Origin: Opitutia bacterium | GTDB taxonomy: Bacteria > Verrucomicrobiota > Verrucomicrobiia > Opitutales > T3Sed10-336 | Reading direction: 5' to 3' | DNA: 64,000 bases | NCBI GenBank assembly: GCA_050506795.1 | Contig: JBJHCF010000001.1 | Location: forward strand, 96,001-160,000 | Part shown: positions 1 to 64,000 of the stretch, one piece after another | How positions within the stretch are numbered: the first letter of the stretch is position 1 | How the letters are laid out: each line of letters opens with the position of its first letter | Notes under the pieces: model-generated | What the model saw: only the letters and a program-made list of their open reading frames with translations | What the model was told of the DNA's origin: nothing | Databases searched by the model: none | Program-made: the position numbers and the translations under genes

Positions 1-581
1 ACGCCGATGAAAACCGGGGGCGCCTCCCGGTGATCGAGGCGGAGGAGGCGTTGTGGCCGTGGGACGTCTCGCTTGCGGTGATGAACGCCTTGCTGCGCAC
101 GGGCGGTGGCGAGCGTGACATGTTTTTTTGCCGTTCGGGGCAGTACGGGGAGCGGTTCGAGCACTGGGATTTCGGGGTTCAGCGTCCCGGAGGCGAGGAG
201 GAGGGCTTCCGCGTTATCCGCTACGTGCTGCTGTTCGAAGGGGCGGTGCGGGTGCTGCCCGAGCACACGAACGCGCGGATGGAGGATCCGGTGCGGGTTT
301 TGGTCTCGGAGGGACGGCAGCCAGAGTACGTGACGGTACCCGCGAGCGAGCGGGAACTGGCGGTGGACGCGGTGCTGTCGGTCGGCAGCGGCGAGGAATT
401 GAACTTTCACGCCGTTCCCGGGGGAGCGACGATCCCCGACCGGACGAACCACCTCGACGGGACGACTCCCCTTGGGGGGAACATCCTTTTCATGGACGGT
501 CACGTCGCCTGGCGCGACTTCGCCGAGATGGACGACACGAAAGTGGAACCCGCCCCGCCGCACCCGATGTTTTGGTGGTGA
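1..581 (+). CDS. Prepilin-like H-X9-DG domain protein (DUF1559-like), 5'-truncated by the window edge
   Basis: Frame is open from base 3 (ADENRGRLP...WPWDVS). The C-terminus NHLDGTTPLGGNILFMDGHV...FWW aligns with the full-length paralogue at 10614-11348. Confidence 0.85.
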   Translation, partial: ADENRGRLPVIEAEEALWPWDVSLAVMNALLRTGGGERDMFFCRSGQYGERFEHWDFGVQRPGGEEEGFRVIRYVLLFEGAVRVLPEHTNARMEDPVRVLVSEGRQPEYVTVPASERELAVDAVLSVGSGEELNFHAVPGGATIPDRTNHLDGTTPLGGNILFMDGHVAWRDFAEMDDTKVEPAPPHPMFWW

Positions 582-582
582 A

Positions 583-634
583 AGTCCCGCTGTCGCGGGA
601 CTGTGCTTGGTTCTTGGTTTGGTGTTTTTGGTTT
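583..634 (+). terminator. Possible terminator hairpin followed by T-rich heptamer repeats
   Basis: AGTCCCGC-TGTC-GCGGGACT (583-602), then TTGGTTC/TTGGTTT units (607-634). Confidence 0.4.
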
Positions 635-703
635 GGGATCAGATACGAAGCCGAGCTTGAAATCACGCGGTATCGGCCCTTCCGCCGATGAGAACGGAGC
701 AGG

Positions 704-727
704 GGGAAACAACGAAACACACGAAAA
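704..727 (+). repeat. Unpaired copy of the AACAACGAAACACACGAAA repeat family
   Basis: GGGAAACAACGAAACACACGAAAA; the same motif occurs at 4704, 8419 and 10436. Confidence 0.85.
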
Positions 728-789
728 TGAGTTGCAGGATGACTGAACCCATTAACCGACAACGGATAACCGATAACCGGACTTCGCTC

Positions 790-829
<40 letters not shown>

Positions 830-893
830 GGAATGGCGGGACGGGGGCGTTTGGTTGCCTATCCGGACGCTGCGAGCAAGCGGCGCTGAGGTT

Positions 894-1484
894 ATGGCGC
901 TCGAATATCTGGCAGTCATGAACGATCGGAGTGACAAGGCATTGATCCTGCACCTCCAGGCGAATTCTGGAGACGGGCACGCCGCGTTTGCGGTGCTGTA
1001 CCGGCGGCATGGGGAAATGGTACGCAGGGTTGCCTGGCGGTATTTGATCGATAAAAATCACGTTGATGATGTGCACCAAAACACCTTTGTGCGCTTTTGG
1101 AAAAAGCGTCACCGGATCGGAGAGCCCTACCGGGTGAAGGGTTATCTCTCGCGCCTCGCGCACGATGAGGCGGTGAATCTAAACCGAAGCCCGATGGTGG
1201 AGGAATTGTTTTCTTCGTCGGACCTCGAGCGAATTTCCCTGCGGGCTGCATTGAGGAAAGGCATCGAGGGCCAAAGTGTTCGAATAGCACTACGAGAGTG
1301 GTGCGAAAAACACCTTGATGGGAAAACGTCCCGAATATTTATTCTGCGTTTTGTTGAGGGGTTAAAATATTCTCAAATAGCTGAACAAGAAAAGATCCCA
1401 GTGGGAAGCGTTAAACGGATCTTATGTGATTTGAGAAAAAAACTTAAGAAATCGAAAGATTTTCCGAACCTTTTCCGGATTTAA
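894..1484 (+). CDS. ECF-type sigma-70 factor
   Basis: Region 2 (AFAVLYRRH...VDDVHQNTFVRFW) and region 4 (IFILRFVEGLKYSQIAEQEKIPVGSVKR). Start could be 894 or 918. Confidence 0.85.
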   Translation: MALEYLAVMNDRSDKALILHLQANSGDGHAAFAVLYRRHGEMVRRVAWRYLIDKNHVDDVHQNTFVRFWKKRHRIGEPYRVKGYLSRLAHDEAVNLNRSPMVEELFSSSDLERISLRAALRKGIEGQSVRIALREWCEKHLDGKTSRIFILRFVEGLKYSQIAEQEKIPVGSVKRILCDLRKKLKKSKDFPNLFRI

Positions 1485-1575
1485 AACGGTTACCTTATTG
1501 AATGGGCGCAAACTTACGACGGGACGCGGAAAAGACTGATCGATTTAAATACCAAGCTTAAATGAACAAGTACCC

Positions 1576-2040
1576 ATGAACCCATTACAAGGAAAAGTCA
1601 GCCGAAACGGACGCCGGTTTTTGGTCGCAGCGGGGATTATCCTTGCAGTCACGGGGTTGGCCAAGCTTTTTACCGTTACCGGTGACACAACGTTGTTGCG
1701 GGTTTCTGACCCGATTTTCGGGGTCGAGTTTCGGTATTTGATAGCAATGGTAGGTCTAACCGAGCTAGTTATTGCAGGATTTTGTTTCTTTACCAGATGG
1801 GACGCGCTAAGCACCGTCATGGTCGCGTGGATTTCGTCCGGGTTTATGCTTTATCGGGTCGGGATTCGATCTGCTGATTGGCAGAGGCCGTGTGGGTGTT
1901 TGGGAAATCTTACGGATGTGCTAAGAATTCCCTCGCAGATTGCCGAATGGATTTCAATCGGATTGTTGGCGATTCTCCTTGTCGGCAGCTATTGCGCTCT
2001 TTGTGAGGGAATAAGATCGAAAAGGTACGAAACGACGTAA
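1576..2040 (+). CDS. MauE/DoxX-like membrane protein
   Basis: Four hydrophobic segments, a GLAKL motif and PCGCLG, matching the MauE-type CGCxG motif. Confidence 0.75.
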   Translation: MNPLQGKVSRNGRRFLVAAGIILAVTGLAKLFTVTGDTTLLRVSDPIFGVEFRYLIAMVGLTELVIAGFCFFTRWDALSTVMVAWISSGFMLYRVGIRSADWQRPCGCLGNLTDVLRIPSQIAEWISIGLLAILLVGSYCALCEGIRSKRYETT

Positions 2041-2104
2041 AATTGATTCAGGAAAATCATCATAAGGAATCAGTAATTAAAGCAGCTTAAGATTCTAAAT
2101 TTCA

Positions 2105-3277
2105 ATGCACAGACTGAGTAATATAATACTAATTCGATTTCGGGTCCCAAACTGTTGGATTATCCTTATAGGAATCTTCTTTCTCGTCTCTTTCCCGGTT
2201 CGTTCGACGGGAGAAGTCGTGATGGCGCTTGAGGGGAAAGGTACTGCCGGAGTTGTACTTGGAACACAAACGCTTATTTACGAAACTTCCTTTAGCGTTA
2301 TCCTTGCCGTCGATGGTCGGTTTTTGTTCGATTATGACGATCATGTCCATTATCGAAATCGAAATGTGGAATTCGGATATGATGGGGAAAACTTTTTGTA
2401 TTTGATTCGTCCGGGTGACGAAGCGGGCAACCAAGAGGGATTTGCTTATTTGAGTCTGGATACGGAGCATGTACCGATTTTTGGAATTCAAGATGATGTT
2501 CGTGATGCTCTATGGTTGACACTAGGAAGTGGAAGGTTATTTCGCGATCCAGGCTTGTCGGGCACCGAAATCCCCAATCCGTTCCTAGATCCAAGACACT
2601 CTATTGAAGCTCACGGATTTACCTTTGACGCAAAAGTCGTTAATGAACGATTTCCGTTGACATCAGAATTTTTGCTTGTCCGAGATTATGCAGTCGATAA
2701 GGCAACACGAGAGGAAGAAGAACGTCGTTTTGGTTTGAATAGGCTTCATTCATCAGGTGATTTTCAATGGAACCGACGGCAAGAGTGGAAAGACGGACAG
2801 CGTGCCGTCTATTTTGCTTGGGAGAGGGATATCGAGGTAGCCGATTCAGTCAGCGCACCACTTTCATTGGAGGTTTCTGTGTATGATGTTCGACGCCCTG
2901 ATGTGAGTGTCCCTCTTAAGCGGATCCATCTTAGATTTGATTCATGGGAGATCGGCGAACTTGAGAACAAGCGTTTCCTTCCAATGATCGAGGGAAGAAT
3001 TTACGTGACGGATTTCCGCGTGCGGCGCCGAGATAGCGATTTTGATATCGATTTCGTGAATTATTACGTTGGACCTGAATCTGAAACAGGCGAGTGGCGC
3101 AGAAAAGATGATCCTTGGCTTCTAGAACGTGCGGCCTATCAAGCGACAACGCATACCAACATAGAAGGAAGGATTGTCTCGAATCGTATTGTTGTTATTG
3201 TGATTGGATTGAGTGCGCTCTTACTTCCATTAGTGATTGTAAAGATGACACAGAAAGGTAATATGAGTGAGGATTAG
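2105..3277 (+). CDS. Hypothetical exported protein with C-terminal membrane anchor
   Basis: 390-aa ORF with an N-terminal hydrophobic signal-like stretch and a C-terminal TM (IVVIVIGLSALLLPLVIV). Confidence 0.7.
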   Translation: MHRLSNIILIRFRVPNCWIILIGIFFLVSFPVRSTGEVVMALEGKGTAGVVLGTQTLIYETSFSVILAVDGRFLFDYDDHVHYRNRNVEFGYDGENFLYLIRPGDEAGNQEGFAYLSLDTEHVPIFGIQDDVRDALWLTLGSGRLFRDPGLSGTEIPNPFLDPRHSIEAHGFTFDAKVVNERFPLTSEFLLVRDYAVDKATREEEERRFGLNRLHSSGDFQWNRRQEWKDGQRAVYFAWERDIEVADSVSAPLSLEVSVYDVRRPDVSVPLKRIHLRFDSWEIGELENKRFLPMIEGRIYVTDFRVRRRDSDFDIDFVNYYVGPESETGEWRRKDDPWLLERAAYQATTHTNIEGRIVSNRIVVIVIGLSALLLPLVIVKMTQKGNMSED

Positions 3278-3346
3278 GGTTGTTGAAACTTGGAAATGAA
3301 AACTTTTTGTGAGTCCTGTAATGTTAATGAACGAAGGGTTAAATCA

Positions 3347-3748
3347 ATGAATAAAAAAATATCGTTAATCAGAATGAGACTACCTGCTTTCTTACTTCTA
3401 TTGGTGATCTCGGGAATAGCCGGCGTTGGGCATTTGGTTCTTTATGCTGGTGGAGGTGGTTCTCCGCCTGGATATCAGTGTCAAGCGGCCGGAGGGCCGA
3501 AGCAGTTTCCACCAGCAGACGGGGTGAATCCTTGTGAGAGTCAACTTAACCCAACCTGTGAGCCAACCAGATGTGCGTCAATACGTCGACCAAGGGCCTG
3601 TAATTTGGTTCCAGGTGGATCTGGCGATTGCACCGAGGAATCTGGTTGTAACTCTATTTTCGTTAGTCATGTATATTGCGAGTGGAGTTCACAACAAATC
3701 TGTGTTTGCCCACAACAACACCCCCCTGGTAGTCCCGGTGAATTATGA
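3347..3748 (+). CDS. Small secreted cysteine-rich protein
   Basis: Basic plus hydrophobic leader, a GGGG linker, then about 100 aa with 10 Cys. Start uncertain (3290/3347/3374). Confidence 0.65.
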   Translation: MNKKISLIRMRLPAFLLLLVISGIAGVGHLVLYAGGGGSPPGYQCQAAGGPKQFPPADGVNPCESQLNPTCEPTRCASIRRPRACNLVPGGSGDCTEESGCNSIFVSHVYCEWSSQQICVCPQQHPPGSPGEL

Positions 3749-4156
3749 AGTATTATACTTGATGTAGAGATGCGTTCCGTTAGTCAATTCGATATGTCGG
3801 ACCGAAGGCATTCATGTTAGAGTCGATCATACTTGGCAGGGTATTTCCTTGGCTATTGGGTCCGACCGTCCTGTGGGTTGGCCTTTTTGACATGACATTC
3901 TATGCGCCTAGTATTTGAGGCGAGGCGCGATTGATTTTCTGTGAGAAAATGCGAGAACGAGTAAAGTTGTTGCAGATAAGAAAAATTCAGACACGATTTT
4001 AACTTATCGATCACGCTTCAACCCGATCAGCCAGGGCGGGTCGGGTGTTAGTTTAACAAGCAAGATTCGATAACTACACTTTTACTAGGCTACTCCTCGC
4101 TAGTATTCGGGAGTCGTAGCGAATCAATTGCTTAATTTGAATTAGCGATTCGGGTA

Positions 4157-4693
4157 ATGCGGCTACCAGGAATTATGGCATGTTTGGATTATCAGGTAAT
4201 GCGATTTCTGCTTGTGGGATTTCTCGCGGCGGGCGTGGAATTTGTTTTTTTTAACTGGTTCGTTCGGTTCTTCTGGTGTTCGGTTCGTGTGCGGGCTAAT
4301 CTGGTTGCGGTAACGGTCGCCATGTCGCTAAGTTTTCTTTTGAACCGAAATTGGACCTTCGCGGATACGAATTCTGGGAGTTGGCCGGTGATGGAGTTTG
4401 TGGTGGTGACGCTTATTGCGGCTTATGGCCTTCAGTCGTTTGTGATTTGGGTCCTTTCGGTTAATTCGGCTGAAGCTGTATCCGGCGAGGATGTGGGACG
4501 ACGGATTGATGTATCGTGGATTGGGTTGCCTGGGCGCGAAGTGAAGCGGTTGGCTTACGGTCTGGCGGGGTGCGGTGGCGCCGCGTCGGCGGGTCGGGTG
4601 GATTTTGTGGAGCGTAATTTGGTCAAGGGGGCGGCGTTGGGAGTGGCCTTGATTTGGAATTTTTCATGGTACCGGTGGTATGTGTTTTCTTAA
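4157..4693 (+). CDS. GtrA family membrane protein (putative lipid-linked sugar translocase)
   Basis: RFLLVG, ANLVAV, SFLLNRNWTF and WNFSWYRWYVF signatures. Start may be 4175 or 4199. Confidence 0.8.
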   Translation: MRLPGIMACLDYQVMRFLLVGFLAAGVEFVFFNWFVRFFWCSVRVRANLVAVTVAMSLSFLLNRNWTFADTNSGSWPVMEFVVVTLIAAYGLQSFVIWVLSVNSAEAVSGEDVGRRIDVSWIGLPGREVKRLAYGLAGCGGAASAGRVDFVERNLVKGAALGVALIWNFSWYRWYVFS

Positions 4694-4703
4694 ACTGATC
4701 GGA

Positions 4704-5024
4704 GGAACAACGAAACACACGAAACACACGAAAGACACGAAATGAGGGGAATGAAATGATATTGAATGGGATCCTCGGGTGGAGGCACGGAGATGGAGGC
4801 GGGCAGCGATGTCGGCGTTCGCGGGATGGTGTTCAGGCAGAGGTACGAAGATAATGAAGAAGGGTATTGGCCACAGAGATCACAAAGAACACAGACTGGT
4901 GAATTTAGCTGAGAACCGACAACGTTTGCGCGCCGATGCGGTAGGTGACGATTTCCAGTCCGGCGGCACGGGCGGAGCCGTGCCCTCCAGGATTTTTTCG
5001 TGCTTTTCGTGTGTTTCGTTGTCC
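4704..5024. repeat. Intergenic element bounded by inverted 9-mer tandem repeats
   Basis: GGAACAACGAAACACACGAAACACACGAAAGACACGAAA (4704-4742) with an inverted arm at 4993-5024. Internal CACAGAGAT-like 9-mers at 4872-4895. Confidence 0.85.
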
Positions 5025-5052
5025 GAAATATTTCCGCGGTCCAGGCTGCTCT

Positions 5053-6549
5053 ATGGAGAATAGAAAGAGGACTGTCATCGTTGGGGCGGGTCCGGCGGGG
5101 TTGACGGCGGCGGCGGAGTTGACCGGGTCGGGGTATGAGGTGACGGTGCTGGAGGCGGACAAGGACTATGTGGGAGGGATTTCGCGTACCGTCCGGTACA
5201 AGGATTTTCGCTTCGATATCGGCGGACACCGGTTTTTCAGCAAGAATGCTTCCATCGTGGCTTGGTGGAAGGCGCGGTTGCCGGACGATTTTTTAAGCGT
5301 CCGGAGGCAGTCCCGGATTTTTTACGGTGGACGGTTTTACGACTATCCGTTGCGTCCGGCAAACGCTTTGCGGAATCTGGGCGTTTTCAAGAGTACCGCT
5401 TGTGTCATCAGCTACCTCCGCAGACGGGTGTTTCCGGTGAAGCCGGAGGTGACGTTTGAGGATTGGGTGACCAATCGGTTCGGCGACAGGCTGTTCGAGA
5501 CTTTCTTCAAAACGTATACGGAAAAGGTCTGGGGTATGCCGTGTTCCGAGATCAGCGCGGACTGGGCGAGCCAGCGGATTAAGGGGCTTTCGTTAAAGGA
5601 GGCGGTGCTGGGTGCGTTTCGGGCTCAGGGGAGCGGCAACGGCGTCATCAAGACCTTGATCGACGAGTTCCAGTACCCGCGCCTGGGGCCGGGGATGATG
5701 TGGGAGAGGACCCGCGATGATCTTGCGGATGCCGGAATCCGGGTTCGCATGGGGCGAAAGGTTACGGAGATCCATCGGCACCACGGTCGAGTGGGGTTTA
5801 TGCGGACGGTCGATGCGTCCGGGAAGATGGAGGATTGGGAGGCGGACGAATTCATCGTGTCGATGCCTCTGCGCGATTGCGTGCTGGCGCTGCGGCCGGG
5901 GTTGAGTGAGGAGGCGTGCGTGGCGGCTCGCGGTTTGCGGTACCGTGATTTTCTTACCGTGGCCTTGATTGTCGAGGCGGAGGACTTGTTTCCGGACAAC
6001 TGGATTTACATCCATGACGCGACGGTTTCGGTCGGACGAATCCAGAACTTCAACAACTGGAGTTCCGAGATGGTGGGGCGGCCGGGGGTGAGCTGTCTCG
6101 GGCTTGAATATTTCTGCAACGAGGGCGATTCCCTCTGGGAGAGTTCCGATGAGGCTTTGCTCGCGCTGGCGAAATCCGAAATCGGCAAGGTGGGACTGGC
6201 GCGGCCGGAGTCGGTGATTGACGGGTGCGTGGTGCGGATGGAGAAGGCGTATCCGGTTTACGACGGGGAATATGTCGAGCGGGTGAACACGATTCGCCAG
6301 GGGCTTTCGGTCCTGCAGAACTTACAGGTGGCCGGGCGGAACGGGATGCACAAGTACAACAACCAGGACCATTCGATGATGACGGGCATCCTGGCGGCGC
6401 AACGGATCCAGGGCGGGACGCTGGACCCGTGGCGGGTGAACACCGACGCCGAGTATCACGAAGGCGGTTCCAGCGAGCGCGAGGTCGGTCGCTTGGTGCC
6501 GGGCCGAGTGGAAAAGGATACTGTGGAAAGGACGACGGGGATCGAATAA
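5053..6549 (+). CDS. FAD-dependent oxidoreductase, UDP-galactopyranose mutase-like
   Basis: GAGPAG dinucleotide-binding motif, DIGGHRFF, YTEKVWG, AYPVY and GRNGMHKYNNQDHSM. Confidence 0.8.
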   Translation: MENRKRTVIVGAGPAGLTAAAELTGSGYEVTVLEADKDYVGGISRTVRYKDFRFDIGGHRFFSKNASIVAWWKARLPDDFLSVRRQSRIFYGGRFYDYPLRPANALRNLGVFKSTACVISYLRRRVFPVKPEVTFEDWVTNRFGDRLFETFFKTYTEKVWGMPCSEISADWASQRIKGLSLKEAVLGAFRAQGSGNGVIKTLIDEFQYPRLGPGMMWERTRDDLADAGIRVRMGRKVTEIHRHHGRVGFMRTVDASGKMEDWEADEFIVSMPLRDCVLALRPGLSEEACVAARGLRYRDFLTVALIVEAEDLFPDNWIYIHDATVSVGRIQNFNNWSSEMVGRPGVSCLGLEYFCNEGDSLWESSDEALLALAKSEIGKVGLARPESVIDGCVVRMEKAYPVYDGEYVERVNTIRQGLSVLQNLQVAGRNGMHKYNNQDHSMMTGILAAQRIQGGTLDPWRVNTDAEYHEGGSSEREVGRLVPGRVEKDTVERTTGIE

Positions 6550-8410
6550 TGCGTGTCCTACTTGCCGCGTATTTTTCCGTGGTGATCACCGCCGGTGTCC
6601 TGGTGGCGACGGGGCTGGTGCCGGATTGGGGGCGGTGGTACTCCAATCACCTGGCTTACCGCTGGCAGACGGAGGCGCTGCTGAGCGGGTCGGTGTCGAT
6701 CGGTACCGAGGCGCGGTACCTGGTGTGGGACAAGGTCTGGGCGAATGGAAACGTGCAACAGGCCTGGGGCCTGGGCGTGCCGTTCTGGAGGTTGCCTTTT
6801 GAAGCGGCGGCCGGAGTTTTGGGGCTGGGCATGTTTCCCGACCGAATCGCGTTCGGGGTGGCGTGGGCATCGGTTGTTTTTCTTTTGATGCGTCTGTTCG
6901 TTTTGCCGGGAAACACGAAAGACCCGATGGCGTTCTTGAGACAGAAGCCGGAAGCCTTTTGTGCGTTTGTCGTGTTGGCGCTGTTTCCCCCTCTGCTCAC
7001 GATGTGCCGGTTCCGGTTCGTGGTGTACGAGGAGGCGGCGGCTTACAGTTTCCTGGCGGGGATGGGGTTGTTCGCCGGGACCTTGCTGTTTTTCCGTCGG
7101 CCCACGTTGCGGGTGTTCCTGGTGCTGGCCGCCCTGGCGGGTCTGGCCCCGTTCGTGCGTCCGACGTTGTTGGCTTACGGCGTGACAACAATGCTGGTGA
7201 TCTCGTACGGCGCGTGGCGGCTCGGATGGTCCTATCCGAGGATGGCCGCGGGGCTGGGCTTGTTCGCGCTGGGGAGCGTCCTGCTTTTCGCCTCCAATCA
7301 TGTCCGGTTTGGAGCCCCGCTTGAGTTCGGGCACGGAGTCAACTTGAACACGGTCGATTCAATGCGCTACACGAGCCGGTTCGATCATCCGTTCCGTTCG
7401 GAGCCGCCTGGCTCGGCCGCGGTGGAATTGACCTCCGCGTTGTTTGTCGCCGGGAATACGTTCACCGGATATCAATGGTACGCCCCGGAATTGATTCCGG
7501 GACAGTCGTCCACGCATCGGTGGCGGGAGTTTTATTTCAAGACGTACGATGTAAGCTTCGCCCTGATGCTGGTTATTGCCTGGGGATGGGGGATTTGGGG
7601 GAAAGGACGAGGGTGGAGGGGCGAGGGTGGAGGGGCGAAGGAGAAGGGGCGAGGGGCGAGGGGGGTGGTGCGTGGCCGGAGATTGGGGTGATGGTGGCTT
7701 GGTCGCTGATTGCTTCGGTTCCGATTTTTCTGTTCTATTTGCGGGCGCCGTTTTTGGCGTCCCGGTATTTGCTGGATTTCGGACCGGCGTTTGCGGTGGC
7801 GGCGGCGGTTTTTGTGTTCTGGTGCGGAGGGGTGGCGCGGGCGTACGTTCGCTCGCGGCGGTACGCGAACGGGATCGTTGTGACGGTGTTTTTCCTGTGG
7901 TGGGGGTGGCAGGTTTTTACGGCGCAAGGCGCTTTCGATCCGGCGCCGGTTCTGACGCGCGAGCAACTGTCGACGCGCATGGCGATGGTGAGGGGAGAGG
8001 CTTCCGAGGTTCGGTTGCCGGACGAGTACCGGGCGGGGATGGATGCGGAGCGCGCGTGGCCGCCGTTCAACGCGGCCGGATGGGACCTTGAAACCGGGCC
8101 CACCAGGGCGGCGGTCACCCTTTTTGTTCCCGGAGTGAAGGAGTTGATATTGGAAATAGCGCCTGCCGAAGAGGCGTCGCTCGCGGCTGACGACTACAAA
8201 CGGATCCAAGCGAAGGTGGGCGTGGAATTCCTGGAGCGTATGCGTATCGAGGAGACGGACGAGGGGCGTCGTTTGGTGTTCCGGGGACCGAAGCGGGAGA
8301 TCTATCGAAACGGTATGCAGGCGGCGTTTTTAGGTTTCGCATGCGCCGAAACGGTGACCGATGGGGATTCGGATTTCCGGCTTTTGCGGGTCGAGTGGAA
8401 AGAATGGTAA
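6549..8410 (+). pseudogene. Polytopic membrane protein (GT-C-like), frameshifted in a G-rich heptamer tract
   Basis: Starts at a TAATG overlap. The first frame stops at 7691, while homology to the intact paralogue 8586-10409 continues in another frame (WSL...SRYLLDFGP...AKVGVE...RVEW) to 8410. Confidence 0.75.
7602..7664 (+). repeat. Degenerate GAGGGGC heptamer tandem array inside a coding region
   Basis: AAAGGAC GAGGGTG GAGGGGC GAGGGTG GAGGGGC GAAGGAG AAGGGGC GAGGGGC GAGGGGG. Confidence 0.85.
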
Positions 8411-8418
8411 AGGAGGGG

Positions 8419-8556
8419 GAAACAACGAAACACACGAAAGGCACGAAAAAATACAGAGGAGAAAATTTTGATTCAGAAAACCACCTTGCTGACTCTTCTT
8501 CAAAAAAGGCACAGATTGTTATCCATTTTCGTGCCTTTCGTGTGTTTCGTTGTTTC
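8419..8556. repeat. Perfect 31-bp inverted repeat element (MITE/REP-like)
   Basis: GAAACAACGAAACACACGAAAGGCACGAAAA at 8419-8449 and its exact reverse complement at 8526-8556. Confidence 0.9.
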
Positions 8557-8585
8557 AAAATAAATCCGAGCACAGGCTCCAATCA

Positions 8586-10409
8586 ATGCGGCTTCGAATT
8601 TTATTAATCTATTTTGCCATTGTGGCGGCTGTGGGGGTGGTGGTGGGTACGGGGCTGATCACCGGGCCGGGGGCTTGGTACTCGGTGAGCATGCCTTATC
8701 GGTACCAGACGGAAGCGTTTCTTCGGGGGGAGATCGCTCTGTCCAAAGAACCGACCGGATTGATGCACGACCATGTGTGGGCCGAGGGAGGCGTGCATCA
8801 GGTTTGGGGGCTGGGAGTTCCGGTGTGGCGGTTGCCGTTCGAGGCGGCGGCCAAACTTGTGGGGCAACCGATGTTTCCCGACCGGATCGCCTTGGCACTG
8901 GCCCTGGCGCTGTTCGCCTACGTTGTGCTGGCGTCGGTGACGAATCGCGCGGGCGCGGGTAGTGTGACGGAATGGATCGACGGGATAAGGCGGCATCCCG
9001 AGCTCATCATGGTCGCAGTGCTGCTAATCCTGTTTCCGCCACTACTGGCATTGTTGCGGGGGCCGTTCAACGTGTACGAAGAAGCGGTTGCGTACGGGTG
9101 CCTGGTGGCCATTGGCCTTCTGGCAGCCCTGCTTGCGCTGGCTCGTCGTCCTGTGATGAGGAATTACCTGTTCTTATGTTTGGCCGCGGGACTCATCGGT
9201 TTCGTCCGACCGACCATGTTGGCCTACGGAATGGCTACCGTGCTGCTCGCCTTTTGCATCGCCTGGCGTTCCGGTTGGAGCTGGAGGCTCCAATGGAGCG
9301 GATGGGTGGCTTTTGTCGCGGGGGTTGGGTTGTTGTTCGCGACCAACGCAATGCGTTACGGGTCCCCCTTTGAGTTCGGGCACCGGTTGAACGTGACCGG
9401 ACTGGATCTGATCTACGCCTCCCGTTTCGAAGCCTTGTACCATAGCGAATCTTTTGTGGCGGCGGCGAAGGAGTTGTTCGGTTCGGTTTTTCTGACCAGG
9501 GAAATGAACGGCTTTGCCGTGTATCAGGAAGGGGTGGTGCCCATGCAGGCGCCGAGCCCGCGATGGCGTCATTTCTACCAGCCGACTTTCGGTCCGACCT
9601 ATTTGGTGTTGCTCGCGGCCGGTTGGTTGCTGGGCCTTCGCAAGTTGGTGATGGAGTTCGTCAGGCACCGCGATCTTCGATTGGATGCCACCACGGTGGC
9701 CGCCGCGTGGTCGTTCGGGGCCATGATTCCGATCGCTTATTTTCTCCTGCATTTTCACGCCAGTTCTTCGCGCTACATCCTGGATTTCGCGCCCGGAATC
9801 GCGGCCGGAATAGCGGCGGGGCTGTACGCGCTGAAGGACCTTCCGCAACGATGGAGGGGCCGGCGGACAATGGGGGCGCTCGCCGCGGTTTTCTTGTTGT
9901 GGTGGGGATGGCAGGTGTTTCAAGCCGACTACGATCCACCGGGCCGCGCGCCGCTGAACCGAGCACAGGCTGAGGCGTTTTTCAGGGATAACGTGCCTCC
10001 TTTTGGCGGGCTTCCCTCGGAGTACGCCCTCGGTGACGGTTCATTGGCCCGTTCGGGAATCCACGGTAATGTGCTTGGATGGCGAGCGGATGACGGTCGG
10101 GTGCGGCCGACGGCGGTGGTATTCGTCGAAGACATGGAATGGCTGAAAATCGACCTGGCGCCGGCATTGGGGGAATTTTTGCCACGGGAGCACTACGCCA
10201 TGGTCCGGGCCAAAGTCGGACTGGAGGAGTTGGTGCTGACGTCGATGGAAGAGACGGAGGACGGTTGGCGCTTGGAGTTCGCCGCACCCGAGAGGGCGGC
10301 GTACCGCGAAGGGGTGCAAGTGGTTTTCCTGGCCTTGGTTCCGGTGGAGGATTTTCTGGAAAGCTACTCTCCGTTCGTACTTTCCCGCGTGGCCTGGAGG
10401 AGCGAATAG
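8586..10409 (+). CDS. Polytopic membrane protein, putative GT-C-fold glycosyltransferase
   Basis: Many TM segments. YRYQTEAFL, WGLGVP, VYEEA, VRPT, YGSPFEFGH and SRYILDF motifs are shared with the upstream paralogue. C-terminal soluble domain. Confidence 0.7.
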   Translation: MRLRILLIYFAIVAAVGVVVGTGLITGPGAWYSVSMPYRYQTEAFLRGEIALSKEPTGLMHDHVWAEGGVHQVWGLGVPVWRLPFEAAAKLVGQPMFPDRIALALALALFAYVVLASVTNRAGAGSVTEWIDGIRRHPELIMVAVLLILFPPLLALLRGPFNVYEEAVAYGCLVAIGLLAALLALARRPVMRNYLFLCLAAGLIGFVRPTMLAYGMATVLLAFCIAWRSGWSWRLQWSGWVAFVAGVGLLFATNAMRYGSPFEFGHRLNVTGLDLIYASRFEALYHSESFVAAAKELFGSVFLTREMNGFAVYQEGVVPMQAPSPRWRHFYQPTFGPTYLVLLAAGWLLGLRKLVMEFVRHRDLRLDATTVAAAWSFGAMIPIAYFLLHFHASSSRYILDFAPGIAAGIAAGLYALKDLPQRWRGRRTMGALAAVFLLWWGWQVFQADYDPPGRAPLNRAQAEAFFRDNVPPFGGLPSEYALGDGSLARSGIHGNVLGWRADDGRVRPTAVVFVEDMEWLKIDLAPALGEFLPREHYAMVRAKVGLEELVLTSMEETEDGWRLEFAAPERAAYREGVQVVFLALVPVEDFLESYSPFVLSRVAWRSE

Positions 10410-10435
10410 GACGGTGGAAAGGTGGCTGATGGAGA

Positions 10436-10557
10436 GGGAACAACGAAACACACAAAAGGACTATGTTTTATGGGTGGAAAAGGAAATATTCCAAGGAGGG
10501 AAAGCCACCGCGTGATGTCATCCATTTTCGTGCTTTTTGTGTGTTTCGTTGTTTCCC
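10436..10557. repeat. Intergenic element bounded by inverted 9-mer repeats
   Basis: GGGAACAACGAAACACACAAAAG from 10436, with an inverted arm at 10525-10557. Confidence 0.85.
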
Positions 10558-10613
10558 AAAATCCGAATAATAATTAACCTATCCTCTAGTCAGATTAACT
10601 GCTGATTCTTACC

Positions 10614-11348
10614 ATGAAATCAATATCCCGAAATCTCCCGAACCCTGAGGTAACGAGAAGCGGGTTCACTTGGATTGAGTGCCTGGTGGTGGTGGCGGTG
10701 CTTGGCGTGCTGGCGGCGGTGCTGGTTCCGGTGGTCGGGAAAATGCGCGAATCGGCCCGGCGGGCGGCGTGCGCGGAGAACCTTCGGGTGATCGGCAACG
10801 CGGCGTTGCATTATGCCGAGGAATGGGACGGTCGTTTTCCCAGGATGGATCCGGGGGGAAGGTGGCCGTGGGATGTGTCGGTAAACGTCACCTATGCGCT
10901 GAGCCCATACGGGACGATCCGTGACACCTTTTATTGCCCTTCCGGGCCGTTTGATGAGCGGGCGGTGCTTTGGGATCACGGGGTGAGTTTTACCCGCGGA
11001 GGGGAGCGGGGAAGTCGTACGATATCGTACGTTCTTTTATTTGAGCGCGCGCCCAGGGTTTTGCCTCAATACACGCATTCGCGCCTCCCGGCGACCGGTT
11101 CGGGGGGTGAGGCGGTGGGCCCGCAAGAACTCGCGGTCGATGCCGTTCTTTCCGCGGGCGGCGGACGACACGCCAACTTTCATCGTATCATTCACGGCAG
11201 CATGCCGCGCCCGGATCGGACGAATCACCTGAACGGCACCCAACCCGCCGGCGGAAACGTGTTGTTCCTGGATGGGCATGTCGCCTGGCGGGATTTTGAG
11301 GAAATGGACGAGACCAAAGTCACCGGCGTTCCGGTGTTTTGGTGGTGA
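10614..11348 (+). CDS. Prepilin-type N-terminal cleavage/methylation protein with H-X9-DG motif
   Basis: G|FTWIECLVVVAVLGVLAAVL class III signal, ARRAACAENLRVIG, and NH...GGNVLFLDGHV. Confidence 0.9.
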   Translation: MKSISRNLPNPEVTRSGFTWIECLVVVAVLGVLAAVLVPVVGKMRESARRAACAENLRVIGNAALHYAEEWDGRFPRMDPGGRWPWDVSVNVTYALSPYGTIRDTFYCPSGPFDERAVLWDHGVSFTRGGERGSRTISYVLLFERAPRVLPQYTHSRLPATGSGGEAVGPQELAVDAVLSAGGGRHANFHRIIHGSMPRPDRTNHLNGTQPAGGNVLFLDGHVAWRDFEEMDETKVTGVPVFWW

Positions 11349-11403
11349 GCGGCTTGCGCCGGCTGCTGGTTCCTGGTTCCTGGTTTGGAGGTTTGCTGCG
11401 CAC

Positions 11404-11434
11404 TTGACACTCTAAATGGTGAAAATATGTTCAC
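11404..11434 (+). promoter_or_regulatory. Sigma-70 promoter with overlapping palindromic operator (candidate LexA box)
   Basis: TTGACA (11404-11409), 16-bp spacer, TATGTT (11426-11431). Imperfect palindrome GTGAA-AATATG-TTCAC at 11419-11434. Confidence 0.6.
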
Positions 11435-11437
11435 TTT

Positions 11438-12163
11438 ATGGGGGTGTTATGCAAAAAGAGCCAATTGGCGTTGTTGCGGGAGAAGTTGCGGCGGGAGTTT
11501 CCCGGGAGTTTGCCTGCGGGTGAAAGGGTCAAAGTTTTCCCCACCGGGGTGCCGGGGTTGGATGGCTTGCTGGAGGGCGGGTTGCCGCGGGGCGGGGTGA
11601 CGGAAGTCAGGGTGTGGGCCGCCAGCGCGGGCGGACAGACCTTATTGATGACGGTGCTCGATGCGGTGACCGCCCGGCCGGCGCCCGTCGCTATCATCGA
11701 CCGGGCGGATGCCTGGGATTTTTCTGTCCTGAGCCCGGATCGGCGGCAGTGGGTGCTTTGGGTGCGTTGCCGGGGGGAGGGAGAGGCGGTGCGCGCGACC
11801 GACCTGTTGGTGCGCGACGGCAATTTTCCGCTGGTGGTGATGGATCTGCGGCGTCCGCCGGGGGAGCGTCGCGGGCGAAGCCTGCCGTCGCGAATCTGGT
11901 ACCGTTTGCAACGGGGCGCGGAGCGTTCGGGGTGCGCGCTGGTGGCGGTCACCGGCGGGGAGTCTCTGCCCTGCGCCCGGCTTAAATTGAGTTTGCGCGT
12001 GTCCCTGAGCCTGGAGCACTTGGAGGCGCTGCACGAAAGACGGGTTTCCTGGGAAAGCGTGTTGGAAGTCTGTCAGGACGGGGAAATCTTCACCGGGCCG
12101 GATGGCCTTCCCGCGGCGCGGACGGAGCCACGCTCTCCAGGAGTTTTGTCCGTCTCGAATTAA
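11438..12163 (+). CDS. imuA: ImuA/RecA-like mutasome accessory protein
   Basis: PTGVPGLDGLLEGGLPRGGVTE RecA-like N-terminus with a degenerate Walker A; first gene before imuB and dnaE2. Confidence 0.8.
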   Translation: MGVLCKKSQLALLREKLRREFPGSLPAGERVKVFPTGVPGLDGLLEGGLPRGGVTEVRVWAASAGGQTLLMTVLDAVTARPAPVAIIDRADAWDFSVLSPDRRQWVLWVRCRGEGEAVRATDLLVRDGNFPLVVMDLRRPPGERRGRSLPSRIWYRLQRGAERSGCALVAVTGGESLPCARLKLSLRVSLSLEHLEALHERRVSWESVLEVCQDGEIFTGPDGLPAARTEPRSPGVLSVSN

Positions 12164-12176
12164 ACAAGCACGACCT

Positions 12177-13634
12177 ATGAGTTACGCGGCGATCGGGATT
12201 CCAGGGTTTGCGCTGCAGGCGGCTTTGCGCTGCAGGGGTGGGGTTGGGGATCGGGTGGTGGTGTTGATGGACGAGACCTCACGCCGGGCGCGGGTTGTCG
12301 CGATGACCGCCTCGGCGGCGCGTCGCGGGATCAGGATGGGAATGACCGCTCCGCAAGTCTTGGCGCGCGAGCCCCGGGCCGAGATCGTTTCCCGTTCGCC
12401 GGAAGGAGAGGCGGCGGCCGCGACCCTTTTGCTTCGTCACGGTGGCTCGCTGGCGCCCCGCGCCGCCTGTGTCGAACCCGGGTTGTGCCTGGTGGACCTG
12501 GCAGGGGTTCCGCTGAAACGGCGGGAGCGGCAGCCCCGGGAAATCGTGACGGCGTTGCAACGCGAAGGGTTGAGCGCGCGTATCGGAATCGCTCGTACAT
12601 CCGGACTCGCCCGGCTCGCCTGGCGGCGGGCGGAGCCGGTGCTGGAGGTGACCGATGAAAAGGCGTTTGTCACTGATTTTCCCGTACACCTGGCCGGGCT
12701 GTCTCCGGCGGGAGAGAGGCTGATGAGGCATTGGGGGATGCGCACCCTGGGCGCGTTCGCCGCGCTTTCGCGCCAGGCGGTGGCGGAACGGCTGGGCGCG
12801 GAGGGGGTGGCGTTGTGGGATGTGGTCAACGGACGCGACAGCGCGCCGTTGCAGCCGGCGAGAGAGGAGGAGGTGTTTGAGGAGCGGATCGAATTCGAAA
12901 CCGGGGTGGAAGCGCTCGATCCGGTTCGGCGTCAGGTGCAAATACTGGTGGAGCGTTTGATGGGGCGTTTGCGGTCCGGTCATCTGGCGGTAGACGAGTT
13001 GCTGCTGGAATTGGGGCAGGAATACGCCGCGCCGCTCGGACGGAGGTTTCGCCTGCCCGAGCCGGCCACCCGCGAGGATGTGGTCCTGCGCACTTTGGGG
13101 ATCTGGCTGGAGTCGCTCAAGAGCGAACGCCGGGTGACCGGCGTGTATTTGCGAATGTTTCCCGGCCGCATGCAGGCGAGGCAGGGCGAGCTCTTTGATG
13201 CCGGCATGGCCGACGCCCGTCGCCTGGCCGAAACGCTGGCCAACCTGACCGCCGTGGTCGGCGCCGACCGGGTGGGGTCACCCGGCCTGCTTCCCACCCA
13301 CCGGCCGGACGCTTTCCGGATGGAACGGTTTTTTCCTGCCGGGAAGCGTATTGATAATTCTATGACAGAGAATCCGGTTATGCCGCGGCCGCGCCGGTTT
13401 CGTCCTCCGCTTCCGGTTGCGGTGACACTGATCCGGGGACGCCCGCTGCGGCTGGCGGGAGCCTTTACCAATGACGAGATCGCCGGTTTGCAGGGACCCT
13501 GGTGTTTGTGCGGGGACTGGTGGCGCGAGGATCGCTGGTGGCGGGAGGAGTGGGATGTCAAACTGCGGGGCGGCGGGGTTTACCTGTTGGTTCGCAGCGC
13601 GCGCGGTTGGCGCCTGGAGGGGATGTATGATTAG
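12177..13634 (+). CDS. imuB: ImuB-like Y-family polymerase homologue
   Basis: ARRGIRMGMT, GMRTLGAFAAL, QGELF clamp-binding-like motif and C-terminal GPW..GDWW...WRLEGMYD. Confidence 0.85.
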   Translation: MSYAAIGIPGFALQAALRCRGGVGDRVVVLMDETSRRARVVAMTASAARRGIRMGMTAPQVLAREPRAEIVSRSPEGEAAAATLLLRHGGSLAPRAACVEPGLCLVDLAGVPLKRRERQPREIVTALQREGLSARIGIARTSGLARLAWRRAEPVLEVTDEKAFVTDFPVHLAGLSPAGERLMRHWGMRTLGAFAALSRQAVAERLGAEGVALWDVVNGRDSAPLQPAREEEVFEERIEFETGVEALDPVRRQVQILVERLMGRLRSGHLAVDELLLELGQEYAAPLGRRFRLPEPATREDVVLRTLGIWLESLKSERRVTGVYLRMFPGRMQARQGELFDAGMADARRLAETLANLTAVVGADRVGSPGLLPTHRPDAFRMERFFPAGKRIDNSMTENPVMPRPRRFRPPLPVAVTLIRGRPLRLAGAFTNDEIAGLQGPWCLCGDWWREDRWWREEWDVKLRGGGVYLLVRSARGWRLEGMYD

Positions 13635-13675
13635 GGTCCGGTACCCTGAAATGGTAGCCAGCGGAAGCAGGGCTC

Positions 13676-13755
13676 ACACGGAGACACGAAGACACGGAGT
13701 GAAGGCATGCGCGAAGAGCAGGACTTAAATCCAAAATCCGCAATCCAAAATCCAA
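13676..13755 (+). repeat. Short tandem repeats between imuB and dnaE2
   Basis: Three ACACGGAG-like 8-mers (13676-13699) and four AATCCAA-like 7-mers (13728-13755). Confidence 0.8.
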
Positions 13756-13765
13756 AATATAATAT

Positions 13766-16700
13766 ATGTCGACTTACGTGGAGTTGCATCTGTCGAGCGC
13801 TTTCAGCTTTTTGCGAGGCGCGTCGGCGCCGGAGGAGTTGGCTCGGGTGACGGCCGATCGGGGCATGAGTGCGGCCGCGTTGTGCGACCGCAACGGGCTT
13901 TACGGGGCGGCGCGTTTTTACCAGGCGGCGCGGGAGCACGGGATACGTCCGCTGGTCGGGTGTGAACTCGACTGGGTGGGGGGGGGGGTGCTGCCGGTGC
14001 TGGTGGCGTCGCGCCGGGGTTACCGCAACCTGTGCCGTTTGCTGACCCGGGTGCATTTGCGGGGCGCCAAGGGGGAGTTCCGGGCCGGATTGGCGGATAT
14101 GGAGGGGCGCTCCGAGGGATTGATCGCCCTGACCGGCGGCCGGGACGGTCCCTTGCGGGAGGCCTGGGAGCGGGGCGGCCGGCGGGCGGTGGAGGGGACT
14201 CTGGATTGGCTTTTACGGATCTTCCCCGACGGTAATCTTTACGTGGAACTGCAGCGTCACCTGTTGCGGGAAGAGATGCGGTGGGAGGGTTTGTTGCGGG
14301 ACCTGGCCGCTACCCGGGGATTGTCCCTGGTGGCCACCAACGGGGTGCTTTATGCCAAAAGCGAAGGGCGGATGGTGACCGATGTGTTCACCTGCCTGCG
14401 TCACCACACCCATCTCGACCGGGCGGGAACTTTGCTGGAGCGCAATGCCGAGCGCCGCATCAAAAGCCCTGAGGAAATGGCGTTGCTGTTCGCGGATGTT
14501 CCGGAGGCGATCGCCAATTCCGTGGTCGTCGCGGAGCGGCTGGAGTTCACTCTGGACGACATCGGGTACCGTTTTCCCACTTACCCGGCGCCGTCCGGGG
14601 AAACCATGGATTCCTACCTGCGGAAACTCACGTTGGCCGGGGCCGGGGAACGTTACGGAAAGCCCGGGCCGGCGGTGCGGGCGCAGCTTGACCGGGAACT
14701 GGCGCTTATCGCGAAACTGGGATTCAGCGGCTATTTTCTCGTGGTGTGGGATCTGGTGGAGTTTTGCCGGCGCAACGACATCATGGTCCAGGGCCGGGGG
14801 AGCGCTGCCAACAGCGCGGTGTGTTACTGTCTGGGCATCACCGCGGTCGATCCGGTGGGCGGGCGCTTGCTTTTCGAGCGTTTTTTAAGCGAGGGAAGAA
14901 AAACCTGGCCGGATATCGATCTCGATCTTCCCAGCGGGGAGCGCCGGGAGGCGGTGATCCAGGAGGTTTACCGTCGCTACGCGCCCAACGGTGCCGCCAT
15001 GACCGCCAACGTTATCACCTACCGGGGACGCAGCGCGATACGGGAGATCGGCAAGGTCCTGAATTTTCCGGAGGAAACCCTGAACCGGTTTTCGAGCCTC
15101 TATGCCGGCGGAGATTATCCCCATACGCTCGATTTCGGAAAACAACTTTCCCAGGCCGGGATTTCGCCGCGTCATCCGAGGGCGGGGATTCTGCAACGGC
15201 TTTACGGCATGATTTACGGGTTGCCCCGTCACCTGGGGCAGCATCCCGGCGGCATGATCGTTTGCCAGGGGGAACTGGACGGCGTGATGCCGCTGGAAAA
15301 CGCGTCAATGCCCGGGCGGGTGGTGGCGCAGTGGGACAAGGACGATTGTGAGGATCTGGGAATCGTCAAGGTGGACCTGTTGGGGCTCGGAATGATGTCG
15401 GCCCTGCAGGATGCGCTGAAGACAGCCGAACGACGCGGCCGCCCGGTCGATCTCGCACGGATTCCGAAGGATGACCCCGCCACTTACGATTTGATGTGCC
15501 GGGCCGATACCGTCGGGGTGTTTCAGATCGAAAGCCGGGCGCAGATGGCGACCCTTCCGCGGATGCAACCTCGAACTTTCTACGACCTGGTGATCGAGGT
15601 GGCTATCATTCGTCCGGGTCCGATTCAGGGAAATCTGGTGCACCCTTATCTGGAACGCCGGGCGGGCCGGCAACCGGTGCGTTATTTCGATGAACGTCTG
15701 ATTCCCGTCCTCGAGCGCACTCTGGGGGTGCCGCTGTTCCAGGAGCAGGTGCTCAAAATAGCCATGGAAATGGCCGATTTCAGCGGGACCGAGGCGGAGG
15801 AGTTGCGGCGGGCGCTGAACTTTCACCGTTCGCCGGAACGTTTGGACAAAGCCACCGCCAAGCTGCGCGAAGCCATGCGGAGGAAGGGAGTTGACGATCG
15901 TACCATCGAGGAGATCGCGGAGGCGGTGGGTTCGTTCGCGCTGTACGGTTTTCCGGAATCCCACGCCATCAGTTTCGCTTTACTCGCCTACGCCAGCGCC
16001 TACCTGAAAGTGCATCGTCCGGCGGAGTTTTACATGGCCCTGCTGAACAATCAGCCCATGGGATTTTATTCTCCGGCGACACTGGTGCGGGACGCGAAAG
16101 CCCGCGGTATTCGGGTCCTGCCGGTGTGTGTGACTCTTTCCGGCTGGGATTGCTCGGTGGAGGACGATCACACGATTCGGCTGGGATTCGCCGTCATCCG
16201 TGACCTGCGCCGCGCGTCCGTCGAAAAGGTGTGCCGCGAACGCGCGCGGGCGCCGTTCCGTTCCATACGCGATCTGCTGGCGCGTACGGGTCTGAATCTG
16301 ACGGAAAGACGGGCGCTGGCCCTGGTGGGCGCGTTGAACGCGCTGGCCGGTCACCGGCGTAACGCGCTCTGGCTGGTGGACGAAGCGGTGGCGGGCATGG
16401 GGTTGTTTCTGGCCGCGGCGGATGAGACGGAAACCGAAGAAAGCGCCGCCGGGCCCCTGGCCATGATGTCTTACCTGGAGCGCCTGCACGCCGATTACGC
16501 GGGCATGGAATTGAGCACCGGCGCGCACCCGATGAAGTGCCTGCGATCAGGATTGCAGGGGATTCTGAGCGCCGCGGATTTGAAAGGGGAAAAAGCCGGA
16601 CGCCGGGTCACCCTGGCCGGCAGTGTGATCTGCCGTCAGAGACCGGCAACCGCCAGGGGAGTGGTGTTTATCAGTCTGGAGGACGAAACCGGCATCGGTA

Positions 16701-16882
16701 ACGCGGTGGTGTCGTCCGGCCTGTTCGAACGTTATCGCCTGCTGATTTCCCGGGAACCGTTTTTGGCCGTTACCGGTGTCCTGCAATCCATGGACGGCGT
16801 GGTATGTGTCCGTGCCGAACGGATACGCCGATTGGATGAGGCCGACGCCCTGCCATCCGAAGTCTCCCATGACTTTTTTTGA
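13766..16882 (+). CDS. dnaE2: Error-prone DNA polymerase III alpha subunit DnaE2
   Basis: PHP domain (YVELHLSSAFSFLRGAS), GRGSAANS, PDIDLD, FQIESRAQM, YGFPESHA and C-terminal SHDFF. Confidence 0.95.
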   Translation: MSTYVELHLSSAFSFLRGASAPEELARVTADRGMSAAALCDRNGLYGAARFYQAAREHGIRPLVGCELDWVGGGVLPVLVASRRGYRNLCRLLTRVHLRGAKGEFRAGLADMEGRSEGLIALTGGRDGPLREAWERGGRRAVEGTLDWLLRIFPDGNLYVELQRHLLREEMRWEGLLRDLAATRGLSLVATNGVLYAKSEGRMVTDVFTCLRHHTHLDRAGTLLERNAERRIKSPEEMALLFADVPEAIANSVVVAERLEFTLDDIGYRFPTYPAPSGETMDSYLRKLTLAGAGERYGKPGPAVRAQLDRELALIAKLGFSGYFLVVWDLVEFCRRNDIMVQGRGSAANSAVCYCLGITAVDPVGGRLLFERFLSEGRKTWPDIDLDLPSGERREAVIQEVYRRYAPNGAAMTANVITYRGRSAIREIGKVLNFPEETLNRFSSLYAGGDYPHTLDFGKQLSQAGISPRHPRAGILQRLYGMIYGLPRHLGQHPGGMIVCQGELDGVMPLENASMPGRVVAQWDKDDCEDLGIVKVDLLGLGMMSALQDALKTAERRGRPVDLARIPKDDPATYDLMCRADTVGVFQIESRAQMATLPRMQPRTFYDLVIEVAIIRPGPIQGNLVHPYLERRAGRQPVRYFDERLIPVLERTLGVPLFQEQVLKIAMEMADFSGTEAEELRRALNFHRSPERLDKATAKLREAMRRKGVDDRTIEEIAEAVGSFALYGFPESHAISFALLAYASAYLKVHRPAEFYMALLNNQPMGFYSPATLVRDAKARGIRVLPVCVTLSGWDCSVEDDHTIRLGFAVIRDLRRASVEKVCRERARAPFRSIRDLLARTGLNLTERRALALVGALNALAGHRRNALWLVDEAVAGMGLFLAAADETETEESAAGPLAMMSYLERLHADYAGMELSTGAHPMKCLRSGLQGILSAADLKGEKAGRRVTLAGSVICRQRPATARGVVFISLEDETGIGNAVVSSGLFERYRLLISREPFLAVTGVLQSMDGVVCVRAERIRRLDEADALPSEVSHDFF

Positions 16883-17146
16883 TCCGCCGCCCTCGCATTG
16901 ACAACCGTATCCTCGGAGCGGTGTTTCCGGTTGTGTTGCCGGAAGTAATTAGCTAACATTCATCGTGCACCCACGCTGTCTAATAGATGGGTCGAATCGG
17001 GCGGAATCGATTTGGAATAGCCGGGATTCGATTGACAGGGATACGGGGCTGTCGTGTAGGATCACTTATATAGAGAGATTGCTTAATTGCTCTATACTTA
17101 TTGCGGTCTTTCTTGAGAACGATTAACCATTGATTGGACACAAGCT

Positions 17147-19384
17147 ATGAAATTGGGGTTTTACTGCATCTTAATGGGCATTGGCGGCCTGGTGGCCTGC
17201 CAGGCGGAATGGGCGCCGGCCGAAGGCCGGATAATGACGCCCTGGGCGGAAGAAGTGTCGCCCGACAACGCGCTGCCAGAATACCCGCGTCCGATGATGG
17301 TGCGTTCGGATTGGCTGAATCTGAACGGCCTGTGGGATTACGCGGTTGTCGCCCGCACGGCGGATCGACCGGCTGATTTTGATGGCAGGATTCTGGTTCC
17401 CTTTCCGATCGAGTCCGCGCTTTCCGGAGTCGGGGAACGGATCGATGCCGACGAACGCCTTTGGTATCATCGCACCTTCGAAGTTCCTTCGGAATGGAAC
17501 GGCCAACGTATTCTACTGCACTTTGGCGGGGTTGACTGGGAAACCGATGTCTGGGTGAACGGCCAGCATGTCGGCAATCACCGTGGCGGCCACACGCCCT
17601 TCAGCTTCGATGTCACCACCGCGGTGCGTGATGCCGGCGAGCAGGAGATCGTGGTGGCGGTTTGGGATCCCACCGACGCGGGGGATCAGCCGCTGGGGAA
17701 GCAGGTGCACAGTCCTTCGGGGATCTGGTACACCCCGGTGTCCGGAATCTGGCAGACGGTATGGCTTGAGCCGGTTCCCATGACGGGAATCAAGGACCTC
17801 AAGATAACCCCGGACCTGGACGCGGGCCGGGTAAACGTCGAAGTGGCAACTTTCCGTGAGCTCGCTGACCGGACGGTGAGGGTTACGGCATCCGGCGACG
17901 GATTTTCTTCCACCGTGGAGGCGAATGGGTCGTCTATGCAGGTGGACATTCCCGATGCGCGGTGGTGGTCTCCAGACGATCCGTTCCTCTACGATCTCAA
18001 AGTGGAACTGGTCCATGACGGCGGTGTGATCGACGAAGTGGAAAGTTACTTCGGCATGCGCAAGATCGAGATCGCCAAGGATGAACACGGTATCAACCGC
18101 CTGTTCCTCAACAACGAACCGCTCTTTCAGTACGGCTTGCTCGATCAGGGGTGGTGGCCCGACGGGCTTTACACCGCGCCGACCGACGAGGCTTTGCGTT
18201 ACGATGTTGAGATCACCCGGGATCTTGGTTTCAACATGTTGCGCAAGCACGTGAAGATCGAACCGCAGCGGTTGTATTACTGGACCGATAAACTCGGAGT
18301 GATCGTCTGGCAGGACATGCCGAGCGGTGATGGGCACATCGGCGGCAGCGATCCCGACTTGAATCGGAACGTTCATTCCGCGACCCAATTTGAGTTTGAG
18401 TACCGCCGGATGATCGAAAGCCTGTACAATCACCCGAGCATTGTCATGTGGGTGCCCTTCAACGAAGGTTGGGGCCAGTTTGACACCGAAAGGATTGTGG
18501 AGTGGACCTACGAACTCGATTCCACCCGTCTGGTGAACAACGCCAGTGGCTGGACCGACAGGGGAGTCGGTGACGTGCATGACATCCATGCCTATCCGGG
18601 ACCATCCATCCCGCCTCTGGAAGAAGAGCGGGCCGTGGTGCTGGGAGAATTCGGCGGACTGGGTCTGCCGGTAAGCGGGCACACCTGGCAGGACGAAGGC
18701 ATGTGGGGCTATCGGAGTTATGAATCCGCGGAGGAGCTTACGGAAGCCTATTCCGATCTCCTGGATCAGCTTTGGATACTCATCGGCGAGGGTCTGGCCG
18801 CGGCGGTGTACACCCAGACCACCGATGTGGAGGTGGAAGTGAACGGGTTGCTGACTTATGACCGGAGGGTAATCAAAATGGATCCGGACCGCACCCGCGC
18901 CATGCATGAGCGCTTGTACGAACCGCCTCCCCGCCGGTACACCATTGTACCCGATGCCCGCGAAGCCGATGTGACCTGGAGTTACACCTTTCAGCGGCCC
19001 GCTTCGGGTTGGTACGAGGAGGATTTCGACGATTCCGGCTGGCAATCCGGTATCGGCGGATTCGGTACGGAAATGACTCCGAACGCGATCATTGGAACCG
19101 TGTGGAGCGGAGACGCCATCTGGTTGCGCCGGACGTTCACGCTGGATTCGACCGATTTTGAAAATCTCATGCTCTCCATCTACTACGATGAGGACGCGGT
19201 GATTTACATCAACGGAGTGAGGGCGGCGAGCTTCCGCGGTTACGTCACCAACTACCGGGTGGCGGACATCAGTGACGAAGCCAAGGCGGCCTTGCGGACC
19301 GGCGAAAACGTCATCGCGATTCGTTGCATCAATGTGACCGGCGGCCAGTTTATCGATGCCGGGCTGGTTGAGATTCGGCATTAA
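17147..19384 (+). CDS. Secreted glycoside hydrolase family 2
   Basis: Signal peptide, LPEYPRP..WLNLNGLW, LDQGWWPDG, RKHVKIEP, WVPFNEGWG and GEFGG. Confidence 0.9.
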   Translation: MKLGFYCILMGIGGLVACQAEWAPAEGRIMTPWAEEVSPDNALPEYPRPMMVRSDWLNLNGLWDYAVVARTADRPADFDGRILVPFPIESALSGVGERIDADERLWYHRTFEVPSEWNGQRILLHFGGVDWETDVWVNGQHVGNHRGGHTPFSFDVTTAVRDAGEQEIVVAVWDPTDAGDQPLGKQVHSPSGIWYTPVSGIWQTVWLEPVPMTGIKDLKITPDLDAGRVNVEVATFRELADRTVRVTASGDGFSSTVEANGSSMQVDIPDARWWSPDDPFLYDLKVELVHDGGVIDEVESYFGMRKIEIAKDEHGINRLFLNNEPLFQYGLLDQGWWPDGLYTAPTDEALRYDVEITRDLGFNMLRKHVKIEPQRLYYWTDKLGVIVWQDMPSGDGHIGGSDPDLNRNVHSATQFEFEYRRMIESLYNHPSIVMWVPFNEGWGQFDTERIVEWTYELDSTRLVNNASGWTDRGVGDVHDIHAYPGPSIPPLEEERAVVLGEFGGLGLPVSGHTWQDEGMWGYRSYESAEELTEAYSDLLDQLWILIGEGLAAAVYTQTTDVEVEVNGLLTYDRRVIKMDPDRTRAMHERLYEPPPRRYTIVPDAREADVTWSYTFQRPASGWYEEDFDDSGWQSGIGGFGTEMTPNAIIGTVWSGDAIWLRRTFTLDSTDFENLMLSIYYDEDAVIYINGVRAASFRGYVTNYRVADISDEAKAALRTGENVIAIRCINVTGGQFIDAGLVEIRH

Positions 19385-19399
19385 TCCGAAAATTATGCG

Positions 19400-19440
19400 G
19401 CGGCCCGGGATGCGTATAATCGCACCGGGCCGCTTTTTTT
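19400..19440 (+). terminator. Rho-independent terminator
   Basis: Stem GCGGCCCGG...CCGGGCCGC followed by T7, between convergent genes. Confidence 0.8.
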
Positions 19441-21502
19441 ATGGGCCGCTTTCCGCGCTCAAATTGACCGGTCCCACCCCGGTATCCGTCATGACAACCG
19501 GTTTGATCATGCCGTTTTCATCGTATTCCAGGCGGTCGATGGCGGTTACCCGACTACCCTCGAACGGCCCTTGTCCGGCGCGATTGTTCCAGCGGTGGTA
19601 AATGATGTACCACTCATCCTGAGCGGGATTGTACAGGATGGAGTGGTGTCCGGGCCCTTTGTGGGTGTCGTCGCTGGAGAGGATCACCCCTTGATAGGTC
19701 CATGGCCCGGTGGGGTTCCGGGCGGTGGAATGGTGGACCCGGTAGCTGGCGTCGCGCCAGTAGCCCTGACTGTAGGTGAAGTGGTAGATTCCCTCGCGAT
19801 AGTGCATGAACGATCCCTCGGTGAAATGGAGCGGTGTATCCACTTCGATCTCGCGGGCGAAACTGATCATGTCCGGATTAAGCTCAAACACCCGTAGAGT
19901 GGCGCCCGCGCTTCCGCCGGCGTACAGATAGGACGTGCCGGAATGGGGGTCGGTGAAAACCATGGCGTCGATGGCCTCGAACCCGGGTTCCCCGTCGTCG
20001 AAAAGCAGAGGTTCGCCGCTGTCGACAAACGGACCGGCAGGAGACTCGGCGACCGCGACTCCGATGTAGGAGGGTTTGGGTCCGGCCGAAAAGTAGAGGT
20101 AGTATCGCCCGTCCTTCTCGGCCAGACCGGGAGCCCAGGCGTGTTTACCCGTGGGAATCCATGGGATGTCGCCGTATTCCAGGACCGGGCCGTGAATGCG
20201 CCAACTGACGAGGTCCCGGGAGGAAAAGGCGAAAAAACGGCGTTCCCCGGACCGGTAGGTGGGGTAGATCCAGAGGGTGTCGTCAACCAGCAGGGCACCG
20301 GGATCCGCCCCCGGAAACGCGGGATTGCGCGGTGAATCCGACAGCACTCGGGCTCGCAGGAACCCGGGCATAGCGGCCGGTTCGGCTTCCAGGTCGCTGA
20401 TCAGACGAAGGAGGCTCGGAGAATTGTTCTCCGGATCCAATTCCCATTCAAACGGAATCCAGTCCCAATGTTTCAGGTCTCTGGAGCCTTGAAGGAAAAC
20501 CGTTTGAGGATCCCAGGCGTTGTTGGCCGGCAGAGTCAACTCCAGGGCCAGCCGGGCATCGCCGGTGCTTTCATCCGGACGATTGACCCAGGTAGCGGCG
20601 GGCTGAATCTCCCGGGCCTGAGCCGCATGTCGCCGGTTGGCCAGAAACCGGTCCGGCGTCAGCGCCTCATCCGTGATGCGCACCTCGTCGATCAAACCAA
20701 CGAACCATTCCGCGGGTTGTTCGTTGGCCGGCCGGCGACCGATCGTCCAGGAGCCTGCGCCGGGGAACGCGGCCCCCTCCAACGGCACCGTTCCCTGGGA
20801 AAGCCATTCCGATTCTCCGGCCCTTTTCAGCCAGAACTCCAGGCTATCGCCGGTGGCCACTGCGGCTACGTGGTACCAGTTGTCCGGGGTGATCGGCTGG
20901 AGGCTGGTCAGGGTCCGGCGGGTGCCGCTTTCATTGGTGGCGCCAAGCTCCAGATGGCCGTCCTGCCCTTTGATCCTCAGCATGAAGGGCTGCGAAGTGT
21001 TGTTGTCGGTTGCGGCTTTTGCCAGGATGGTTTGTCCCCGATCGGAAAAGTGAGCCTTAAAGGAGGCTTCCACGGTCCATTGGGCGAACTCATGTGAATT
21101 AACGGGCCGGTCGGCGGCGATAAGGTAGCGGCCCGGGGTGAAGTGCAATGCCAGGCGGTTGGCTTCGCCGGTTTCAGGGTTCCAGGGAAAGGGGGTGTCG
21201 CCGAGATAGGTCGGTCCGGGCGGGTTTCCCGGAATTCGCAGGTGATTTCCGTTTCCGGACACGTCCTGAACGGGGTCGACTCGTGACGGTGGAGGCACAT
21301 CCGCCCCCACAAGACCTTCTTCAAAGGTCCAGTGAGCCACGGTTTCGGCCGCGGCCGTGCTCAGGAAGGAAATCTCCGGCTTGGGACTGGTGAAAAGCAA
21401 AAATGCCCCGGTTGATACTAGGCAAAGATAAACGAAACGGCTTGGCCGAGGGAGAGTCACAGTGGTAGAAAAATAACTGTTGAAGGGTGTTTTGGTCAAC
21501 AC
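19439..21502 (-). CDS. LamG-like domain plus glycoside hydrolase family 43
   Basis: N-terminal LamG (WYHVAAV, GLIDEVRI). C-terminal GH43 with ADP, WAPG, AIDA, TEG and PGHHS. Start uncertain. Confidence 0.85.
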   Translation of the reverse strand: MLTKTPFNSYFSTTVTLPRPSRFVYLCLVSTGAFLLFTSPKPEISFLSTAAAETVAHWTFEEGLVGADVPPPSRVDPVQDVSGNGNHLRIPGNPPGPTYLGDTPFPWNPETGEANRLALHFTPGRYLIAADRPVNSHEFAQWTVEASFKAHFSDRGQTILAKAATDNNTSQPFMLRIKGQDGHLELGATNESGTRRTLTSLQPITPDNWYHVAAVATGDSLEFWLKRAGESEWLSQGTVPLEGAAFPGAGSWTIGRRPANEQPAEWFVGLIDEVRITDEALTPDRFLANRRHAAQAREIQPAATWVNRPDESTGDARLALELTLPANNAWDPQTVFLQGSRDLKHWDWIPFEWELDPENNSPSLLRLISDLEAEPAAMPGFLRARVLSDSPRNPAFPGADPGALLVDDTLWIYPTYRSGERRFFAFSSRDLVSWRIHGPVLEYGDIPWIPTGKHAWAPGLAEKDGRYYLYFSAGPKPSYIGVAVAESPAGPFVDSGEPLLFDDGEPGFEAIDAMVFTDPHSGTSYLYAGGSAGATLRVFELNPDMISFAREIEVDTPLHFTEGSFMHYREGIYHFTYSQGYWRDASYRVHHSTARNPTGPWTYQGVILSSDDTHKGPGHHSILYNPAQDEWYIIYHRWNNRAGQGPFEGSRVTAIDRLEYDENGMIKPVVMTDTGVGPVNLSAESGP

Positions 21503-21673
21503 GCTGCGCGAAACTGTTGGCGGCGGTATTGTTCCTCATCCGCATTCTACAGGTCATTCTTCGGAATTGACCTCCGCTGCCGGTACGGTCAAGGTCCCCT
21601 TACTGTTTCCAAGGCTTCAGTCGGTTCCGAGTCAGGGTCCGGCCTTTACCGTAACTTCTAAACTCAGGAACTT

Positions 21674-23056
21674 ATGAAAAACTCCTCCAATATGAATCGC
21701 CGGTCCTTTTTACAGCGTAGCGCCCTGGCGGGTGCGGCGATCGCGGTTTCCCCAATGATCCTTCCCAAACGGGTGCTGGGGATCAACGGTGAGCCGGGCG
21801 CCAACGAACGTGTCTCGATCGGTGTTATCGGGGTGGGAAACCAGGGGCGTTACCTGGCGCGCACTTTAGCCGGGGATTCCCTGTCCGACCGATGTCGGAT
21901 AACCGCGATATCCGATGTGTATCTGCCGCGCGGGCGGGAGGTCGCCGAGTCGTTGGGGGTCGCTCAGGACTCGGTTTATCAGGACTACCGGCGGATGCTG
22001 GATCGGAGTGATATCGATGCGGTGGTGGTGGCCACACCGCTCCACTGGCATGCGTTGAACTGTATCCATGCCGCCCAGGCCGGCAAAGACATCTTTTGTG
22101 AGAAACCCCTGACATTTTCCATCGTGGAGGGCCGCCGGGTGGTGGAAGCGGTGCGCAAGTATGAACGCGTGCTGCAGACCGGGATTCAGGGGCGAATGCA
22201 TCGCAATGCGCATCGCGCCTGTGAATACGTTCGCAACGGGGTGCTGGGGAAAATCAACCGGCTTATCGCTCACAATTACCACAGCCCCATGGAGCCGGAT
22301 TTTCCCGAGCAGGAGATTCCCGAGGGACTTGACTGGGACATGTGGTGCGGCCCGGCGGAAAAACCCCCGTTCAATTTTGTCGTCTGGGATAATCGCAGCG
22401 TTCCCAGTTGGGTTTCGCTGCGGCCTTTCTCCGGCAGTTCCATGACCGATTGGGGCAGTCACGGCCTGGACATCGCGCAGTGGGCGCTGGGAATGGACGA
22501 TACCGGTCCCGAGGAAATCTGGGTCGAGGGCGAACCCTTCCAACCCATGTACAGCACGCCGGACAATCCCGGTGCACGCCAGGAAGGGCCGAGATCGCCG
22601 GATATTTTCATGAAATATCCCGGCGATCTGGTGATGGAGTTTTCTCGCGAGGGCCGCTGGAACGAGGTAAACTTCCTCGGGGAAAACGGCACGATCAATA
22701 TCACCCGCGACGGCTTCAGCTCTGATCCGGCCGAGCTTATGGGGCAACGTCTGGAAAACATGGAGCATACCCTGTATCGGGGGTTGGAATACACCCTGCA
22801 ATACGGCATCCTTCATGATTGGCTAAACTGTATTCGCGAACGTCGGGATCCGGCCGCCAACGTGGAGGTCGGGCATCGCACCACCAGCCTTTGTCACCTG
22901 GGCAATATCGCGCGTTGGGTCAGCGGAGTGACCGGTGAGACGGGACAGCGGTTGAGGTGGGACTCGGTGAACGAGCGTTTCACCAACAGCGAGGAGGCCA
23001 ACGCCTTCCTGAATCCGTATCGCCGGGAAGCCTACCCCCTGCCCGAGACGGTGTGA
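21674..23056 (+). CDS. Tat-exported Gfo/Idh/MocA family oxidoreductase
   Basis: NRRSFL Tat motif, GVIGVG, ATPLHWH, CEKP and DWGSHGLD. Confidence 0.9.
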   Translation: MKNSSNMNRRSFLQRSALAGAAIAVSPMILPKRVLGINGEPGANERVSIGVIGVGNQGRYLARTLAGDSLSDRCRITAISDVYLPRGREVAESLGVAQDSVYQDYRRMLDRSDIDAVVVATPLHWHALNCIHAAQAGKDIFCEKPLTFSIVEGRRVVEAVRKYERVLQTGIQGRMHRNAHRACEYVRNGVLGKINRLIAHNYHSPMEPDFPEQEIPEGLDWDMWCGPAEKPPFNFVVWDNRSVPSWVSLRPFSGSSMTDWGSHGLDIAQWALGMDDTGPEEIWVEGEPFQPMYSTPDNPGARQEGPRSPDIFMKYPGDLVMEFSREGRWNEVNFLGENGTINITRDGFSSDPAELMGQRLENMEHTLYRGLEYTLQYGILHDWLNCIRERRDPAANVEVGHRTTSLCHLGNIARWVSGVTGETGQRLRWDSVNERFTNSEEANAFLNPYRREAYPLPETV

Positions 23057-23104
23057 GGGGGGGCGGTTGCGCGCATTTGAATCGTCCGGGACGGAGACAA
23101 CGCC

Positions 23105-24082
23105 ATGTTCATGATGTATAAAAAGGTTTCAATCGTTTCGGCCGTGAGAGCGGTGGTCGGGCTCCCGTTTTTTCTCGCGCCGCTGTTCGCCTCGGGCGAT
23201 GAGCTCCGAGTGGAGCTGAATCACGACGACTCGGCGGGCACGGTCACGGTCAATGTCCGGGGGGAGCATTTCACCACCCTGCATTACGGCGACGAGGCGC
23301 GCACTCCCTTCCTTTGGCCGGTGAAGGCGGAAGGCGGGGTGGGGGTGACCCGCAATTACCCCATGGGATCGGACGAACCCGCGAGCGGGGATCATCCGCA
23401 CCACCGCTCCCTGTTTTTGACGTTCGGAGATGTCAACGGTTACGACCATTGGCACCACCAAACGATTGCCACCCGCGAGGTGACCACGGGGCATGAGAAC
23501 GATTACGCGTGGATTCGGTTGCGCAATGAATGGTTGGACGGGGACGGCGAACCGCTGCTGAGTGAATCGCAGGAACTCCGCTTCTACGACCGGCCGGCGG
23601 CATCCCGGATTATCGATGTCATTTCCACCTTGCGGGCGGAATTCGGCGATGTGGTGTTCGGCGACGACAAGGAGGGCCTGATCGCCTTTCGTATTCGGCC
23701 CGAGATTCAGGGCAATCGCGCCGGCGTACTCACCAACGCCGCGGGCGAGCGGGGTGAGCGCAATGTGTATGGTAAACCCTCCCCGTGGATGGACTACTCC
23801 GGCGAGATCGAGGGATACGGGACGCGCGGCATCGCGTTGTTCGATCATCCCGACAATTTTCGGCATCCCACCTTTTGGCACGTCCGGGATTACGGTTTGG
23901 CGGCGGCCAATCCTTTCGGCGCGGGTTCTGTGGGGGGCGAAGACCGCGACGGCAGCCACCGGTTGGAGCACGGAGAATCCATGACTTTTGTTTACCGGAT
24001 TTTGGTGCATTCCGGAAATGTCGAAGAAGCGCGTGTCGGCCGCCACTATCAGCGTTTTGCCGAAACCGCCTATCCGAGATAG
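23105..24082 (+). CDS. Secreted DUF6807 ('PmoA family') protein
   Basis: Signal peptide, DHPHHRSL, DDKEG, DHPDN and WHVRDYGLAAANPFG. Confidence 0.75.
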   Translation: MFMMYKKVSIVSAVRAVVGLPFFLAPLFASGDELRVELNHDDSAGTVTVNVRGEHFTTLHYGDEARTPFLWPVKAEGGVGVTRNYPMGSDEPASGDHPHHRSLFLTFGDVNGYDHWHHQTIATREVTTGHENDYAWIRLRNEWLDGDGEPLLSESQELRFYDRPAASRIIDVISTLRAEFGDVVFGDDKEGLIAFRIRPEIQGNRAGVLTNAAGERGERNVYGKPSPWMDYSGEIEGYGTRGIALFDHPDNFRHPTFWHVRDYGLAAANPFGAGSVGGEDRDGSHRLEHGESMTFVYRILVHSGNVEEARVGRHYQRFAETAYPR

Positions 24083-24111
24083 ACTGAATTATATTAAGAT
24101 CGCACAGTGTC

Positions 24112-25386
24112 ATGAAAAGTTCATTACGAATCCAGCTCTCGATTATGATGTTTCTCCAGTTCTTTGTCTGGGGAGCCTGGTTTGTGACGATGGCGACTTA
24201 TCTGAGCGAGCTCGGTTTCACCGGGGCGGAGATTGGGCGGGCCTACAGCACCACGGCGATCGCCGCCATGATATCACCGTTCTTTGTGGGAATGATCGCC
24301 GACCGGTTTTTTGCGACCGAGCGGGTTCTCGGAGTATTTCATCTGCTCGGAGGCATCAGTCTCTTCTGGGCCTCCACCATCACATCCCCGGGACCCTTTT
24401 TCTGGGTGTTGATTCTACACACCATATTCTACATGCCCACCCTCGCGCTGGTAAATGCGTTGTGCTTTCACCAGATGAAGGACCCGGGTAAAGAGTTTCC
24501 GCCCATCCGGGTGCTTGGGACCATCGGATGGATCGCCGCCGGATGGATGATTGTGATGCTCAGTACACTCAGTGGAGCGAGCATCGAAGCCACCAGCACA
24601 CCGCTCAAGCTCGCGGCCGGATTCGCGGTGGTGCTGGGGATTTACTGCTTTTTTCTCCCGCACACCCCGCCGCGGGCCGCCGGGAAAAAGGTGACCGTGC
24701 GCGACGTGTTGGGCCTCGATGCACTCGGTTTGCTCCGGGAGCGATCGTTCGCCGTTTTTGTGGTGAGTTCGCTGCTCATCTGTATCCCGCTCGCATTCTA
24801 TTACAATTGGACGAATCCCTTTCTGAACGACGTCGGAATGGAAAATCCCGCGGGAAAGATGACCCTGGGGCAGATTTCGGAGATCGTCTTTCTGCTCGTG
24901 ATGCCATTTCTGTTCGTTCGTCTCGGCATCAAGCGAATGCTGATGATCGGCATGCTGGCCTGGGTACTGCGGTACGTTCTTTTTGCCTACGGCAATAATG
25001 AGGCTCTGGTTTTTATGCTCTATGCCGGCATTATTCTGCATGGGATCTGTTACGATTTCTTTTTTGTCGCGGGCCAGATCTACGTCGACAAAAAGGCGCC
25101 GGTGGAGATCCGGGGTGCGGCCCAGGGGTTTATTGCCTTTATCACGCTCGGATTGGGCATGTTTATCGGGTTTAACGTTTCCGGCTGGATCGTGGATACC
25201 AATACCATCGACGGCGTTTACGACTGGCGGGCGATTTGGATTCTGCCCGCCTTGATGGCGTTGGTCGTGCTGATCGGGTTTGCCCTCCTGTTCAGGGAAC
25301 GAAGCGTCTCCCCCGAATCCGGATTGACGGAAGAGGGGTTGCCCGCGCCGGCCAATCCCGCGCCGGTGGACCAGTCGGAGCGGTAG
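24112..25386 (+). CDS. MFS transporter, nucleoside:H+ symporter (NupG-like) family
   Basis: MMFLQFFVWGAW, GMIADRFF, IRVLGTIGWI and LHGICYDFFFV. Confidence 0.9.
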   Translation: MKSSLRIQLSIMMFLQFFVWGAWFVTMATYLSELGFTGAEIGRAYSTTAIAAMISPFFVGMIADRFFATERVLGVFHLLGGISLFWASTITSPGPFFWVLILHTIFYMPTLALVNALCFHQMKDPGKEFPPIRVLGTIGWIAAGWMIVMLSTLSGASIEATSTPLKLAAGFAVVLGIYCFFLPHTPPRAAGKKVTVRDVLGLDALGLLRERSFAVFVVSSLLICIPLAFYYNWTNPFLNDVGMENPAGKMTLGQISEIVFLLVMPFLFVRLGIKRMLMIGMLAWVLRYVLFAYGNNEALVFMLYAGIILHGICYDFFFVAGQIYVDKKAPVEIRGAAQGFIAFITLGLGMFIGFNVSGWIVDTNTIDGVYDWRAIWILPALMALVVLIGFALLFRERSVSPESGLTEEGLPAPANPAPVDQSER

Positions 25387-25426
25387 CCAAGGCCACCTAT
25401 CCGCATCAAACGGCTATAGCGATTGC

Positions 25427-28400
25427 TCAGGGCAGTGTTACGTGGACCTTGGCGAATAGGTGGTTGGTGGAAAATTGACTTAAGGGGACGATTATCATGG
25501 CCCGCTGCCATTCGGAGTCGATCTGGTGTACGGTCGGTTGAGTGGTGATCGCTTCCCATGTATTGAGATCGGTGGAAACGAGGGTGGTGTAAATTAATCC
25601 GCTTTCCCGGCGACGAATAAATTCGATACGCAGCGCCGGTCCGGTTCGTCCCACCCAGCCGACACTGGCAACCGGAAGCCCCTTTGTTTCGATGCCACCC
25701 GGTGTCAGGGTGCTGCGGTCGGGGGCGGCGAGATCCATGTTGAATGCGTACTTCAGGAGGTTTTCCACTCCGTCTTGAAACGGGATGGCTTCGGGAATGG
25801 CGTCGGCGCCGGTGAGTCCGCTTCCTTCCATGGCGGAGGCAAACCGGCCAGGCTCATCGGTGAAGGCTCCGGTGATGCTTAAGTCTGTATCCAGGGTAAT
25901 CGTTTGCAACCGCGAAAATCCGTCGAGGGCGCCGGACCAACCGCCAAACACGGAATCTTTGGCGGGAACCGCTTCCACGTCGATAGAGTCGCCCTTCGGA
26001 AATTGGGTCCGGTAAGGGTATTCAGGGGGGGCGAGCGTGTTGACCATTATGATTCCCTCGCCGTTGCCGGTGCGATTCACTTCGATCATGCGGTATCCCG
26101 GAAGACGGAAGAACTGGATTGCAGTAGGAACCAGGCGGTTCTCCGTATCCCCGTGGCCGAGCCTTCCAGAAATCCCCGAGCCGAAGGTGAATACGGTGGC
26201 ATCTTCGGAAAGGAGAATCGTATGCGACGCCCCGGCGGCGGCGCCCGAAAGAGTATGTCCTGAAAGGTTTTGATGTTCCACAAGCACGGGTACCAGCGAA
26301 TTTTCGGTTTCCCCGGATCCCAGTCGGCCGTCGGCGCCGGCTCCAAAAGTAAACGATTCTCCTTCCGAGGTCAGGAGAATGGTATGGTTGTCTCCCAGGG
26401 CCGCTTTAATGACAGTATGCTCCGACAGGCTTTCGTCTTCAATGCGTGTCGGTACCATCCGTGCCGCCATGTCACCATGCCCCAGTTGTCCCTCAAGGCC
26501 CCGCCCGAAAGTGAATACCGTTCCGTCCGAGGTCAAAATCAAGGAATGGGCTCCGCCCGCCGAAATGCCGGTTATGGTCTTTCCCGACAGGATTTCGTGG
26601 TCGATTTTCGTGGGGATACGATTGTTTTGGATTTCTGCTTGTCCAAGCCTGCCCGACGCCGCGTGTCCGAAGCTGAAGGTGGTGCCATCGATCGCCCGCA
26701 AGAGAGTGTGTGCGGCGCCGGCGGCAATTTCGACGATGGCATGGCCGGCAAGGGAATCGGCTTCGATTGGGGTGGGGACCGTGCGATTTCCGGAGTCGCC
26801 GTGACCGAGTTGCCCGTGGAATCCACTGCCGAACGTGAAGACTGTTCCGTCGGACGACAATAAGACCGTGTATGACGAGCCGGCCGCAATGGCTTTTATG
26901 CTATTTCCGTCCAGGTTCTCGTGCGTGATTTCCGTTGGAACGTCTCGCGAAAGCAAGTCACCATGCCCAAGCGCGCCCAGGTTTCCCCAACCGAAGGTGA
27001 AAACCCGTCCGTCGGCGGAGAGTAAAACGGTGTGGTACTGTCCCGCCGCGACCTGGACTATCGCATGACCGGCGATACCTTCGTATTCGATCGGAATGGG
27101 AACGTGGCGTGGGTCGCTGTCTCCGTGGCCCAATGACCCGGCGGCCCCGGAGCCAAAGGTGAACACCGTTCCCTCGGAAGAGAGAACCACGGTATGCCAT
27201 TGGCCGGCGGCTACCATGGGTTCGACAACCCCGGGGATCACCGAAATGGTAAGAGGACGCTCGAGAGACAAATCGTTCTGATTGGTCGCGCGGAGCCGGA
27301 TAGCATACACTCCGACAGGAAGCGAAGAGGCGGTACGGAGTGTATCATCCACCACCAGAAATTTTCCATTGTCCTGATCTCCCTCTCCGGGAACCAAACT
27401 GAACGAGAATGTATCGTTGATCAAGCCGGTGGCGAGGAGTCTGCTCACCGGAGCATCGACTCCGGTGCGTTTGTTTCCGATCGTCCGGTTCCAGACAAAA
27501 ATGAATTCCGGGGACACCGCGAGGCTGAAGGTGGCGACGATCGTTTGGTTGGAAGCGATGGTCACCGTTCTTTCCGGGGCGGTACCGCTGATGCTCCCGG
27601 ACCATCCTTCGAAAACAAATCCGTAATCCGGCACAGCTTCGATGAGAAGGGTTGTTCCCTTCGCCACAGTAAGGGAATGCGGATAATCGACGATCGGTTC
27701 GCCGTTCACTCGAATCGATCCTTGTCCTTCGCCTGAGATGTCGATGGTTGCCGTCCGGTCGGGGGTTTCCGGCAACAGCCAGACCGTGGGGATTTCCTCA
27801 GGAACCAGCCGATCGTTGGTGTCGCCGTGCCCAAGTTCGTTGGAACGGCCGCGTCCGAAACTGAACACCGCGCCGTCGGAGACCATTATCAGGCTGTGTC
27901 TTCCTCTGCCGGATACGGCTATCGGCGTGTGCCCGGAAAGGTTTGCGTTTTCGATCGGAGTCGGTACCGCTCGGTTCTCGGTATCGCCGTGCCCGAGGCG
28001 CCCGTCGCCCCCCGGTCCAAAGGTGAACACGGTGCTGTCGGAGGAGAGGAGCATTGTCGCAGCTCCGGCGGAGATATCGGTGATCGTATGTCCGGCCAGG
28101 TTATCGTGCTGGAGTGCCGTCGGAACCAGTCTGCCATCCAGATCTCCGAGCCCCAGGGTTCCCGAATGGCCTGCTCCGAAGACAAAGATGGTTCCGTCCT
28201 CGGCCAGCAAGACGGTATGCGCAATACCGGCCGCGATTTTCCGAACCGGGTGTCCGGCTAGAGAGGCGTGTTCGATCTTCGTCGGCACAAAACGATTCTC
28301 GATATCCCCGTGCCCCAATCTTCCGGACCAGCCGTGGCCGAAGGTGAAAACCTCGCCGTCGGAGGACAATAGCACCACATGTTCGGAACCCGCGGCGATA

Positions 28401-29251
28401 TCAATGATGGTCGAGGAGGAGAGGCCCGCGTATTCAATCGGGGTAGGAACCAGTTTGTCGTCACGGTCGTCCCCGTGTCCCAGCCAGGCCCCCCTGCCGA
28501 ATGTGAACACGGTGCCGTCTGCCGAGAGAAGGACCGTTTGACTGTATCCGGCCGCGATCCGCGTGATTCGGTGGCCGGACAGATTCTCATGTTCGATCGG
28601 AGTAGGAACAAGGCGCCGTTCGGTGTCGCCGTGGCCGAGTCGACCCTCGAAGCCCCATCCGAAAGTGAAAACGGTTCCATCCGAAGCCAGGAGAACGGAG
28701 TGGGAACTTCCGGCCGCGACATCAATGATCAGGTATCCGTCAAGCTTCTCGTGTTCGATCGGTGTGGGTACCGATCGCGATTGGGTGTCCCCGTGTCCCA
28801 GCCTGCCCTGTGAGCCCCATCCAAAAGTGTAAACGTTGCCGTCGGCGGCCAGCAGCAGGCTGTGCCCGTCGTTCGCGGAGATTCCGGGTTCGACCGATCC
28901 AGGGACCACCGAGATGGTGAATACTTCTTCATGCGATCGGTCTTCCGAGTCGGTGGCGGCCAGTCGCACCGAGTATTGACCCTCTGACAAGGATTCGGCG
29001 GCGCGGAGTTCGTCGCCGACGATTTCAAAACGGTTGTTGTCATCTGCGCCCTCGCCATCAGCGAGGGCGAAAACGATCATACCATCCGTCGTTCCGGAGG
29101 CGTGCAGCGGGCTGACCGAACTGCCGGGACCGGTGCGTTCCTCTCCAATCGTCGTGTGCCAGACGATAATGGATTCCGGTGCCGAGGCGCAGACAATCGA
29201 ATAGACGAAGGCAAAGCATGCGCCTACGAGATAGGGAAGGGTGATTTTCAT
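25427..29251 (-). CDS. Secreted RCC1/BLIP-II repeat protein with two seven-repeat propellers
   Basis: 14 repeats of H-x-x-LLxxDGxVFTFGxGxxGRLGHGD, two cadherin-like and two InlB-B-like (FxGWSG) domains, and a C-terminal DGVENLLKYAFN module. Confidence 0.9.
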   Translation of the reverse strand: MKITLPYLVGACFAFVYSIVCASAPESIIVWHTTIGEERTGPGSSVSPLHASGTTDGMIVFALADGEGADDNNRFEIVGDELRAAESLSEGQYSVRLAATDSEDRSHEEVFTISVVPGSVEPGISANDGHSLLLAADGNVYTFGWGSQGRLGHGDTQSRSVPTPIEHEKLDGYLIIDVAAGSSHSVLLASDGTVFTFGWGFEGRLGHGDTERRLVPTPIEHENLSGHRITRIAAGYSQTVLLSADGTVFTFGRGAWLGHGDDRDDKLVPTPIEYAGLSSSTIIDIAAGSEHVVLLSSDGEVFTFGHGWSGRLGHGDIENRFVPTKIEHASLAGHPVRKIAAGIAHTVLLAEDGTIFVFGAGHSGTLGLGDLDGRLVPTALQHDNLAGHTITDISAGAATMLLSSDSTVFTFGPGGDGRLGHGDTENRAVPTPIENANLSGHTPIAVSGRGRHSLIMVSDGAVFSFGRGRSNELGHGDTNDRLVPEEIPTVWLLPETPDRTATIDISGEGQGSIRVNGEPIVDYPHSLTVAKGTTLLIEAVPDYGFVFEGWSGSISGTAPERTVTIASNQTIVATFSLAVSPEFIFVWNRTIGNKRTGVDAPVSRLLATGLINDTFSFSLVPGEGDQDNGKFLVVDDTLRTASSLPVGVYAIRLRATNQNDLSLERPLTISVIPGVVEPMVAAGQWHTVVLSSEGTVFTFGSGAAGSLGHGDSDPRHVPIPIEYEGIAGHAIVQVAAGQYHTVLLSADGRVFTFGWGNLGALGHGDLLSRDVPTEITHENLDGNSIKAIAAGSSYTVLLSSDGTVFTFGSGFHGQLGHGDSGNRTVPTPIEADSLAGHAIVEIAAGAAHTLLRAIDGTTFSFGHAASGRLGQAEIQNNRIPTKIDHEILSGKTITGISAGGAHSLILTSDGTVFTFGRGLEGQLGHGDMAARMVPTRIEDESLSEHTVIKAALGDNHTILLTSEGESFTFGAGADGRLGSGETENSLVPVLVEHQNLSGHTLSGAAAGASHTILLSEDATVFTFGSGISGRLGHGDTENRLVPTAIQFFRLPGYRMIEVNRTGNGEGIIMVNTLAPPEYPYRTQFPKGDSIDVEAVPAKDSVFGGWSGALDGFSRLQTITLDTDLSITGAFTDEPGRFASAMEGSGLTGADAIPEAIPFQDGVENLLKYAFNMDLAAPDRSTLTPGGIETKGLPVASVGWVGRTGPALRIEFIRRRESGLIYTTLVSTDLNTWEAITTQPTVHQIDSEWQRAMIIVPLSQFSTNHLFAKVHVTLP

Positions 29252-29404
29252 GGCTGTTTAGGGTTTTTGGCTGAGTCGGCTGCAATACCATCAGCCGGGG
29301 GAAGGGTCAATGCACGGTAATTCGGCTGAATATTGCCGAAAAACGGGCGGATTGTCAATGTTGACACCGTCGTGACACCCCTGTGCGAGGGTACAGAGAG
29401 GCAG

Positions 29405-29513
29405 GTCAGGTTGGGCCCGGTAGACCCGTCGTAGCGACGGATCCCAAGGCGTCGCTCGCTGGTGTCCGGACCTTTCGCAGGTCGAATATTGGGTGGCGAC
29501 CGACCTTGACTAC
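29405..29513. repeat. Structured intergenic palindromic element (REP/REPIN-like)
   Basis: GTAG-flanked hairpin AGCGACG...CGTCGCT, hairpin GACCT-TTCGC-AGGTC and outer pairing GTCAGGTTGG/CCGACCTTGAC. Confidence 0.4.
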
Positions 29514-30481
29514 GCCCGGAACAACGGCGCGTATTCGCGGGCCATGGCCTGAACCTGGCTGTTCTCCTCTTCGGTGAGCGGAGTGTAATTTTTGGCCAGT
29601 TCGAGGGCCAGCTCGTAGAGATCGGGATTGCCGGGTGGCAGCGCCGAAGTGATGCCGGGTTTGCTCAGGGTCCAGCGCAGTCCCAACGCCGCCAGTTCCG
29701 GTTCGTGAAGCGGTTCGTACCACAGGCCGTAACGGCGGCGGCTTTCGGAGCTCCCCTGGCCTCGTTGACGCACCATCGGCTTGAGGGCGAAGATGGCGCA
29801 TTCTTTTTCGCGTGCCTTTTCGATCACTCTCGGACCGAAGTTGCCCTCGTATTCGCAGACGAAATTTATCGGCAGCATGACCGAGTCGAAGTCGAACAGC
29901 TCCAAGGCCCGCAATGCGGCCGCTTCGGTATGCGCGGAGAACCCGAGATAACGCACCAGACCCGCTTTGCGGGCTTCAACCAGGACCTCCATCACCCCGC
30001 CATCGGCGAAGGCCACTTCGACATCGTTCTGCACGTTCTGGATGTTGTGCATCTGGTAGAGGTCGAAGTGATCGGTCCGCAGTCGCTCGAGCGAACGCTC
30101 AAGTTCTTCACGCGCTTCCCGCGCGGTGCGTTTCGCTGTCTTGCACGCCAGGAAAAGTTGATCGCGGAACGGTTCGACTATTGGTCCGGCCAGTGTTTCG
30201 GCGTTGCCGTAACGGGGGGCAAGATCGACAAAATTTACACCGGCTTCCACCGATTTCTCCATCAACTCCATCACCCGATCGGGAGCGACTCCATTCATGC
30301 TGACCCCGCCGAATCCAATGATCGAGAGCTCTTCGCCGGTCTTGCCGAACGGACGCCGGGGAACCTTTTTCGTGGACCGCGGGCTCTCCTCGGCGTAAAC
30401 CTTCTGTTGTCCGGCCGCCCCACCGATGGTGACGGCGGCGGTTCCGAATGCGGTGGTCTTGATAAAATCTCGCCTCTTCAT
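29510..30481 (-). CDS. Tat-exported aldo/keto reductase
   Basis: KRRDFIK, SIIGFGG, DLAPRYG, ACKT, DLYQMH and YLGFSAH. Confidence 0.9.
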   Translation of the reverse strand: MKRRDFIKTTAFGTAAVTIGGAAGQQKVYAEESPRSTKKVPRRPFGKTGEELSIIGFGGVSMNGVAPDRVMELMEKSVEAGVNFVDLAPRYGNAETLAGPIVEPFRDQLFLACKTAKRTAREAREELERSLERLRTDHFDLYQMHNIQNVQNDVEVAFADGGVMEVLVEARKAGLVRYLGFSAHTEAAALRALELFDFDSVMLPINFVCEYEGNFGPRVIEKAREKECAIFALKPMVRQRGQGSSESRRRYGLWYEPLHEPELAALGLRWTLSKPGITSALPPGNPDLYELALELAKNYTPLTEEENSQVQAMAREYAPLFRA

Positions 30482-30720
30482 AATCGGATCCTTTCGTTAC
30501 GCGTTCTTCGCTTTTTCGGTTTGATTAGGTCTTCCCGGTCTGATCGAGAGCCGGCGTTTTGAAGCTCGTGTCTTTGGCGCCAAGCCCTCCGGGCGGTGCC
30601 GATCCCGTGCGTTGTCAGCGAAAAAGCCAACCGACGCAAACCAAACGGCAACGGTTAGTGTACCCCGGCCGCCTTGGAGCGGCAAGTAGTTTTCCATAAA
30701 AACCCGTCCGCCGCACCAGG

Positions 30721-30758
30721 GCTTTTTCATTTGGCCTCTGAAGGCCGCATGAAAAAGC
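30721..30758. other. Intergenic hairpin downstream of the dikinase gene
   Basis: GCTTTTTCAT-TT-GGCCT-CTGA-AGGCC-GC-ATGAAAAAGC, followed by AGATTTC-like heptamers to 30791. Confidence 0.45.
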
Positions 30759-30897
30759 ATTTCAGATCGAAGATTTCAAATTTGAGATTTCTTGCCAAGA
30801 GATGTGGATCAAAGCTCGCATTTAAAAAGGCCGTGGTCCGTTACACCGGGGTTTTGCTGCGGGCGGTCGTGCGCGGCCGACGCGTCAACGGGACCAC

Positions 30898-33800
30898 TTA
30901 ATCGGGTGCCAACCCCTGCTGAGGCCGGGTTTGTACGAGGTGAATTTGATCGTTCACCATAAATCCTTCGATGTCCTGGGGGGAGGAAAGGGCGGATTCG
31001 ATACTTTTGGCAACGGCGGCCAGGCGGCGGGCGGTGTTATCACGAAAGGCGTGGTCACGAGTGAAGGGGAAGTCGGAGTAGTCGGCGATGCCCTTTTCCA
31101 AAGCTCCCGGAGCGCCGGGGCGAAGGAAGTGGCTGTAGTTGCAGAAGGCGAGAGTGTTGACGGTGGCCGATGAGGTGCCGTTGCTATTCCCGACACCAAC
31201 GGTCAAGCGATACGGGGTACCGGGTTCGGCGGCGTCGGCCAGGGTGGCGCCGAGGCCGGGCGCGGCTTCGATGTAGACTTCGTCGGGATCGGCGGTCACC
31301 GGATGGATGGAGTGCAGAATGAAGGACAGGTCGGGGGTGATCAGGGGCTGCAGGATCACCGCCATGCCGCAGCGAATGGGGTCCACGCCGGACCGGCGCC
31401 GGTTATGAAAGGCTTTCAGCGTCCAGAGCGACGCCCAAACGGCGCGAATGCCGTTGGCCAGGTGGTCCGGAAGCAGGTTGGGCACGGAGGTGTAGATGCC
31501 GGCTCCCGCCCCGCCGGCGCCGTCTTCCGCGCTGGCGCTGGAGCGGGCAATGAGCGGTGTGTCGCGCGGGAAGGTGTCCGCCGCCCGTTCGAGAATCTCC
31601 CGGGGCACGGGAAGCCGGCTGATCGTCTCCTGCAGGGATTTTAATTTAGGCCCAAGGTCTTCGGCATCCGCATTAACGAGACCTTCGGTGGCGTCCGTGC
31701 CGTGATCCCGCAATGCCTTTTCCAGGACCCCGAAGGGGATAACCAGGGTCGGCGGTACGGTGAAGGCTTTGGATTGGTCAGCCAGATCAGCCAGACGGCG
31801 CAGGGCGGCGGCTTTGTGTCCGGTTCGTTCAACGGTGACCTGCCCCAGCGGCAGGACCGGGGGCTCGGTGCTCAAATCGAGGGATGTTTCCGTGCCGCGA
31901 CTGCGAGGTGTTGTTTTCACCTCGCGGGCCGCGGTTTCGCCGTCACCGTTGTCCTCCTGCCAGGTTAATCCTTCGGCATTCACTTTGAGGAAAAGGCGGC
32001 GGCTTTCGGCCCGACGAAGCTTGTCCGTTTCGTCGCCGGATTCGAGATAAACGAGCGGTATTCCGGCCTGCCGGGCGCGCACCGCCAGATGGGAGAGCAG
32101 GGGGATCGGCTCGAGGACCACCAATCCGGTCACCGGGGCCGGGATGTCTTCATCACCGGTGGCCTTTGGCAAAAGCACGATGGTGGCCTCGGCACAATCT
32201 TCTTTGATTTGCTCCAATCTTTCGACCGCGTTGAGGCGGCCGCGGGCAGTACCCGGCGCCAGGGGCTCACACGAGTGCTCGCCTGCGGTGTTGCCCTGTT
32301 CCCGCAGCAACAGGCTGTTCAGTTTGGCCAGTTGAAAGACCAGGTCGCGACGCAGTTCCGCTTCACAGAACAGGCTGATGTCTTTTTCCGGGATGCCCAG
32401 CGCTTGCCCTATGGTCTCGGCGGCGCGGCGAAACAGGTCGATAACCCGATCGGCGATGGTGTCGCACAACCTGCGAACGCGACCGATCGAAGCCTTCAGT
32501 CTGGCGAGGGCGAGAGGGTCGGAGGCCCGGAAGCCCGGGAGGAGACTGTCGATTTCGTGGCGAATGGCGCGGATTTCTTCGGTCCAGGCGCCGTTCAGCT
32601 CCATCTGCCGCAGGGTCAGGCTCAGCGTTTCCAGCGCCTTCTTCCATTGAAACCGTTTGGCGGATGTCAAACCGTTCAACAAGTCGCTGAGGGCGGGAAA
32701 GGCGAAAGCTTCCAGTTCGATTTCCGCCAGCCGGAAGGCCTGGGCGGAATGGGCTTCGCGTTTTTCCGCTTCGGGGACCAACACAGCCCTCAGGTGGGTG
32801 ACGGCATGAAATCGTTTGAAAGAGCCGGAAGCGCCTTGGGGGTTACGGGAAGAAATCTCGAGGAATCTCTGCAGAGCGGCCAGCCCGTCCCCGGAGAGCT
32901 CCTCGCGCAGGGGTTCCAGGCGTTCGGCCAGGCTTTGGGTGTTGAAAAAGGTCTGCAGTTCGCGATGGAAGGTTTGAAATTCGGAGACAAATTCCGCCGG
33001 GTAGTCCCCGTTTTCGATCCTCGCGAGCAGTTTCTCCGAGGTCTGCAAATCCTCCGGTCCGGCGCAACGGTGAAGCTTGTTCTGGAGGGAGTGTTTGATC
33101 TCGTTCTTGAGCTCTTTGGGGATGTCGTTTCGGTGAGCGATATCGCGGATACGAGTCAAGGGTTCCGCCCGGGTAAAGGGGGTGTCGTACGACGGCAGGT
33201 TGGCATGGATACGCCGAAGAATCAGTGCGTTGTCGTCATTTTTCCAGGCTCGGAGTTTGTCGTCGATAGCGGCGCCGGTTCTGGCGTGGTGGCTTGGCCG
33301 GAAGTGCCGGGAGTCCTCGCGGCAGGGAATTCGGCCGGTGTGCAGCCAGCGCAGGTAAACTGCCAGAAAAGCCAGGTTTTCCGGCGGCAGGGGATCCGCG
33401 GATTCGTCCAGGAGGTGCTCGACCCCTTGCAGTTTTTCACGCCAGCTCCGGGCTTTCCGGTCGGTATCGATGAGGCGTGCGGCAAACGGGTCGGACGAAG
33501 ACGCGGCGGGGGAGGGGCGGGGCGAAGCAGGAGAATCCTCGTCCGTGCCGTGCGATTCGCCGATCAGGGCGGCCAGCCGGTCCCGTGACTCGGTCAGGCG
33601 CTCCGGTGGATCGGGCCAGACCTCCATGATGGCGCTACCTTGAAATTGTATCGCCTGCAGCCGTTCGATGAGTCCCCGAATTCCGCGGTCGTTTTCGCCT
33701 GCGGGACCGGTGAACAACGGAAGGTGGGCGTCACGGTCGCCGTAATTCTCATGCAGGTGGAGGTGAACAACCGGCACTTCAGGTGAAAGTCGGTCGAGGA

Positions 33801-34353
33801 ATCCCAGATAGTCGTTGCGAGTGGCGGCACAGAGATTGGCGTGACCCAGGTCGAAACAGAGGCCCACGTGGCGGTTTGGCAGCTTCGGCTGAGCCCGCAG
33901 AACCTTAAAGAACGCGTTGAAATCCTCGGGCCCGGTGAGGGGAGTGTTCTCCAGGGCCAGAACCACATTCATGGCCGCCGTTTGTCGAATCAGGGGTTCG
34001 ATTGCTTCCAGGAAAGCTTCCGGGCCCTGTTCGGTTTGCAAGTGAATATTGAATACAGCCGCACCGAGGTCGCGGGTCAACGCCAGGGCCGGTTCCGCCG
34101 GGACCGACTCTTCCGGTCGCAGCGGATCCAGCCCGAGGGGGGCGTGGACGGACAGGCGAATATCGTGGTCCCGAGCGGTTCGCCGGATCGCATCCCGCGT
34201 GTCCCGGTCGAGATCCGACTCGGTCCAGGTCTTGTCGGGGAACCACTCGAACGCCTTGAACCCGTGCGAAACCGCGAATTCAAAGGGCGCCATCAGCGCA
34301 GGAGCGAATGCGGCGGTTTGATTGCCGACACGGATTTCGAAAAGCGGCGTCAT
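30898..34353 (-). CDS. Xylose-isomerase-like TIM barrel fused to a phosphoglucan water dikinase (PWD/GWD3)-like protein
   Basis: TIM-barrel motifs ALENT, DLGHAN and HLHEN. PWD-like SWREKL, RPSHHA and PLTRIRDIAHRNDIP..IKHSLQNKLHRCAGPEDL. Phospho-His motif LSHLAVRARQ. PPDK-type nucleotide domain RSSASAED, QDIEG and VQTRPQ. Confidence 0.85.
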   Translation of the reverse strand: MTPLFEIRVGNQTAAFAPALMAPFEFAVSHGFKAFEWFPDKTWTESDLDRDTRDAIRRTARDHDIRLSVHAPLGLDPLRPEESVPAEPALALTRDLGAAVFNIHLQTEQGPEAFLEAIEPLIRQTAAMNVVLALENTPLTGPEDFNAFFKVLRAQPKLPNRHVGLCFDLGHANLCAATRNDYLGFLDRLSPEVPVVHLHLHENYGDRDAHLPLFTGPAGENDRGIRGLIERLQAIQFQGSAIMEVWPDPPERLTESRDRLAALIGESHGTDEDSPASPRPSPAASSSDPFAARLIDTDRKARSWREKLQGVEHLLDESADPLPPENLAFLAVYLRWLHTGRIPCREDSRHFRPSHHARTGAAIDDKLRAWKNDDNALILRRIHANLPSYDTPFTRAEPLTRIRDIAHRNDIPKELKNEIKHSLQNKLHRCAGPEDLQTSEKLLARIENGDYPAEFVSEFQTFHRELQTFFNTQSLAERLEPLREELSGDGLAALQRFLEISSRNPQGASGSFKRFHAVTHLRAVLVPEAEKREAHSAQAFRLAEIELEAFAFPALSDLLNGLTSAKRFQWKKALETLSLTLRQMELNGAWTEEIRAIRHEIDSLLPGFRASDPLALARLKASIGRVRRLCDTIADRVIDLFRRAAETIGQALGIPEKDISLFCEAELRRDLVFQLAKLNSLLLREQGNTAGEHSCEPLAPGTARGRLNAVERLEQIKEDCAEATIVLLPKATGDEDIPAPVTGLVVLEPIPLLSHLAVRARQAGIPLVYLESGDETDKLRRAESRRLFLKVNAEGLTWQEDNGDGETAAREVKTTPRSRGTETSLDLSTEPPVLPLGQVTVERTGHKAAALRRLADLADQSKAFTVPPTLVIPFGVLEKALRDHGTDATEGLVNADAEDLGPKLKSLQETISRLPVPREILERAADTFPRDTPLIARSSASAEDGAGGAGAGIYTSVPNLLPDHLANGIRAVWASLWTLKAFHNRRRSGVDPIRCGMAVILQPLITPDLSFILHSIHPVTADPDEVYIEAAPGLGATLADAAEPGTPYRLTVGVGNSNGTSSATVNTLAFCNYSHFLRPGAPGALEKGIADYSDFPFTRDHAFRDNTARRLAAVAKSIESALSSPQDIEGFMVNDQIHLVQTRPQQGLAPD

Positions 34354-34389
34354 AAGTTCGAGGCGGCGATCGTGCGCCGGCCGGAGGAG

Positions 34390-34971
34390 TCAGCGGGTTC
34401 TCGCAGTGTTGAGTGCGTCGCGGGTGCGCCTCTTGAGAATCTTAAGTTTCTTTTCCACCGCCTTGAGATCTTTTTTTTGCATGCGGTCGAGAAAGAGAAT
34501 GCCATCTAGGTGGTCGACTTCGTGCAGCAAACAACGGGCGAAAATGCCGTCACATTCCAAGGTATGGGGCCGGCCTTCGAGGTCCTGAAAATCGACCTGG
34601 ATGCGTTCGGGGCGCTCGACTTCGCCGCGAATGTCCGGTATGGAAAGACACCCTTCCTCGGAAATGCTGGTTTTGGTGTCGGGAATCCGAATCATCGGGT
34701 TGGCGACCGCCAACGGCATGATCAGCTCAGCGGGAAGGTTGGAGCGGCCGTCGAGCTCGAAGTTGAACGCGTCCTGGGCATGACGGACGTCGACCACGCA
34801 GAATTGAAGCGCTTTCCCGATCTGCTGAGCGGCCAGGCCGATTCCGTCGGCCTCATGCATGGTTTCGACCATATCTTGAAACAGCGTCTTGAGGGCGGCA
34901 TCGAATGACTTCACCGGCTGGCCTTTTTGACGTAATCGGGGATCGTTGTACTGGACGATGGAAAGAATCAT
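34390..34971 (-). CDS. def: Peptide deformylase
   Basis: GIGLAAQQIG, EEGCLSIP and HEVDH. Confidence 0.95.
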   Translation of the reverse strand: MILSIVQYNDPRLRQKGQPVKSFDAALKTLFQDMVETMHEADGIGLAAQQIGKALQFCVVDVRHAQDAFNFELDGRSNLPAELIMPLAVANPMIRIPDTKTSISEEGCLSIPDIRGEVERPERIQVDFQDLEGRPHTLECDGIFARCLLHEVDHLDGILFLDRMQKKDLKAVEKKLKILKRRTRDALNTARTR

Positions 34972-35035
34972 GATTCTGCAGCGCAATTTACCGTAAAGCG
35001 GTTCGATGTCCAGACTGCGGAGAAATGCTTGCCAC

Positions 35036-35938
35036 CTACAGCCCGGACCAGATCAGGGCCAGAGGGACTACCGGAGTCAGGAGTAGGATTCGGGAGAGGC
35101 ACCGGGCTGACAGGCCGTCGACCAGGTGACCGAACTGCGCCAACAGGAATAGGTTCACCGCCGCCGCCGCCACCGCGATCAGGATGGGAGCGAAGTCAGC
35201 GTTGACCGGCATTGGCGCCAGCGCGAGCGCCAGCAGGGCCACGCCCGCACTGATCCAGGCCGACTTGAGATTTCTTTGGAAAAGCCGGGGTGCGAAAGGC
35301 TTTCTGGCTTTGAGCCGGGCGTTCCATTCGAGCACTGAGGACGTCCAGAAACCGAGGGTCAGCAACACCAGCAGCAGGACCAGCAGCGAAGCAACCATGG
35401 CAGGGGCGAAAACTCCGTTGACCAATACAAAAAGGCTGATCAGGCCAGTGCCGAAAAGCGCGTGAGCGATCTCTCGAGGCGCGAGGATTTCGATGTGGCG
35501 GAAGTAGAACAGCCCGCATACCAGATAGATGGCGGCTAACGAGCCCAGCATGAACAGCCCCGTTTGTTCCAGCCAGGTCATCCGGGTAGCGGTGATGATC
35601 ACCAGCGAGATCAGCACGAAGGGGCAGATGGTCAGCAGGGGCCAGCGCTCGGCGTTGAAAAATCCGATCCGCGGATCGCCGGATTCGAGGTTGGCGTTCC
35701 AAACCGCCCGCACGCTGCGGTTTAGGATCAGAAAAAGCCACATCGAACCGAAAACCACCATATAGTGCGGGCCGTGCAGTGGAACGTGCAGGATGTGGGC
35801 AAACAAGGCAAGCCACACGGCGATGACAGCCGGAGTGTCCAAAGCCATAAGCGCAAACCAGTGCCACAGAGGAATTTTCTCTAATGATTTCGATTCCAAT
35901 CTCGCACCAAAATGCTGGGGCATTTCTTTCACTGGCAA
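35036..35938 (-). CDS. Hypothetical polytopic membrane protein (possibly distant UbiA-like)
   Basis: About nine hydrophobic segments; no catalytic motif recognised. Confidence 0.65.
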   Translation of the reverse strand: MPVKEMPQHFGARLESKSLEKIPLWHWFALMALDTPAVIAVWLALFAHILHVPLHGPHYMVVFGSMWLFLILNRSVRAVWNANLESGDPRIGFFNAERWPLLTICPFVLISLVIITATRMTWLEQTGLFMLGSLAAIYLVCGLFYFRHIEILAPREIAHALFGTGLISLFVLVNGVFAPAMVASLLVLLLVLLTLGFWTSSVLEWNARLKARKPFAPRLFQRNLKSAWISAGVALLALALAPMPVNADFAPILIAVAAAAVNLFLLAQFGHLVDGLSARCLSRILLLTPVVPLALIWSGL

Positions 35939-36198
35939 GCGGAAACTGGCCGGGATTGGAGGGTGAACTTGGACCTTGCGGTGAATTTAGTGACTGAGAA
36001 AAGCCTGGAGTAGTGGGCTTCGCCGCGGACCATGCGATGTAAAAAAAATGTAATTGCTTGTAAGTTAATATATTATGGATTGAGTGGAGCTCTGGATACT
36101 GATTAGAAAGGGTGTGACTGGCAGTTGTTTTACTCAATTCAGTCAAAAACAGCATTCCCTGCAAACGCCGGCATCTTGTCATCGATCCATCGCCTTCT

Positions 36199-36702
36199 AT
36201 GGAAAATCCGCAAAAAAACCGCATGACCACCAGGGCGGCCCTGGAAGAATTGGTCGAAAATATTCGATGCTCCGACAAACGTGTGGAAGATCCGCCTGCG
36301 TCCGCGAAGGAACGGCGGCTTCAACCGGTCTCCCTTGAGGGGCATCGTCGGTCGCGGACCGGGCATTTCGTCGCTTCAGTTGCCAGCGAGAGCGAGCTGG
36401 AGCGGGAGCGGGAGCGATTGGATCGTAGGTCCGTTCAACTCGACCGTATGGAGGAGATCCTGCGCAAGATGTTGCGTGCGGTCGAGCGAAGGGAAGACGA
36501 AATCCGCGAACGGGAACGCCGCCTGGCCCGCTCGGAGATAGACGACGACATGAAAATCGAAATCCTTCGCCGGGAACAGGCCTTGCGGGAAGCGGAGGAA
36601 CGGCTCGCCGAGCGCGAGCGTTTCGTCAGGGAAACGGAAACTCTTTTGCTGGAGAAGGCCCGGGAGATTAAAGGATCGCATCCCGGTTCGGCGAGGACTT
36701 AG
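36199..36702 (+). CDS. Hypothetical coiled-coil protein
   Basis: E/R-rich heptad-like C-terminal half. Confidence 0.55.
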   Translation: MENPQKNRMTTRAALEELVENIRCSDKRVEDPPASAKERRLQPVSLEGHRRSRTGHFVASVASESELERERERLDRRSVQLDRMEEILRKMLRAVERREDEIRERERRLARSEIDDDMKIEILRREQALREAEERLAERERFVRETETLLLEKAREIKGSHPGSART

Positions 36703-37274
36703 GAGTCTGCCGGGGTCGCCGTCCCGCGAGTCCTGGATGTCCGCAGCGCGAGATATGCGATTCCGCCCAGATAGGCGGTGATAAGGGAAATGGCCGCGAT
36801 TGCCAACCAGCGGAATTCGGCCTTTGCGCTGCCGGCTAAAAGCCCGAGCACCATGACAGCCAGCATGACGGTCAGAAGGTAGTGGCTGAGCTCGAAGTGG
36901 GAGATTCGACGCCCTGGGGCAGCTATACGAGCCCGCGTTGGAGAGGCTTCCCGACTCTGCCTTTCCGCCGGGAGCGGCGGTCGGGGGTGGGCGCCGGGTT
37001 CCACCAACGAAAAGCGCCTTTCCGACCTCCGGCGCTGTTGTGAGACACCGAAGGTCGGTTGGTTGGGGAGGAGCGAGGGATGAAATCGATCATTGCCACC
37101 GAATGTTTCCTTCTTGCCGAAGCGGTCCGACACCCGCACCCAGCGATTGAGATCGCTTTGCCAGTAAAGGAGATCTTCGGACAGGAGGCCGCGCTCCCAA
37201 AGGGTGCGCAGGGCGTCCTCGCTCGTGGAGATGGGATCCCTTTGGCCCGGCTTGGTGATGTAAACCTTTTTCAT
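36699..37274 (-). CDS. GYF_2/DUF4339-like domain membrane protein
   Basis: N-terminal LRTLWERGLLSEDLLYWQSDLNRW and two C-terminal TM helices. Confidence 0.6.
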   Translation of the reverse strand: MKKVYITKPGQRDPISTSEDALRTLWERGLLSEDLLYWQSDLNRWVRVSDRFGKKETFGGNDRFHPSLLPNQPTFGVSQQRRRSERRFSLVEPGAHPRPPLPAERQSREASPTRARIAAPGRRISHFELSHYLLTVMLAVMVLGLLAGSAKAEFRWLAIAAISLITAYLGGIAYLALRTSRTRGTATPADS

Positions 37275-37482
37275 GAGGAGAGTTCCGGCGAATCGGGAGA
37301 ATGACCAGGGTTGTCCCGCGTTCGGCACACGTCGATTGCCGGCGAGACCATCATAGGTTGGAGGCACGACCGGTTGATCGTATGCCGATAAACATACGCT
37401 CAAAATCTATCCCGTAAAATAAGGATAAAGATTGATTTGCCATAGGGGAATCCCCTATGGATGGATCGCCAATTGTTTTTGC

Positions 37483-37842
37483 CTAAATTGGCCGGATGTA
37501 AACGAAGACCACCGCCAACAAACCGAGTGCCAGCGTGATCCACCACAAGGGCGTCGCGGCGGAGGGTTTACGATTGATGGCGACAATCAATCCTCCCAGG
37601 ACCAGCCAGATTACGATTTTGGCGATAATCCAGGGGTGAAAGGTGTTGTCGTAGAGTCGTGCCAGCAGACCGAAACCCGCCACCAGCATGAGCAGCAGAC
37701 CGACTCCGCTGGTAATGGAGCCCAGACGACGCACCTTTTTGTCGTCGCTTCCGGCCATACTGCGTCCGAGAAGGGCGCCGTAACCCATAAAAAGCATTAT
37801 CACCCCGAGAAGGTGCAGCACAGAATAGAACTGAGGAGACAT
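37483..37842 (-). CDS. Small four-TM membrane protein (SirB2-like)
   Basis: YSVLHLLG, GVGLLLMLVAGFGLL, WIIAKIVIW and C-terminal RPI. Confidence 0.7.
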   Translation of the reverse strand: MSPQFYSVLHLLGVIMLFMGYGALLGRSMAGSDDKKVRRLGSITSGVGLLLMLVAGFGLLARLYDNTFHPWIIAKIVIWLVLGGLIVAINRKPSAATPLWWITLALGLLAVVFVYIRPI

Positions 37843-37988
37843 AGGGCGGACTTTATGAACAGGTATTCCGATGGTGCAACAGGTTTTGTCTTCTGAATAC
37901 GCAGAATCCGGCCACTGGAAACGGAACGGCTTCTCAAAGACGATAGATATTTCGGAACCTTTTGGCGGATCCTGTGTCTTGGCGCCAG

Positions 37989-38660
37989 ATGAATCCTGGT
38001 ATTCTTTTCCTCGGGCGGATGTATGGCTGCGCCGCTTTGGCGCTTTTTTTTTCGGTGACCGCGGTCGCCGAAACCTCAAACGTCGAGGTCAAGCCGGCGC
38101 CCCAACCGGATGAACCGCAGATTGTTTACCGGTTGACGGATGATGCCGACCGCTGGGACCCGGAGATCCGTAAAAGGATCGTTGAGTCGATGGATTACGC
38201 GGTGGGTCTCTACAACGAACTGGGGGTTTTTCAGAAGAAAATCACGGTGCGTTACAATCCGGCGACCCCCACGGCCGACGGGAATTTCAACGGACACATC
38301 AACTTCGGCGGGCAGATGAGTCCGCGGACCGCGTTACACGAGATCGCTCACACTCTCGGGGTCGGCACCCACCGTCGGTGGCGGCAGTTGACCGAGGACG
38401 GTCGCTGGACCGGAGAGCACGCACTGGCCCTTCTGCGGGAGTTCGACGGCCCTGATGCGGTACTGAATGCCGATCGGCACCATTTCTGGCCTTACGGGTT
38501 GAATTACGAACACGAATCCAGTGAGGAAAACGACCGTCGTCACGTGCTGATCGTTGAAGCCCTGGTCCGCGACATGGGCCTCGGACCCGAGGTGCCGGTC
38601 ACCGCGACCCCCGAGTCGGCGACTCCCGCGGCGGCCGCGGGCGAGGATACGGATTCCTAG
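37989..38660 (+). CDS. Secreted zinc metallopeptidase-like protein
   Basis: Signal peptide, TADGN, LHEIAHTLGVG (HExxH) and HFWPYGLNY. Confidence 0.75.
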   Translation: MNPGILFLGRMYGCAALALFFSVTAVAETSNVEVKPAPQPDEPQIVYRLTDDADRWDPEIRKRIVESMDYAVGLYNELGVFQKKITVRYNPATPTADGNFNGHINFGGQMSPRTALHEIAHTLGVGTHRRWRQLTEDGRWTGEHALALLREFDGPDAVLNADRHHFWPYGLNYEHESSEENDRRHVLIVEALVRDMGLGPEVPVTATPESATPAAAAGEDTDS

Positions 38661-38713
38661 ATCGAGGATTTAGTCGGGTTCCCGGTTCTTTGGGTCCGGC
38701 TTCCCGATTGGAC

Positions 38714-40096
38714 CTATCCCAGACTGTCGACGTCCCAGCCTTCACGGGCGGGATTCTTAAGCAGGGCGTTGGCGGTCGGATTGTTGGGAATCCGCATATT
38801 CTCGGCGTCGAAAATCACACTTTCACCGGTGCGAATGGCGAGTGTTCCCAGGAGCACCATTTCATTAAGCGGAGCGGCGATTTCGAAGTTGGAGCACGGT
38901 TGGGAGCCGTCGCGGATACCGGCCAGCCAGTCCTCCACGATATTACCCCGTGCCCTGGGCAGCGTACGCCCGGGGCGCATTGAAGGGGTTTCACGAAACT
39001 CCTGCCAAAGGGCTTCGGGGTACAGACGGGGACTTCCCGGTCGCATGTTCGGGTGGGCGATAACGCCCTTCTCACCAATCATGATCAGGCCGCCGTCACC
39101 CCAATCCGACACCGGCGGAAAGTCGTATCCTTCGGGAAGTTCGGGTTGAGAGGGGCTTTCGTACCAGGTGATCTTCACCGGTGGCTTGCCGTTTCTTTCC
39201 GCGAAACGATAGGTTACGATCGAACCGTCCGGGGTGTAGAGCGGGTTGACCTCTTTCACTTCCACGTCGATCCGTTCCGGGTGGGGCAGGTCGAGAACCC
39301 ACACCGGCGTGTTCAGGGTGTGGCAACCGATATCGCCCAGCGCACCGGCGCCATATTCCCACCAGCCCCGCCAGAAGAAGGGATGGATGTCGTTGTTGTA
39401 GCCCAGATCCTGCGTCACCGGGCCCAGCCAAAGATCCCAGTCCAGGCCTTCCGGAACATCCTGGGCCGGGGGGTACTCGTGACGGGTTTCGCGGAACCCG
39501 ACCCCGCTGGTCGGACGGTCGGTCCAGGCGATAATCTCGCTTACGTCGCCGATCAGTCCGGCCTGGTACCACTCCTTGACGAGGCGGATGCCTTCGTAAC
39601 CTTGCCCCTGGTTTCCCATTTGGGTGATCAGACCCTTTTCGCGGGCCAGGTCGCGCAGGACGCGGCCTTCCCAAACCGAATGGGTCATGGGTTTTTGAAT
39701 GAAAACGTGTTTTCCCATTTTCATCGCCATATAGGCGACGGGGAAGTGAGCCCGATCGTGAGTGGAGACGCCGACCGCATCGATCTGATCACCCATTTCC
39801 TCAAGCATCTTTCGAAAGTCCTGATAGACCTTTGCTTCCGGCCAGCGCTCCGAGGACTGACGCAGGTTCCAACTGTTGAGGTCGACATCGCAGAGGGCCA
39901 CCACGTTGGTGTCGCTTGCCCCGCGCACATCTCCTCCACCCATGGAACCGACACCGACCCATGCGACATTGATCCGGTTATTGGCGCCGAGCACGTTAAT
40001 CGGCAGCAGGTAGGGGACCGTCGCCGCGGCGGCGAGGCGACCGATAAAGGAGCGACGACTGAGTGGGGCGGCGGATTGGCTGGAGGTTCTTTGCAT
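38714..40096 (-). CDS. Tat-exported Gfo/Idh/MocA family oxidoreductase
   Basis: SRRSFI, VGVGSMG, QKPMT, QMGNQG and GDIGCH. Confidence 0.9.
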   Translation of the reverse strand: MQRTSSQSAAPLSRRSFIGRLAAAATVPYLLPINVLGANNRINVAWVGVGSMGGGDVRGASDTNVVALCDVDLNSWNLRQSSERWPEAKVYQDFRKMLEEMGDQIDAVGVSTHDRAHFPVAYMAMKMGKHVFIQKPMTHSVWEGRVLRDLAREKGLITQMGNQGQGYEGIRLVKEWYQAGLIGDVSEIIAWTDRPTSGVGFRETRHEYPPAQDVPEGLDWDLWLGPVTQDLGYNNDIHPFFWRGWWEYGAGALGDIGCHTLNTPVWVLDLPHPERIDVEVKEVNPLYTPDGSIVTYRFAERNGKPPVKITWYESPSQPELPEGYDFPPVSDWGDGGLIMIGEKGVIAHPNMRPGSPRLYPEALWQEFRETPSMRPGRTLPRARGNIVEDWLAGIRDGSQPCSNFEIAAPLNEMVLLGTLAIRTGESVIFDAENMRIPNNPTANALLKNPAREGWDVDSLG

Positions 40097-40117
40097 AAGC
40101 TGATTCGAGTCAAAGAA

Positions 40118-40984
40118 TCAAGCCTCAGTCAAGCCGATACGCCGGATCTCGAACGGTTCGTCAAGCAACTCGCCGAAGGCCAGCCGGGGGCCGTTCCGGT
40201 CACCGGTCAATTCCTTGATTTCCGCCTCCGTCAGCAGCAGGGAAGCGGTGGAAAACGCATCGGCCATCGCGGCTGTGGCGGCGATAATCCACACCCGGCG
40301 AAACATCGTTTCCGGTTGTTCCTCTTCCGGGTGGAGAATATGGGCTCCTTGAAACCCGGTGCCCGAAGCGCTCAAAGCCTCTTCTCGCAAGGAGATTTTT
40401 TCCTGATGCGTTTCGCCCTGAAGCACGGCGGGCCATTCCCGTGGCCCCATGCACAGAAGCGTGCTTCCGGCGCAGCCCACCAGTGCGGATTCGATCCCCG
40501 CTTCGCGAAGAACCCCAGCCAAGTGGTCCAGGGCGTATCCCTTGCCGATTCCCCCCAGGTCGATCTGGCGTCCGGGTTCGATGCATCGCGCGAGCGGTCG
40601 GTCGGGCGCCAGTTCAATGCGTCCGGCGAGCGGCGGAAGATCCCCCTCCTGTCCCTGCTTGCGGTGTTCGATGCGAGCGCCGAGGGTCACATCGAAAAGA
40701 CCTCCGGTCACCCCGTAGGCGAGGGCTGCCAGCTTCAGGCATTCGTAGGTCGCTTCCTCAATAAAAAGCTGTTCTCCGGCCCGAAGGGAATTGATGCGTG
40801 AAATGTCGCTTCCTTCGCGGTAGCGGCTGAGTACGGACTCCAACCGCTCCAGTTCACGAAAGCAGGCCCCTGCTGTTCTCAGGGCGTGGGCGCGGTCCGG
40901 GTGTTCGATCCGCAGGGAAAAGATGGTGTTCATTGCCTGCTGGTCGAAGCGGTGCAGGTTGGGAATTTCGCTTAGTCCAATCAT
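40118..40984 (-). CDS. apbE: FAD:protein FMN transferase (ApbE family)
   Basis: AMNT, SDISRIN, GLFDVT, DLGGIGKGYALD, HILHP and ADAFSTA. ATGA overlap with the upstream gene. Confidence 0.85.
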   Translation of the reverse strand: MIGLSEIPNLHRFDQQAMNTIFSLRIEHPDRAHALRTAGACFRELERLESVLSRYREGSDISRINSLRAGEQLFIEEATYECLKLAALAYGVTGGLFDVTLGARIEHRKQGQEGDLPPLAGRIELAPDRPLARCIEPGRQIDLGGIGKGYALDHLAGVLREAGIESALVGCAGSTLLCMGPREWPAVLQGETHQEKISLREEALSASGTGFQGAHILHPEEEQPETMFRRVWIIAATAAMADAFSTASLLLTEAEIKELTGDRNGPRLAFGELLDEPFEIRRIGLTEA

Positions 40985-42522
40985 GAATCCTCCTCCGGTT
41001 CCGCCAGGTAGGCATCCCACAGGTCGTTGCGCAGGTACAGGAAAACGGGGGTTTGGGCGCGCAACCCCCGTGGAAATCCGGTGTGGGTGTCCTCCAGTTG
41101 AATTTCGGCGGCGGCGAGTTGATTGGGCAGGACCAGGAGCACCGGGAAGTCCGTCCCGTTCTCTGGTATCTCCGCCCAGTACCCGTGGGCGGGCAGTGAC
41201 CGCAGGTACCAGGGCAATGGCCAGTAATGGGCGCCGATAATGCCGATCGGGCCGGTCCTAATCTCAGGAAACTCCTCCGCCAGTTCGAGCAGCCATCGCT
41301 CCATCCGATCGACATCCGTGGCGGTTGGCACATAGGCATATGGGTTTCGGGCATCCGAGGCGAAGCGACCGGTGGCGCGGTCGGTTTGTTTGTGTTGCCA
41401 GACCAGCAATGCCGCCAAAACCAGACCGACGGCAACCAGCCGCGGAACCCACCCTTTCCGCCGTTCCGGGTTTAGTGTTAAGACGGCGCCCGCTGCCAGG
41501 CAGAGGTGCAGCCAGGCGGTCAGAATCAGCCAGGGCGTCTTGTAGGAGATGAACGAATACACGAGCCATTGGAGTACGACGGCGTAGACGAGAAAACGGA
41601 TCCATTCCCCTTTCGGTCTCCTGAAGCTAAGGAAAAATGCCCCGGCGCCGGCCAGGAGGATGCCGGCCTCCGTCCACCAAACCCCGCCCTGAAACTTCGG
41701 CCAAAGCATGAGCCACGCATAATAGCCGAAGGGTTTATCATGGCCCGCCACGGTTTCATAAACCAGAAAGGTGCGAAAAAAATCGACAATGCCGGAAGGA
41801 TTCGAGCCAAGGTTGGTGTAAAACACGGCGACCGTCAGCGCCATTATCCCGACCGCTAAAAGCAGATTGCCCAGGTGGTCTTCGAATAGTCTCCGAATGT
41901 TCTCCCAACTCTGCCAGGGTTTTCGCTCCGCCCACACCGCGATTGCGGCGACACCCCAGGCGAAGAATACGATAACGAATGTTTCCCGGGGGGCCATGAG
42001 AAGGCCGGCGGTCAGGCCAATCCACACGGCGCGACGACGGCCCGGTTTCTCCATGTAGTGGAAAAGTGCGAGCAGGGTGCCGAGGGCCAGCAGGCCGAAG
42101 AGAGTCTCATGGATGAACATCCGGCTGTAGTAAACCAGCAGCGGGGAGGTCGCGATCAGAGCGGCCGCGGCCAGCGCACCGAGGCGGCTGATCCAGGGCA
42201 TGAAGCCCGTTGCGAGCAGGACCGTGAGGGCGCCGCACAGGGCCGGACCGAAGCGCAGGGTGCCGGCGCTGAGTTCCGTCCAGGTGGTTTCCCCCCTGAT
42301 CCGAGCGATGGGGGAGGCCAGGGCGGTCAGGAGCGGCCCGTGAAAATGGTGGGGATCGAAACGGTAGTCCCCCGCCTCCAGCCGGTCGGCCAGAATGCGG
42401 GCCCCGGTGGCTTCGTCCGCGTGGAGCGGTCGATCCCCGAGCGCTTCGAAACGAAGAAAAAGCCCGGCCCCGAACAGGACAAGAACCGCCAGGTAAATCC
42501 ATATATCTCTTTCGGCTTTCAT
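40981..42522 (-). CDS. GT-C membrane glycosyltransferase (TIGR03663/Agl23-like)
   Basis: RPLHADEA, YRFDP..HGP, YYSRMFIHE, YKTPW, NPYAY and WPLPWYLR. Confidence 0.8.
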   Translation of the reverse strand: MKAERDIWIYLAVLVLFGAGLFLRFEALGDRPLHADEATGARILADRLEAGDYRFDPHHFHGPLLTALASPIARIRGETTWTELSAGTLRFGPALCGALTVLLATGFMPWISRLGALAAAALIATSPLLVYYSRMFIHETLFGLLALGTLLALFHYMEKPGRRRAVWIGLTAGLLMAPRETFVIVFFAWGVAAIAVWAERKPWQSWENIRRLFEDHLGNLLLAVGIMALTVAVFYTNLGSNPSGIVDFFRTFLVYETVAGHDKPFGYYAWLMLWPKFQGGVWWTEAGILLAGAGAFFLSFRRPKGEWIRFLVYAVVLQWLVYSFISYKTPWLILTAWLHLCLAAGAVLTLNPERRKGWVPRLVAVGLVLAALLVWQHKQTDRATGRFASDARNPYAYVPTATDVDRMERWLLELAEEFPEIRTGPIGIIGAHYWPLPWYLRSLPAHGYWAEIPENGTDFPVLLVLPNQLAAAEIQLEDTHTGFPRGLRAQTPVFLYLRNDLWDAYLAEPEEDS

Positions 42523-42548
42523 GTACAAAAGAGCCACGCTATAAAACA

Positions 42549-43310
42549 ATGGTGGAGTCGGCAAATCACAATATTGTTCTCGTCACCCCGGTATACCATG
42601 ATGCTGATCGGTTATCGGTGTTTGGTCCGAAACTGGCCCGCGCTTTGGCCGACTCGCCGTTGGAGATCCGGTGGGTGGTGGCCGATGATGGTTCAGGTGA
42701 GGCCGAAGAGGCCCGGGTCAAGGCGCTGGTCGAGGTGTTGCGCGAGATTCACGACGATACCGTGTTTCATACCGCCGGACAACACCTGGGCAAGGGAGGC
42801 ACCATTCGTGCCGCCTGGGCCAGGTATCCGGAGGCGCATTGGCTTGCCTTTATCGACGCCGACGGAAGTGTGGGCGCGGATGCCATGCTGGGTCTGATCG
42901 AAGAGGCGCTCGGCAAAGGTCCCGGACATGCGGTGGTGGGGTCGCGTTCCGCCGGCGGCGAAAATACCGTGGAGCAGGGATTTCTGCGCAAGATCACGCA
43001 TCTTACCTTCGCTCGGCTGGCGCGCGGAATTCTCGCCTTGCCGGTACTGGATCCCCAATGCGGCGCCAAAGTGGTCGATGGACAGGCGTATCATTCGGTG
43101 GCACCGCGCTTGTCGGAAAATGGGTTTGCTTTCGATCCGGAGTTGTTGGTGGCCCTTCACAGGAACGGCGTGAATTTTATCGAGGTCCCCGTGGACTGGA
43201 AAGAGGTGGGCGGCGGATCGGTGCGGCCGTTCAAGGTCGCCTTACCCATGCTGGCCGCGCTGCTGCGTATCCGGGCGCGCCGGGGTGCCGGAAAGTACGA
43301 CAATCCCTGA
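42549..43310 (+). CDS. GT2 polyprenyl/dolichyl-phosphate glycosyltransferase
   Basis: DDGS, GKGG, DADGS, GSR, DPQCGAK and FAFDPELL. Confidence 0.85.
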   Translation: MVESANHNIVLVTPVYHDADRLSVFGPKLARALADSPLEIRWVVADDGSGEAEEARVKALVEVLREIHDDTVFHTAGQHLGKGGTIRAAWARYPEAHWLAFIDADGSVGADAMLGLIEEALGKGPGHAVVGSRSAGGENTVEQGFLRKITHLTFARLARGILALPVLDPQCGAKVVDGQAYHSVAPRLSENGFAFDPELLVALHRNGVNFIEVPVDWKEVGGGSVRPFKVALPMLAALLRIRARRGAGKYDNP

Positions 43311-43372
43311 GCTTTCCGAAGGTTGCCTCCGCTTTGGTCGGACCCCTTTCGAGCGGGCCGTGAAGCTGGAAT

Positions 43373-43409
43373 AAAAAAGAGGGGACGCCGGCCGAAACCG
43401 CGTCCCCTC
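43373..43409 (-). terminator. Rho-independent terminator
   Basis: Stem GAGGGGACGC/GCGTCCCCTC with A6 on the plus strand, i.e. a U-tract on the minus strand. Confidence 0.8.
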
Positions 43410-43440
43410 ACAGGAGAAATAAATTCGATTAACCGGCGGT

Positions 43441-44175
43441 TCAGGAGGCGGGGAGACCGTACACCTGAACTTCGATGTAGTGATTCATTTCGTTCGCGGT
43501 GTTGCCGTTGCTGTGCAGGCGAACAAAGCGACCGCGCACGCCGTCGACGCGGATCGGTTTGCCAAAGCGGCTTTCCAGGTAGGGACGTTCACGGCCGCGG
43601 CCGAAACCGAGCGCGTTTTCGTAGTCGTTGTTGAATACCGTGGTCACGCCGCTTTCGAAGTTTTCGTCATTGGAGATTTGCACCACCACCGAGCGGTAGG
43701 CGCGTTCCTGACGGTGATAATGCCACACCCAGATGCCGAAGATCTCAGCTTCCTCCTCCAGATCGATCTGCACCCATTGAGGTCCGGGCATAAGCTCGAC
43801 ATAATAACCTTCCCCCGCGCGTTTGTTGCCGTCGGTAATGTAGGACAGGTCTCCGATAATGGGAAAGTCGTCACTGGAAGTGACCGGTTTGCCCGCGGCG
43901 AGGTTCGTGGCGCCCTCCGGCAGATTAAGGGCCGGGGGTTCAGAGGGAACGGGAACCACGTTGGCCAATCCGCCCTCCTCGGGAGTACCCTCGATCTGTT
44001 CAGGAGGGAACTCCGGTTGGAAGCGAGCGAATCCAGCCGCTGGTGTTGCCGTGCCGTCCCCGGCAGCGCCTTCCGGGCTTTCGCCGCAGGCGGAAAGCAT
44101 CAGCAGGCCGGCGGCGGCGGTAAAGCCGGCGAGGACGTTGAGTGTAATTGAGTGCATGCGTTTTTCAGCTTTCAT
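43441..44175 (-). CDS. Lipoprotein with discoidin (F5/8 type C)-like domain
   Basis: Lipobox LSAC, NLAAGKPVTSS, WVQIDL, GRFVRL and EVQVYG. Confidence 0.8.
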   Translation of the reverse strand: MKAEKRMHSITLNVLAGFTAAAGLLMLSACGESPEGAAGDGTATPAAGFARFQPEFPPEQIEGTPEEGGLANVVPVPSEPPALNLPEGATNLAAGKPVTSSDDFPIIGDLSYITDGNKRAGEGYYVELMPGPQWVQIDLEEEAEIFGIWVWHYHRQERAYRSVVVQISNDENFESGVTTVFNNDYENALGFGRGRERPYLESRFGKPIRVDGVRGRFVRLHSNGNTANEMNHYIEVQVYGLPAS

Positions 44176-45544
44176 ATGAGTCTGAACCTTCCACGGACAA
44201 ATGCCGGTGGGTCAATTGGATTCGTTCATTGTTGTCGGCGGACGGATTAACCCAGAAGACGGGCGCTTCGGATTCGAATGCCGTACGGGCGTCGCAATTC
44301 AATTGCGCGTGCCCCCGAATGGCGTCGAAAAAGTTTTCCAGGTGCGGTTGGTGAACCGGTTTGTTCAGGATGCCGGGGAGGTCGTATTTCTCCAGGGGAG
44401 GACTTTCGTAGGATGCGACCACGTCTCCGGTGTCCTGGGGCGCTTGCGCCGCGGCCATGCGGAGAATGTTGCGTCGCACCAATCTCGCCCAACTGGGGGC
44501 ATCGGATTCGCGGTAGATACTGGTGAAGGCCCGTTGCTCCGAGATCTGGACGGTTCCTTCGGTACCCATGAATGCTTCATAGTAACCCCCGCCCGCGCTG
44601 GTGCCGGTCAGCACCTGGTAAAACGCCCGCACGGGCCCGTGCTGCGGCGTGTCGTATTCGAAGATGCACATGACGTTGTCAAAATGCTCCCGATCCCGGA
44701 AATGATTGCGTCCACCCGATGCGAAAACGGTTTTGGGAGTGTCCCCAAGGAACCAGTTGTAAATGTCGATCTGATGTGCGCCCAAGTCGGATATCGGACC
44801 TCCGGAGAGGTCGCGGTACCAGCGCCAGTTCGCGAACTGGTGGGCGTTGGCGAAGCCATACTTTTGCAGGGTGGCCTGATCCGGTATGATGTTGGGGTTT
44901 ACATCGATGTCCTGGGACGCCGTCACCGAGCGGTTCCACTGGCCGTTGATGTTCTGGATGTCGCCGCAGAGGTTGTTGTCTCGAATCAGTTTTTCCAGCG
45001 TGAAGCGGTAGCGAGGGTTGGAACGGCGCTGGTGATTGATCTGGCACAGCTTTCCGGAACGTTCCGCCGCCACCACCATGGAACGGGCGTCCTCGATGGT
45101 GTGTGCCATCATTTTTTCGCAGAAGACATGGTTGCCCGCCTCCAGAGCCCATCTGGTGTGCGGGGCGTGCCAGAAATCGGGCGTTGCCACGATCACCGCG
45201 TCGAGATCAGTTTCGCTGGCCAACATTTCCTCCGCGTCGTCGTAGCGGTTGGGAAGATAGCCGAAGTCTGCTCTGACGCGCCCCAATGCGCCCCGCAACC
45301 GGTATTCCATGATGTCGCACGCCGCCTGGTAGTGGATGCCGGGGATATTGCGCATGGCGTTGTAAAGCACCCGTTGCTGCGCTCCGCAGCCGATGAAGGC
45401 CACCTTGATTTCGTCCGACGGCGCGTTCCGGGCCGTCGAACTGAGGATGGATGGGGCGCCGAAAACCAGGCCGGCGCCAGCGAGGGCCCCGCTTTTTAGA
45501 AATCGGCGGCGAGTGATGGGATTGGATTTGGATTCGGGCTCCAT
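44165..45544 (-). CDS. Tat-exported Gfo/Idh/MocA family oxidoreductase
   Basis: TRRRFLK, IGCGAQ, ATPDFWH, CEKMMA, NWRWY and DLGAHQID. Confidence 0.9.
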   Translation of the reverse strand: MEPESKSNPITRRRFLKSGALAGAGLVFGAPSILSSTARNAPSDEIKVAFIGCGAQQRVLYNAMRNIPGIHYQAACDIMEYRLRGALGRVRADFGYLPNRYDDAEEMLASETDLDAVIVATPDFWHAPHTRWALEAGNHVFCEKMMAHTIEDARSMVVAAERSGKLCQINHQRRSNPRYRFTLEKLIRDNNLCGDIQNINGQWNRSVTASQDIDVNPNIIPDQATLQKYGFANAHQFANWRWYRDLSGGPISDLGAHQIDIYNWFLGDTPKTVFASGGRNHFRDREHFDNVMCIFEYDTPQHGPVRAFYQVLTGTSAGGGYYEAFMGTEGTVQISEQRAFTSIYRESDAPSWARLVRRNILRMAAAQAPQDTGDVVASYESPPLEKYDLPGILNKPVHQPHLENFFDAIRGHAQLNCDARTAFESEAPVFWVNPSADNNERIQLTHRHLSVEGSDSYES

Positions 45545-45583
45545 GTCTGACCTGGGTTGGAAAAAGTGGGTTGGTTCCAAGGC

Positions 45584-46129
45584 TCAAAAACGTTTCATAA
45601 TACTGAACCGATTGTGCTGAATATGCAAGAGAGCCGCGGTGATTAATAGAATGTGGATGCCCAGCCAGGCGACCCCGGCGTCCTGGTTCAGGAGGATCAA
45701 TCCGAAGGTGAGGCTGGTGTAAACCAGACCCATCGCAAAAAGGGAGCAGCGGATGGCGACGCCCAGGAGTACGGTGAGTCCCAGAATAATGAGCAGCGGC
45801 GCGAGGAGCTTGTCATACAGCGCGAGGGCGAAATTCGGGATAAGCGGCTCGTCCAGGAAACGATCGTACATCGCCGGGGGCACACCGTGCATGTTGCCGA
45901 GGCTGTAAAACTTTTCCGCGTCGGTGTCCACCAACCCGAATTCGTTGGGAGCGCCGTCGACATCGACCAGTCGATCACTGACTTCGTAACCGGCGAATTT
46001 TTCAATCCCCGACTGCAGGGCCCGAAATCCGAGCCAGATGCGCAGCAGGAGAATGCTCAGCGCCGCACCAAAGCGGTCGGTGAGTCCGTTATTGTCAGGG
46101 GATTGGGAGTGTGAGTCCGTGTGTGTCAT
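45584..46129 (-). CDS. DoxX/DoxD family membrane protein
   Basis: LLRIWLG..SGIEKF followed by three more TM helices. Confidence 0.75.
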   Translation of the reverse strand: MTHTDSHSQSPDNNGLTDRFGAALSILLLRIWLGFRALQSGIEKFAGYEVSDRLVDVDGAPNEFGLVDTDAEKFYSLGNMHGVPPAMYDRFLDEPLIPNFALALYDKLLAPLLIILGLTVLLGVAIRCSLFAMGLVYTSLTFGLILLNQDAGVAWLGIHILLITAALLHIQHNRFSIMKRF

Positions 46130-46221
46130 AGGTGAAAAGTATATATGTTTATGCTAAAGGCGAGTCGGCAGAAGGCTCCAGATAAAAAACGATAACTTTC
46201 ATTATTTGCTCCGTGGGGGAA

Positions 46222-47346
46222 TTAAGCCTCGGCGGCGGCGTAAATCCGGTCCATGACCCGCACGTCGCGGGCGGCTTCTTCAACCGAAACCAAGGGAACG
46301 TCCCGACCCTTAAGGGCGTACAAAAAGAGGAGGAAAGGATGTTCCAGAGGATCCGGGAAGTCCGACCAGTACCGTTCCTGGGTTGTTCCGGTGATGGCCG
46401 GACAATTGAGAAAGAGGCGTCCGCGGTTCATGTAGGCGTGACCCTCGGTTCCGGAAATCTCGATTCGGTTGACATCGTTGCGGTCGACGTATCCTGCGCC
46501 GAGGATCGCCACCAAGCCGGATTCGAAGCGCAGCATCGCTTCCCCGTACTCGTCGATGCCGCCGAATTCTCCGGTGGCGTTGCCCACCTCGGCGGAGACG
46601 TTCCTCAGGGAATCTCCTTCGGTCATCCAGAGGACCAGGTTGAGGCAATGAATGCCGAGATCGCCAAGCGCTCCCCGCCCGACCTGCTCCAGGTCCGCCA
46701 TCCAGGCGTGGTCTCCCTCCCACATGCCGGATAGCGATCCGCCGTGGGCGTATTGGACACGCAACCGGGTCAACCTTCCGAACTGGCCCTGGCGCAACGC
46801 GTCGCGCAGGAAGTTCAACTGGGCCATGCTGCGCATGAAATAACCGGTCTGGAAAAGGACGCCCGCCTCACTGACCGCGGCCGCGATGCGATCGGCTCCC
46901 GCGCCGCGAATGTCGAGCGGCTTTTCCACAAAGAGGTGCTTGCCGGCTTCCGCCGCGGCGACGGCGTAGGCTTCGTGTTTGACGTTCTCCGAGGTAATCA
47001 CCACCGCACCGATGTCGGGGCGGGCTAAAAGCTCCTCCGGCGATCCGGCTCGGGTTCCTCCGGTGAGCTCTTCAGCCTCACGGGCGAGGCGCGGGTTGTC
47101 GTCGTAGACCGCCCTGACCGCGATGCCCGCCTCTTCGTTGAGAAACCGGGCGTAGCGCTCGAAATGAACGTGCGCGGCTCCCAGGATTCCGACGCCGACG
47201 GTTGTCGCGGGAGCATTGGAAGCGAACAGGGTCTTTGGCAGGGTCAATCCCGCCGCCAGCAATCCGGCGCCGCTCTTAAGCATTTGCCGTCGCGTAAGGC
47301 CCGGGCGTCCAGTTTGTGTCGTGCGGATTGATGGATCGATTGACAT
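46222..47346 (-). CDS. Tat-exported Gfo/Idh/MocA family oxidoreductase
   Basis: TRRQMLK, GILGAAHVH, FVEKP and GDLGIH. Confidence 0.9.
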   Translation of the reverse strand: MSIDPSIRTTQTGRPGLTRRQMLKSGAGLLAAGLTLPKTLFASNAPATTVGVGILGAAHVHFERYARFLNEEAGIAVRAVYDDNPRLAREAEELTGGTRAGSPEELLARPDIGAVVITSENVKHEAYAVAAAEAGKHLFVEKPLDIRGAGADRIAAAVSEAGVLFQTGYFMRSMAQLNFLRDALRQGQFGRLTRLRVQYAHGGSLSGMWEGDHAWMADLEQVGRGALGDLGIHCLNLVLWMTEGDSLRNVSAEVGNATGEFGGIDEYGEAMLRFESGLVAILGAGYVDRNDVNRIEISGTEGHAYMNRGRLFLNCPAITGTTQERYWSDFPDPLEHPFLLFLYALKGRDVPLVSVEEAARDVRVMDRIYAAAEA

Positions 47347-47522
47347 GTGGTGTGGCACAGGAAATCACTGCCGGAGAATCGAAAACGTGGATTTCCGGGA
47401 CGGATAAGACTTTCGGGAAACAACGTTACGGGTATTCCCGATCCGCGGGCAAGGAAATTGGCCGTTGGTGACGGACGATTTTTCAGTCAATTCAGGAAAT
47501 CTGATACGCGCTATCACCGGAG

Positions 47523-49916
47523 TTATTCCTCAAGCTCGAATTTCACTTCCGAGCTTTCCAGCCCGGGAGAGGTCAGGCGCACGCTGGCGGAGCCGGCTTC
47601 GCCGAGAGCTTCCGCGTAAACGATCATTCGGCCCCGGTAGGCACGCAAACAATTCCCCTGGTAGTCGCCCATGTCGGCGGGGTTGGCCGCTTCCATTCCC
47701 AGGAGTCGCACAGGGCCTTCCGTTGCGCAGGTGATTGGGGCGTCGGACTCAAACACCGGGCGGCCTTCGCGGTCGATGATCTGAATTTCTATTTGCGCCA
47801 CCCCGCGTTCCGCGGCCACCCGCTTCCTCCAGGCGCGTGCGGCGATGGCGTGCGGCGCGCCGCTGGTTTCAAGGGCGCCGCGGACGGTTTCCCGCTCGTC
47901 GTCGTATCCGATGGCCTCCAGCTTTCCGGGAGCGTACGGAATATCCCAGTACAGGACACCCGTTTCGTCGTCGCGGGTCTTGCGTTCCGCAGCGATTTCT
48001 CCGTTCAACCGCAGTTCGGCCTGTTTGCAGTTGGTGTAAACGGCCACGCGAACGATTTCGCCGGCGCGGTAATTCCATGCCGGGTTGGCATCGATTGACG
48101 GCGGTTCTGCGCCGGCCGGCGCGGGATAGGTGCCGATGAAAATGACGGGGTCGTTTGACCAAAGGCTCTGCCGGAACCAGCCTCGTGGTTTTTTGAACCC
48201 GGCCAGGTCGATCAGGCCGGCGCCGGAACCGCGCGACGGCCAGGGGCGGGCTTCACCGAGATAATCGATCCCGGTCCAGAGAAATTGGCCGAAGATGAAG
48301 GCGTTGTCCCGAGCCGCTTTCCAGTCGGCCATTAAGTGACGGTTCTCGCTGCCGTAGAGCACACGTTTCGGGTAGGTCCGATGGTCCTGTTCGTAGCGGT
48401 CTTCAGTGTAGTTGTAACCCACGACATCCAGCGCGGACGGATAAGCGGTTTCGTTGGACATCACCGGACCGGCCAGGGCGGCCGTCACGGGACGCGACGG
48501 ATCGTGTTTTCGCACCACCGCCGCCAGGCGCTGCGCGATGGCGCCCAGGCGTTCGGCGTGCGGCCGGTCGGGAAGGAATCCGAGTTCATGTTGTTGCCCG
48601 ATGCCTTCTTCATCGAGAATGGGGTGGGAGTAGGGATCGTTTGGGTAATCCACTTCGTTGCCGATGCTCCAAAGGAAAACGCTAGGGTGGTTGCGGTCGC
48701 GCCGGACCATGTCGGCCAGATCGGTTTCCGCCCACTCGCGGAAGAACTCGGCGTGCCCGTCGTATCCGGGCGCGCCCGCGTTCCAGCCCTCGATCCATTT
48801 TTTCTTGGGGAACTCCCACTCGTCGAAAGCCTCGTTAAGCACCAGGAGCCCCATTTCGTCGCACAGGTCGTACAGAACGGGCGCCTGGGGATTGTGGCTG
48901 GTCCGGATGGCGTTGACGCCCATGGTCTTGAGAGTTTCCAGACGTCGAATCCAGACATCGGTGGGAACCGCCGCTCCCAGGCTTCCGGCGTCGTGGTGCA
49001 GGCAGACGCCTTTTACCTTGGTGGGTTCCCCATTGAGAAAAAAGCCGCGGTCGGGGTCAAAACGGAGCTCCCGGATTCCAATCGTGGTGCGGGTCGCGTC
49101 GATGGGTTCTCCGTCGCGCAGGAGGGTGGTCCGCAATTGATAAAGGTTGGGCGAGGCGAGGGACCACCGGGCGGGATCGTCGACTGGGAAAGTCAGGGTG
49201 GAGCGCGATACTTCGCCGCCGGGCGCGATCAAATGGCCCCGGGCGCCGGCCACCAGATTTTGGTGGTCGTCGAAAAGCTCATGCACCACCTCCAGTTCCG
49301 ATTCCCGGCCGGTGGTGTTCATTACGGAGGTCTCTACCTCGATGTCGGCCTGTTCGGGGATGATCCGGGGAGTGGTGACCCGAACGCCCCAGGGGGCGAT
49401 GTGAATGAGCCCGGCGTAAACGAGATAGACGTCGCGATAAATCCCGGAACCCGTGTACCAGCGGGAATCCGCGAACTGGCGGTGATCGACACTGACCGCC
49501 AGCGTGTTTTCCTCGCCGAACCGGAGGTGGGGGCTCAGGTCGTGCAGGTAGGAGACATAGCCGTTCGGACGCATTCCCAGGGATTGGCCATTGATAAACG
49601 TTTCGCCGTTCCGGTAGACCCCTTCAAAGTAAAGGTAAACGCGCCCGTGCCTGCGCTCCTCCGGAATCCACAGGGTCTTGCGGTACCAGCCGATTCCGCC
49701 GGGGAGGTACCCGGTGGCGCTGGCCAAGTCGGCGTTGTAGGGGCCTTCCACAGTCCAGTCGTGCGGCAGATCGAGCCAGCGCCAATCGCGGTCATCGAAA
49801 CCGGATTCCTTGGCGCTTCTGGACCCTTCCCGGCTGAAGCGCCAGTTCTCGTTGATTCGAACCGCCTCCCCGAAGGAGACCGGATGGACCGCACTTTGCC
49901 TGAAAGGAGAAATCAT
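47523..49916 (-). CDS. Glycoside hydrolase family 2 (beta-galactosidase-like)
   Basis: LPHDW, SRWYTGSGIYR, GVCLHHD, IRTSHNP, WSIGNE and WTGIDYLGE. Confidence 0.9.
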   Translation of the reverse strand: MISPFRQSAVHPVSFGEAVRINENWRFSREGSRSAKESGFDDRDWRWLDLPHDWTVEGPYNADLASATGYLPGGIGWYRKTLWIPEERRHGRVYLYFEGVYRNGETFINGQSLGMRPNGYVSYLHDLSPHLRFGEENTLAVSVDHRQFADSRWYTGSGIYRDVYLVYAGLIHIAPWGVRVTTPRIIPEQADIEVETSVMNTTGRESELEVVHELFDDHQNLVAGARGHLIAPGGEVSRSTLTFPVDDPARWSLASPNLYQLRTTLLRDGEPIDATRTTIGIRELRFDPDRGFFLNGEPTKVKGVCLHHDAGSLGAAVPTDVWIRRLETLKTMGVNAIRTSHNPQAPVLYDLCDEMGLLVLNEAFDEWEFPKKKWIEGWNAGAPGYDGHAEFFREWAETDLADMVRRDRNHPSVFLWSIGNEVDYPNDPYSHPILDEEGIGQQHELGFLPDRPHAERLGAIAQRLAAVVRKHDPSRPVTAALAGPVMSNETAYPSALDVVGYNYTEDRYEQDHRTYPKRVLYGSENRHLMADWKAARDNAFIFGQFLWTGIDYLGEARPWPSRGSGAGLIDLAGFKKPRGWFRQSLWSNDPVIFIGTYPAPAGAEPPSIDANPAWNYRAGEIVRVAVYTNCKQAELRLNGEIAAERKTRDDETGVLYWDIPYAPGKLEAIGYDDERETVRGALETSGAPHAIAARAWRKRVAAERGVAQIEIQIIDREGRPVFESDAPITCATEGPVRLLGMEAANPADMGDYQGNCLRAYRGRMIVYAEALGEAGSASVRLTSPGLESSEVKFELEE

Positions 49917-49943
49917 GGAATGGGAAACGGGTTTCCGGTTGGG

Positions 49944-50720
49944 TTACGGGTTGTTCCCACGGAGTTCCTGCACGTAGCGGGAAACCGAGGCGAACAGATT
50001 GCGTCCGAACACCCCAACCGTAAGGAGAATGTTCTGCAGGTCGACATCGGAGAAGGTGATTGGCTGGCCTTCGCGAAAGACCTTTTCGGTTGTCTCCAGG
50101 TCCGCCGGGTTTTTCCAGAGGTCGCCTCCGTTGACTCCCGCTTTGGCCGTTTGCAACTCGAGGGTAAGGGTTCCTTTTTCGTCCAGTTGAGGTTCGCGCA
50201 CGATTCCCTGTTGCTGGGCCAGCACCTGCAGGGCGAATCCCAATGAAACCAGCGAATCCTCCAGGTCGCTCATGAGATGGAAACGTTCTTCCAGCCGATT
50301 GAATTTCTGGTCGAGCGGCATGCGAACAAACTCCTGTTGAGCTTTCTGCGCCTCCTGTTGCGCTTCGGGGGAAAGGCTCCCCTGTTCGGTCTGCGTTTTG
50401 ACCAGGGTCACGAACAAGTGGGTGTTGTTCAGACAGTGGACCGCCAGGTTGAGCGTGTCGCTCAAAAGCTGACGAAGCATCAGGTCGTTGGCGTAGGCCT
50501 GCATCTGCTCGAAATTAAGGTGCAGCCCGGCGGCCGGCATCATGCGCGGCTCCCGAACGCGACGGGCATAAGCTTCCTCGGTCACACTCTCGCGCGAGGC
50601 CAGATTAAAGGCCAGCATATCGAAATGCCGCTGCAGACCGGTGGCGAATTGCTCGGCCATGGTTTTGAGATTGAGTTCCCGGGTCTGTCCCGGGTTCGGC
50701 TGATCAGGTTGGTTGGACAT
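49944..50720 (-). CDS. Hypothetical protein
   Basis: 258-aa ORF with protein-like composition; no motif recognised. Confidence 0.7.
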   Translation of the reverse strand: MSNQPDQPNPGQTRELNLKTMAEQFATGLQRHFDMLAFNLASRESVTEEAYARRVREPRMMPAAGLHLNFEQMQAYANDLMLRQLLSDTLNLAVHCLNNTHLFVTLVKTQTEQGSLSPEAQQEAQKAQQEFVRMPLDQKFNRLEERFHLMSDLEDSLVSLGFALQVLAQQQGIVREPQLDEKGTLTLELQTAKAGVNGGDLWKNPADLETTEKVFREGQPITFSDVDLQNILLTVGVFGRNLFASVSRYVQELRGNNP

Positions 50721-51004
50721 GAAACAAATCGTTCGTGTATTCGACGACACCCGCCGCGCACGCGGCTGCGGGAAAAGGGCAAGTCTTGCAAACCCGGGGT
50801 TCTCCGGCAATCCCGGATTGAACGAACGTATGGCCCGGGCCAATCATGCAGGCTAATGGCTTGACCCCGGGAACAGGTTGCGGACATGTTAGCGGGCGTT
50901 CATTTTCGAGCGGCCGCCCAAGCTGGAACAGGATCCTCCGGCCGTAGTCGTCCTGACTTAATTCGGGAGACGAAACAAACCGATTAGCTGAAAACTCCTG
51001 CACT

Positions 51005-52765
51005 ATGGGAAACCCAAGCACCGAATCCGTCTCAATCGAGGAAAAGCTGGAACAGGATCGTAGACTGATTCTCGAGGCCAAAGGCGCTGGCCAGAAATTC
51101 AAGGCTTTTATGCGGTTGAGCGGTCCGGGTTGGCTCCAGAGCGCCATTACGCTGGGCGGAGGCTCCCTGGCGGGAGGTTTGTTTCTGGGGCACATGGCCG
51201 GCTATTCGGCCATGTGGGTCCAACCGTTGGCGATGCTGATGGGTGTGATTATGCTTTCGGCCATCGGTTACGTGACCCTCTCCACGGGAGAGCGGCCTTT
51301 TGACGCCATCAACCGTCACATCAACCCGGTCCTGGGGTGGGGCTGGATCGTTGCCACCATGCTGGCCAAAATGGTGTGGTGCATGCCCCAGTACGGCCTG
51401 GGGACCGCCGCTTTACAGGAGAATCTGGGTATTCCCGACACCGAAGCCTGGCGCCTGGTCGCCACCTGTATCCTGGCCCTGGTTGCCGGGGTGGTGGTGT
51501 GGTTTTATAACACCGGAAGCAAGGGGATTCAGATCTTTGAGATCATCATCAAGGTGATGGTGGCGATCATCGTTTTGAGTTTTGTCGGGGTCGTGCTGGC
51601 GCTCGCCGTAGCGGGCGATTTGCCCTGGGGCCGGATTTTCACCGGACTGGTGCCCAACTTCGGCCTGCTGTTTTCTCCGGCCGCGACCTTGATGGAGTCC
51701 ATCGAGATGGTTCCGGGAATGGGGGCGCAGTTCTGGACAGATTATGTGGTCGGAGGGCAGCGCGACCGGATGATCACCGTGGCCGCGACGGCGGTCGGGA
51801 TCAATATGACTTTCCTGCTGCCTTACTCGATGCTGGCCCGCAAGTGGGACAAGGATTTTCGCGGGATGGCGATCTTCGACCTGGCGACGGCGTTGTTCCT
51901 GCCCTTTATTGTGGTGACCGCCTGTATCGTCATCGCCGCCACTCACCAATTACACAATCAACCCGCCCCCGGCTTACTGAACGATAGCGAGATCGGCGAA
52001 GAGGTGGTCGTGGCGGATCCTGGAGTGGTCGCTCGTTTCGAGCGGCTCCTGAACAATCGCGTTTTGTGGGAGATGCAAACCGTCGAACCGGAGCTCCACG
52101 CCCAACTGGCGGAGGACCCGGAGGCCCTGGCGGCCGCGATCGCCGAACGCCGGCAGGCACTTCCCGACGAGGACCTGCGATTGGCCGCCATCGTGGTCGA
52201 TCGGGATGCCTGGGACTTGGCCCGCGCCCTCGAGCCCTTGACCGGTTCCCTGGTGGCCCAGTATGTCTTCGGCGCCGGAGTGTTGGGGGTGGCGCTCTCA
52301 ACCCTGGTGATTTTGATGGTGATCAACGGATTCGCTTTCGCGGAAATGTTCGGAAAACCCGGCAGCCTGTTTTACAACCGCCTCGGAGCATTGGTCGTGC
52401 TGGTGATCGGCGCCGTTGGCTCCCTGACTCTGTGGCAGGATGAAGCGCGCTATTTCCTGGTTATTCCCACCAGTGTATTCGGTATGATGCTCGCGCCCAT
52501 CGCTTACCTGGCCTTCTTCGCGATGATGAACAATCCGAAGTTAATGGGATCATACATGCCCACGGGAGCCCGCCGGGTGCGCTGGAATATCCTGATGGGT
52601 CTGGCGGTGGCGTTTGCGGTGATTGCGGCGTGCCTGGCGCTATGGAGCCAGGACCGTCCTTTCCCCGGCACCAATATCGAAACCCGCTTCCTCGGGATCG
52701 GAGTTATCGTCGTCCTGGTCGCGCTGGCGACCGTGATTCACCGCCGCCGCCGGCGGGTTGTTTGA
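51005..52765 (+). CDS. Nramp-like/APC-fold transporter
   Basis: GPGWLQSAITLGGGS, TAVGINMTF and about 11-12 TM helices. Confidence 0.75.
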   Translation: MGNPSTESVSIEEKLEQDRRLILEAKGAGQKFKAFMRLSGPGWLQSAITLGGGSLAGGLFLGHMAGYSAMWVQPLAMLMGVIMLSAIGYVTLSTGERPFDAINRHINPVLGWGWIVATMLAKMVWCMPQYGLGTAALQENLGIPDTEAWRLVATCILALVAGVVVWFYNTGSKGIQIFEIIIKVMVAIIVLSFVGVVLALAVAGDLPWGRIFTGLVPNFGLLFSPAATLMESIEMVPGMGAQFWTDYVVGGQRDRMITVAATAVGINMTFLLPYSMLARKWDKDFRGMAIFDLATALFLPFIVVTACIVIAATHQLHNQPAPGLLNDSEIGEEVVVADPGVVARFERLLNNRVLWEMQTVEPELHAQLAEDPEALAAAIAERRQALPDEDLRLAAIVVDRDAWDLARALEPLTGSLVAQYVFGAGVLGVALSTLVILMVINGFAFAEMFGKPGSLFYNRLGALVVLVIGAVGSLTLWQDEARYFLVIPTSVFGMMLAPIAYLAFFAMMNNPKLMGSYMPTGARRVRWNILMGLAVAFAVIAACLALWSQDRPFPGTNIETRFLGIGVIVVLVALATVIHRRRRRVV

Positions 52766-52863
52766 GGCGCCGTGGCCCGGGTTGCCGGGTTAGCGTCATT
52801 CAACCAGGCTCGCCTTCGTGAGCACTCCCCGGCCCGAGCTTGTTATGGGCGCGACCTCTATTG

Positions 52864-54813
52864 TCACCGTACCACGACCTTGGCGCGGACGTCGGCACCG
52901 GCATTTTGCAGGATGAAGGTAATGAGCGCGGTTCCGGTCCAGCCCGGTGGAGCGTGGCCGGTAACGTCGATTTCGAATTCGGCGCTGTTCGTCACCCGGA
53001 CCACTTCATCGTTTCGTGGACGGGCGCCCCAGGGAACGGTGGCCCAGCGGCGGGGACTGTAGAGCTCGGTGCCATCGTTGTGGGGGCCGTGAAAGAGCAC
53101 GGAATGGGCGTATTGATTGTCGACCTCGTAATCCAGGCGCATTCCCAGCAGACTATTTGCGTCCAGCTTTCGAAGCTCGCCGTCAACCGTTATGGATATC
53201 GAGAGCTTCTCGGGCAGATCCCTGGCGATAACTCCCACCATCGACTGCCCCCATTCTTCTCCGGCCATTCCCAGACGAGCGGTCCAGGTGCGGCGATCGA
53301 AGTCGGCGTAGGACCGCTTTCTCCTGTCCGGGTAGTAGTGCAGGACCCGTAGAGGGACCGCAACTTCCTCCGGAGCGAAATGGATGGGCTCGGTTTGGTC
53401 GTCGGCTTCAATGTAAACGACGCCGCCATCGGGCACATCGCCTGACCAGCTGAAATCCGACATGGCGACCCCTTCGTGCGTTTCGACCGGGACCAGTTCC
53501 TCGTTCGCGGGGTTATCGCCCCAGCTGGCATGGTCCGCGTCGATCCGATAAATCCGGACATCGCCGCTTTCAAACGGCACGTGCTTCAGATCCAGCCTGA
53601 ACGGATGGCCGGCGCCCGACCGGTTCCAGATCACAAGAGCGGCCTTGTGGTCATCCGACGAGGCCATTCCTCCAACACCCGGCGGCCCATCCACCGACAC
53701 CAGGCGTCTGTCCACCGGCATCATATTGTAAATTCTGTACCCGTTGAAGACCGCCTTGCGGTGACCGCTCACGCTGATAATGCCCGACCAGTTGCCTCCG
53801 GCCGTATCCATAAACTGCGCCCAATGCACCTTGGTGAGAGCGGGCTGCGAGATGAAGTAGGCGTAGTCGCTGAGCATTTCCGAAGCCAGGTGGTGTTTTT
53901 GTTGAGGACCGTCTTCGGGATAATTGATGGGAAGGGCGTTGTACTCATTCAGGTGCATCTCGGTGGTCGCCAGTTCCGGACGCAGGTCCAGTTTGTGCCG
54001 CACCATATCGATGACGTCCCGAACATTTCCCGCCTCGTAGGGATTGCCCGGGTAAAAGTGAAACGAAAAGAAATCGAGCGGCAGGCCGTTCTCCGTCACC
54101 CGGTCGAGAAACGGATCCACCCAGGAATCCCTAAAGGCCAGCGCGGGGCCGCCGACTCTGGCATCCGGCGCCACCTCCCTGATGGCCGTCACCGCCCACT
54201 CATACATATCGAGGTAATCCTCTTTTGTGCCCAAAAAGAAATCCGCGTTGTCCGGCTCGTTGTAGATCTCATGGTAACCGTTGAACTCACCGCTCTCGTG
54301 AAGGTGGCGGGCAACGGTTCCAATGACCTCGGCCCAGACGTCGAGATCCGAAGGCGGGTGTCGGAAGTTCTGACCCGGCTGGACGAGATTCTCCGGGACA
54401 TAACTGTAGCTCCAGTACGGCTTGACGTCCTGGGATCTCAGTATTTCCAAAAACTCGTCCACCTGCCGAAAGTCATATTCAATCTCCGGAGGCGTGCCGG
54501 AGATCATCGGCGGATTGTGAAAGATAATGCCCCGAGGCGACCCGAGCCCTCCGTCGAATCTCAAAGAATCCGGGCGGACTTCTCCGAAAAGATGAAGATC
54601 CCGCCGGTAGGCGCCGAGGTACCTCGGAACGTATCCGGAGTTGTAGACGCCGAATTTCGTTTTCACCAGGGGGTAATCGACCCAGGTGCTGAAGTCCGCA
54701 GTGACCTTCACCGGTTGCCTTTCGTTGTGCTCCGGATCCTGCTGTCCGGCAAGCGCTGATGTCGCCGCGAAAGGAGCCAGGGCGAAGGCTGTGATCCACA
54801 GGATCGCGCTCAT
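52864..54813 (-). CDS. Secreted glycoside hydrolase family 39-like
   Basis: Signal peptide, EIYNEPD (acid/base), VGGPA, DFFSFHFY and LNEYN (nucleophile). Confidence 0.8.
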   Translation of the reverse strand: MSAILWITAFALAPFAATSALAGQQDPEHNERQPVKVTADFSTWVDYPLVKTKFGVYNSGYVPRYLGAYRRDLHLFGEVRPDSLRFDGGLGSPRGIIFHNPPMISGTPPEIEYDFRQVDEFLEILRSQDVKPYWSYSYVPENLVQPGQNFRHPPSDLDVWAEVIGTVARHLHESGEFNGYHEIYNEPDNADFFLGTKEDYLDMYEWAVTAIREVAPDARVGGPALAFRDSWVDPFLDRVTENGLPLDFFSFHFYPGNPYEAGNVRDVIDMVRHKLDLRPELATTEMHLNEYNALPINYPEDGPQQKHHLASEMLSDYAYFISQPALTKVHWAQFMDTAGGNWSGIISVSGHRKAVFNGYRIYNMMPVDRRLVSVDGPPGVGGMASSDDHKAALVIWNRSGAGHPFRLDLKHVPFESGDVRIYRIDADHASWGDNPANEELVPVETHEGVAMSDFSWSGDVPDGGVVYIEADDQTEPIHFAPEEVAVPLRVLHYYPDRRKRSYADFDRRTWTARLGMAGEEWGQSMVGVIARDLPEKLSISITVDGELRKLDANSLLGMRLDYEVDNQYAHSVLFHGPHNDGTELYSPRRWATVPWGARPRNDEVVRVTNSAEFEIDVTGHAPPGWTGTALITFILQNAGADVRAKVVVR

Positions 54814-55220
54814 TGCTGCCGTGCCCTCCAGTATTCCCAGCCTCCGGACAGCACGTGAACATTCTCCAACCCCGCTTCGATGCGCAGCCTTTGCGCCACT
54901 TGCTCGCTGTCCAGGCATCGGAGGACACTGCAATACACAACGATCTTGGGCGCGTCGAGTTCGACCAATCGATCAAAGAACTCGCTTATGAGGTCGTCCC
55001 ACTCAAACTCGTTAAGGAGAACGGCGCCCGGAATGTGCCCTGCTTCGTAGGCTTCCCGAGAACGTGTGTCCACCCAGAGGATTTCGGCGTTCCACGCCTC
55101 AACCGTTGCCAGGTTCACGTGGCCCTCGGGGAGAGGCGTGTGCGACCAGGAAGGCGCGCCGGGATGCAGGAGCGCCGTGCCCGCAGCCCCCAAAAGGGGC
55201 AGGAACAAGAGGATCAGCAT
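54810..55220 (-). CDS. Membrane-anchored rhodanese-like protein
   Basis: WVDTR..YEAGHIPGA, VVYCSVLRC and LSGGW. The start may lie upstream; the frame is open to 55328. Confidence 0.8.
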   Translation of the reverse strand: MLILLFLPLLGAAGTALLHPGAPSWSHTPLPEGHVNLATVEAWNAEILWVDTRSREAYEAGHIPGAVLLNEFEWDDLISEFFDRLVELDAPKIVVYCSVLRCLDSEQVAQRLRIEAGLENVHVLSGGWEYWRARQQ

Positions 55221-55428
55221 ATTCCGCAGTGTTCGCGTGTATGCCTCGGGCCACGTTCGAGTAATTCGTTCATCGGACGGATCTACATAACGCACGACGC
55301 CGATCTTACCGGGTCCACCGGAAAACACAAGCGAATGCCGTTATCCGGGCATGACGGAAGCGGGATTCCCGCGCGGAGACAGCCTCCCAGGTTCAGAATG
55401 GAAATAAGGTCTATGATCGTAAGCCGTT

Positions 55429-57837
55429 TTACAAATCCGCCTTCGAAACGCTCCACTCGAAAAGGCCGGAAGAGAAATGGGCGGGGAGTTTGACCTCGAG
55501 GCGGAGGGCATTGGTTGTGATGGGCTGGAAGCTGACTCGGCTCCATTGATCAATGTCGATCGAATAGACTTCGCGCGCGTTCACTGGTATCCATTCGTCA
55601 CCTTCGCGATAAAGAATGCGCCATTCTTCGGGGAGGCGGCAACCGCCTCCGATATTGCGGTCGTCGAACCAGTACACCTGGGATCCGGTGACGGTGGTGG
55701 GCTCGCGGAAATCGTATTGGATCCATTCTGTGGTGTTCTGCTGCGGCCACCAATGGAAAAAGGGAACGGAATGGTCGCCGGAATATCGGGGTTCGAGTTG
55801 ATTGTTCACCGCATCGAGCCCAGACCCTCCGGATGCCGTCACGCGGCTGGTCGAGGCGAGCGTCGGGCTTGGTTGGGGTCGCGCGGATTCGGGCGTTCGT
55901 GCCAGCCAGACCTGCATCGGGCTCGGTCCGCGATGCGCCCATGCATAATAGGGGATCGCCGTAAATGGCACGCTGGCGGCGACCCGGGGCGTTTGGTCCT
56001 GGGAACGGACCACGATCCGGGCTTGTCCGTTGAGAACCTGAACGCCGCCGAGCAATCCGGCGCGAAATTCGCTTTCGAAGGGAGTGTCGTCTTCGATCAT
56101 CAGATCGAGCACGTTGCCGTCGTGGTTGTCGATTCCTTCGGCACAGAAAACAATGGGGCCGCGCTGCAGGGCCACTCTTCCATCGGCAGCGACTACATTT
56201 TCGATTGCTCCGATGCGACGGACCGGCATCGGGAGGTCGAGTTCAACCGTGTCTCCCGCTTTCCATTCACGCTCGATCTGCGCGTATCCATTGACCAGGC
56301 TGATCTCGATGGGCACGTCGTTGACCCGGAGCTGCGGAGCCGCCGGGTCTTCGTCGAGAAAACGATAGAGATCGCCCGCAATCACTTCGCCGCGCGCCCA
56401 GCCGGGGATGCGGAGGTTGAGAGTGAATGGAGTCGTTCGATCGGGGGTGACGGTCAACCTGACGGCGCCGTCCCACGGATAGCGGGTTTCCTGCCGGATC
56501 ACCATCCCTCCGGCATTCGCCTCGATCCGTGCGCTACTTTCCATGAAGAGGTTAATGTAAACGTCATGCCCGGAATGCGCATAAACGAGACCCGGAATGA
56601 GGGGCATGAAACGGACGACGTTCGAGGGGCAGCACGAGCAATCGAACCAGCGTGACCGTTGCGCCCCCCGGAACGACTCGAGGCGGTTCGGGTAGAAAAA
56701 CCGGTCTCCCTCGATGGATACCCCGGAAAGAAGGGCGTTATAGAGGACACGCTCCGCGAGATCCACGTAACGCGCGTCGCCGTGCAAACGGAACATGCGT
56801 TCGTTCCACATCACATGGCCGATTGAACCGCAGGTTTCGCTGTAGGCGGTGAGGTTTGGCAGATCGTAGGGCGGGCCGAAGCCCTCGTTGCCGCCGGACG
56901 ATCCGATACCGCCGGTAACGTACTGTTTTGAACCGGTGGTGTTTTCCCACAGTTGCTGGAGGGCTTGCAGGAAGCCGTCGTTCCCGGTGAGCGCAGCGAC
57001 GTCGGCCATTCCGGAGTATTGGTAAACCGCGCGAACGGAATGACCCACGGCCTCGCTCTGTTCGGCGACCGGCAAGTGGTCCTGAGAGTATTCCCCGAAC
57101 AGTCGGCGACCGAGGGGGTTGCCCCGGGCGTTCAGGAAAGCTTCAGCAAGGTCAAGGTACCTTTGCTCGCCGGTCACACGGTAAAGACGCACGAGCCCCA
57201 TTTCTATCTGCTGGTGTTCGGGGGGATGGTGCAGCGGCCCGTTTACAGGATTGTAATCGAGGGCGACGCGGTCGGCGGCACGGATGGCAACCTCGAGAAG
57301 CGCGCGTTTGCCGGTCATCTGATAATGAACCGCACCGGCTTCGATCAGGTGTCCAATGGAATACAGCTCGTGCCGGTGAGGGTTTTGCCAGCGGTCCTCG
57401 TCCGTGGTCATGGTGATGAAGGGGTGCAGGTACCCGTCCTCTTCCTGAGCGGCGGCGATCGTGGCGATCAGGTCGTCCACATACGCGTCGAGGGCAGGAT
57501 CAGGAGTGGCGGCCAGAATGTACGATGCGGCTTCGATCACTTTGTAGACGTCCGAATCGTTGAAGTGGAATCCCTCGTACTCCCCGCCATCCAGGCCGGC
57601 GGCACGCGCAAAATTCGCGATCCTTCCGGTTTCTTCGCACAACGCGAAGGAATGGGGGAGCGTTATCGTCCGATTGGTTTCGAGCCGGTCCGCCCAAAAA
57701 CCTGGAGCGAGTTCGACATCGGTAAACGGGACGTTCTGAATTGGGTAGTCTGCCCAGGCTTCCTGAATCGGCAGGGCGCAAAGTGCGAGGATCAAAACTG
57801 CCGCGGTCCGGGCCGCGAAGCGCTTACGGTTGATCAT
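55429..57837 (-). CDS. Secreted glycoside hydrolase family 127 (beta-L-arabinofuranosidase-like)
   Basis: DSDVYKVIEA, HELY, GHSVRA, ETC, CSCCPSN and C-terminal discoidin-like domain. Confidence 0.9.
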   Translation of the reverse strand: MINRKRFAARTAAVLILALCALPIQEAWADYPIQNVPFTDVELAPGFWADRLETNRTITLPHSFALCEETGRIANFARAAGLDGGEYEGFHFNDSDVYKVIEAASYILAATPDPALDAYVDDLIATIAAAQEEDGYLHPFITMTTDEDRWQNPHRHELYSIGHLIEAGAVHYQMTGKRALLEVAIRAADRVALDYNPVNGPLHHPPEHQQIEMGLVRLYRVTGEQRYLDLAEAFLNARGNPLGRRLFGEYSQDHLPVAEQSEAVGHSVRAVYQYSGMADVAALTGNDGFLQALQQLWENTTGSKQYVTGGIGSSGGNEGFGPPYDLPNLTAYSETCGSIGHVMWNERMFRLHGDARYVDLAERVLYNALLSGVSIEGDRFFYPNRLESFRGAQRSRWFDCSCCPSNVVRFMPLIPGLVYAHSGHDVYINLFMESSARIEANAGGMVIRQETRYPWDGAVRLTVTPDRTTPFTLNLRIPGWARGEVIAGDLYRFLDEDPAAPQLRVNDVPIEISLVNGYAQIEREWKAGDTVELDLPMPVRRIGAIENVVAADGRVALQRGPIVFCAEGIDNHDGNVLDLMIEDDTPFESEFRAGLLGGVQVLNGQARIVVRSQDQTPRVAASVPFTAIPYYAWAHRGPSPMQVWLARTPESARPQPSPTLASTSRVTASGGSGLDAVNNQLEPRYSGDHSVPFFHWWPQQNTTEWIQYDFREPTTVTGSQVYWFDDRNIGGGCRLPEEWRILYREGDEWIPVNAREVYSIDIDQWSRVSFQPITTNALRLEVKLPAHFSSGLFEWSVSKADL

Positions 57838-57928
57838 AGGGATTCTCCCTTACCATCGGTTCACCTCGCCGGAAAGGAAAAAGAGAAACGCCCGGTTGCC
57901 CGCTTCGACGGAGTAAACGGTATTGCAT

Positions 57929-59770
57929 TCACCGATGTTTTCGAAAGAATGCGAGAAGGTCATCGTACATTGAAGAGGTAATCGTGTGCCCAACTCCGGG
58001 GTATACGATGAAGGTCGCATTTGCTCCGACCGAATTGTAAATGGATTCCGCCAGCGGCCAGCGGTTGGCCAGAAGCGGCTCGGAAGGCCAGTTCAGGAAT
58101 TGATTCACCAGATTCTTTTCTCCAGCAGTCATCCCTCGGGTGTCGAAAGCATCGTTGGTATCGGCGCCCCCGACGTAGATGTAAAGCGGCACCTGCCGAA
58201 AGGATTCGAGATTAAAGCTTTGGCCGGTCAGTGATTCGATGTCCTGAATACCCATTGGATACTTCAGAGGCGTTCCCTGCCAGGATCCGACCGGAGCAAG
58301 CGGCCAGCCTCCTGGTGAGCCGGGCGCCGCGGCTTTGATTCGTTGCGGATGGAGAAGGGTCAGGCGACTGGTGAAGGCTCCCGATGCGGAGAATCCCATG
58401 AGGAAGACTTTTTCGTCCACCATTATTCCGTCCCGGTTAAGTCGTTCAACCGCATCATCGATCATGGCCAGAAGCTGAAGGTCGATTCGTTCCAGACCAC
58501 GCCAGCCGGTATCGAGGCTGTAACGATCAAGCGCATGGATGTAGATTCCTCCGGGTTCGGGTGCGGGTGGCGAGACCGGCCTGGGGAATGCGGGAACGAG
58601 CAGAGGCGAGCCGAGCCTGATGGCGAACGAGGCTTGACGGTTTATTAGCTTGCGGGCCGCAGCTTCATGGAACCAGGGATCGTCGCTCACGGTTCCCGTG
58701 TTGTTCGGTTCGACGAGCAGCGTTGCCGGAGCTTCTATTGTCTGGGGTATCATGAGGAAATAGGGCCAGTAGAATCCGCTCTCCGGGTTTGAATCGATTC
58801 TTTGCACCGGTGGGTCGGCGGTTTTGAAGCTTAGAACATAATCGTCTGGAAGCAGTTCACCCGATATGGAACGGAAAAATATCGGTCGAAGATAAACTTC
58901 CTGCCCGTAATGAGGTGTGCCGGCCGTGCTCCGCCGCACGAAAGCGGTTTGCCGATCATTCGACCATTCAAGAGTCCACGGGTACCAACTCCTGCTTTCA
59001 AATCCACCGGTCGGCATCATCGGCTCGCTGAAGTGAAATTCAATGGTTTCGATCCATGGATCCACGTTGCGCTCGTTGTTGGGCGGAAAAGTCGAAACGA
59101 TCCGCAGGCCCGATGCGGGAGCCAAGGCGGTGGTGAAGGAGAAGGTGTACGGGGCGAGGGCAGCGCCGGCCAAGTCGGCAAACCCGCTGCCTTCGGGATT
59201 GAGCGTGAAGTTAAGCGTTGTCAGTTGGGGCAATTCCGAGGTTGTGTCAATTCGATGGATTTCCGCCGTACGGTGGTCGTCAGTCCAGGTCACAAACGAC
59301 GAGCCCCATTGGCCATCCGTTTGAATCGAAGCAGCACCGGACATTTTGCGGTTGAAGCTGACTCTCACTCGATCCAGGTCATTGGCCACCCCAGTGGTTT
59401 GATTTCGCGGTTCAGTGGCGACCACCAGAGGTGGGTTTGATCCGCGAGCGAGGATTATACGGAAGAAACGAGAATCCGGAACCGGGGAAACAACCGGCCC
59501 CGGCAGGACGGTTTCGTAACGGCCGGGCTGGACACACCAGATCGACACCCCATGCCAGGGCGTCCAGACCCCGTCGGGAGCGAGGCTTGAACGCTGTTCG
59601 ATTCCGTAAGGAGTAGGCGGTGAAGAATCGAAGAACACCACCCGAAGATTCCCGTCGGGAAGAAGCTCGACGTCCGATACCGTCAGTTCGGAACGCAGCG
59701 CGATCGAACCCGCAAGTACGAAAAAAAGAACCACCGCTAACACTCCGCCTCGTAGGGATGGCGTTGTCAT
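57929..59770 (-). CDS. Secreted Ig-like (Big_5/SbsA-type) plus alpha/beta hydrolase protein
   Basis: Two Ig-like domains (FNRKM...SFTT and FSEPM...SFKT), GFSASG nucleophile elbow and YPGVGH. Confidence 0.75.
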   Translation of the reverse strand: MTTPSLRGGVLAVVLFFVLAGSIALRSELTVSDVELLPDGNLRVVFFDSSPPTPYGIEQRSSLAPDGVWTPWHGVSIWCVQPGRYETVLPGPVVSPVPDSRFFRIILARGSNPPLVVATEPRNQTTGVANDLDRVRVSFNRKMSGAASIQTDGQWGSSFVTWTDDHRTAEIHRIDTTSELPQLTTLNFTLNPEGSGFADLAGAALAPYTFSFTTALAPASGLRIVSTFPPNNERNVDPWIETIEFHFSEPMMPTGGFESRSWYPWTLEWSNDRQTAFVRRSTAGTPHYGQEVYLRPIFFRSISGELLPDDYVLSFKTADPPVQRIDSNPESGFYWPYFLMIPQTIEAPATLLVEPNNTGTVSDDPWFHEAAARKLINRQASFAIRLGSPLLVPAFPRPVSPPAPEPGGIYIHALDRYSLDTGWRGLERIDLQLLAMIDDAVERLNRDGIMVDEKVFLMGFSASGAFTSRLTLLHPQRIKAAAPGSPGGWPLAPVGSWQGTPLKYPMGIQDIESLTGQSFNLESFRQVPLYIYVGGADTNDAFDTRGMTAGEKNLVNQFLNWPSEPLLANRWPLAESIYNSVGANATFIVYPGVGHTITSSMYDDLLAFFRKHR

Positions 59771-60031
59771 GGCACCTCCTGTAAATTCCGCTCAGGGAAT
59801 AACGGGAACATAGTGAACGGTGACCTTCATGGCAAGCGAAGGAGCAGTTCACAAACGGGTTATTAGAACCCCATACCGCGTTCAGTAGTGCAATCGTTTG
59901 TTCGGCGAAGTTCGAAGTCAAAGCCCTTCTTCTTCGGGCGGCGGCGGCGAAGCGTTTGGCTTAGACGTCATGGACGTTTCCCGTCGTCTTTTTGTGTGGA
60001 CTCGCCGGGGGGGGTGGCGTTGATTCTCGCT

Positions 60032-61441
60032 ATGGAGCATGAGCGGATTTTGCAACGTTTCGAGGAAGCCGGGCAGGGTCAGGTTTTTCGGTTTTGGAAC
60101 GACCTGAACTTATCCGAACGGGAAGGTCTGGTTGCCCAGGCGGCGGAGATTGATCTCGACGAGTTCGGGGGGTTGCTGGCCGGGGAGGGCGACCACGGAC
60201 TGGGCGACCTGAATTCGCTGGAGCCGGCGCCTTACGTACCGCTGCCCCCGGAGCCGGGACTGGACGCCGAGTGGTCGGCGGCCCGCAGGAAAGGCGAGGA
60301 GCTTTTGCGGGCCGGCAAGGTGGCCGCATTTACCGTCGCCGGGGGACAGGGAACCCGTCTCGGATTCGACGGACCCAAAGGCACGTTTCCGGTCACTCCG
60401 ATAAAAGGAAAATCCCTCTTCCATGTTTTCGCGGAGAAAATCCGGGCGGCGGAAACGCGCTATTCAACCGTCATTCCCTGGCTCGTCATGACCAGTCATG
60501 TTAACCACGATGCCACGGTGGCGTTCTTCGAAGAAAACGCCTATTTTGGACTGGATCGCGGGGCGGTGTATTTCTTTCGCCAGGGGCGTATGCCGGCGGT
60601 GGACCTCGACGGTCGGATTCTCCTGGAGTCCAAAGCGAGCATTGCCATGACTCCCGACGGTCACGGCGGGTCGCTGCGGGCCATGGTCCGGACGGGCGTT
60701 CTGGAAAAGCTGCGCGAGCGGGGGATCGAAGTGGTCAGCTACTTCCAGGTAGACAATCCCCTGGTGCGGGTGATCGATCCGTTCTTTATTGGTTTTCACG
60801 CCCTTTCGGGCTCCGAAATGTCCAGCAAGATGCTCCCGAAAGCCCATCCAGGAGAGAAGATCGGCGTTTTTTGCCGGCGCGCCGGCAAGACTCTGGTGGT
60901 GGAGTACAGCGACCTGCCCGATGCGGTGGCACGGGCGGAAGACGACCAGGGCCGTGTGCGTTTCCTGGCCGGCAGTATTGCCATTCACCTGCTGGATCTC
61001 GATTTTGTCGGCCGGGTGGCGGGCGCCGGAGGCGCCTTGCCGTTTCACCGGGCGCGCAAGAAGGTGCCCCACGTCGACGCGACCGGCGCGCCGGTCAAAC
61101 CGGCGGAACCCAACGCCATCAAATTCGAGATGTTCGTCTTTGACGCTCTGCCGCAAGCCGCCAATCCCCTGGTGTTGGAAACGGCGCGTCAGGTCGAATT
61201 CAGTCCGGTCAAGAACGCGACCGGCGACGATTCCAGGGAAACTTGCACCCGCGACCAGTTGCGCCAGTTCGCCCGGTGGTTTCGGGCTGCCGGAGTCGAA
61301 ATGGAGGTGGACCCTGAAGGTCGGCCTTCCGCGACGATCGAAGTCAGTCCGCTTTTCGCCGTCGATGAAGAAAGCTTCCGGGAGTCCTGGAACCGGCTTC
61401 CGGAAAAGCCGGAGATCCGCCCGGGCCTTTATCTCGAGTGA
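60032..61441 (+). CDS. UDP-N-acetylhexosamine pyrophosphorylase (UDPGP type 1 family)
   Basis: AGGQGTRLG..PKG, PDGHGG, QVDNPL, VEYSD, KFEMFVFD and FSPVKN. Confidence 0.9.
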   Translation: MEHERILQRFEEAGQGQVFRFWNDLNLSEREGLVAQAAEIDLDEFGGLLAGEGDHGLGDLNSLEPAPYVPLPPEPGLDAEWSAARRKGEELLRAGKVAAFTVAGGQGTRLGFDGPKGTFPVTPIKGKSLFHVFAEKIRAAETRYSTVIPWLVMTSHVNHDATVAFFEENAYFGLDRGAVYFFRQGRMPAVDLDGRILLESKASIAMTPDGHGGSLRAMVRTGVLEKLRERGIEVVSYFQVDNPLVRVIDPFFIGFHALSGSEMSSKMLPKAHPGEKIGVFCRRAGKTLVVEYSDLPDAVARAEDDQGRVRFLAGSIAIHLLDLDFVGRVAGAGGALPFHRARKKVPHVDATGAPVKPAEPNAIKFEMFVFDALPQAANPLVLETARQVEFSPVKNATGDDSRETCTRDQLRQFARWFRAAGVEMEVDPEGRPSATIEVSPLFAVDEESFRESWNRLPEKPEIRPGLYLE

Positions 61442-61574
61442 GGCGGTGTCTGGGTTATAACCACCAGGAAGACCGAGATGGCAAAAGGGGACCGGGCTGG
61501 GCCAAAGGCGTGCGACGTTTCCTCATTCACTTCAACCTTTTAACCACGCCCATTCTTTTGCATAACTGACACTC

Positions 61575-62774
61575 ATGAAAGACGCCGCCATTGAAAAAGT
61601 CATCCAGGCTCTCAACGGTCTGGAAATCGAAATTCCCAGTTGGGGGTTCGCCGATACCGGCACCCGTTTCGGCAAGTACCTGCAGGACGCCGCCGCCATC
61701 GACCTGAACGATAAGCTGTCGGACGCCGGACAGGTCAATCGCTACGCCGGCAACTGTCCCCAGGTTGCGGTGCACGTGCAGTGGGACTTCGACGACCAAA
61801 CGCGTCCCTCGGATGTTGTTGAGTTGGCCGGAAGGCACGGTGTGCGTATCGGGTCGATCAACCCCAACTTGTTTCAGGATCAATGCTACAAGTACGGTTC
61901 GTTCGGCAATCCCGACCCGGCCGTGCGCGAGAGGGCGGTCAAACACGTGGTCGATTCGATTGAACTCGGCCGGGAGGTGAAGAGCAAGGTGGTCACGTTG
62001 TGGTTCGCCGACGGCACGAATTACCCGGGGCAGGACAGCATTCGGGACCGCAAGCGCCGTTTCCAGGACTGCCTGCAGGTTTGTCACGAGAAACTCGGCC
62101 ACGACCAGACACTGCTGGTCGAGTACAAACCCTTTGAACCCGCCTTTTATCACACCGATATCGCCGACTGGGGCATGTCCTATGTGCTCTCCAAAAAAGC
62201 CGGTCCGCAGGCGAAGGTGCTGGTCGATACGGGGCATCACTACCTGTCGCAGAATATCGAACAGATCGTGGCCTTTCTCCTGGATGAGGAGATGCTGGGC
62301 GGCTTCCACTTCAACGACCGGCGTTACGCCGATGACGACCTCACTCTCGGGTCCATAGACCCCTACCAGATCTTCCGTATCTTCAACGAGATTCTGGCCT
62401 ATCGGACGGAAACGGGAAGTGTGCCCGATATCGCCTACATGGTGGACCAATCGCACAACCTGAAACCCAAGATTCAGGCCATGATCCAGACCGTGGTGAC
62501 CGCGCAGGAAATCTTCGCCAAGGCGGCATTGGTCGATCGTGAGGCTTTGGCAAAGGCGCGCAAGGCCGCCAGTGAAATCGACGCCGAAGAATGCCTCCGC
62601 CGGGCGTTCTTCACCGACGTCACTCCGGCACTGCACACCTGGCGCAAATCACGCGGTTTGTCGGAAGACCCGCTCGGCGCGTATCGGGAAAGTGGTTACG
62701 AAGCTGCCGCCGGCAGGGAGCGCGCGCAGCGACGTAAAGACCTCGGTCTTGGTTCCGGCGGCTCCTACGCCTGA
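61575..62774 (+). CDS. rhaI: L-rhamnose isomerase (RhaI-type)
   Basis: PSWGFADTGTRF, WFADGTNYPG, EYKPFEP, DTGHH, HFNDRRYADDDL and DQSHN. Confidence 0.85.
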   Translation: MKDAAIEKVIQALNGLEIEIPSWGFADTGTRFGKYLQDAAAIDLNDKLSDAGQVNRYAGNCPQVAVHVQWDFDDQTRPSDVVELAGRHGVRIGSINPNLFQDQCYKYGSFGNPDPAVRERAVKHVVDSIELGREVKSKVVTLWFADGTNYPGQDSIRDRKRRFQDCLQVCHEKLGHDQTLLVEYKPFEPAFYHTDIADWGMSYVLSKKAGPQAKVLVDTGHHYLSQNIEQIVAFLLDEEMLGGFHFNDRRYADDDLTLGSIDPYQIFRIFNEILAYRTETGSVPDIAYMVDQSHNLKPKIQAMIQTVVTAQEIFAKAALVDREALAKARKAASEIDAEECLRRAFFTDVTPALHTWRKSRGLSEDPLGAYRESGYEAAAGRERAQRRKDLGLGSGGSYA

Positions 62775-63526
62775 CCGTCCTGACAGCGGTTCTCCCGGAA
62801 AAGCCGGATCGCGGTGGTCACGGCGATCACCTGGGCTTCGATACGGGTTTCGAGCGGAAGTGCGCTCGGAGTTTCGAAGGTGTAGGACAAATGAGGGTAC
62901 AGAGTGACGTGATAGATCGCTTCGGGCCAGTTGTCCGGTTCGTCCGGATGGGGAGGGTGCCGTATGACTCCCGGCGCCGCGGTGCGATGGCTGTCAAGTT
63001 CGGACCGCTTTTCGGGCGGGATGACCGGGCTGACCGCGTGCACGATTTCCTCGCCGTAGCGCGGACGCCCGGCGCAGTCGATTTCATAGAGGTAAAACCC
63101 TTCGGTTTCCCAATCCTCATGCATGGATAGGTAGAGGTCATTGGGCGGAATGCTCCCCAGCCATCTGGCATGTTCGGCTGCCTCGACCGTCCTCAGGCTG
63201 CGGTAATCCCGATTCAGGTCGATCCCTTCGGGGGTTTCCCGGATGCCGGCGGCGTAGCCGCGGGGATTCAGCAGGGGACAGAGGGTCAAATGGACCGACG
63301 ACGAAAGGGCGTCAGTGGACAGCAGGCGTTCCATCGCCAGCGGCCCGGCGGGCTCGTCGCCGTGAATGCCGGACGAAAGGTACACCCGCGGCGAGCCGGG
63401 TTCCGCGGGGCGAACGAGTCCCAACAGGGGCAGACCCCCGCTTTCCCCCCACTGGACCACATTAAAACCGCCCCGGCGAGCCAGGTTCGCCAGCGAAATC
63501 AGCCATTGTTCAACCGGTTCGCTCAT
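62765..63526 (-). CDS. M14 family metallocarboxypeptidase/deacylase
   Basis: GIHGDEPAG, DLNRDY, MHEDWE and TFETPS. Confidence 0.85.
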   Translation of the reverse strand: MSEPVEQWLISLANLARRGGFNVVQWGESGGLPLLGLVRPAEPGSPRVYLSSGIHGDEPAGPLAMERLLSTDALSSSVHLTLCPLLNPRGYAAGIRETPEGIDLNRDYRSLRTVEAAEHARWLGSIPPNDLYLSMHEDWETEGFYLYEIDCAGRPRYGEEIVHAVSPVIPPEKRSELDSHRTAAPGVIRHPPHPDEPDNWPEAIYHVTLYPHLSYTFETPSALPLETRIEAQVIAVTTAIRLFRENRCQDGQA

Positions 63527-63570
63527 TCATCTCTTCGAATAAGACATCGCGCGGAAAGGCAGGGCCGTGT

Positions 63571-63915
63571 TCAACCCGGAGGCCACGCCAGTTTTCGGCC
63601 TCCCAGTAGATGGACGTGGAGGTGAGGAACCGCTTCTCCTCCGTGAGGGCCGTTATTGACCACCACCCGAAACCCTTCATCCAAGCCGAGTTTTTTTGCG
63701 GTCCGGGCGGCGATCAAGAGCAGGTGACCCAGTAATTCGGCGTCTTCGGCCTGAGCCTCGGCGATTCGGGGAATCGGCTTCCGGGGAACCACCAGGACAT
63801 GCGTTGGCGCTTTCGGGTCGATGTCCCGGAAGGCGATGCAGCGTTCATCCTCATACTCGATCTCGGCGGGAATTTCTCGATCGATGATTTTGCTGAAGAG
63901 AGATTTTTCGCTCAT
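63571..63915 (-). CDS. Histidine triad (HIT) nucleotide-binding protein
   Basis: FSKIIDREIP, DIDPKAPTH and HLHVHLL. Confidence 0.95.
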   Translation of the reverse strand: MSEKSLFSKIIDREIPAEIEYEDERCIAFRDIDPKAPTHVLVVPRKPIPRIAEAQAEDAELLGHLLLIAARTAKKLGLDEGFRVVVNNGPHGGEAVPHLHVHLLGGRKLAWPPG

Positions 63916-64000
63916 ATCGCCCAGTTTGGGCGCGGCGCGGCGGCGACGCAAGTCCGGGAACGCGACAGGTCGAATTGGCGGACGGTGGCGTACCCAACGC

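Follow-up and report, generated by a model that had tools for sequence, protein, structure and literature searches.

A PWD-type dikinase fused to a metallo TIM barrel in an Opitutia bacterium: a candidate module for storage-glucan phosphorylation and dephosphorylation

In the 64,000-nucleotide stretch of Opitutia bacterium DNA analysed here (the window), a single gene joins an N-terminal metallo TIM barrel to a dikinase core of the PWD type (Table 1). We propose, with a probability of about 0.6 and from sequence and predicted structure, that its product belongs to a module for the ATP-dependent phosphorylation and dephosphorylation of a storage alpha-glucan, in which the dikinase would add phosphate and the barrel would act as a phosphoesterase. 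The predicted start of the gene is consistent with its homologues, whose alignments begin at residues 3-7. Cluster representatives matching the 1151-residue protein at E<=1e-30 number 357, which, together with the invariance across 27 aligned members of the columns that hold its motifs, argues that the protein is not a product of chance. An earlier sequence-only reading had ended the gene at 33500, a boundary that is wrong and cuts it at residue ~284; the N-terminal ~260 residues, which form the TIM barrel, lay outside that span, and both the fusion and the partner genes were missed there. All of the motif strings that it quoted are present in the full reading frame and sit in the invariant columns: SWREKL at residues 303-308, RPSHHA at 352-357, LPSYDTPF...GPEDL at 386-436 and LSHLAVRARQ at 753-762.

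Table 1. Positions in the window of the fusion gene and its parts
Feature	Coordinates	Strand	Details
Whole gene, TIM barrel plus PWD-type dikinase core	30898..34353	(-)	1151 aa, stop-free translation
Endonuclease-IV/MJ1311-like metallo TIM barrel	33568..34353	(-)	residues 1-262; PF01261 (AP_endonuc_2) 88.2 bits, cut-off 31.1
Ser/Pro/Ala-rich linker	33484..33567	(-)	residues 263-290; columns not conserved (27-member alignment)
All-alpha central (putative acceptor) domain	32284..33483	(-)	residues ~291-690; invariant columns
GWD-type phosphohistidine domain	31951..32262	(-)	residues 698-801; PF22973 (GWD1_pHisD) 60.5 bits, cut-off 27
ATP/AMP-binding (ATP-grasp) domain, PPDK_N	30916..31827	(-)	residues 843-1146; PF01326 103 bits, cut-off 27

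The dikinase core

Homology and architecture support assignment of the core to the PWD-type glucan dikinases, and the earlier preference for a PWD/GWD enzyme over PEP synthase or PPDK is upheld. Residues ~285-1145 match eukaryotic CBM20-bearing PWDs with E values of 1e-146 to 1e-133, and identity to algal and plant CBM20-PWDs, taken over a wider CBM20 set, is 35-39% across ~860 residues; among the matched records are a Porphyridium PWD and a Cucurbita PWD (names as given by the sources) and a Chlorokybus protein. The order of central, His and ATP domains is common to the CBM20-PWDs. Pfam places GWD1_pHisD ahead of PPDK_N, so the His-before-ATP order claimed from the letters alone is real, and a search of the whole genome recovered the same PF22973 site. 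The predicted catalytic residue, His755 (codon 32089-32091), lies within LSHLAVRAR and is shared by all 27 aligned sequences. In the central domain the conserved motifs are SWREKL, RPSHHA and EPLTRIRDIAHRNDIP...HRCAGPEDL, and positions 513-696 of profile A1 match 9ha9, a crystal structure chain for the central domain of potato GWD1 (E 4.6e-13), with coverage limited to its final ~180 residues; an acceptor role for the GWD1 central domain is described in the available text of PMC13553574. Pfam detected neither CBM_20 nor Ig_N_CWD1 in the protein, and the TIM barrel stands in their place. AF2 confidence falls past residue ~265, that is, into the linker.

The ATP domain matches PEP synthase, PPDK and rifampicin phosphotransferase as families, with PDB matches to the ATP domains of PEP synthase and rifampin phosphotransferase, and relatives at NCBI carry the name 'PEP/pyruvate-binding domain-containing protein'. 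That the protein is one of these enzymes with an unusual domain order is nevertheless scarcely credible, because their scores reach only 8-11% of the curated cut-offs and are confined to residues 839-1150. PEP synthase and PPDK run from an N-terminal ATP domain through a His domain to a C-terminal PEP/pyruvate-binding barrel, so that the order here is reversed, and the best PEP synthase model scores just 97.4 bits (cut-off 883), confined to residues 839-1144. In rifamycin phosphotransferase (RPH) the ATP-grasp domain is followed by a rifampicin-binding domain and a C-terminal His domain; its model NF041857 gives 80.4 bits against 999, over residues 890-1149 only. Pfam found no PEP-utilising C-terminal barrel and no rifampicin-binding domain in the protein, and the His domain fits the GWD-specific PF22973. 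On these NCBIfam scores, the protein behaves as neither PEP synthase nor rifampicin phosphotransferase, the grouping that the sequence-only reading had named as counting against its proposal.

We therefore return to the PWD-type assignment, under which the protein would be a cytoplasmic, ATP-dependent glucan,water dikinase. As in the rest of the family, the C-terminal ATP-grasp domain would bind ATP, and His755 on the swivelling phosphohistidine domain would take the beta-phosphate, the gamma-phosphate going to water. The His domain would then hand its phosphate to the all-alpha central domain, where a hydroxyl on a chain of alpha-1,4-glucan would receive it; this glucan is most likely the cell's own glycogen-like storage polymer. 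The position phosphorylated, C3 or C6, is not readable from the sequence.

The N-terminal barrel

The barrel is a member of the xylose-isomerase-like superfamily, and its AF2 model (pLDDT 94.6) has eight strand-helix units. It has at least 500 PDB matches, and all among the matches listed belong to this superfamily. The best of those listed, by sequence and by structure, is MJ1311 (3wqo, TM 0.74 in Foldseek), whose entry is titled D-tagatose-3-epimerase-like protein; UlaE and psicose epimerases follow it in the Foldseek listing. Fusion to a dikinase is usual, since PF01261, PF22973 and PF01326 occur together in 94 of the 120 best relatives listed. Thirteen His, Asp and Glu residues are invariant across phyla (H70, H104, E135, D168, H171, H197, H199, H201, E202, D206, D208, H210 and E244). 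In an HMM alignment with M. tuberculosis endonuclease IV, H70, H104, E135 and D168 fall on His56, His96, Glu129 and Asp162, and H171, H197, D208 and H210 on His165, His191, Asp204 and His206, so that eight of the nine metal ligands of that enzyme (as given in the available text of PMC3731287) coincide with invariant residues of the barrel. E244, invariant and at the end of strand 8, is a candidate for the ninth ligand, but the HMMER alignment with endonuclease IV does not include it.

The barrel, which occupies the place of the CBM20, carries a full ligand set of the trinuclear-metal endonuclease IV type, and we read it as a candidate phosphoesterase, which would be metal-dependent, would act on phosphorylated glucan and would thus be a candidate glucan phosphatase. 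An unlikely alternative is that the dikinase phosphorylates an alpha-glucan as proposed and that the barrel is an isomerase- or epimerase-type enzyme, a phosphodiesterase that forms or cleaves some other phosphate linkage, or a substrate-holding substitute for CBM20. According to the available text of PMC7733943, the AP_endonuc_2 superfamily spans isomerases, dehydratases, the phosphodiesterase CbiR and endonuclease IV. Sugar epimerases, of psicose and tagatose, are among the closest structures, as are UlaE and MJ1311 with its epimerase-like title; the fold search was unable to part them from endonuclease IV, and the barrel stands exactly where eukaryotic PWDs have their CBM20. The epimerases of the superfamily bind a single metal through four ligands, however, and here the thirteen residues are held invariant, eight of them aligned with endonuclease IV metal ligands; a mere binding module, for its part, would have no need of an intact metal site.

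With endonuclease IV (Nfo/End), MJ1311 and CbiR the barrel has the TIM barrel fold in common and, with the first of these, eight of nine metal ligands; it differs from the endonuclease IV relatives in its fusion to a dikinase and in the additional invariant residues H199, H201, E202 and D206. Sequence matches to endonuclease IV are weak overall (5zhz, E 9e-6; 1qtw, E 0.012), which speaks against orthology, and nothing points to DNA as the substrate of the barrel. Identity with the cobamide phosphodiesterase CbiR was rejected, its model NF041277 giving 51.3 bits against a cut-off of 105. The window encodes another AP_endonuc_2 protein, at 61575-62774, which has nothing but its superfamily in common with the fused barrel (hhalign probability 0.1%).

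Operons in relatives and dispersed genes in this genome

Gene order in related bacteria points indirectly to a glucan substrate. Among 80 related loci, 72 of which have a callable PWD-like gene, an order conserved in at least seven phyla runs from a GWD1-like dikinase through the TIM-PWD-like dikinase and P350 to a GH13 enzyme. P350 is a second barrel of the same kind, which repeats the metal-ligand pattern of the fused barrel (hhalign probability 96%). The GWD-like gene lies directly upstream of the PWD-like gene in 36 of the 53 loci with room for it, P350 is directly downstream or fused in 57 of 67, and the GH13 partner, which has a complete catalytic motif set, is found <=3.5 kb away in 25 of 55. 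The parts also occur in other combinations: TIM, PWD and P350 are fused in two loci (L008 and L009), P350 and GH13 in seven, and in one (L077) TIM and PWD are separate genes. All records behind the 80 loci are labelled MAG except one, a Desulfobacterota isolate (L052). Recurrent additional neighbours are a GlgA-type synthase (16 loci), a GH57 branching enzyme (9), a second GH57 (7) and GlgB (6). The GWD-like partner carries the N-terminal Ig-like (PF23166) modules of GWD1, and its profile matches the potato GWD1 central domain with an E value of 5e-127.

In the genome from which the window is drawn, the same parts are dispersed. A second PF22973 gene, ~66 kb from the fusion gene (G000:C1:57599-60628), encodes a GWD1-like dikinase with the GWD1 N-terminal Ig-like module, and a P350 orthologue is located on another contig (G000:C62:5187-6239). 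The GH13 partner was not found in this genome, estimated to be 97.8% complete, with a single-protein query or with a 23-row profile. Glycogen genes, for which the sequence-only reading had advised a search, are present: two copies of GlgA, GlgB, GlgP and a GlgC candidate 2 bits below the cut-off. The fusion gene itself stands outside any operon of the conserved kind, near genes for a peptide deformylase and an aldo-keto reductase, with no glucan gene adjoining. The neighbours of the three scattered genes, namely these two, an ORF at 35196-36278, an MBL-fold protein next to the GWD-like gene and a pair of ORFs next to P350, were checked against every ORF in the 80 related loci. None recurs, and we take their proximity to be due to chance. 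A scan for promoters and terminators gave counts not above those of shuffled sequences. There is a promoter-like site upstream of the deformylase gene, and the gap between deformylase and dikinase genes, only 36 bases, allows their co-transcription.

The glucan genes in related loci and the glycogen genes of this genome indirectly support an alpha-glucan as the probable substrate of the dikinase. It is quite improbable, in our estimation, that the acceptor is instead a small molecule or another polymer. On that view the family would consist of PEP-synthase-like dikinases whose soluble substrate, a sugar or other metabolite, is processed by the barrel. Dikinases with small acceptors do exist, bacterial PWD-like proteins are without a CBM, and no glucan gene adjoins the gene described here. 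Set against this, the whole 860-residue core, central acceptor domain included, is homologous to PWD and GWD, the GWD-like partner has its GWD1 Ig-like modules, and the GH13 enzyme with its complete motif set recurs in the operon together with glycogen synthase and branching genes. Returning to a storage glucan as the probable substrate, we suggest that the fusion protein, the GWD1-like dikinase and P350 could sustain a cycle in which the polymer is phosphorylated, opened, degraded and dephosphorylated.

A broader proposal is possible but on balance doubtful: that the fused barrel and P350 represent a new class of metal-dependent glucan phosphatases unrelated to the SEX4/LSF2/laforin fold, and that bacteria of at least seven phyla possess a complete, reversible glucan-phosphorylation cycle. 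Its components would be a GWD-like and a PWD-like dikinase and two phosphoesterases, often with a GH13 enzyme of their own, acting on a storage polysaccharide. If this were true, the question of how starch phosphorylation arose would be reopened.

Phylogeny, significance and comparison with known systems

In our tree the fusion protein groups with eukaryotic PWDs, apart from the GWD1-like paralogues. Within its sampling of eukaryotic PWDs and bacterial PWD-like and GWD-like proteins, the tree bears out the PWD affinity for which the sequence-only reading had proposed a phylogeny as a check. The bacterial PWD-like proteins come together in a single clade (SH-aLRT 99), which has its own TIM fusion. 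Each of the two dikinases of this genome has as its partner in the tree the corresponding protein of one Opitutales MAG (support 98 and 100), the pattern that inheritance within bacteria would give. With the root placed on the bacterial GWD-like proteins, eukaryotic PWDs form a basal grade, without resolution, around the bacterial clade; with its unresolved backbone, its long outgroup branch and the omission of eukaryotic GWD1, the tree does not orient gene transfer between the two domains of life. PF22973 was detected in none of 400 further genomes sampled from the phylum, and the gene is thus accessory and patchy in distribution.

That patchiness, the basal position of the eukaryotic PWDs under this rooting, and a remark in a figure legend of the Goniomonas paper that some bacteria could have got GWD by gene transfer (PMC6260743, legend) might suggest that the gene is an algal PWD, acquired recently or present as a contaminant, or else a relic that is decaying and has no function in this bacterium. 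We regard each of these as very improbable. The reading frame is uninterrupted, and none of the catalytic and ligand residues has been lost; the G+C content of the gene is like that of its surroundings; it is located on a 315-kb bacterial contig among bacterial genes; and the single, well-supported bacterial clade with its own fusion, like the pairing of the dikinases with those of the Opitutales MAG, is at odds with recent acquisition. Under the broader proposal above, the occurrence of both GWD1-type and PWD-type enzymes in bacteria would make the GWD/PWD split older than, or independent of, its use in eukaryotic starch.

The literature that we found treats GWD/PWD glucan phosphorylation as a hallmark of starch-storing eukaryotes. 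Searches of text and figure legends returned no characterised or described bacterial GWD or PWD beyond the legend remark in PMC6260743, in keeping with the earlier statement that no such bacterial activity was known to be characterised; a bacterial clade may show in the figures or supplements of published trees. In a 2026 review (PMC13666283), a figure legend gives the enzyme behind glycogen phosphorylation as unknown. Some bacteria may add phosphate to their storage glucan and remove it again, as plants do on starch. With dikinases of both types and a candidate for a new phosphatase, such a bacterial module would offer a tractable system for studying how these large enzymes work and a candidate route for the phosphate in bacterial glycogen, and would inform the question of how starch metabolism arose; the enzymes are also of interest in practice, for making phosphorylated starch.

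Among known dikinases, the closest counterpart is PWD/GWD3 of plants and algae (EC 2.7.9.5), which has the same helical central, phosphohistidine and C-terminal ATP domains in the same order and is not parted from the fusion protein by the GWD/PWD split in the tree. PWD/GWD3 has CBM20 at its N-terminus where the fusion protein has a metallo TIM barrel, and the latter is bacterial, presumably cytoplasmic, and part of a separate clade. GWD1 (potato R1, Arabidopsis SEX1; EC 2.7.9.4) belongs to the same enzyme family and would share its mechanism, but its central domain is matched weakly and in part, and its PF23166 modules are absent from the fusion protein. Enzymes of this family pass the beta-phosphate of ATP to C6 or C3 of the glucan, PWD depending on glucan that already carries phosphate. 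N-terminal starch-binding modules are known in both PWD (CBM20) and GWD (CBM45), and Pfam recognised no carbohydrate-binding module in the fusion protein. The likeness of the barrel to the glucan phosphatases SEX4, LSF2 and laforin is one of proposed role only: those are cysteine phosphatases of the dual-specificity phosphatase fold, unrelated in fold and chemistry to a multi-metal TIM barrel, and Pfam found no DSP domain in the fusion protein. In the available text of PMC12892837, the phosphate introduced by GWD and PWD is removed by a pair of glucan phosphatases, one C6-preferring and one C3-specific, an arrangement paralleled by the two dikinases and two barrels described here. The cycle that we propose would in this way resemble that of GWD/PWD and SEX4/LSF2 in plastids.

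Architecture and family of the dikinase

The gene at 30898-34353 is a single open frame of 1151 codons, and its translation contains every motif string quoted in the sequence-only reading. That reading had placed a PWD/GWD-like dikinase at 30898..33500. It captured the dikinase core, but position 33500 falls at residue ~284, where a Ser/Pro-rich linker ends, and the N-terminal barrel beyond the linker was overlooked (Table).

The catalytic region could in principle belong to a PEP synthase or a rifamycin phosphotransferase. NCBIfam models for both touch the ATP domain only and score far below their cut-offs (97 bits against 883 and 80 bits against 999, respectively), and in a PDB sequence search the PEP synthase and rifampin phosphotransferase chains match only residues ~907-1150. 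When 1.84 billion cluster representatives were searched exhaustively, 357 proteins matched at E<=1e-30, among which those bearing CBM20, the N-terminal starch-binding module of plant and algal PWDs, align across the core, with residues ~285-1145 (E 1e-146 to 1e-133). They include Porphyridium purpureum and Cucurbita pepo proteins named phosphoglucan,water dikinase by their sources, with further matches from Chlorokybus, a JGI 'Mesen1' protein and an MMETSP transcript. The potato GWD1 central domain (crystal chain 9ha9) is likewise matched, at E 4.6e-13, by a profile built from 27 bacterial relatives; passages of a structural paper on potato GWD1 describe this domain as all-alpha, with the His domain resting beside it, and as the place where glucan is thought to be phosphorylated (PMC13553574). 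These comparisons indicate a GWD/PWD-type enzyme rather than either of those two, as first proposed, and support that interpretation as far as sequence can go.

The phylogeny suggested as a check points the same way. In a tree of 67 rows and 1002 columns (IQ-TREE short search, SH-aLRT support only), built from GWD-like and CBM20/PWD proteins without eukaryotic GWD1 sequences, a long, fully supported branch divides GWD-like from PWD-type proteins, and the window's protein lies on the PWD side. The 37 bacterial PWD-like rows all fall together in a single clade (support 99) that takes in TIM-fused, barrel-less and C-terminally extended forms; the CBM20 forms fall outside it in several groups whose branching order is unresolved. 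Within this clade the phyla are intermixed, a pattern suggestive of transfer from one bacterium to another. The window's protein is sister to that of an Opitutales MAG (support 98), and the GWD-like protein of the same genome is sister to the GWD-like protein of that same MAG (support 100), a pairing that fits joint inheritance of both dikinase genes and would agree with a verrucomicrobial host.

A conserved module in other bacteria

Among the 120 best relatives listed by a word-indexed search, 94 carry the set PF01261, PF22973 and PF01326, and the other 26 are without the barrel. Many are labelled 'phosphoglucan,water dikinase' by JGI, and 'TIM barrel protein' or 'PEP/pyruvate-binding domain-containing protein' by NCBI; no NCBIfam model names the window's protein, its GWD-like paralogue, or the two further module proteins described below. 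Scanning one genome from each species with a sequence pattern returned 318 matching stretches, 295 of which encode a relative. According to their record titles, the best 80 of these (loci L001-L080), nearly all MAGs, belong to Desulfobacterota, Nitrospirota, Verrucomicrobiota, Planctomycetota (including Scalindua and Anammoxibacter), Gamma- and Betaproteobacteria, Acidobacteriota and Chloroflexota. A search for PF22973 in 400 other sampled genomes of the window's phylum and in 14 control genomes gave no hit. This is an accessory module with a patchy distribution.

When ORFs in the 80 loci were called, clustered and labelled by BLAST against reference pieces, a recurrent same-strand order emerged: GWD-like dikinase, TIM-PWD-like gene, a second barrel protein (P350) and a GH13 protein. 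Counts rest on the 72 loci with a callable PWD-like gene. The GWD-like gene lies directly upstream of it in 36 of 53 loci with room, P350 is directly downstream or fused in 57 of 67, and GH13 follows within 3.5 kb in 25 of 55. The parts are also linked by gene fusions: two loci encode TIM-PWD-P350 triple fusions (1489-1502 aa) and seven encode P350-GH13 fusions of ~780-850 aa (L028, L035, L048, L053, L063, L064, L078). Barrel and dikinase are separate adjacent genes in one locus. After the module genes themselves, the commonest neighbours are a GlgA-type starch/glycogen synthase (16 loci), a GH57 branching enzyme (9 loci), a second GH57 (7 loci), GlgB (6 loci) and a DUF4912 protein (8 loci).

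Between the GWD-like profile and the central domain of potato GWD1 the match extends over ~450 residues (E 5e-127), so that bacteria hold GWD1-type and PWD-type enzymes side by side. The GH13 protein is strongly conserved (mean column identity 68%) and retains the Asp/Glu/Asp catalytic positions within the four signature regions of GH13; among solved structures, alpha-amylases and GlgE are its nearest relatives.

A candidate phosphoesterase barrel

An AlphaFold model of the barrel, built from 33 sequences, has eight strand-helix units (pLDDT 94.6), and Foldseek assigns it to the xylose-isomerase-like superfamily, with MJ1311 as best match (3wqo, TM 0.74) and, next in order, UlaE, psicose epimerases and the African swine fever virus endonuclease IV homologue. 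By fold alone, phosphoesterases and epimerases are not told apart. Residue conservation says more: across 23 barrels drawn from many phyla, 13 His/Asp/Glu positions never vary. By HMMER, H104, E135, D168 and H171 pair with the zinc ligands H109, E145, D179 and H182 of the E. coli endonuclease IV. In HMMER alignments with endonuclease IV chains, and by residue count, H70, H104, E135, D168, H171, H197, D208 and H210 correspond to His56, His96, Glu129, Asp162, His165, His191, Asp204 and His206 in M. tuberculosis endonuclease IV. A passage of PMC3731287 lists nine metal-binding residues for that enzyme, and these are eight of them. A ninth ligand candidate, E244, is invariant and lies just past strand 8, outside the endonuclease IV alignment. 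The characterised phosphate-ester-cleaving members of the superfamily given in one account are endonuclease IV and CbiR, a cobamide phosphodiesterase (PMC7733943). Given this and the ligand pairing, we infer that the barrel is a candidate multi-metal phosphoesterase.

P350 is a paralogue of the fused barrel, as shown by an hhalign match (probability 96%, E 1.9e-9), a common invariant pattern and its own model (pLDDT 92.4). It differs by an inserted helical segment, and its best PDB match, Thermotoga endonuclease IV, is weak (TM ~0.5).

The module in the window's genome

The assembly (4.94 Mb, 82 contigs, estimated completeness 97.8%) contains two PF22973 genes: that of the window and a GWD-like gene ~66 kb away among the housekeeping genes purL, lpxC-fabZ and lpxA. 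The P350 orthologue is on contig C62 and shares 41% identity with its counterpart in an Opitutales MAG. A peptide deformylase gene lies 36 bases upstream of the window gene on the same strand, with an aldo-keto reductase downstream; neither recurs in the 80 related loci. The module is thus scattered here, and single-protein and profile queries of this assembly did not find the GH13 partner; both features are particular to the window. The check for glg genes advised by the sequence-only reading returned two GlgA, GlgB and glycogen phosphorylase above their cut-offs, together with a GlgC candidate at 423 bits against 424.9.

Elsewhere in the window, an ImuB-like gene (impB/mucB/samB family) and, after it, a gene for a DnaE2-type DNA polymerase III alpha resemble a damage-inducible mutasome cassette, and a stretch of low G+C may be foreign DNA. 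Five consecutive ORFs without Pfam match sit just upstream of the deformylase-dikinase pair. The AP_endonuc_2 barrel that follows a UDP-glucose pyrophosphorylase-family gene was compared with the dikinase-fused barrel and is unrelated to it beyond the superfamily. Two further regions have the gene content of a polysaccharide degrader.

Table. Features of the window, of its genome (G000; C1, C26 and C40 are contigs) and of related loci (L numbers)
Feature	Location	Strand	Details
Window gene	30898-34353	-	1151 aa
TIM barrel, xylose-isomerase-like, PF01261	residues 24-260		88 bits (Pfam)
GWD-specific phosphohistidine domain, PF22973	residues 698-801		60.5 bits (Pfam)
ATP/AMP-binding domain PPDK_N, PF01326	residues 843-1146		103 bits (Pfam)
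Operon gene 1, dikinase			1010-1190 aa; one or two PF23166 (GWD1 N-terminal Ig-like) modules, GWD His domain, PPDK_N
Operon gene 2, TIM-PWD-like			
Operon gene 3, P350			~350 aa
Operon gene 4, GH13 protein			~435 aa
Triple fusions	L008:11715-16184; L009:3277-7785		
Separate barrel and dikinase	L077:6694-10245		
DUF4912 protein	L051:15848-16651		
GWD-like gene	C1:57599-60628		1009 aa
GlgA-type glycogen synthase	G000:C26:30275-31711		full-scoring, 524 bits
Second GlgA-type glycogen synthase	G000:C40:29502-30947		full-scoring, 515 bits; inside 661-aa open frame
Low G+C stretch	2001-4000		0.443 vs ~0.60 elsewhere
ORFs, no Pfam match	2105-3277; 3290-3748		
ImuB-like	12102-13634	+	
DnaE2-type	13766-16882	+	
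RCC1-repeat protein	25427-29251	-	1274 aa; about 14 RCC1 repeats, Flg_new_2 (InlB B-repeat-like) domain
Five ORFs, no Pfam match	35196-38660		360, 101, 234, 154, 232 aa
Pyrophosphorylase, then AP_endonuc_2 barrel	59888-62774	+	barrel 399 aa
Degradation regions	21674-25386; 38714-47358		several GFO/IDH/MocA oxidoreductases (one with TAT signal); DUF6807 protein adjoining nucleoside:H+ symporter-family transporter; GH2, GH43, GH39, GH127 hydrolases

In the article text covered by a literature search, neither a characterised bacterial GWD or PWD nor an account of a barrel-dikinase fusion came to light. A passage of a 2026 preprint states that GWD has never been seen in glycogen accumulators, a figure legend in the Goniomonas genome paper allows that some bacteria could have gained GWD by transfer (PMC6260743), and part of a 2026 review lists the way in which glycogen is phosphorylated as unknown (PMC13666283). 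The words bacteria and prokaryote are absent from the 2026 potato GWD1 structural paper (PMC13553574). Compared with plant PWD and GWD, what is new here is the bacterial setting, a barrel in the place of CBM20, and the conserved module that surrounds the dikinase.
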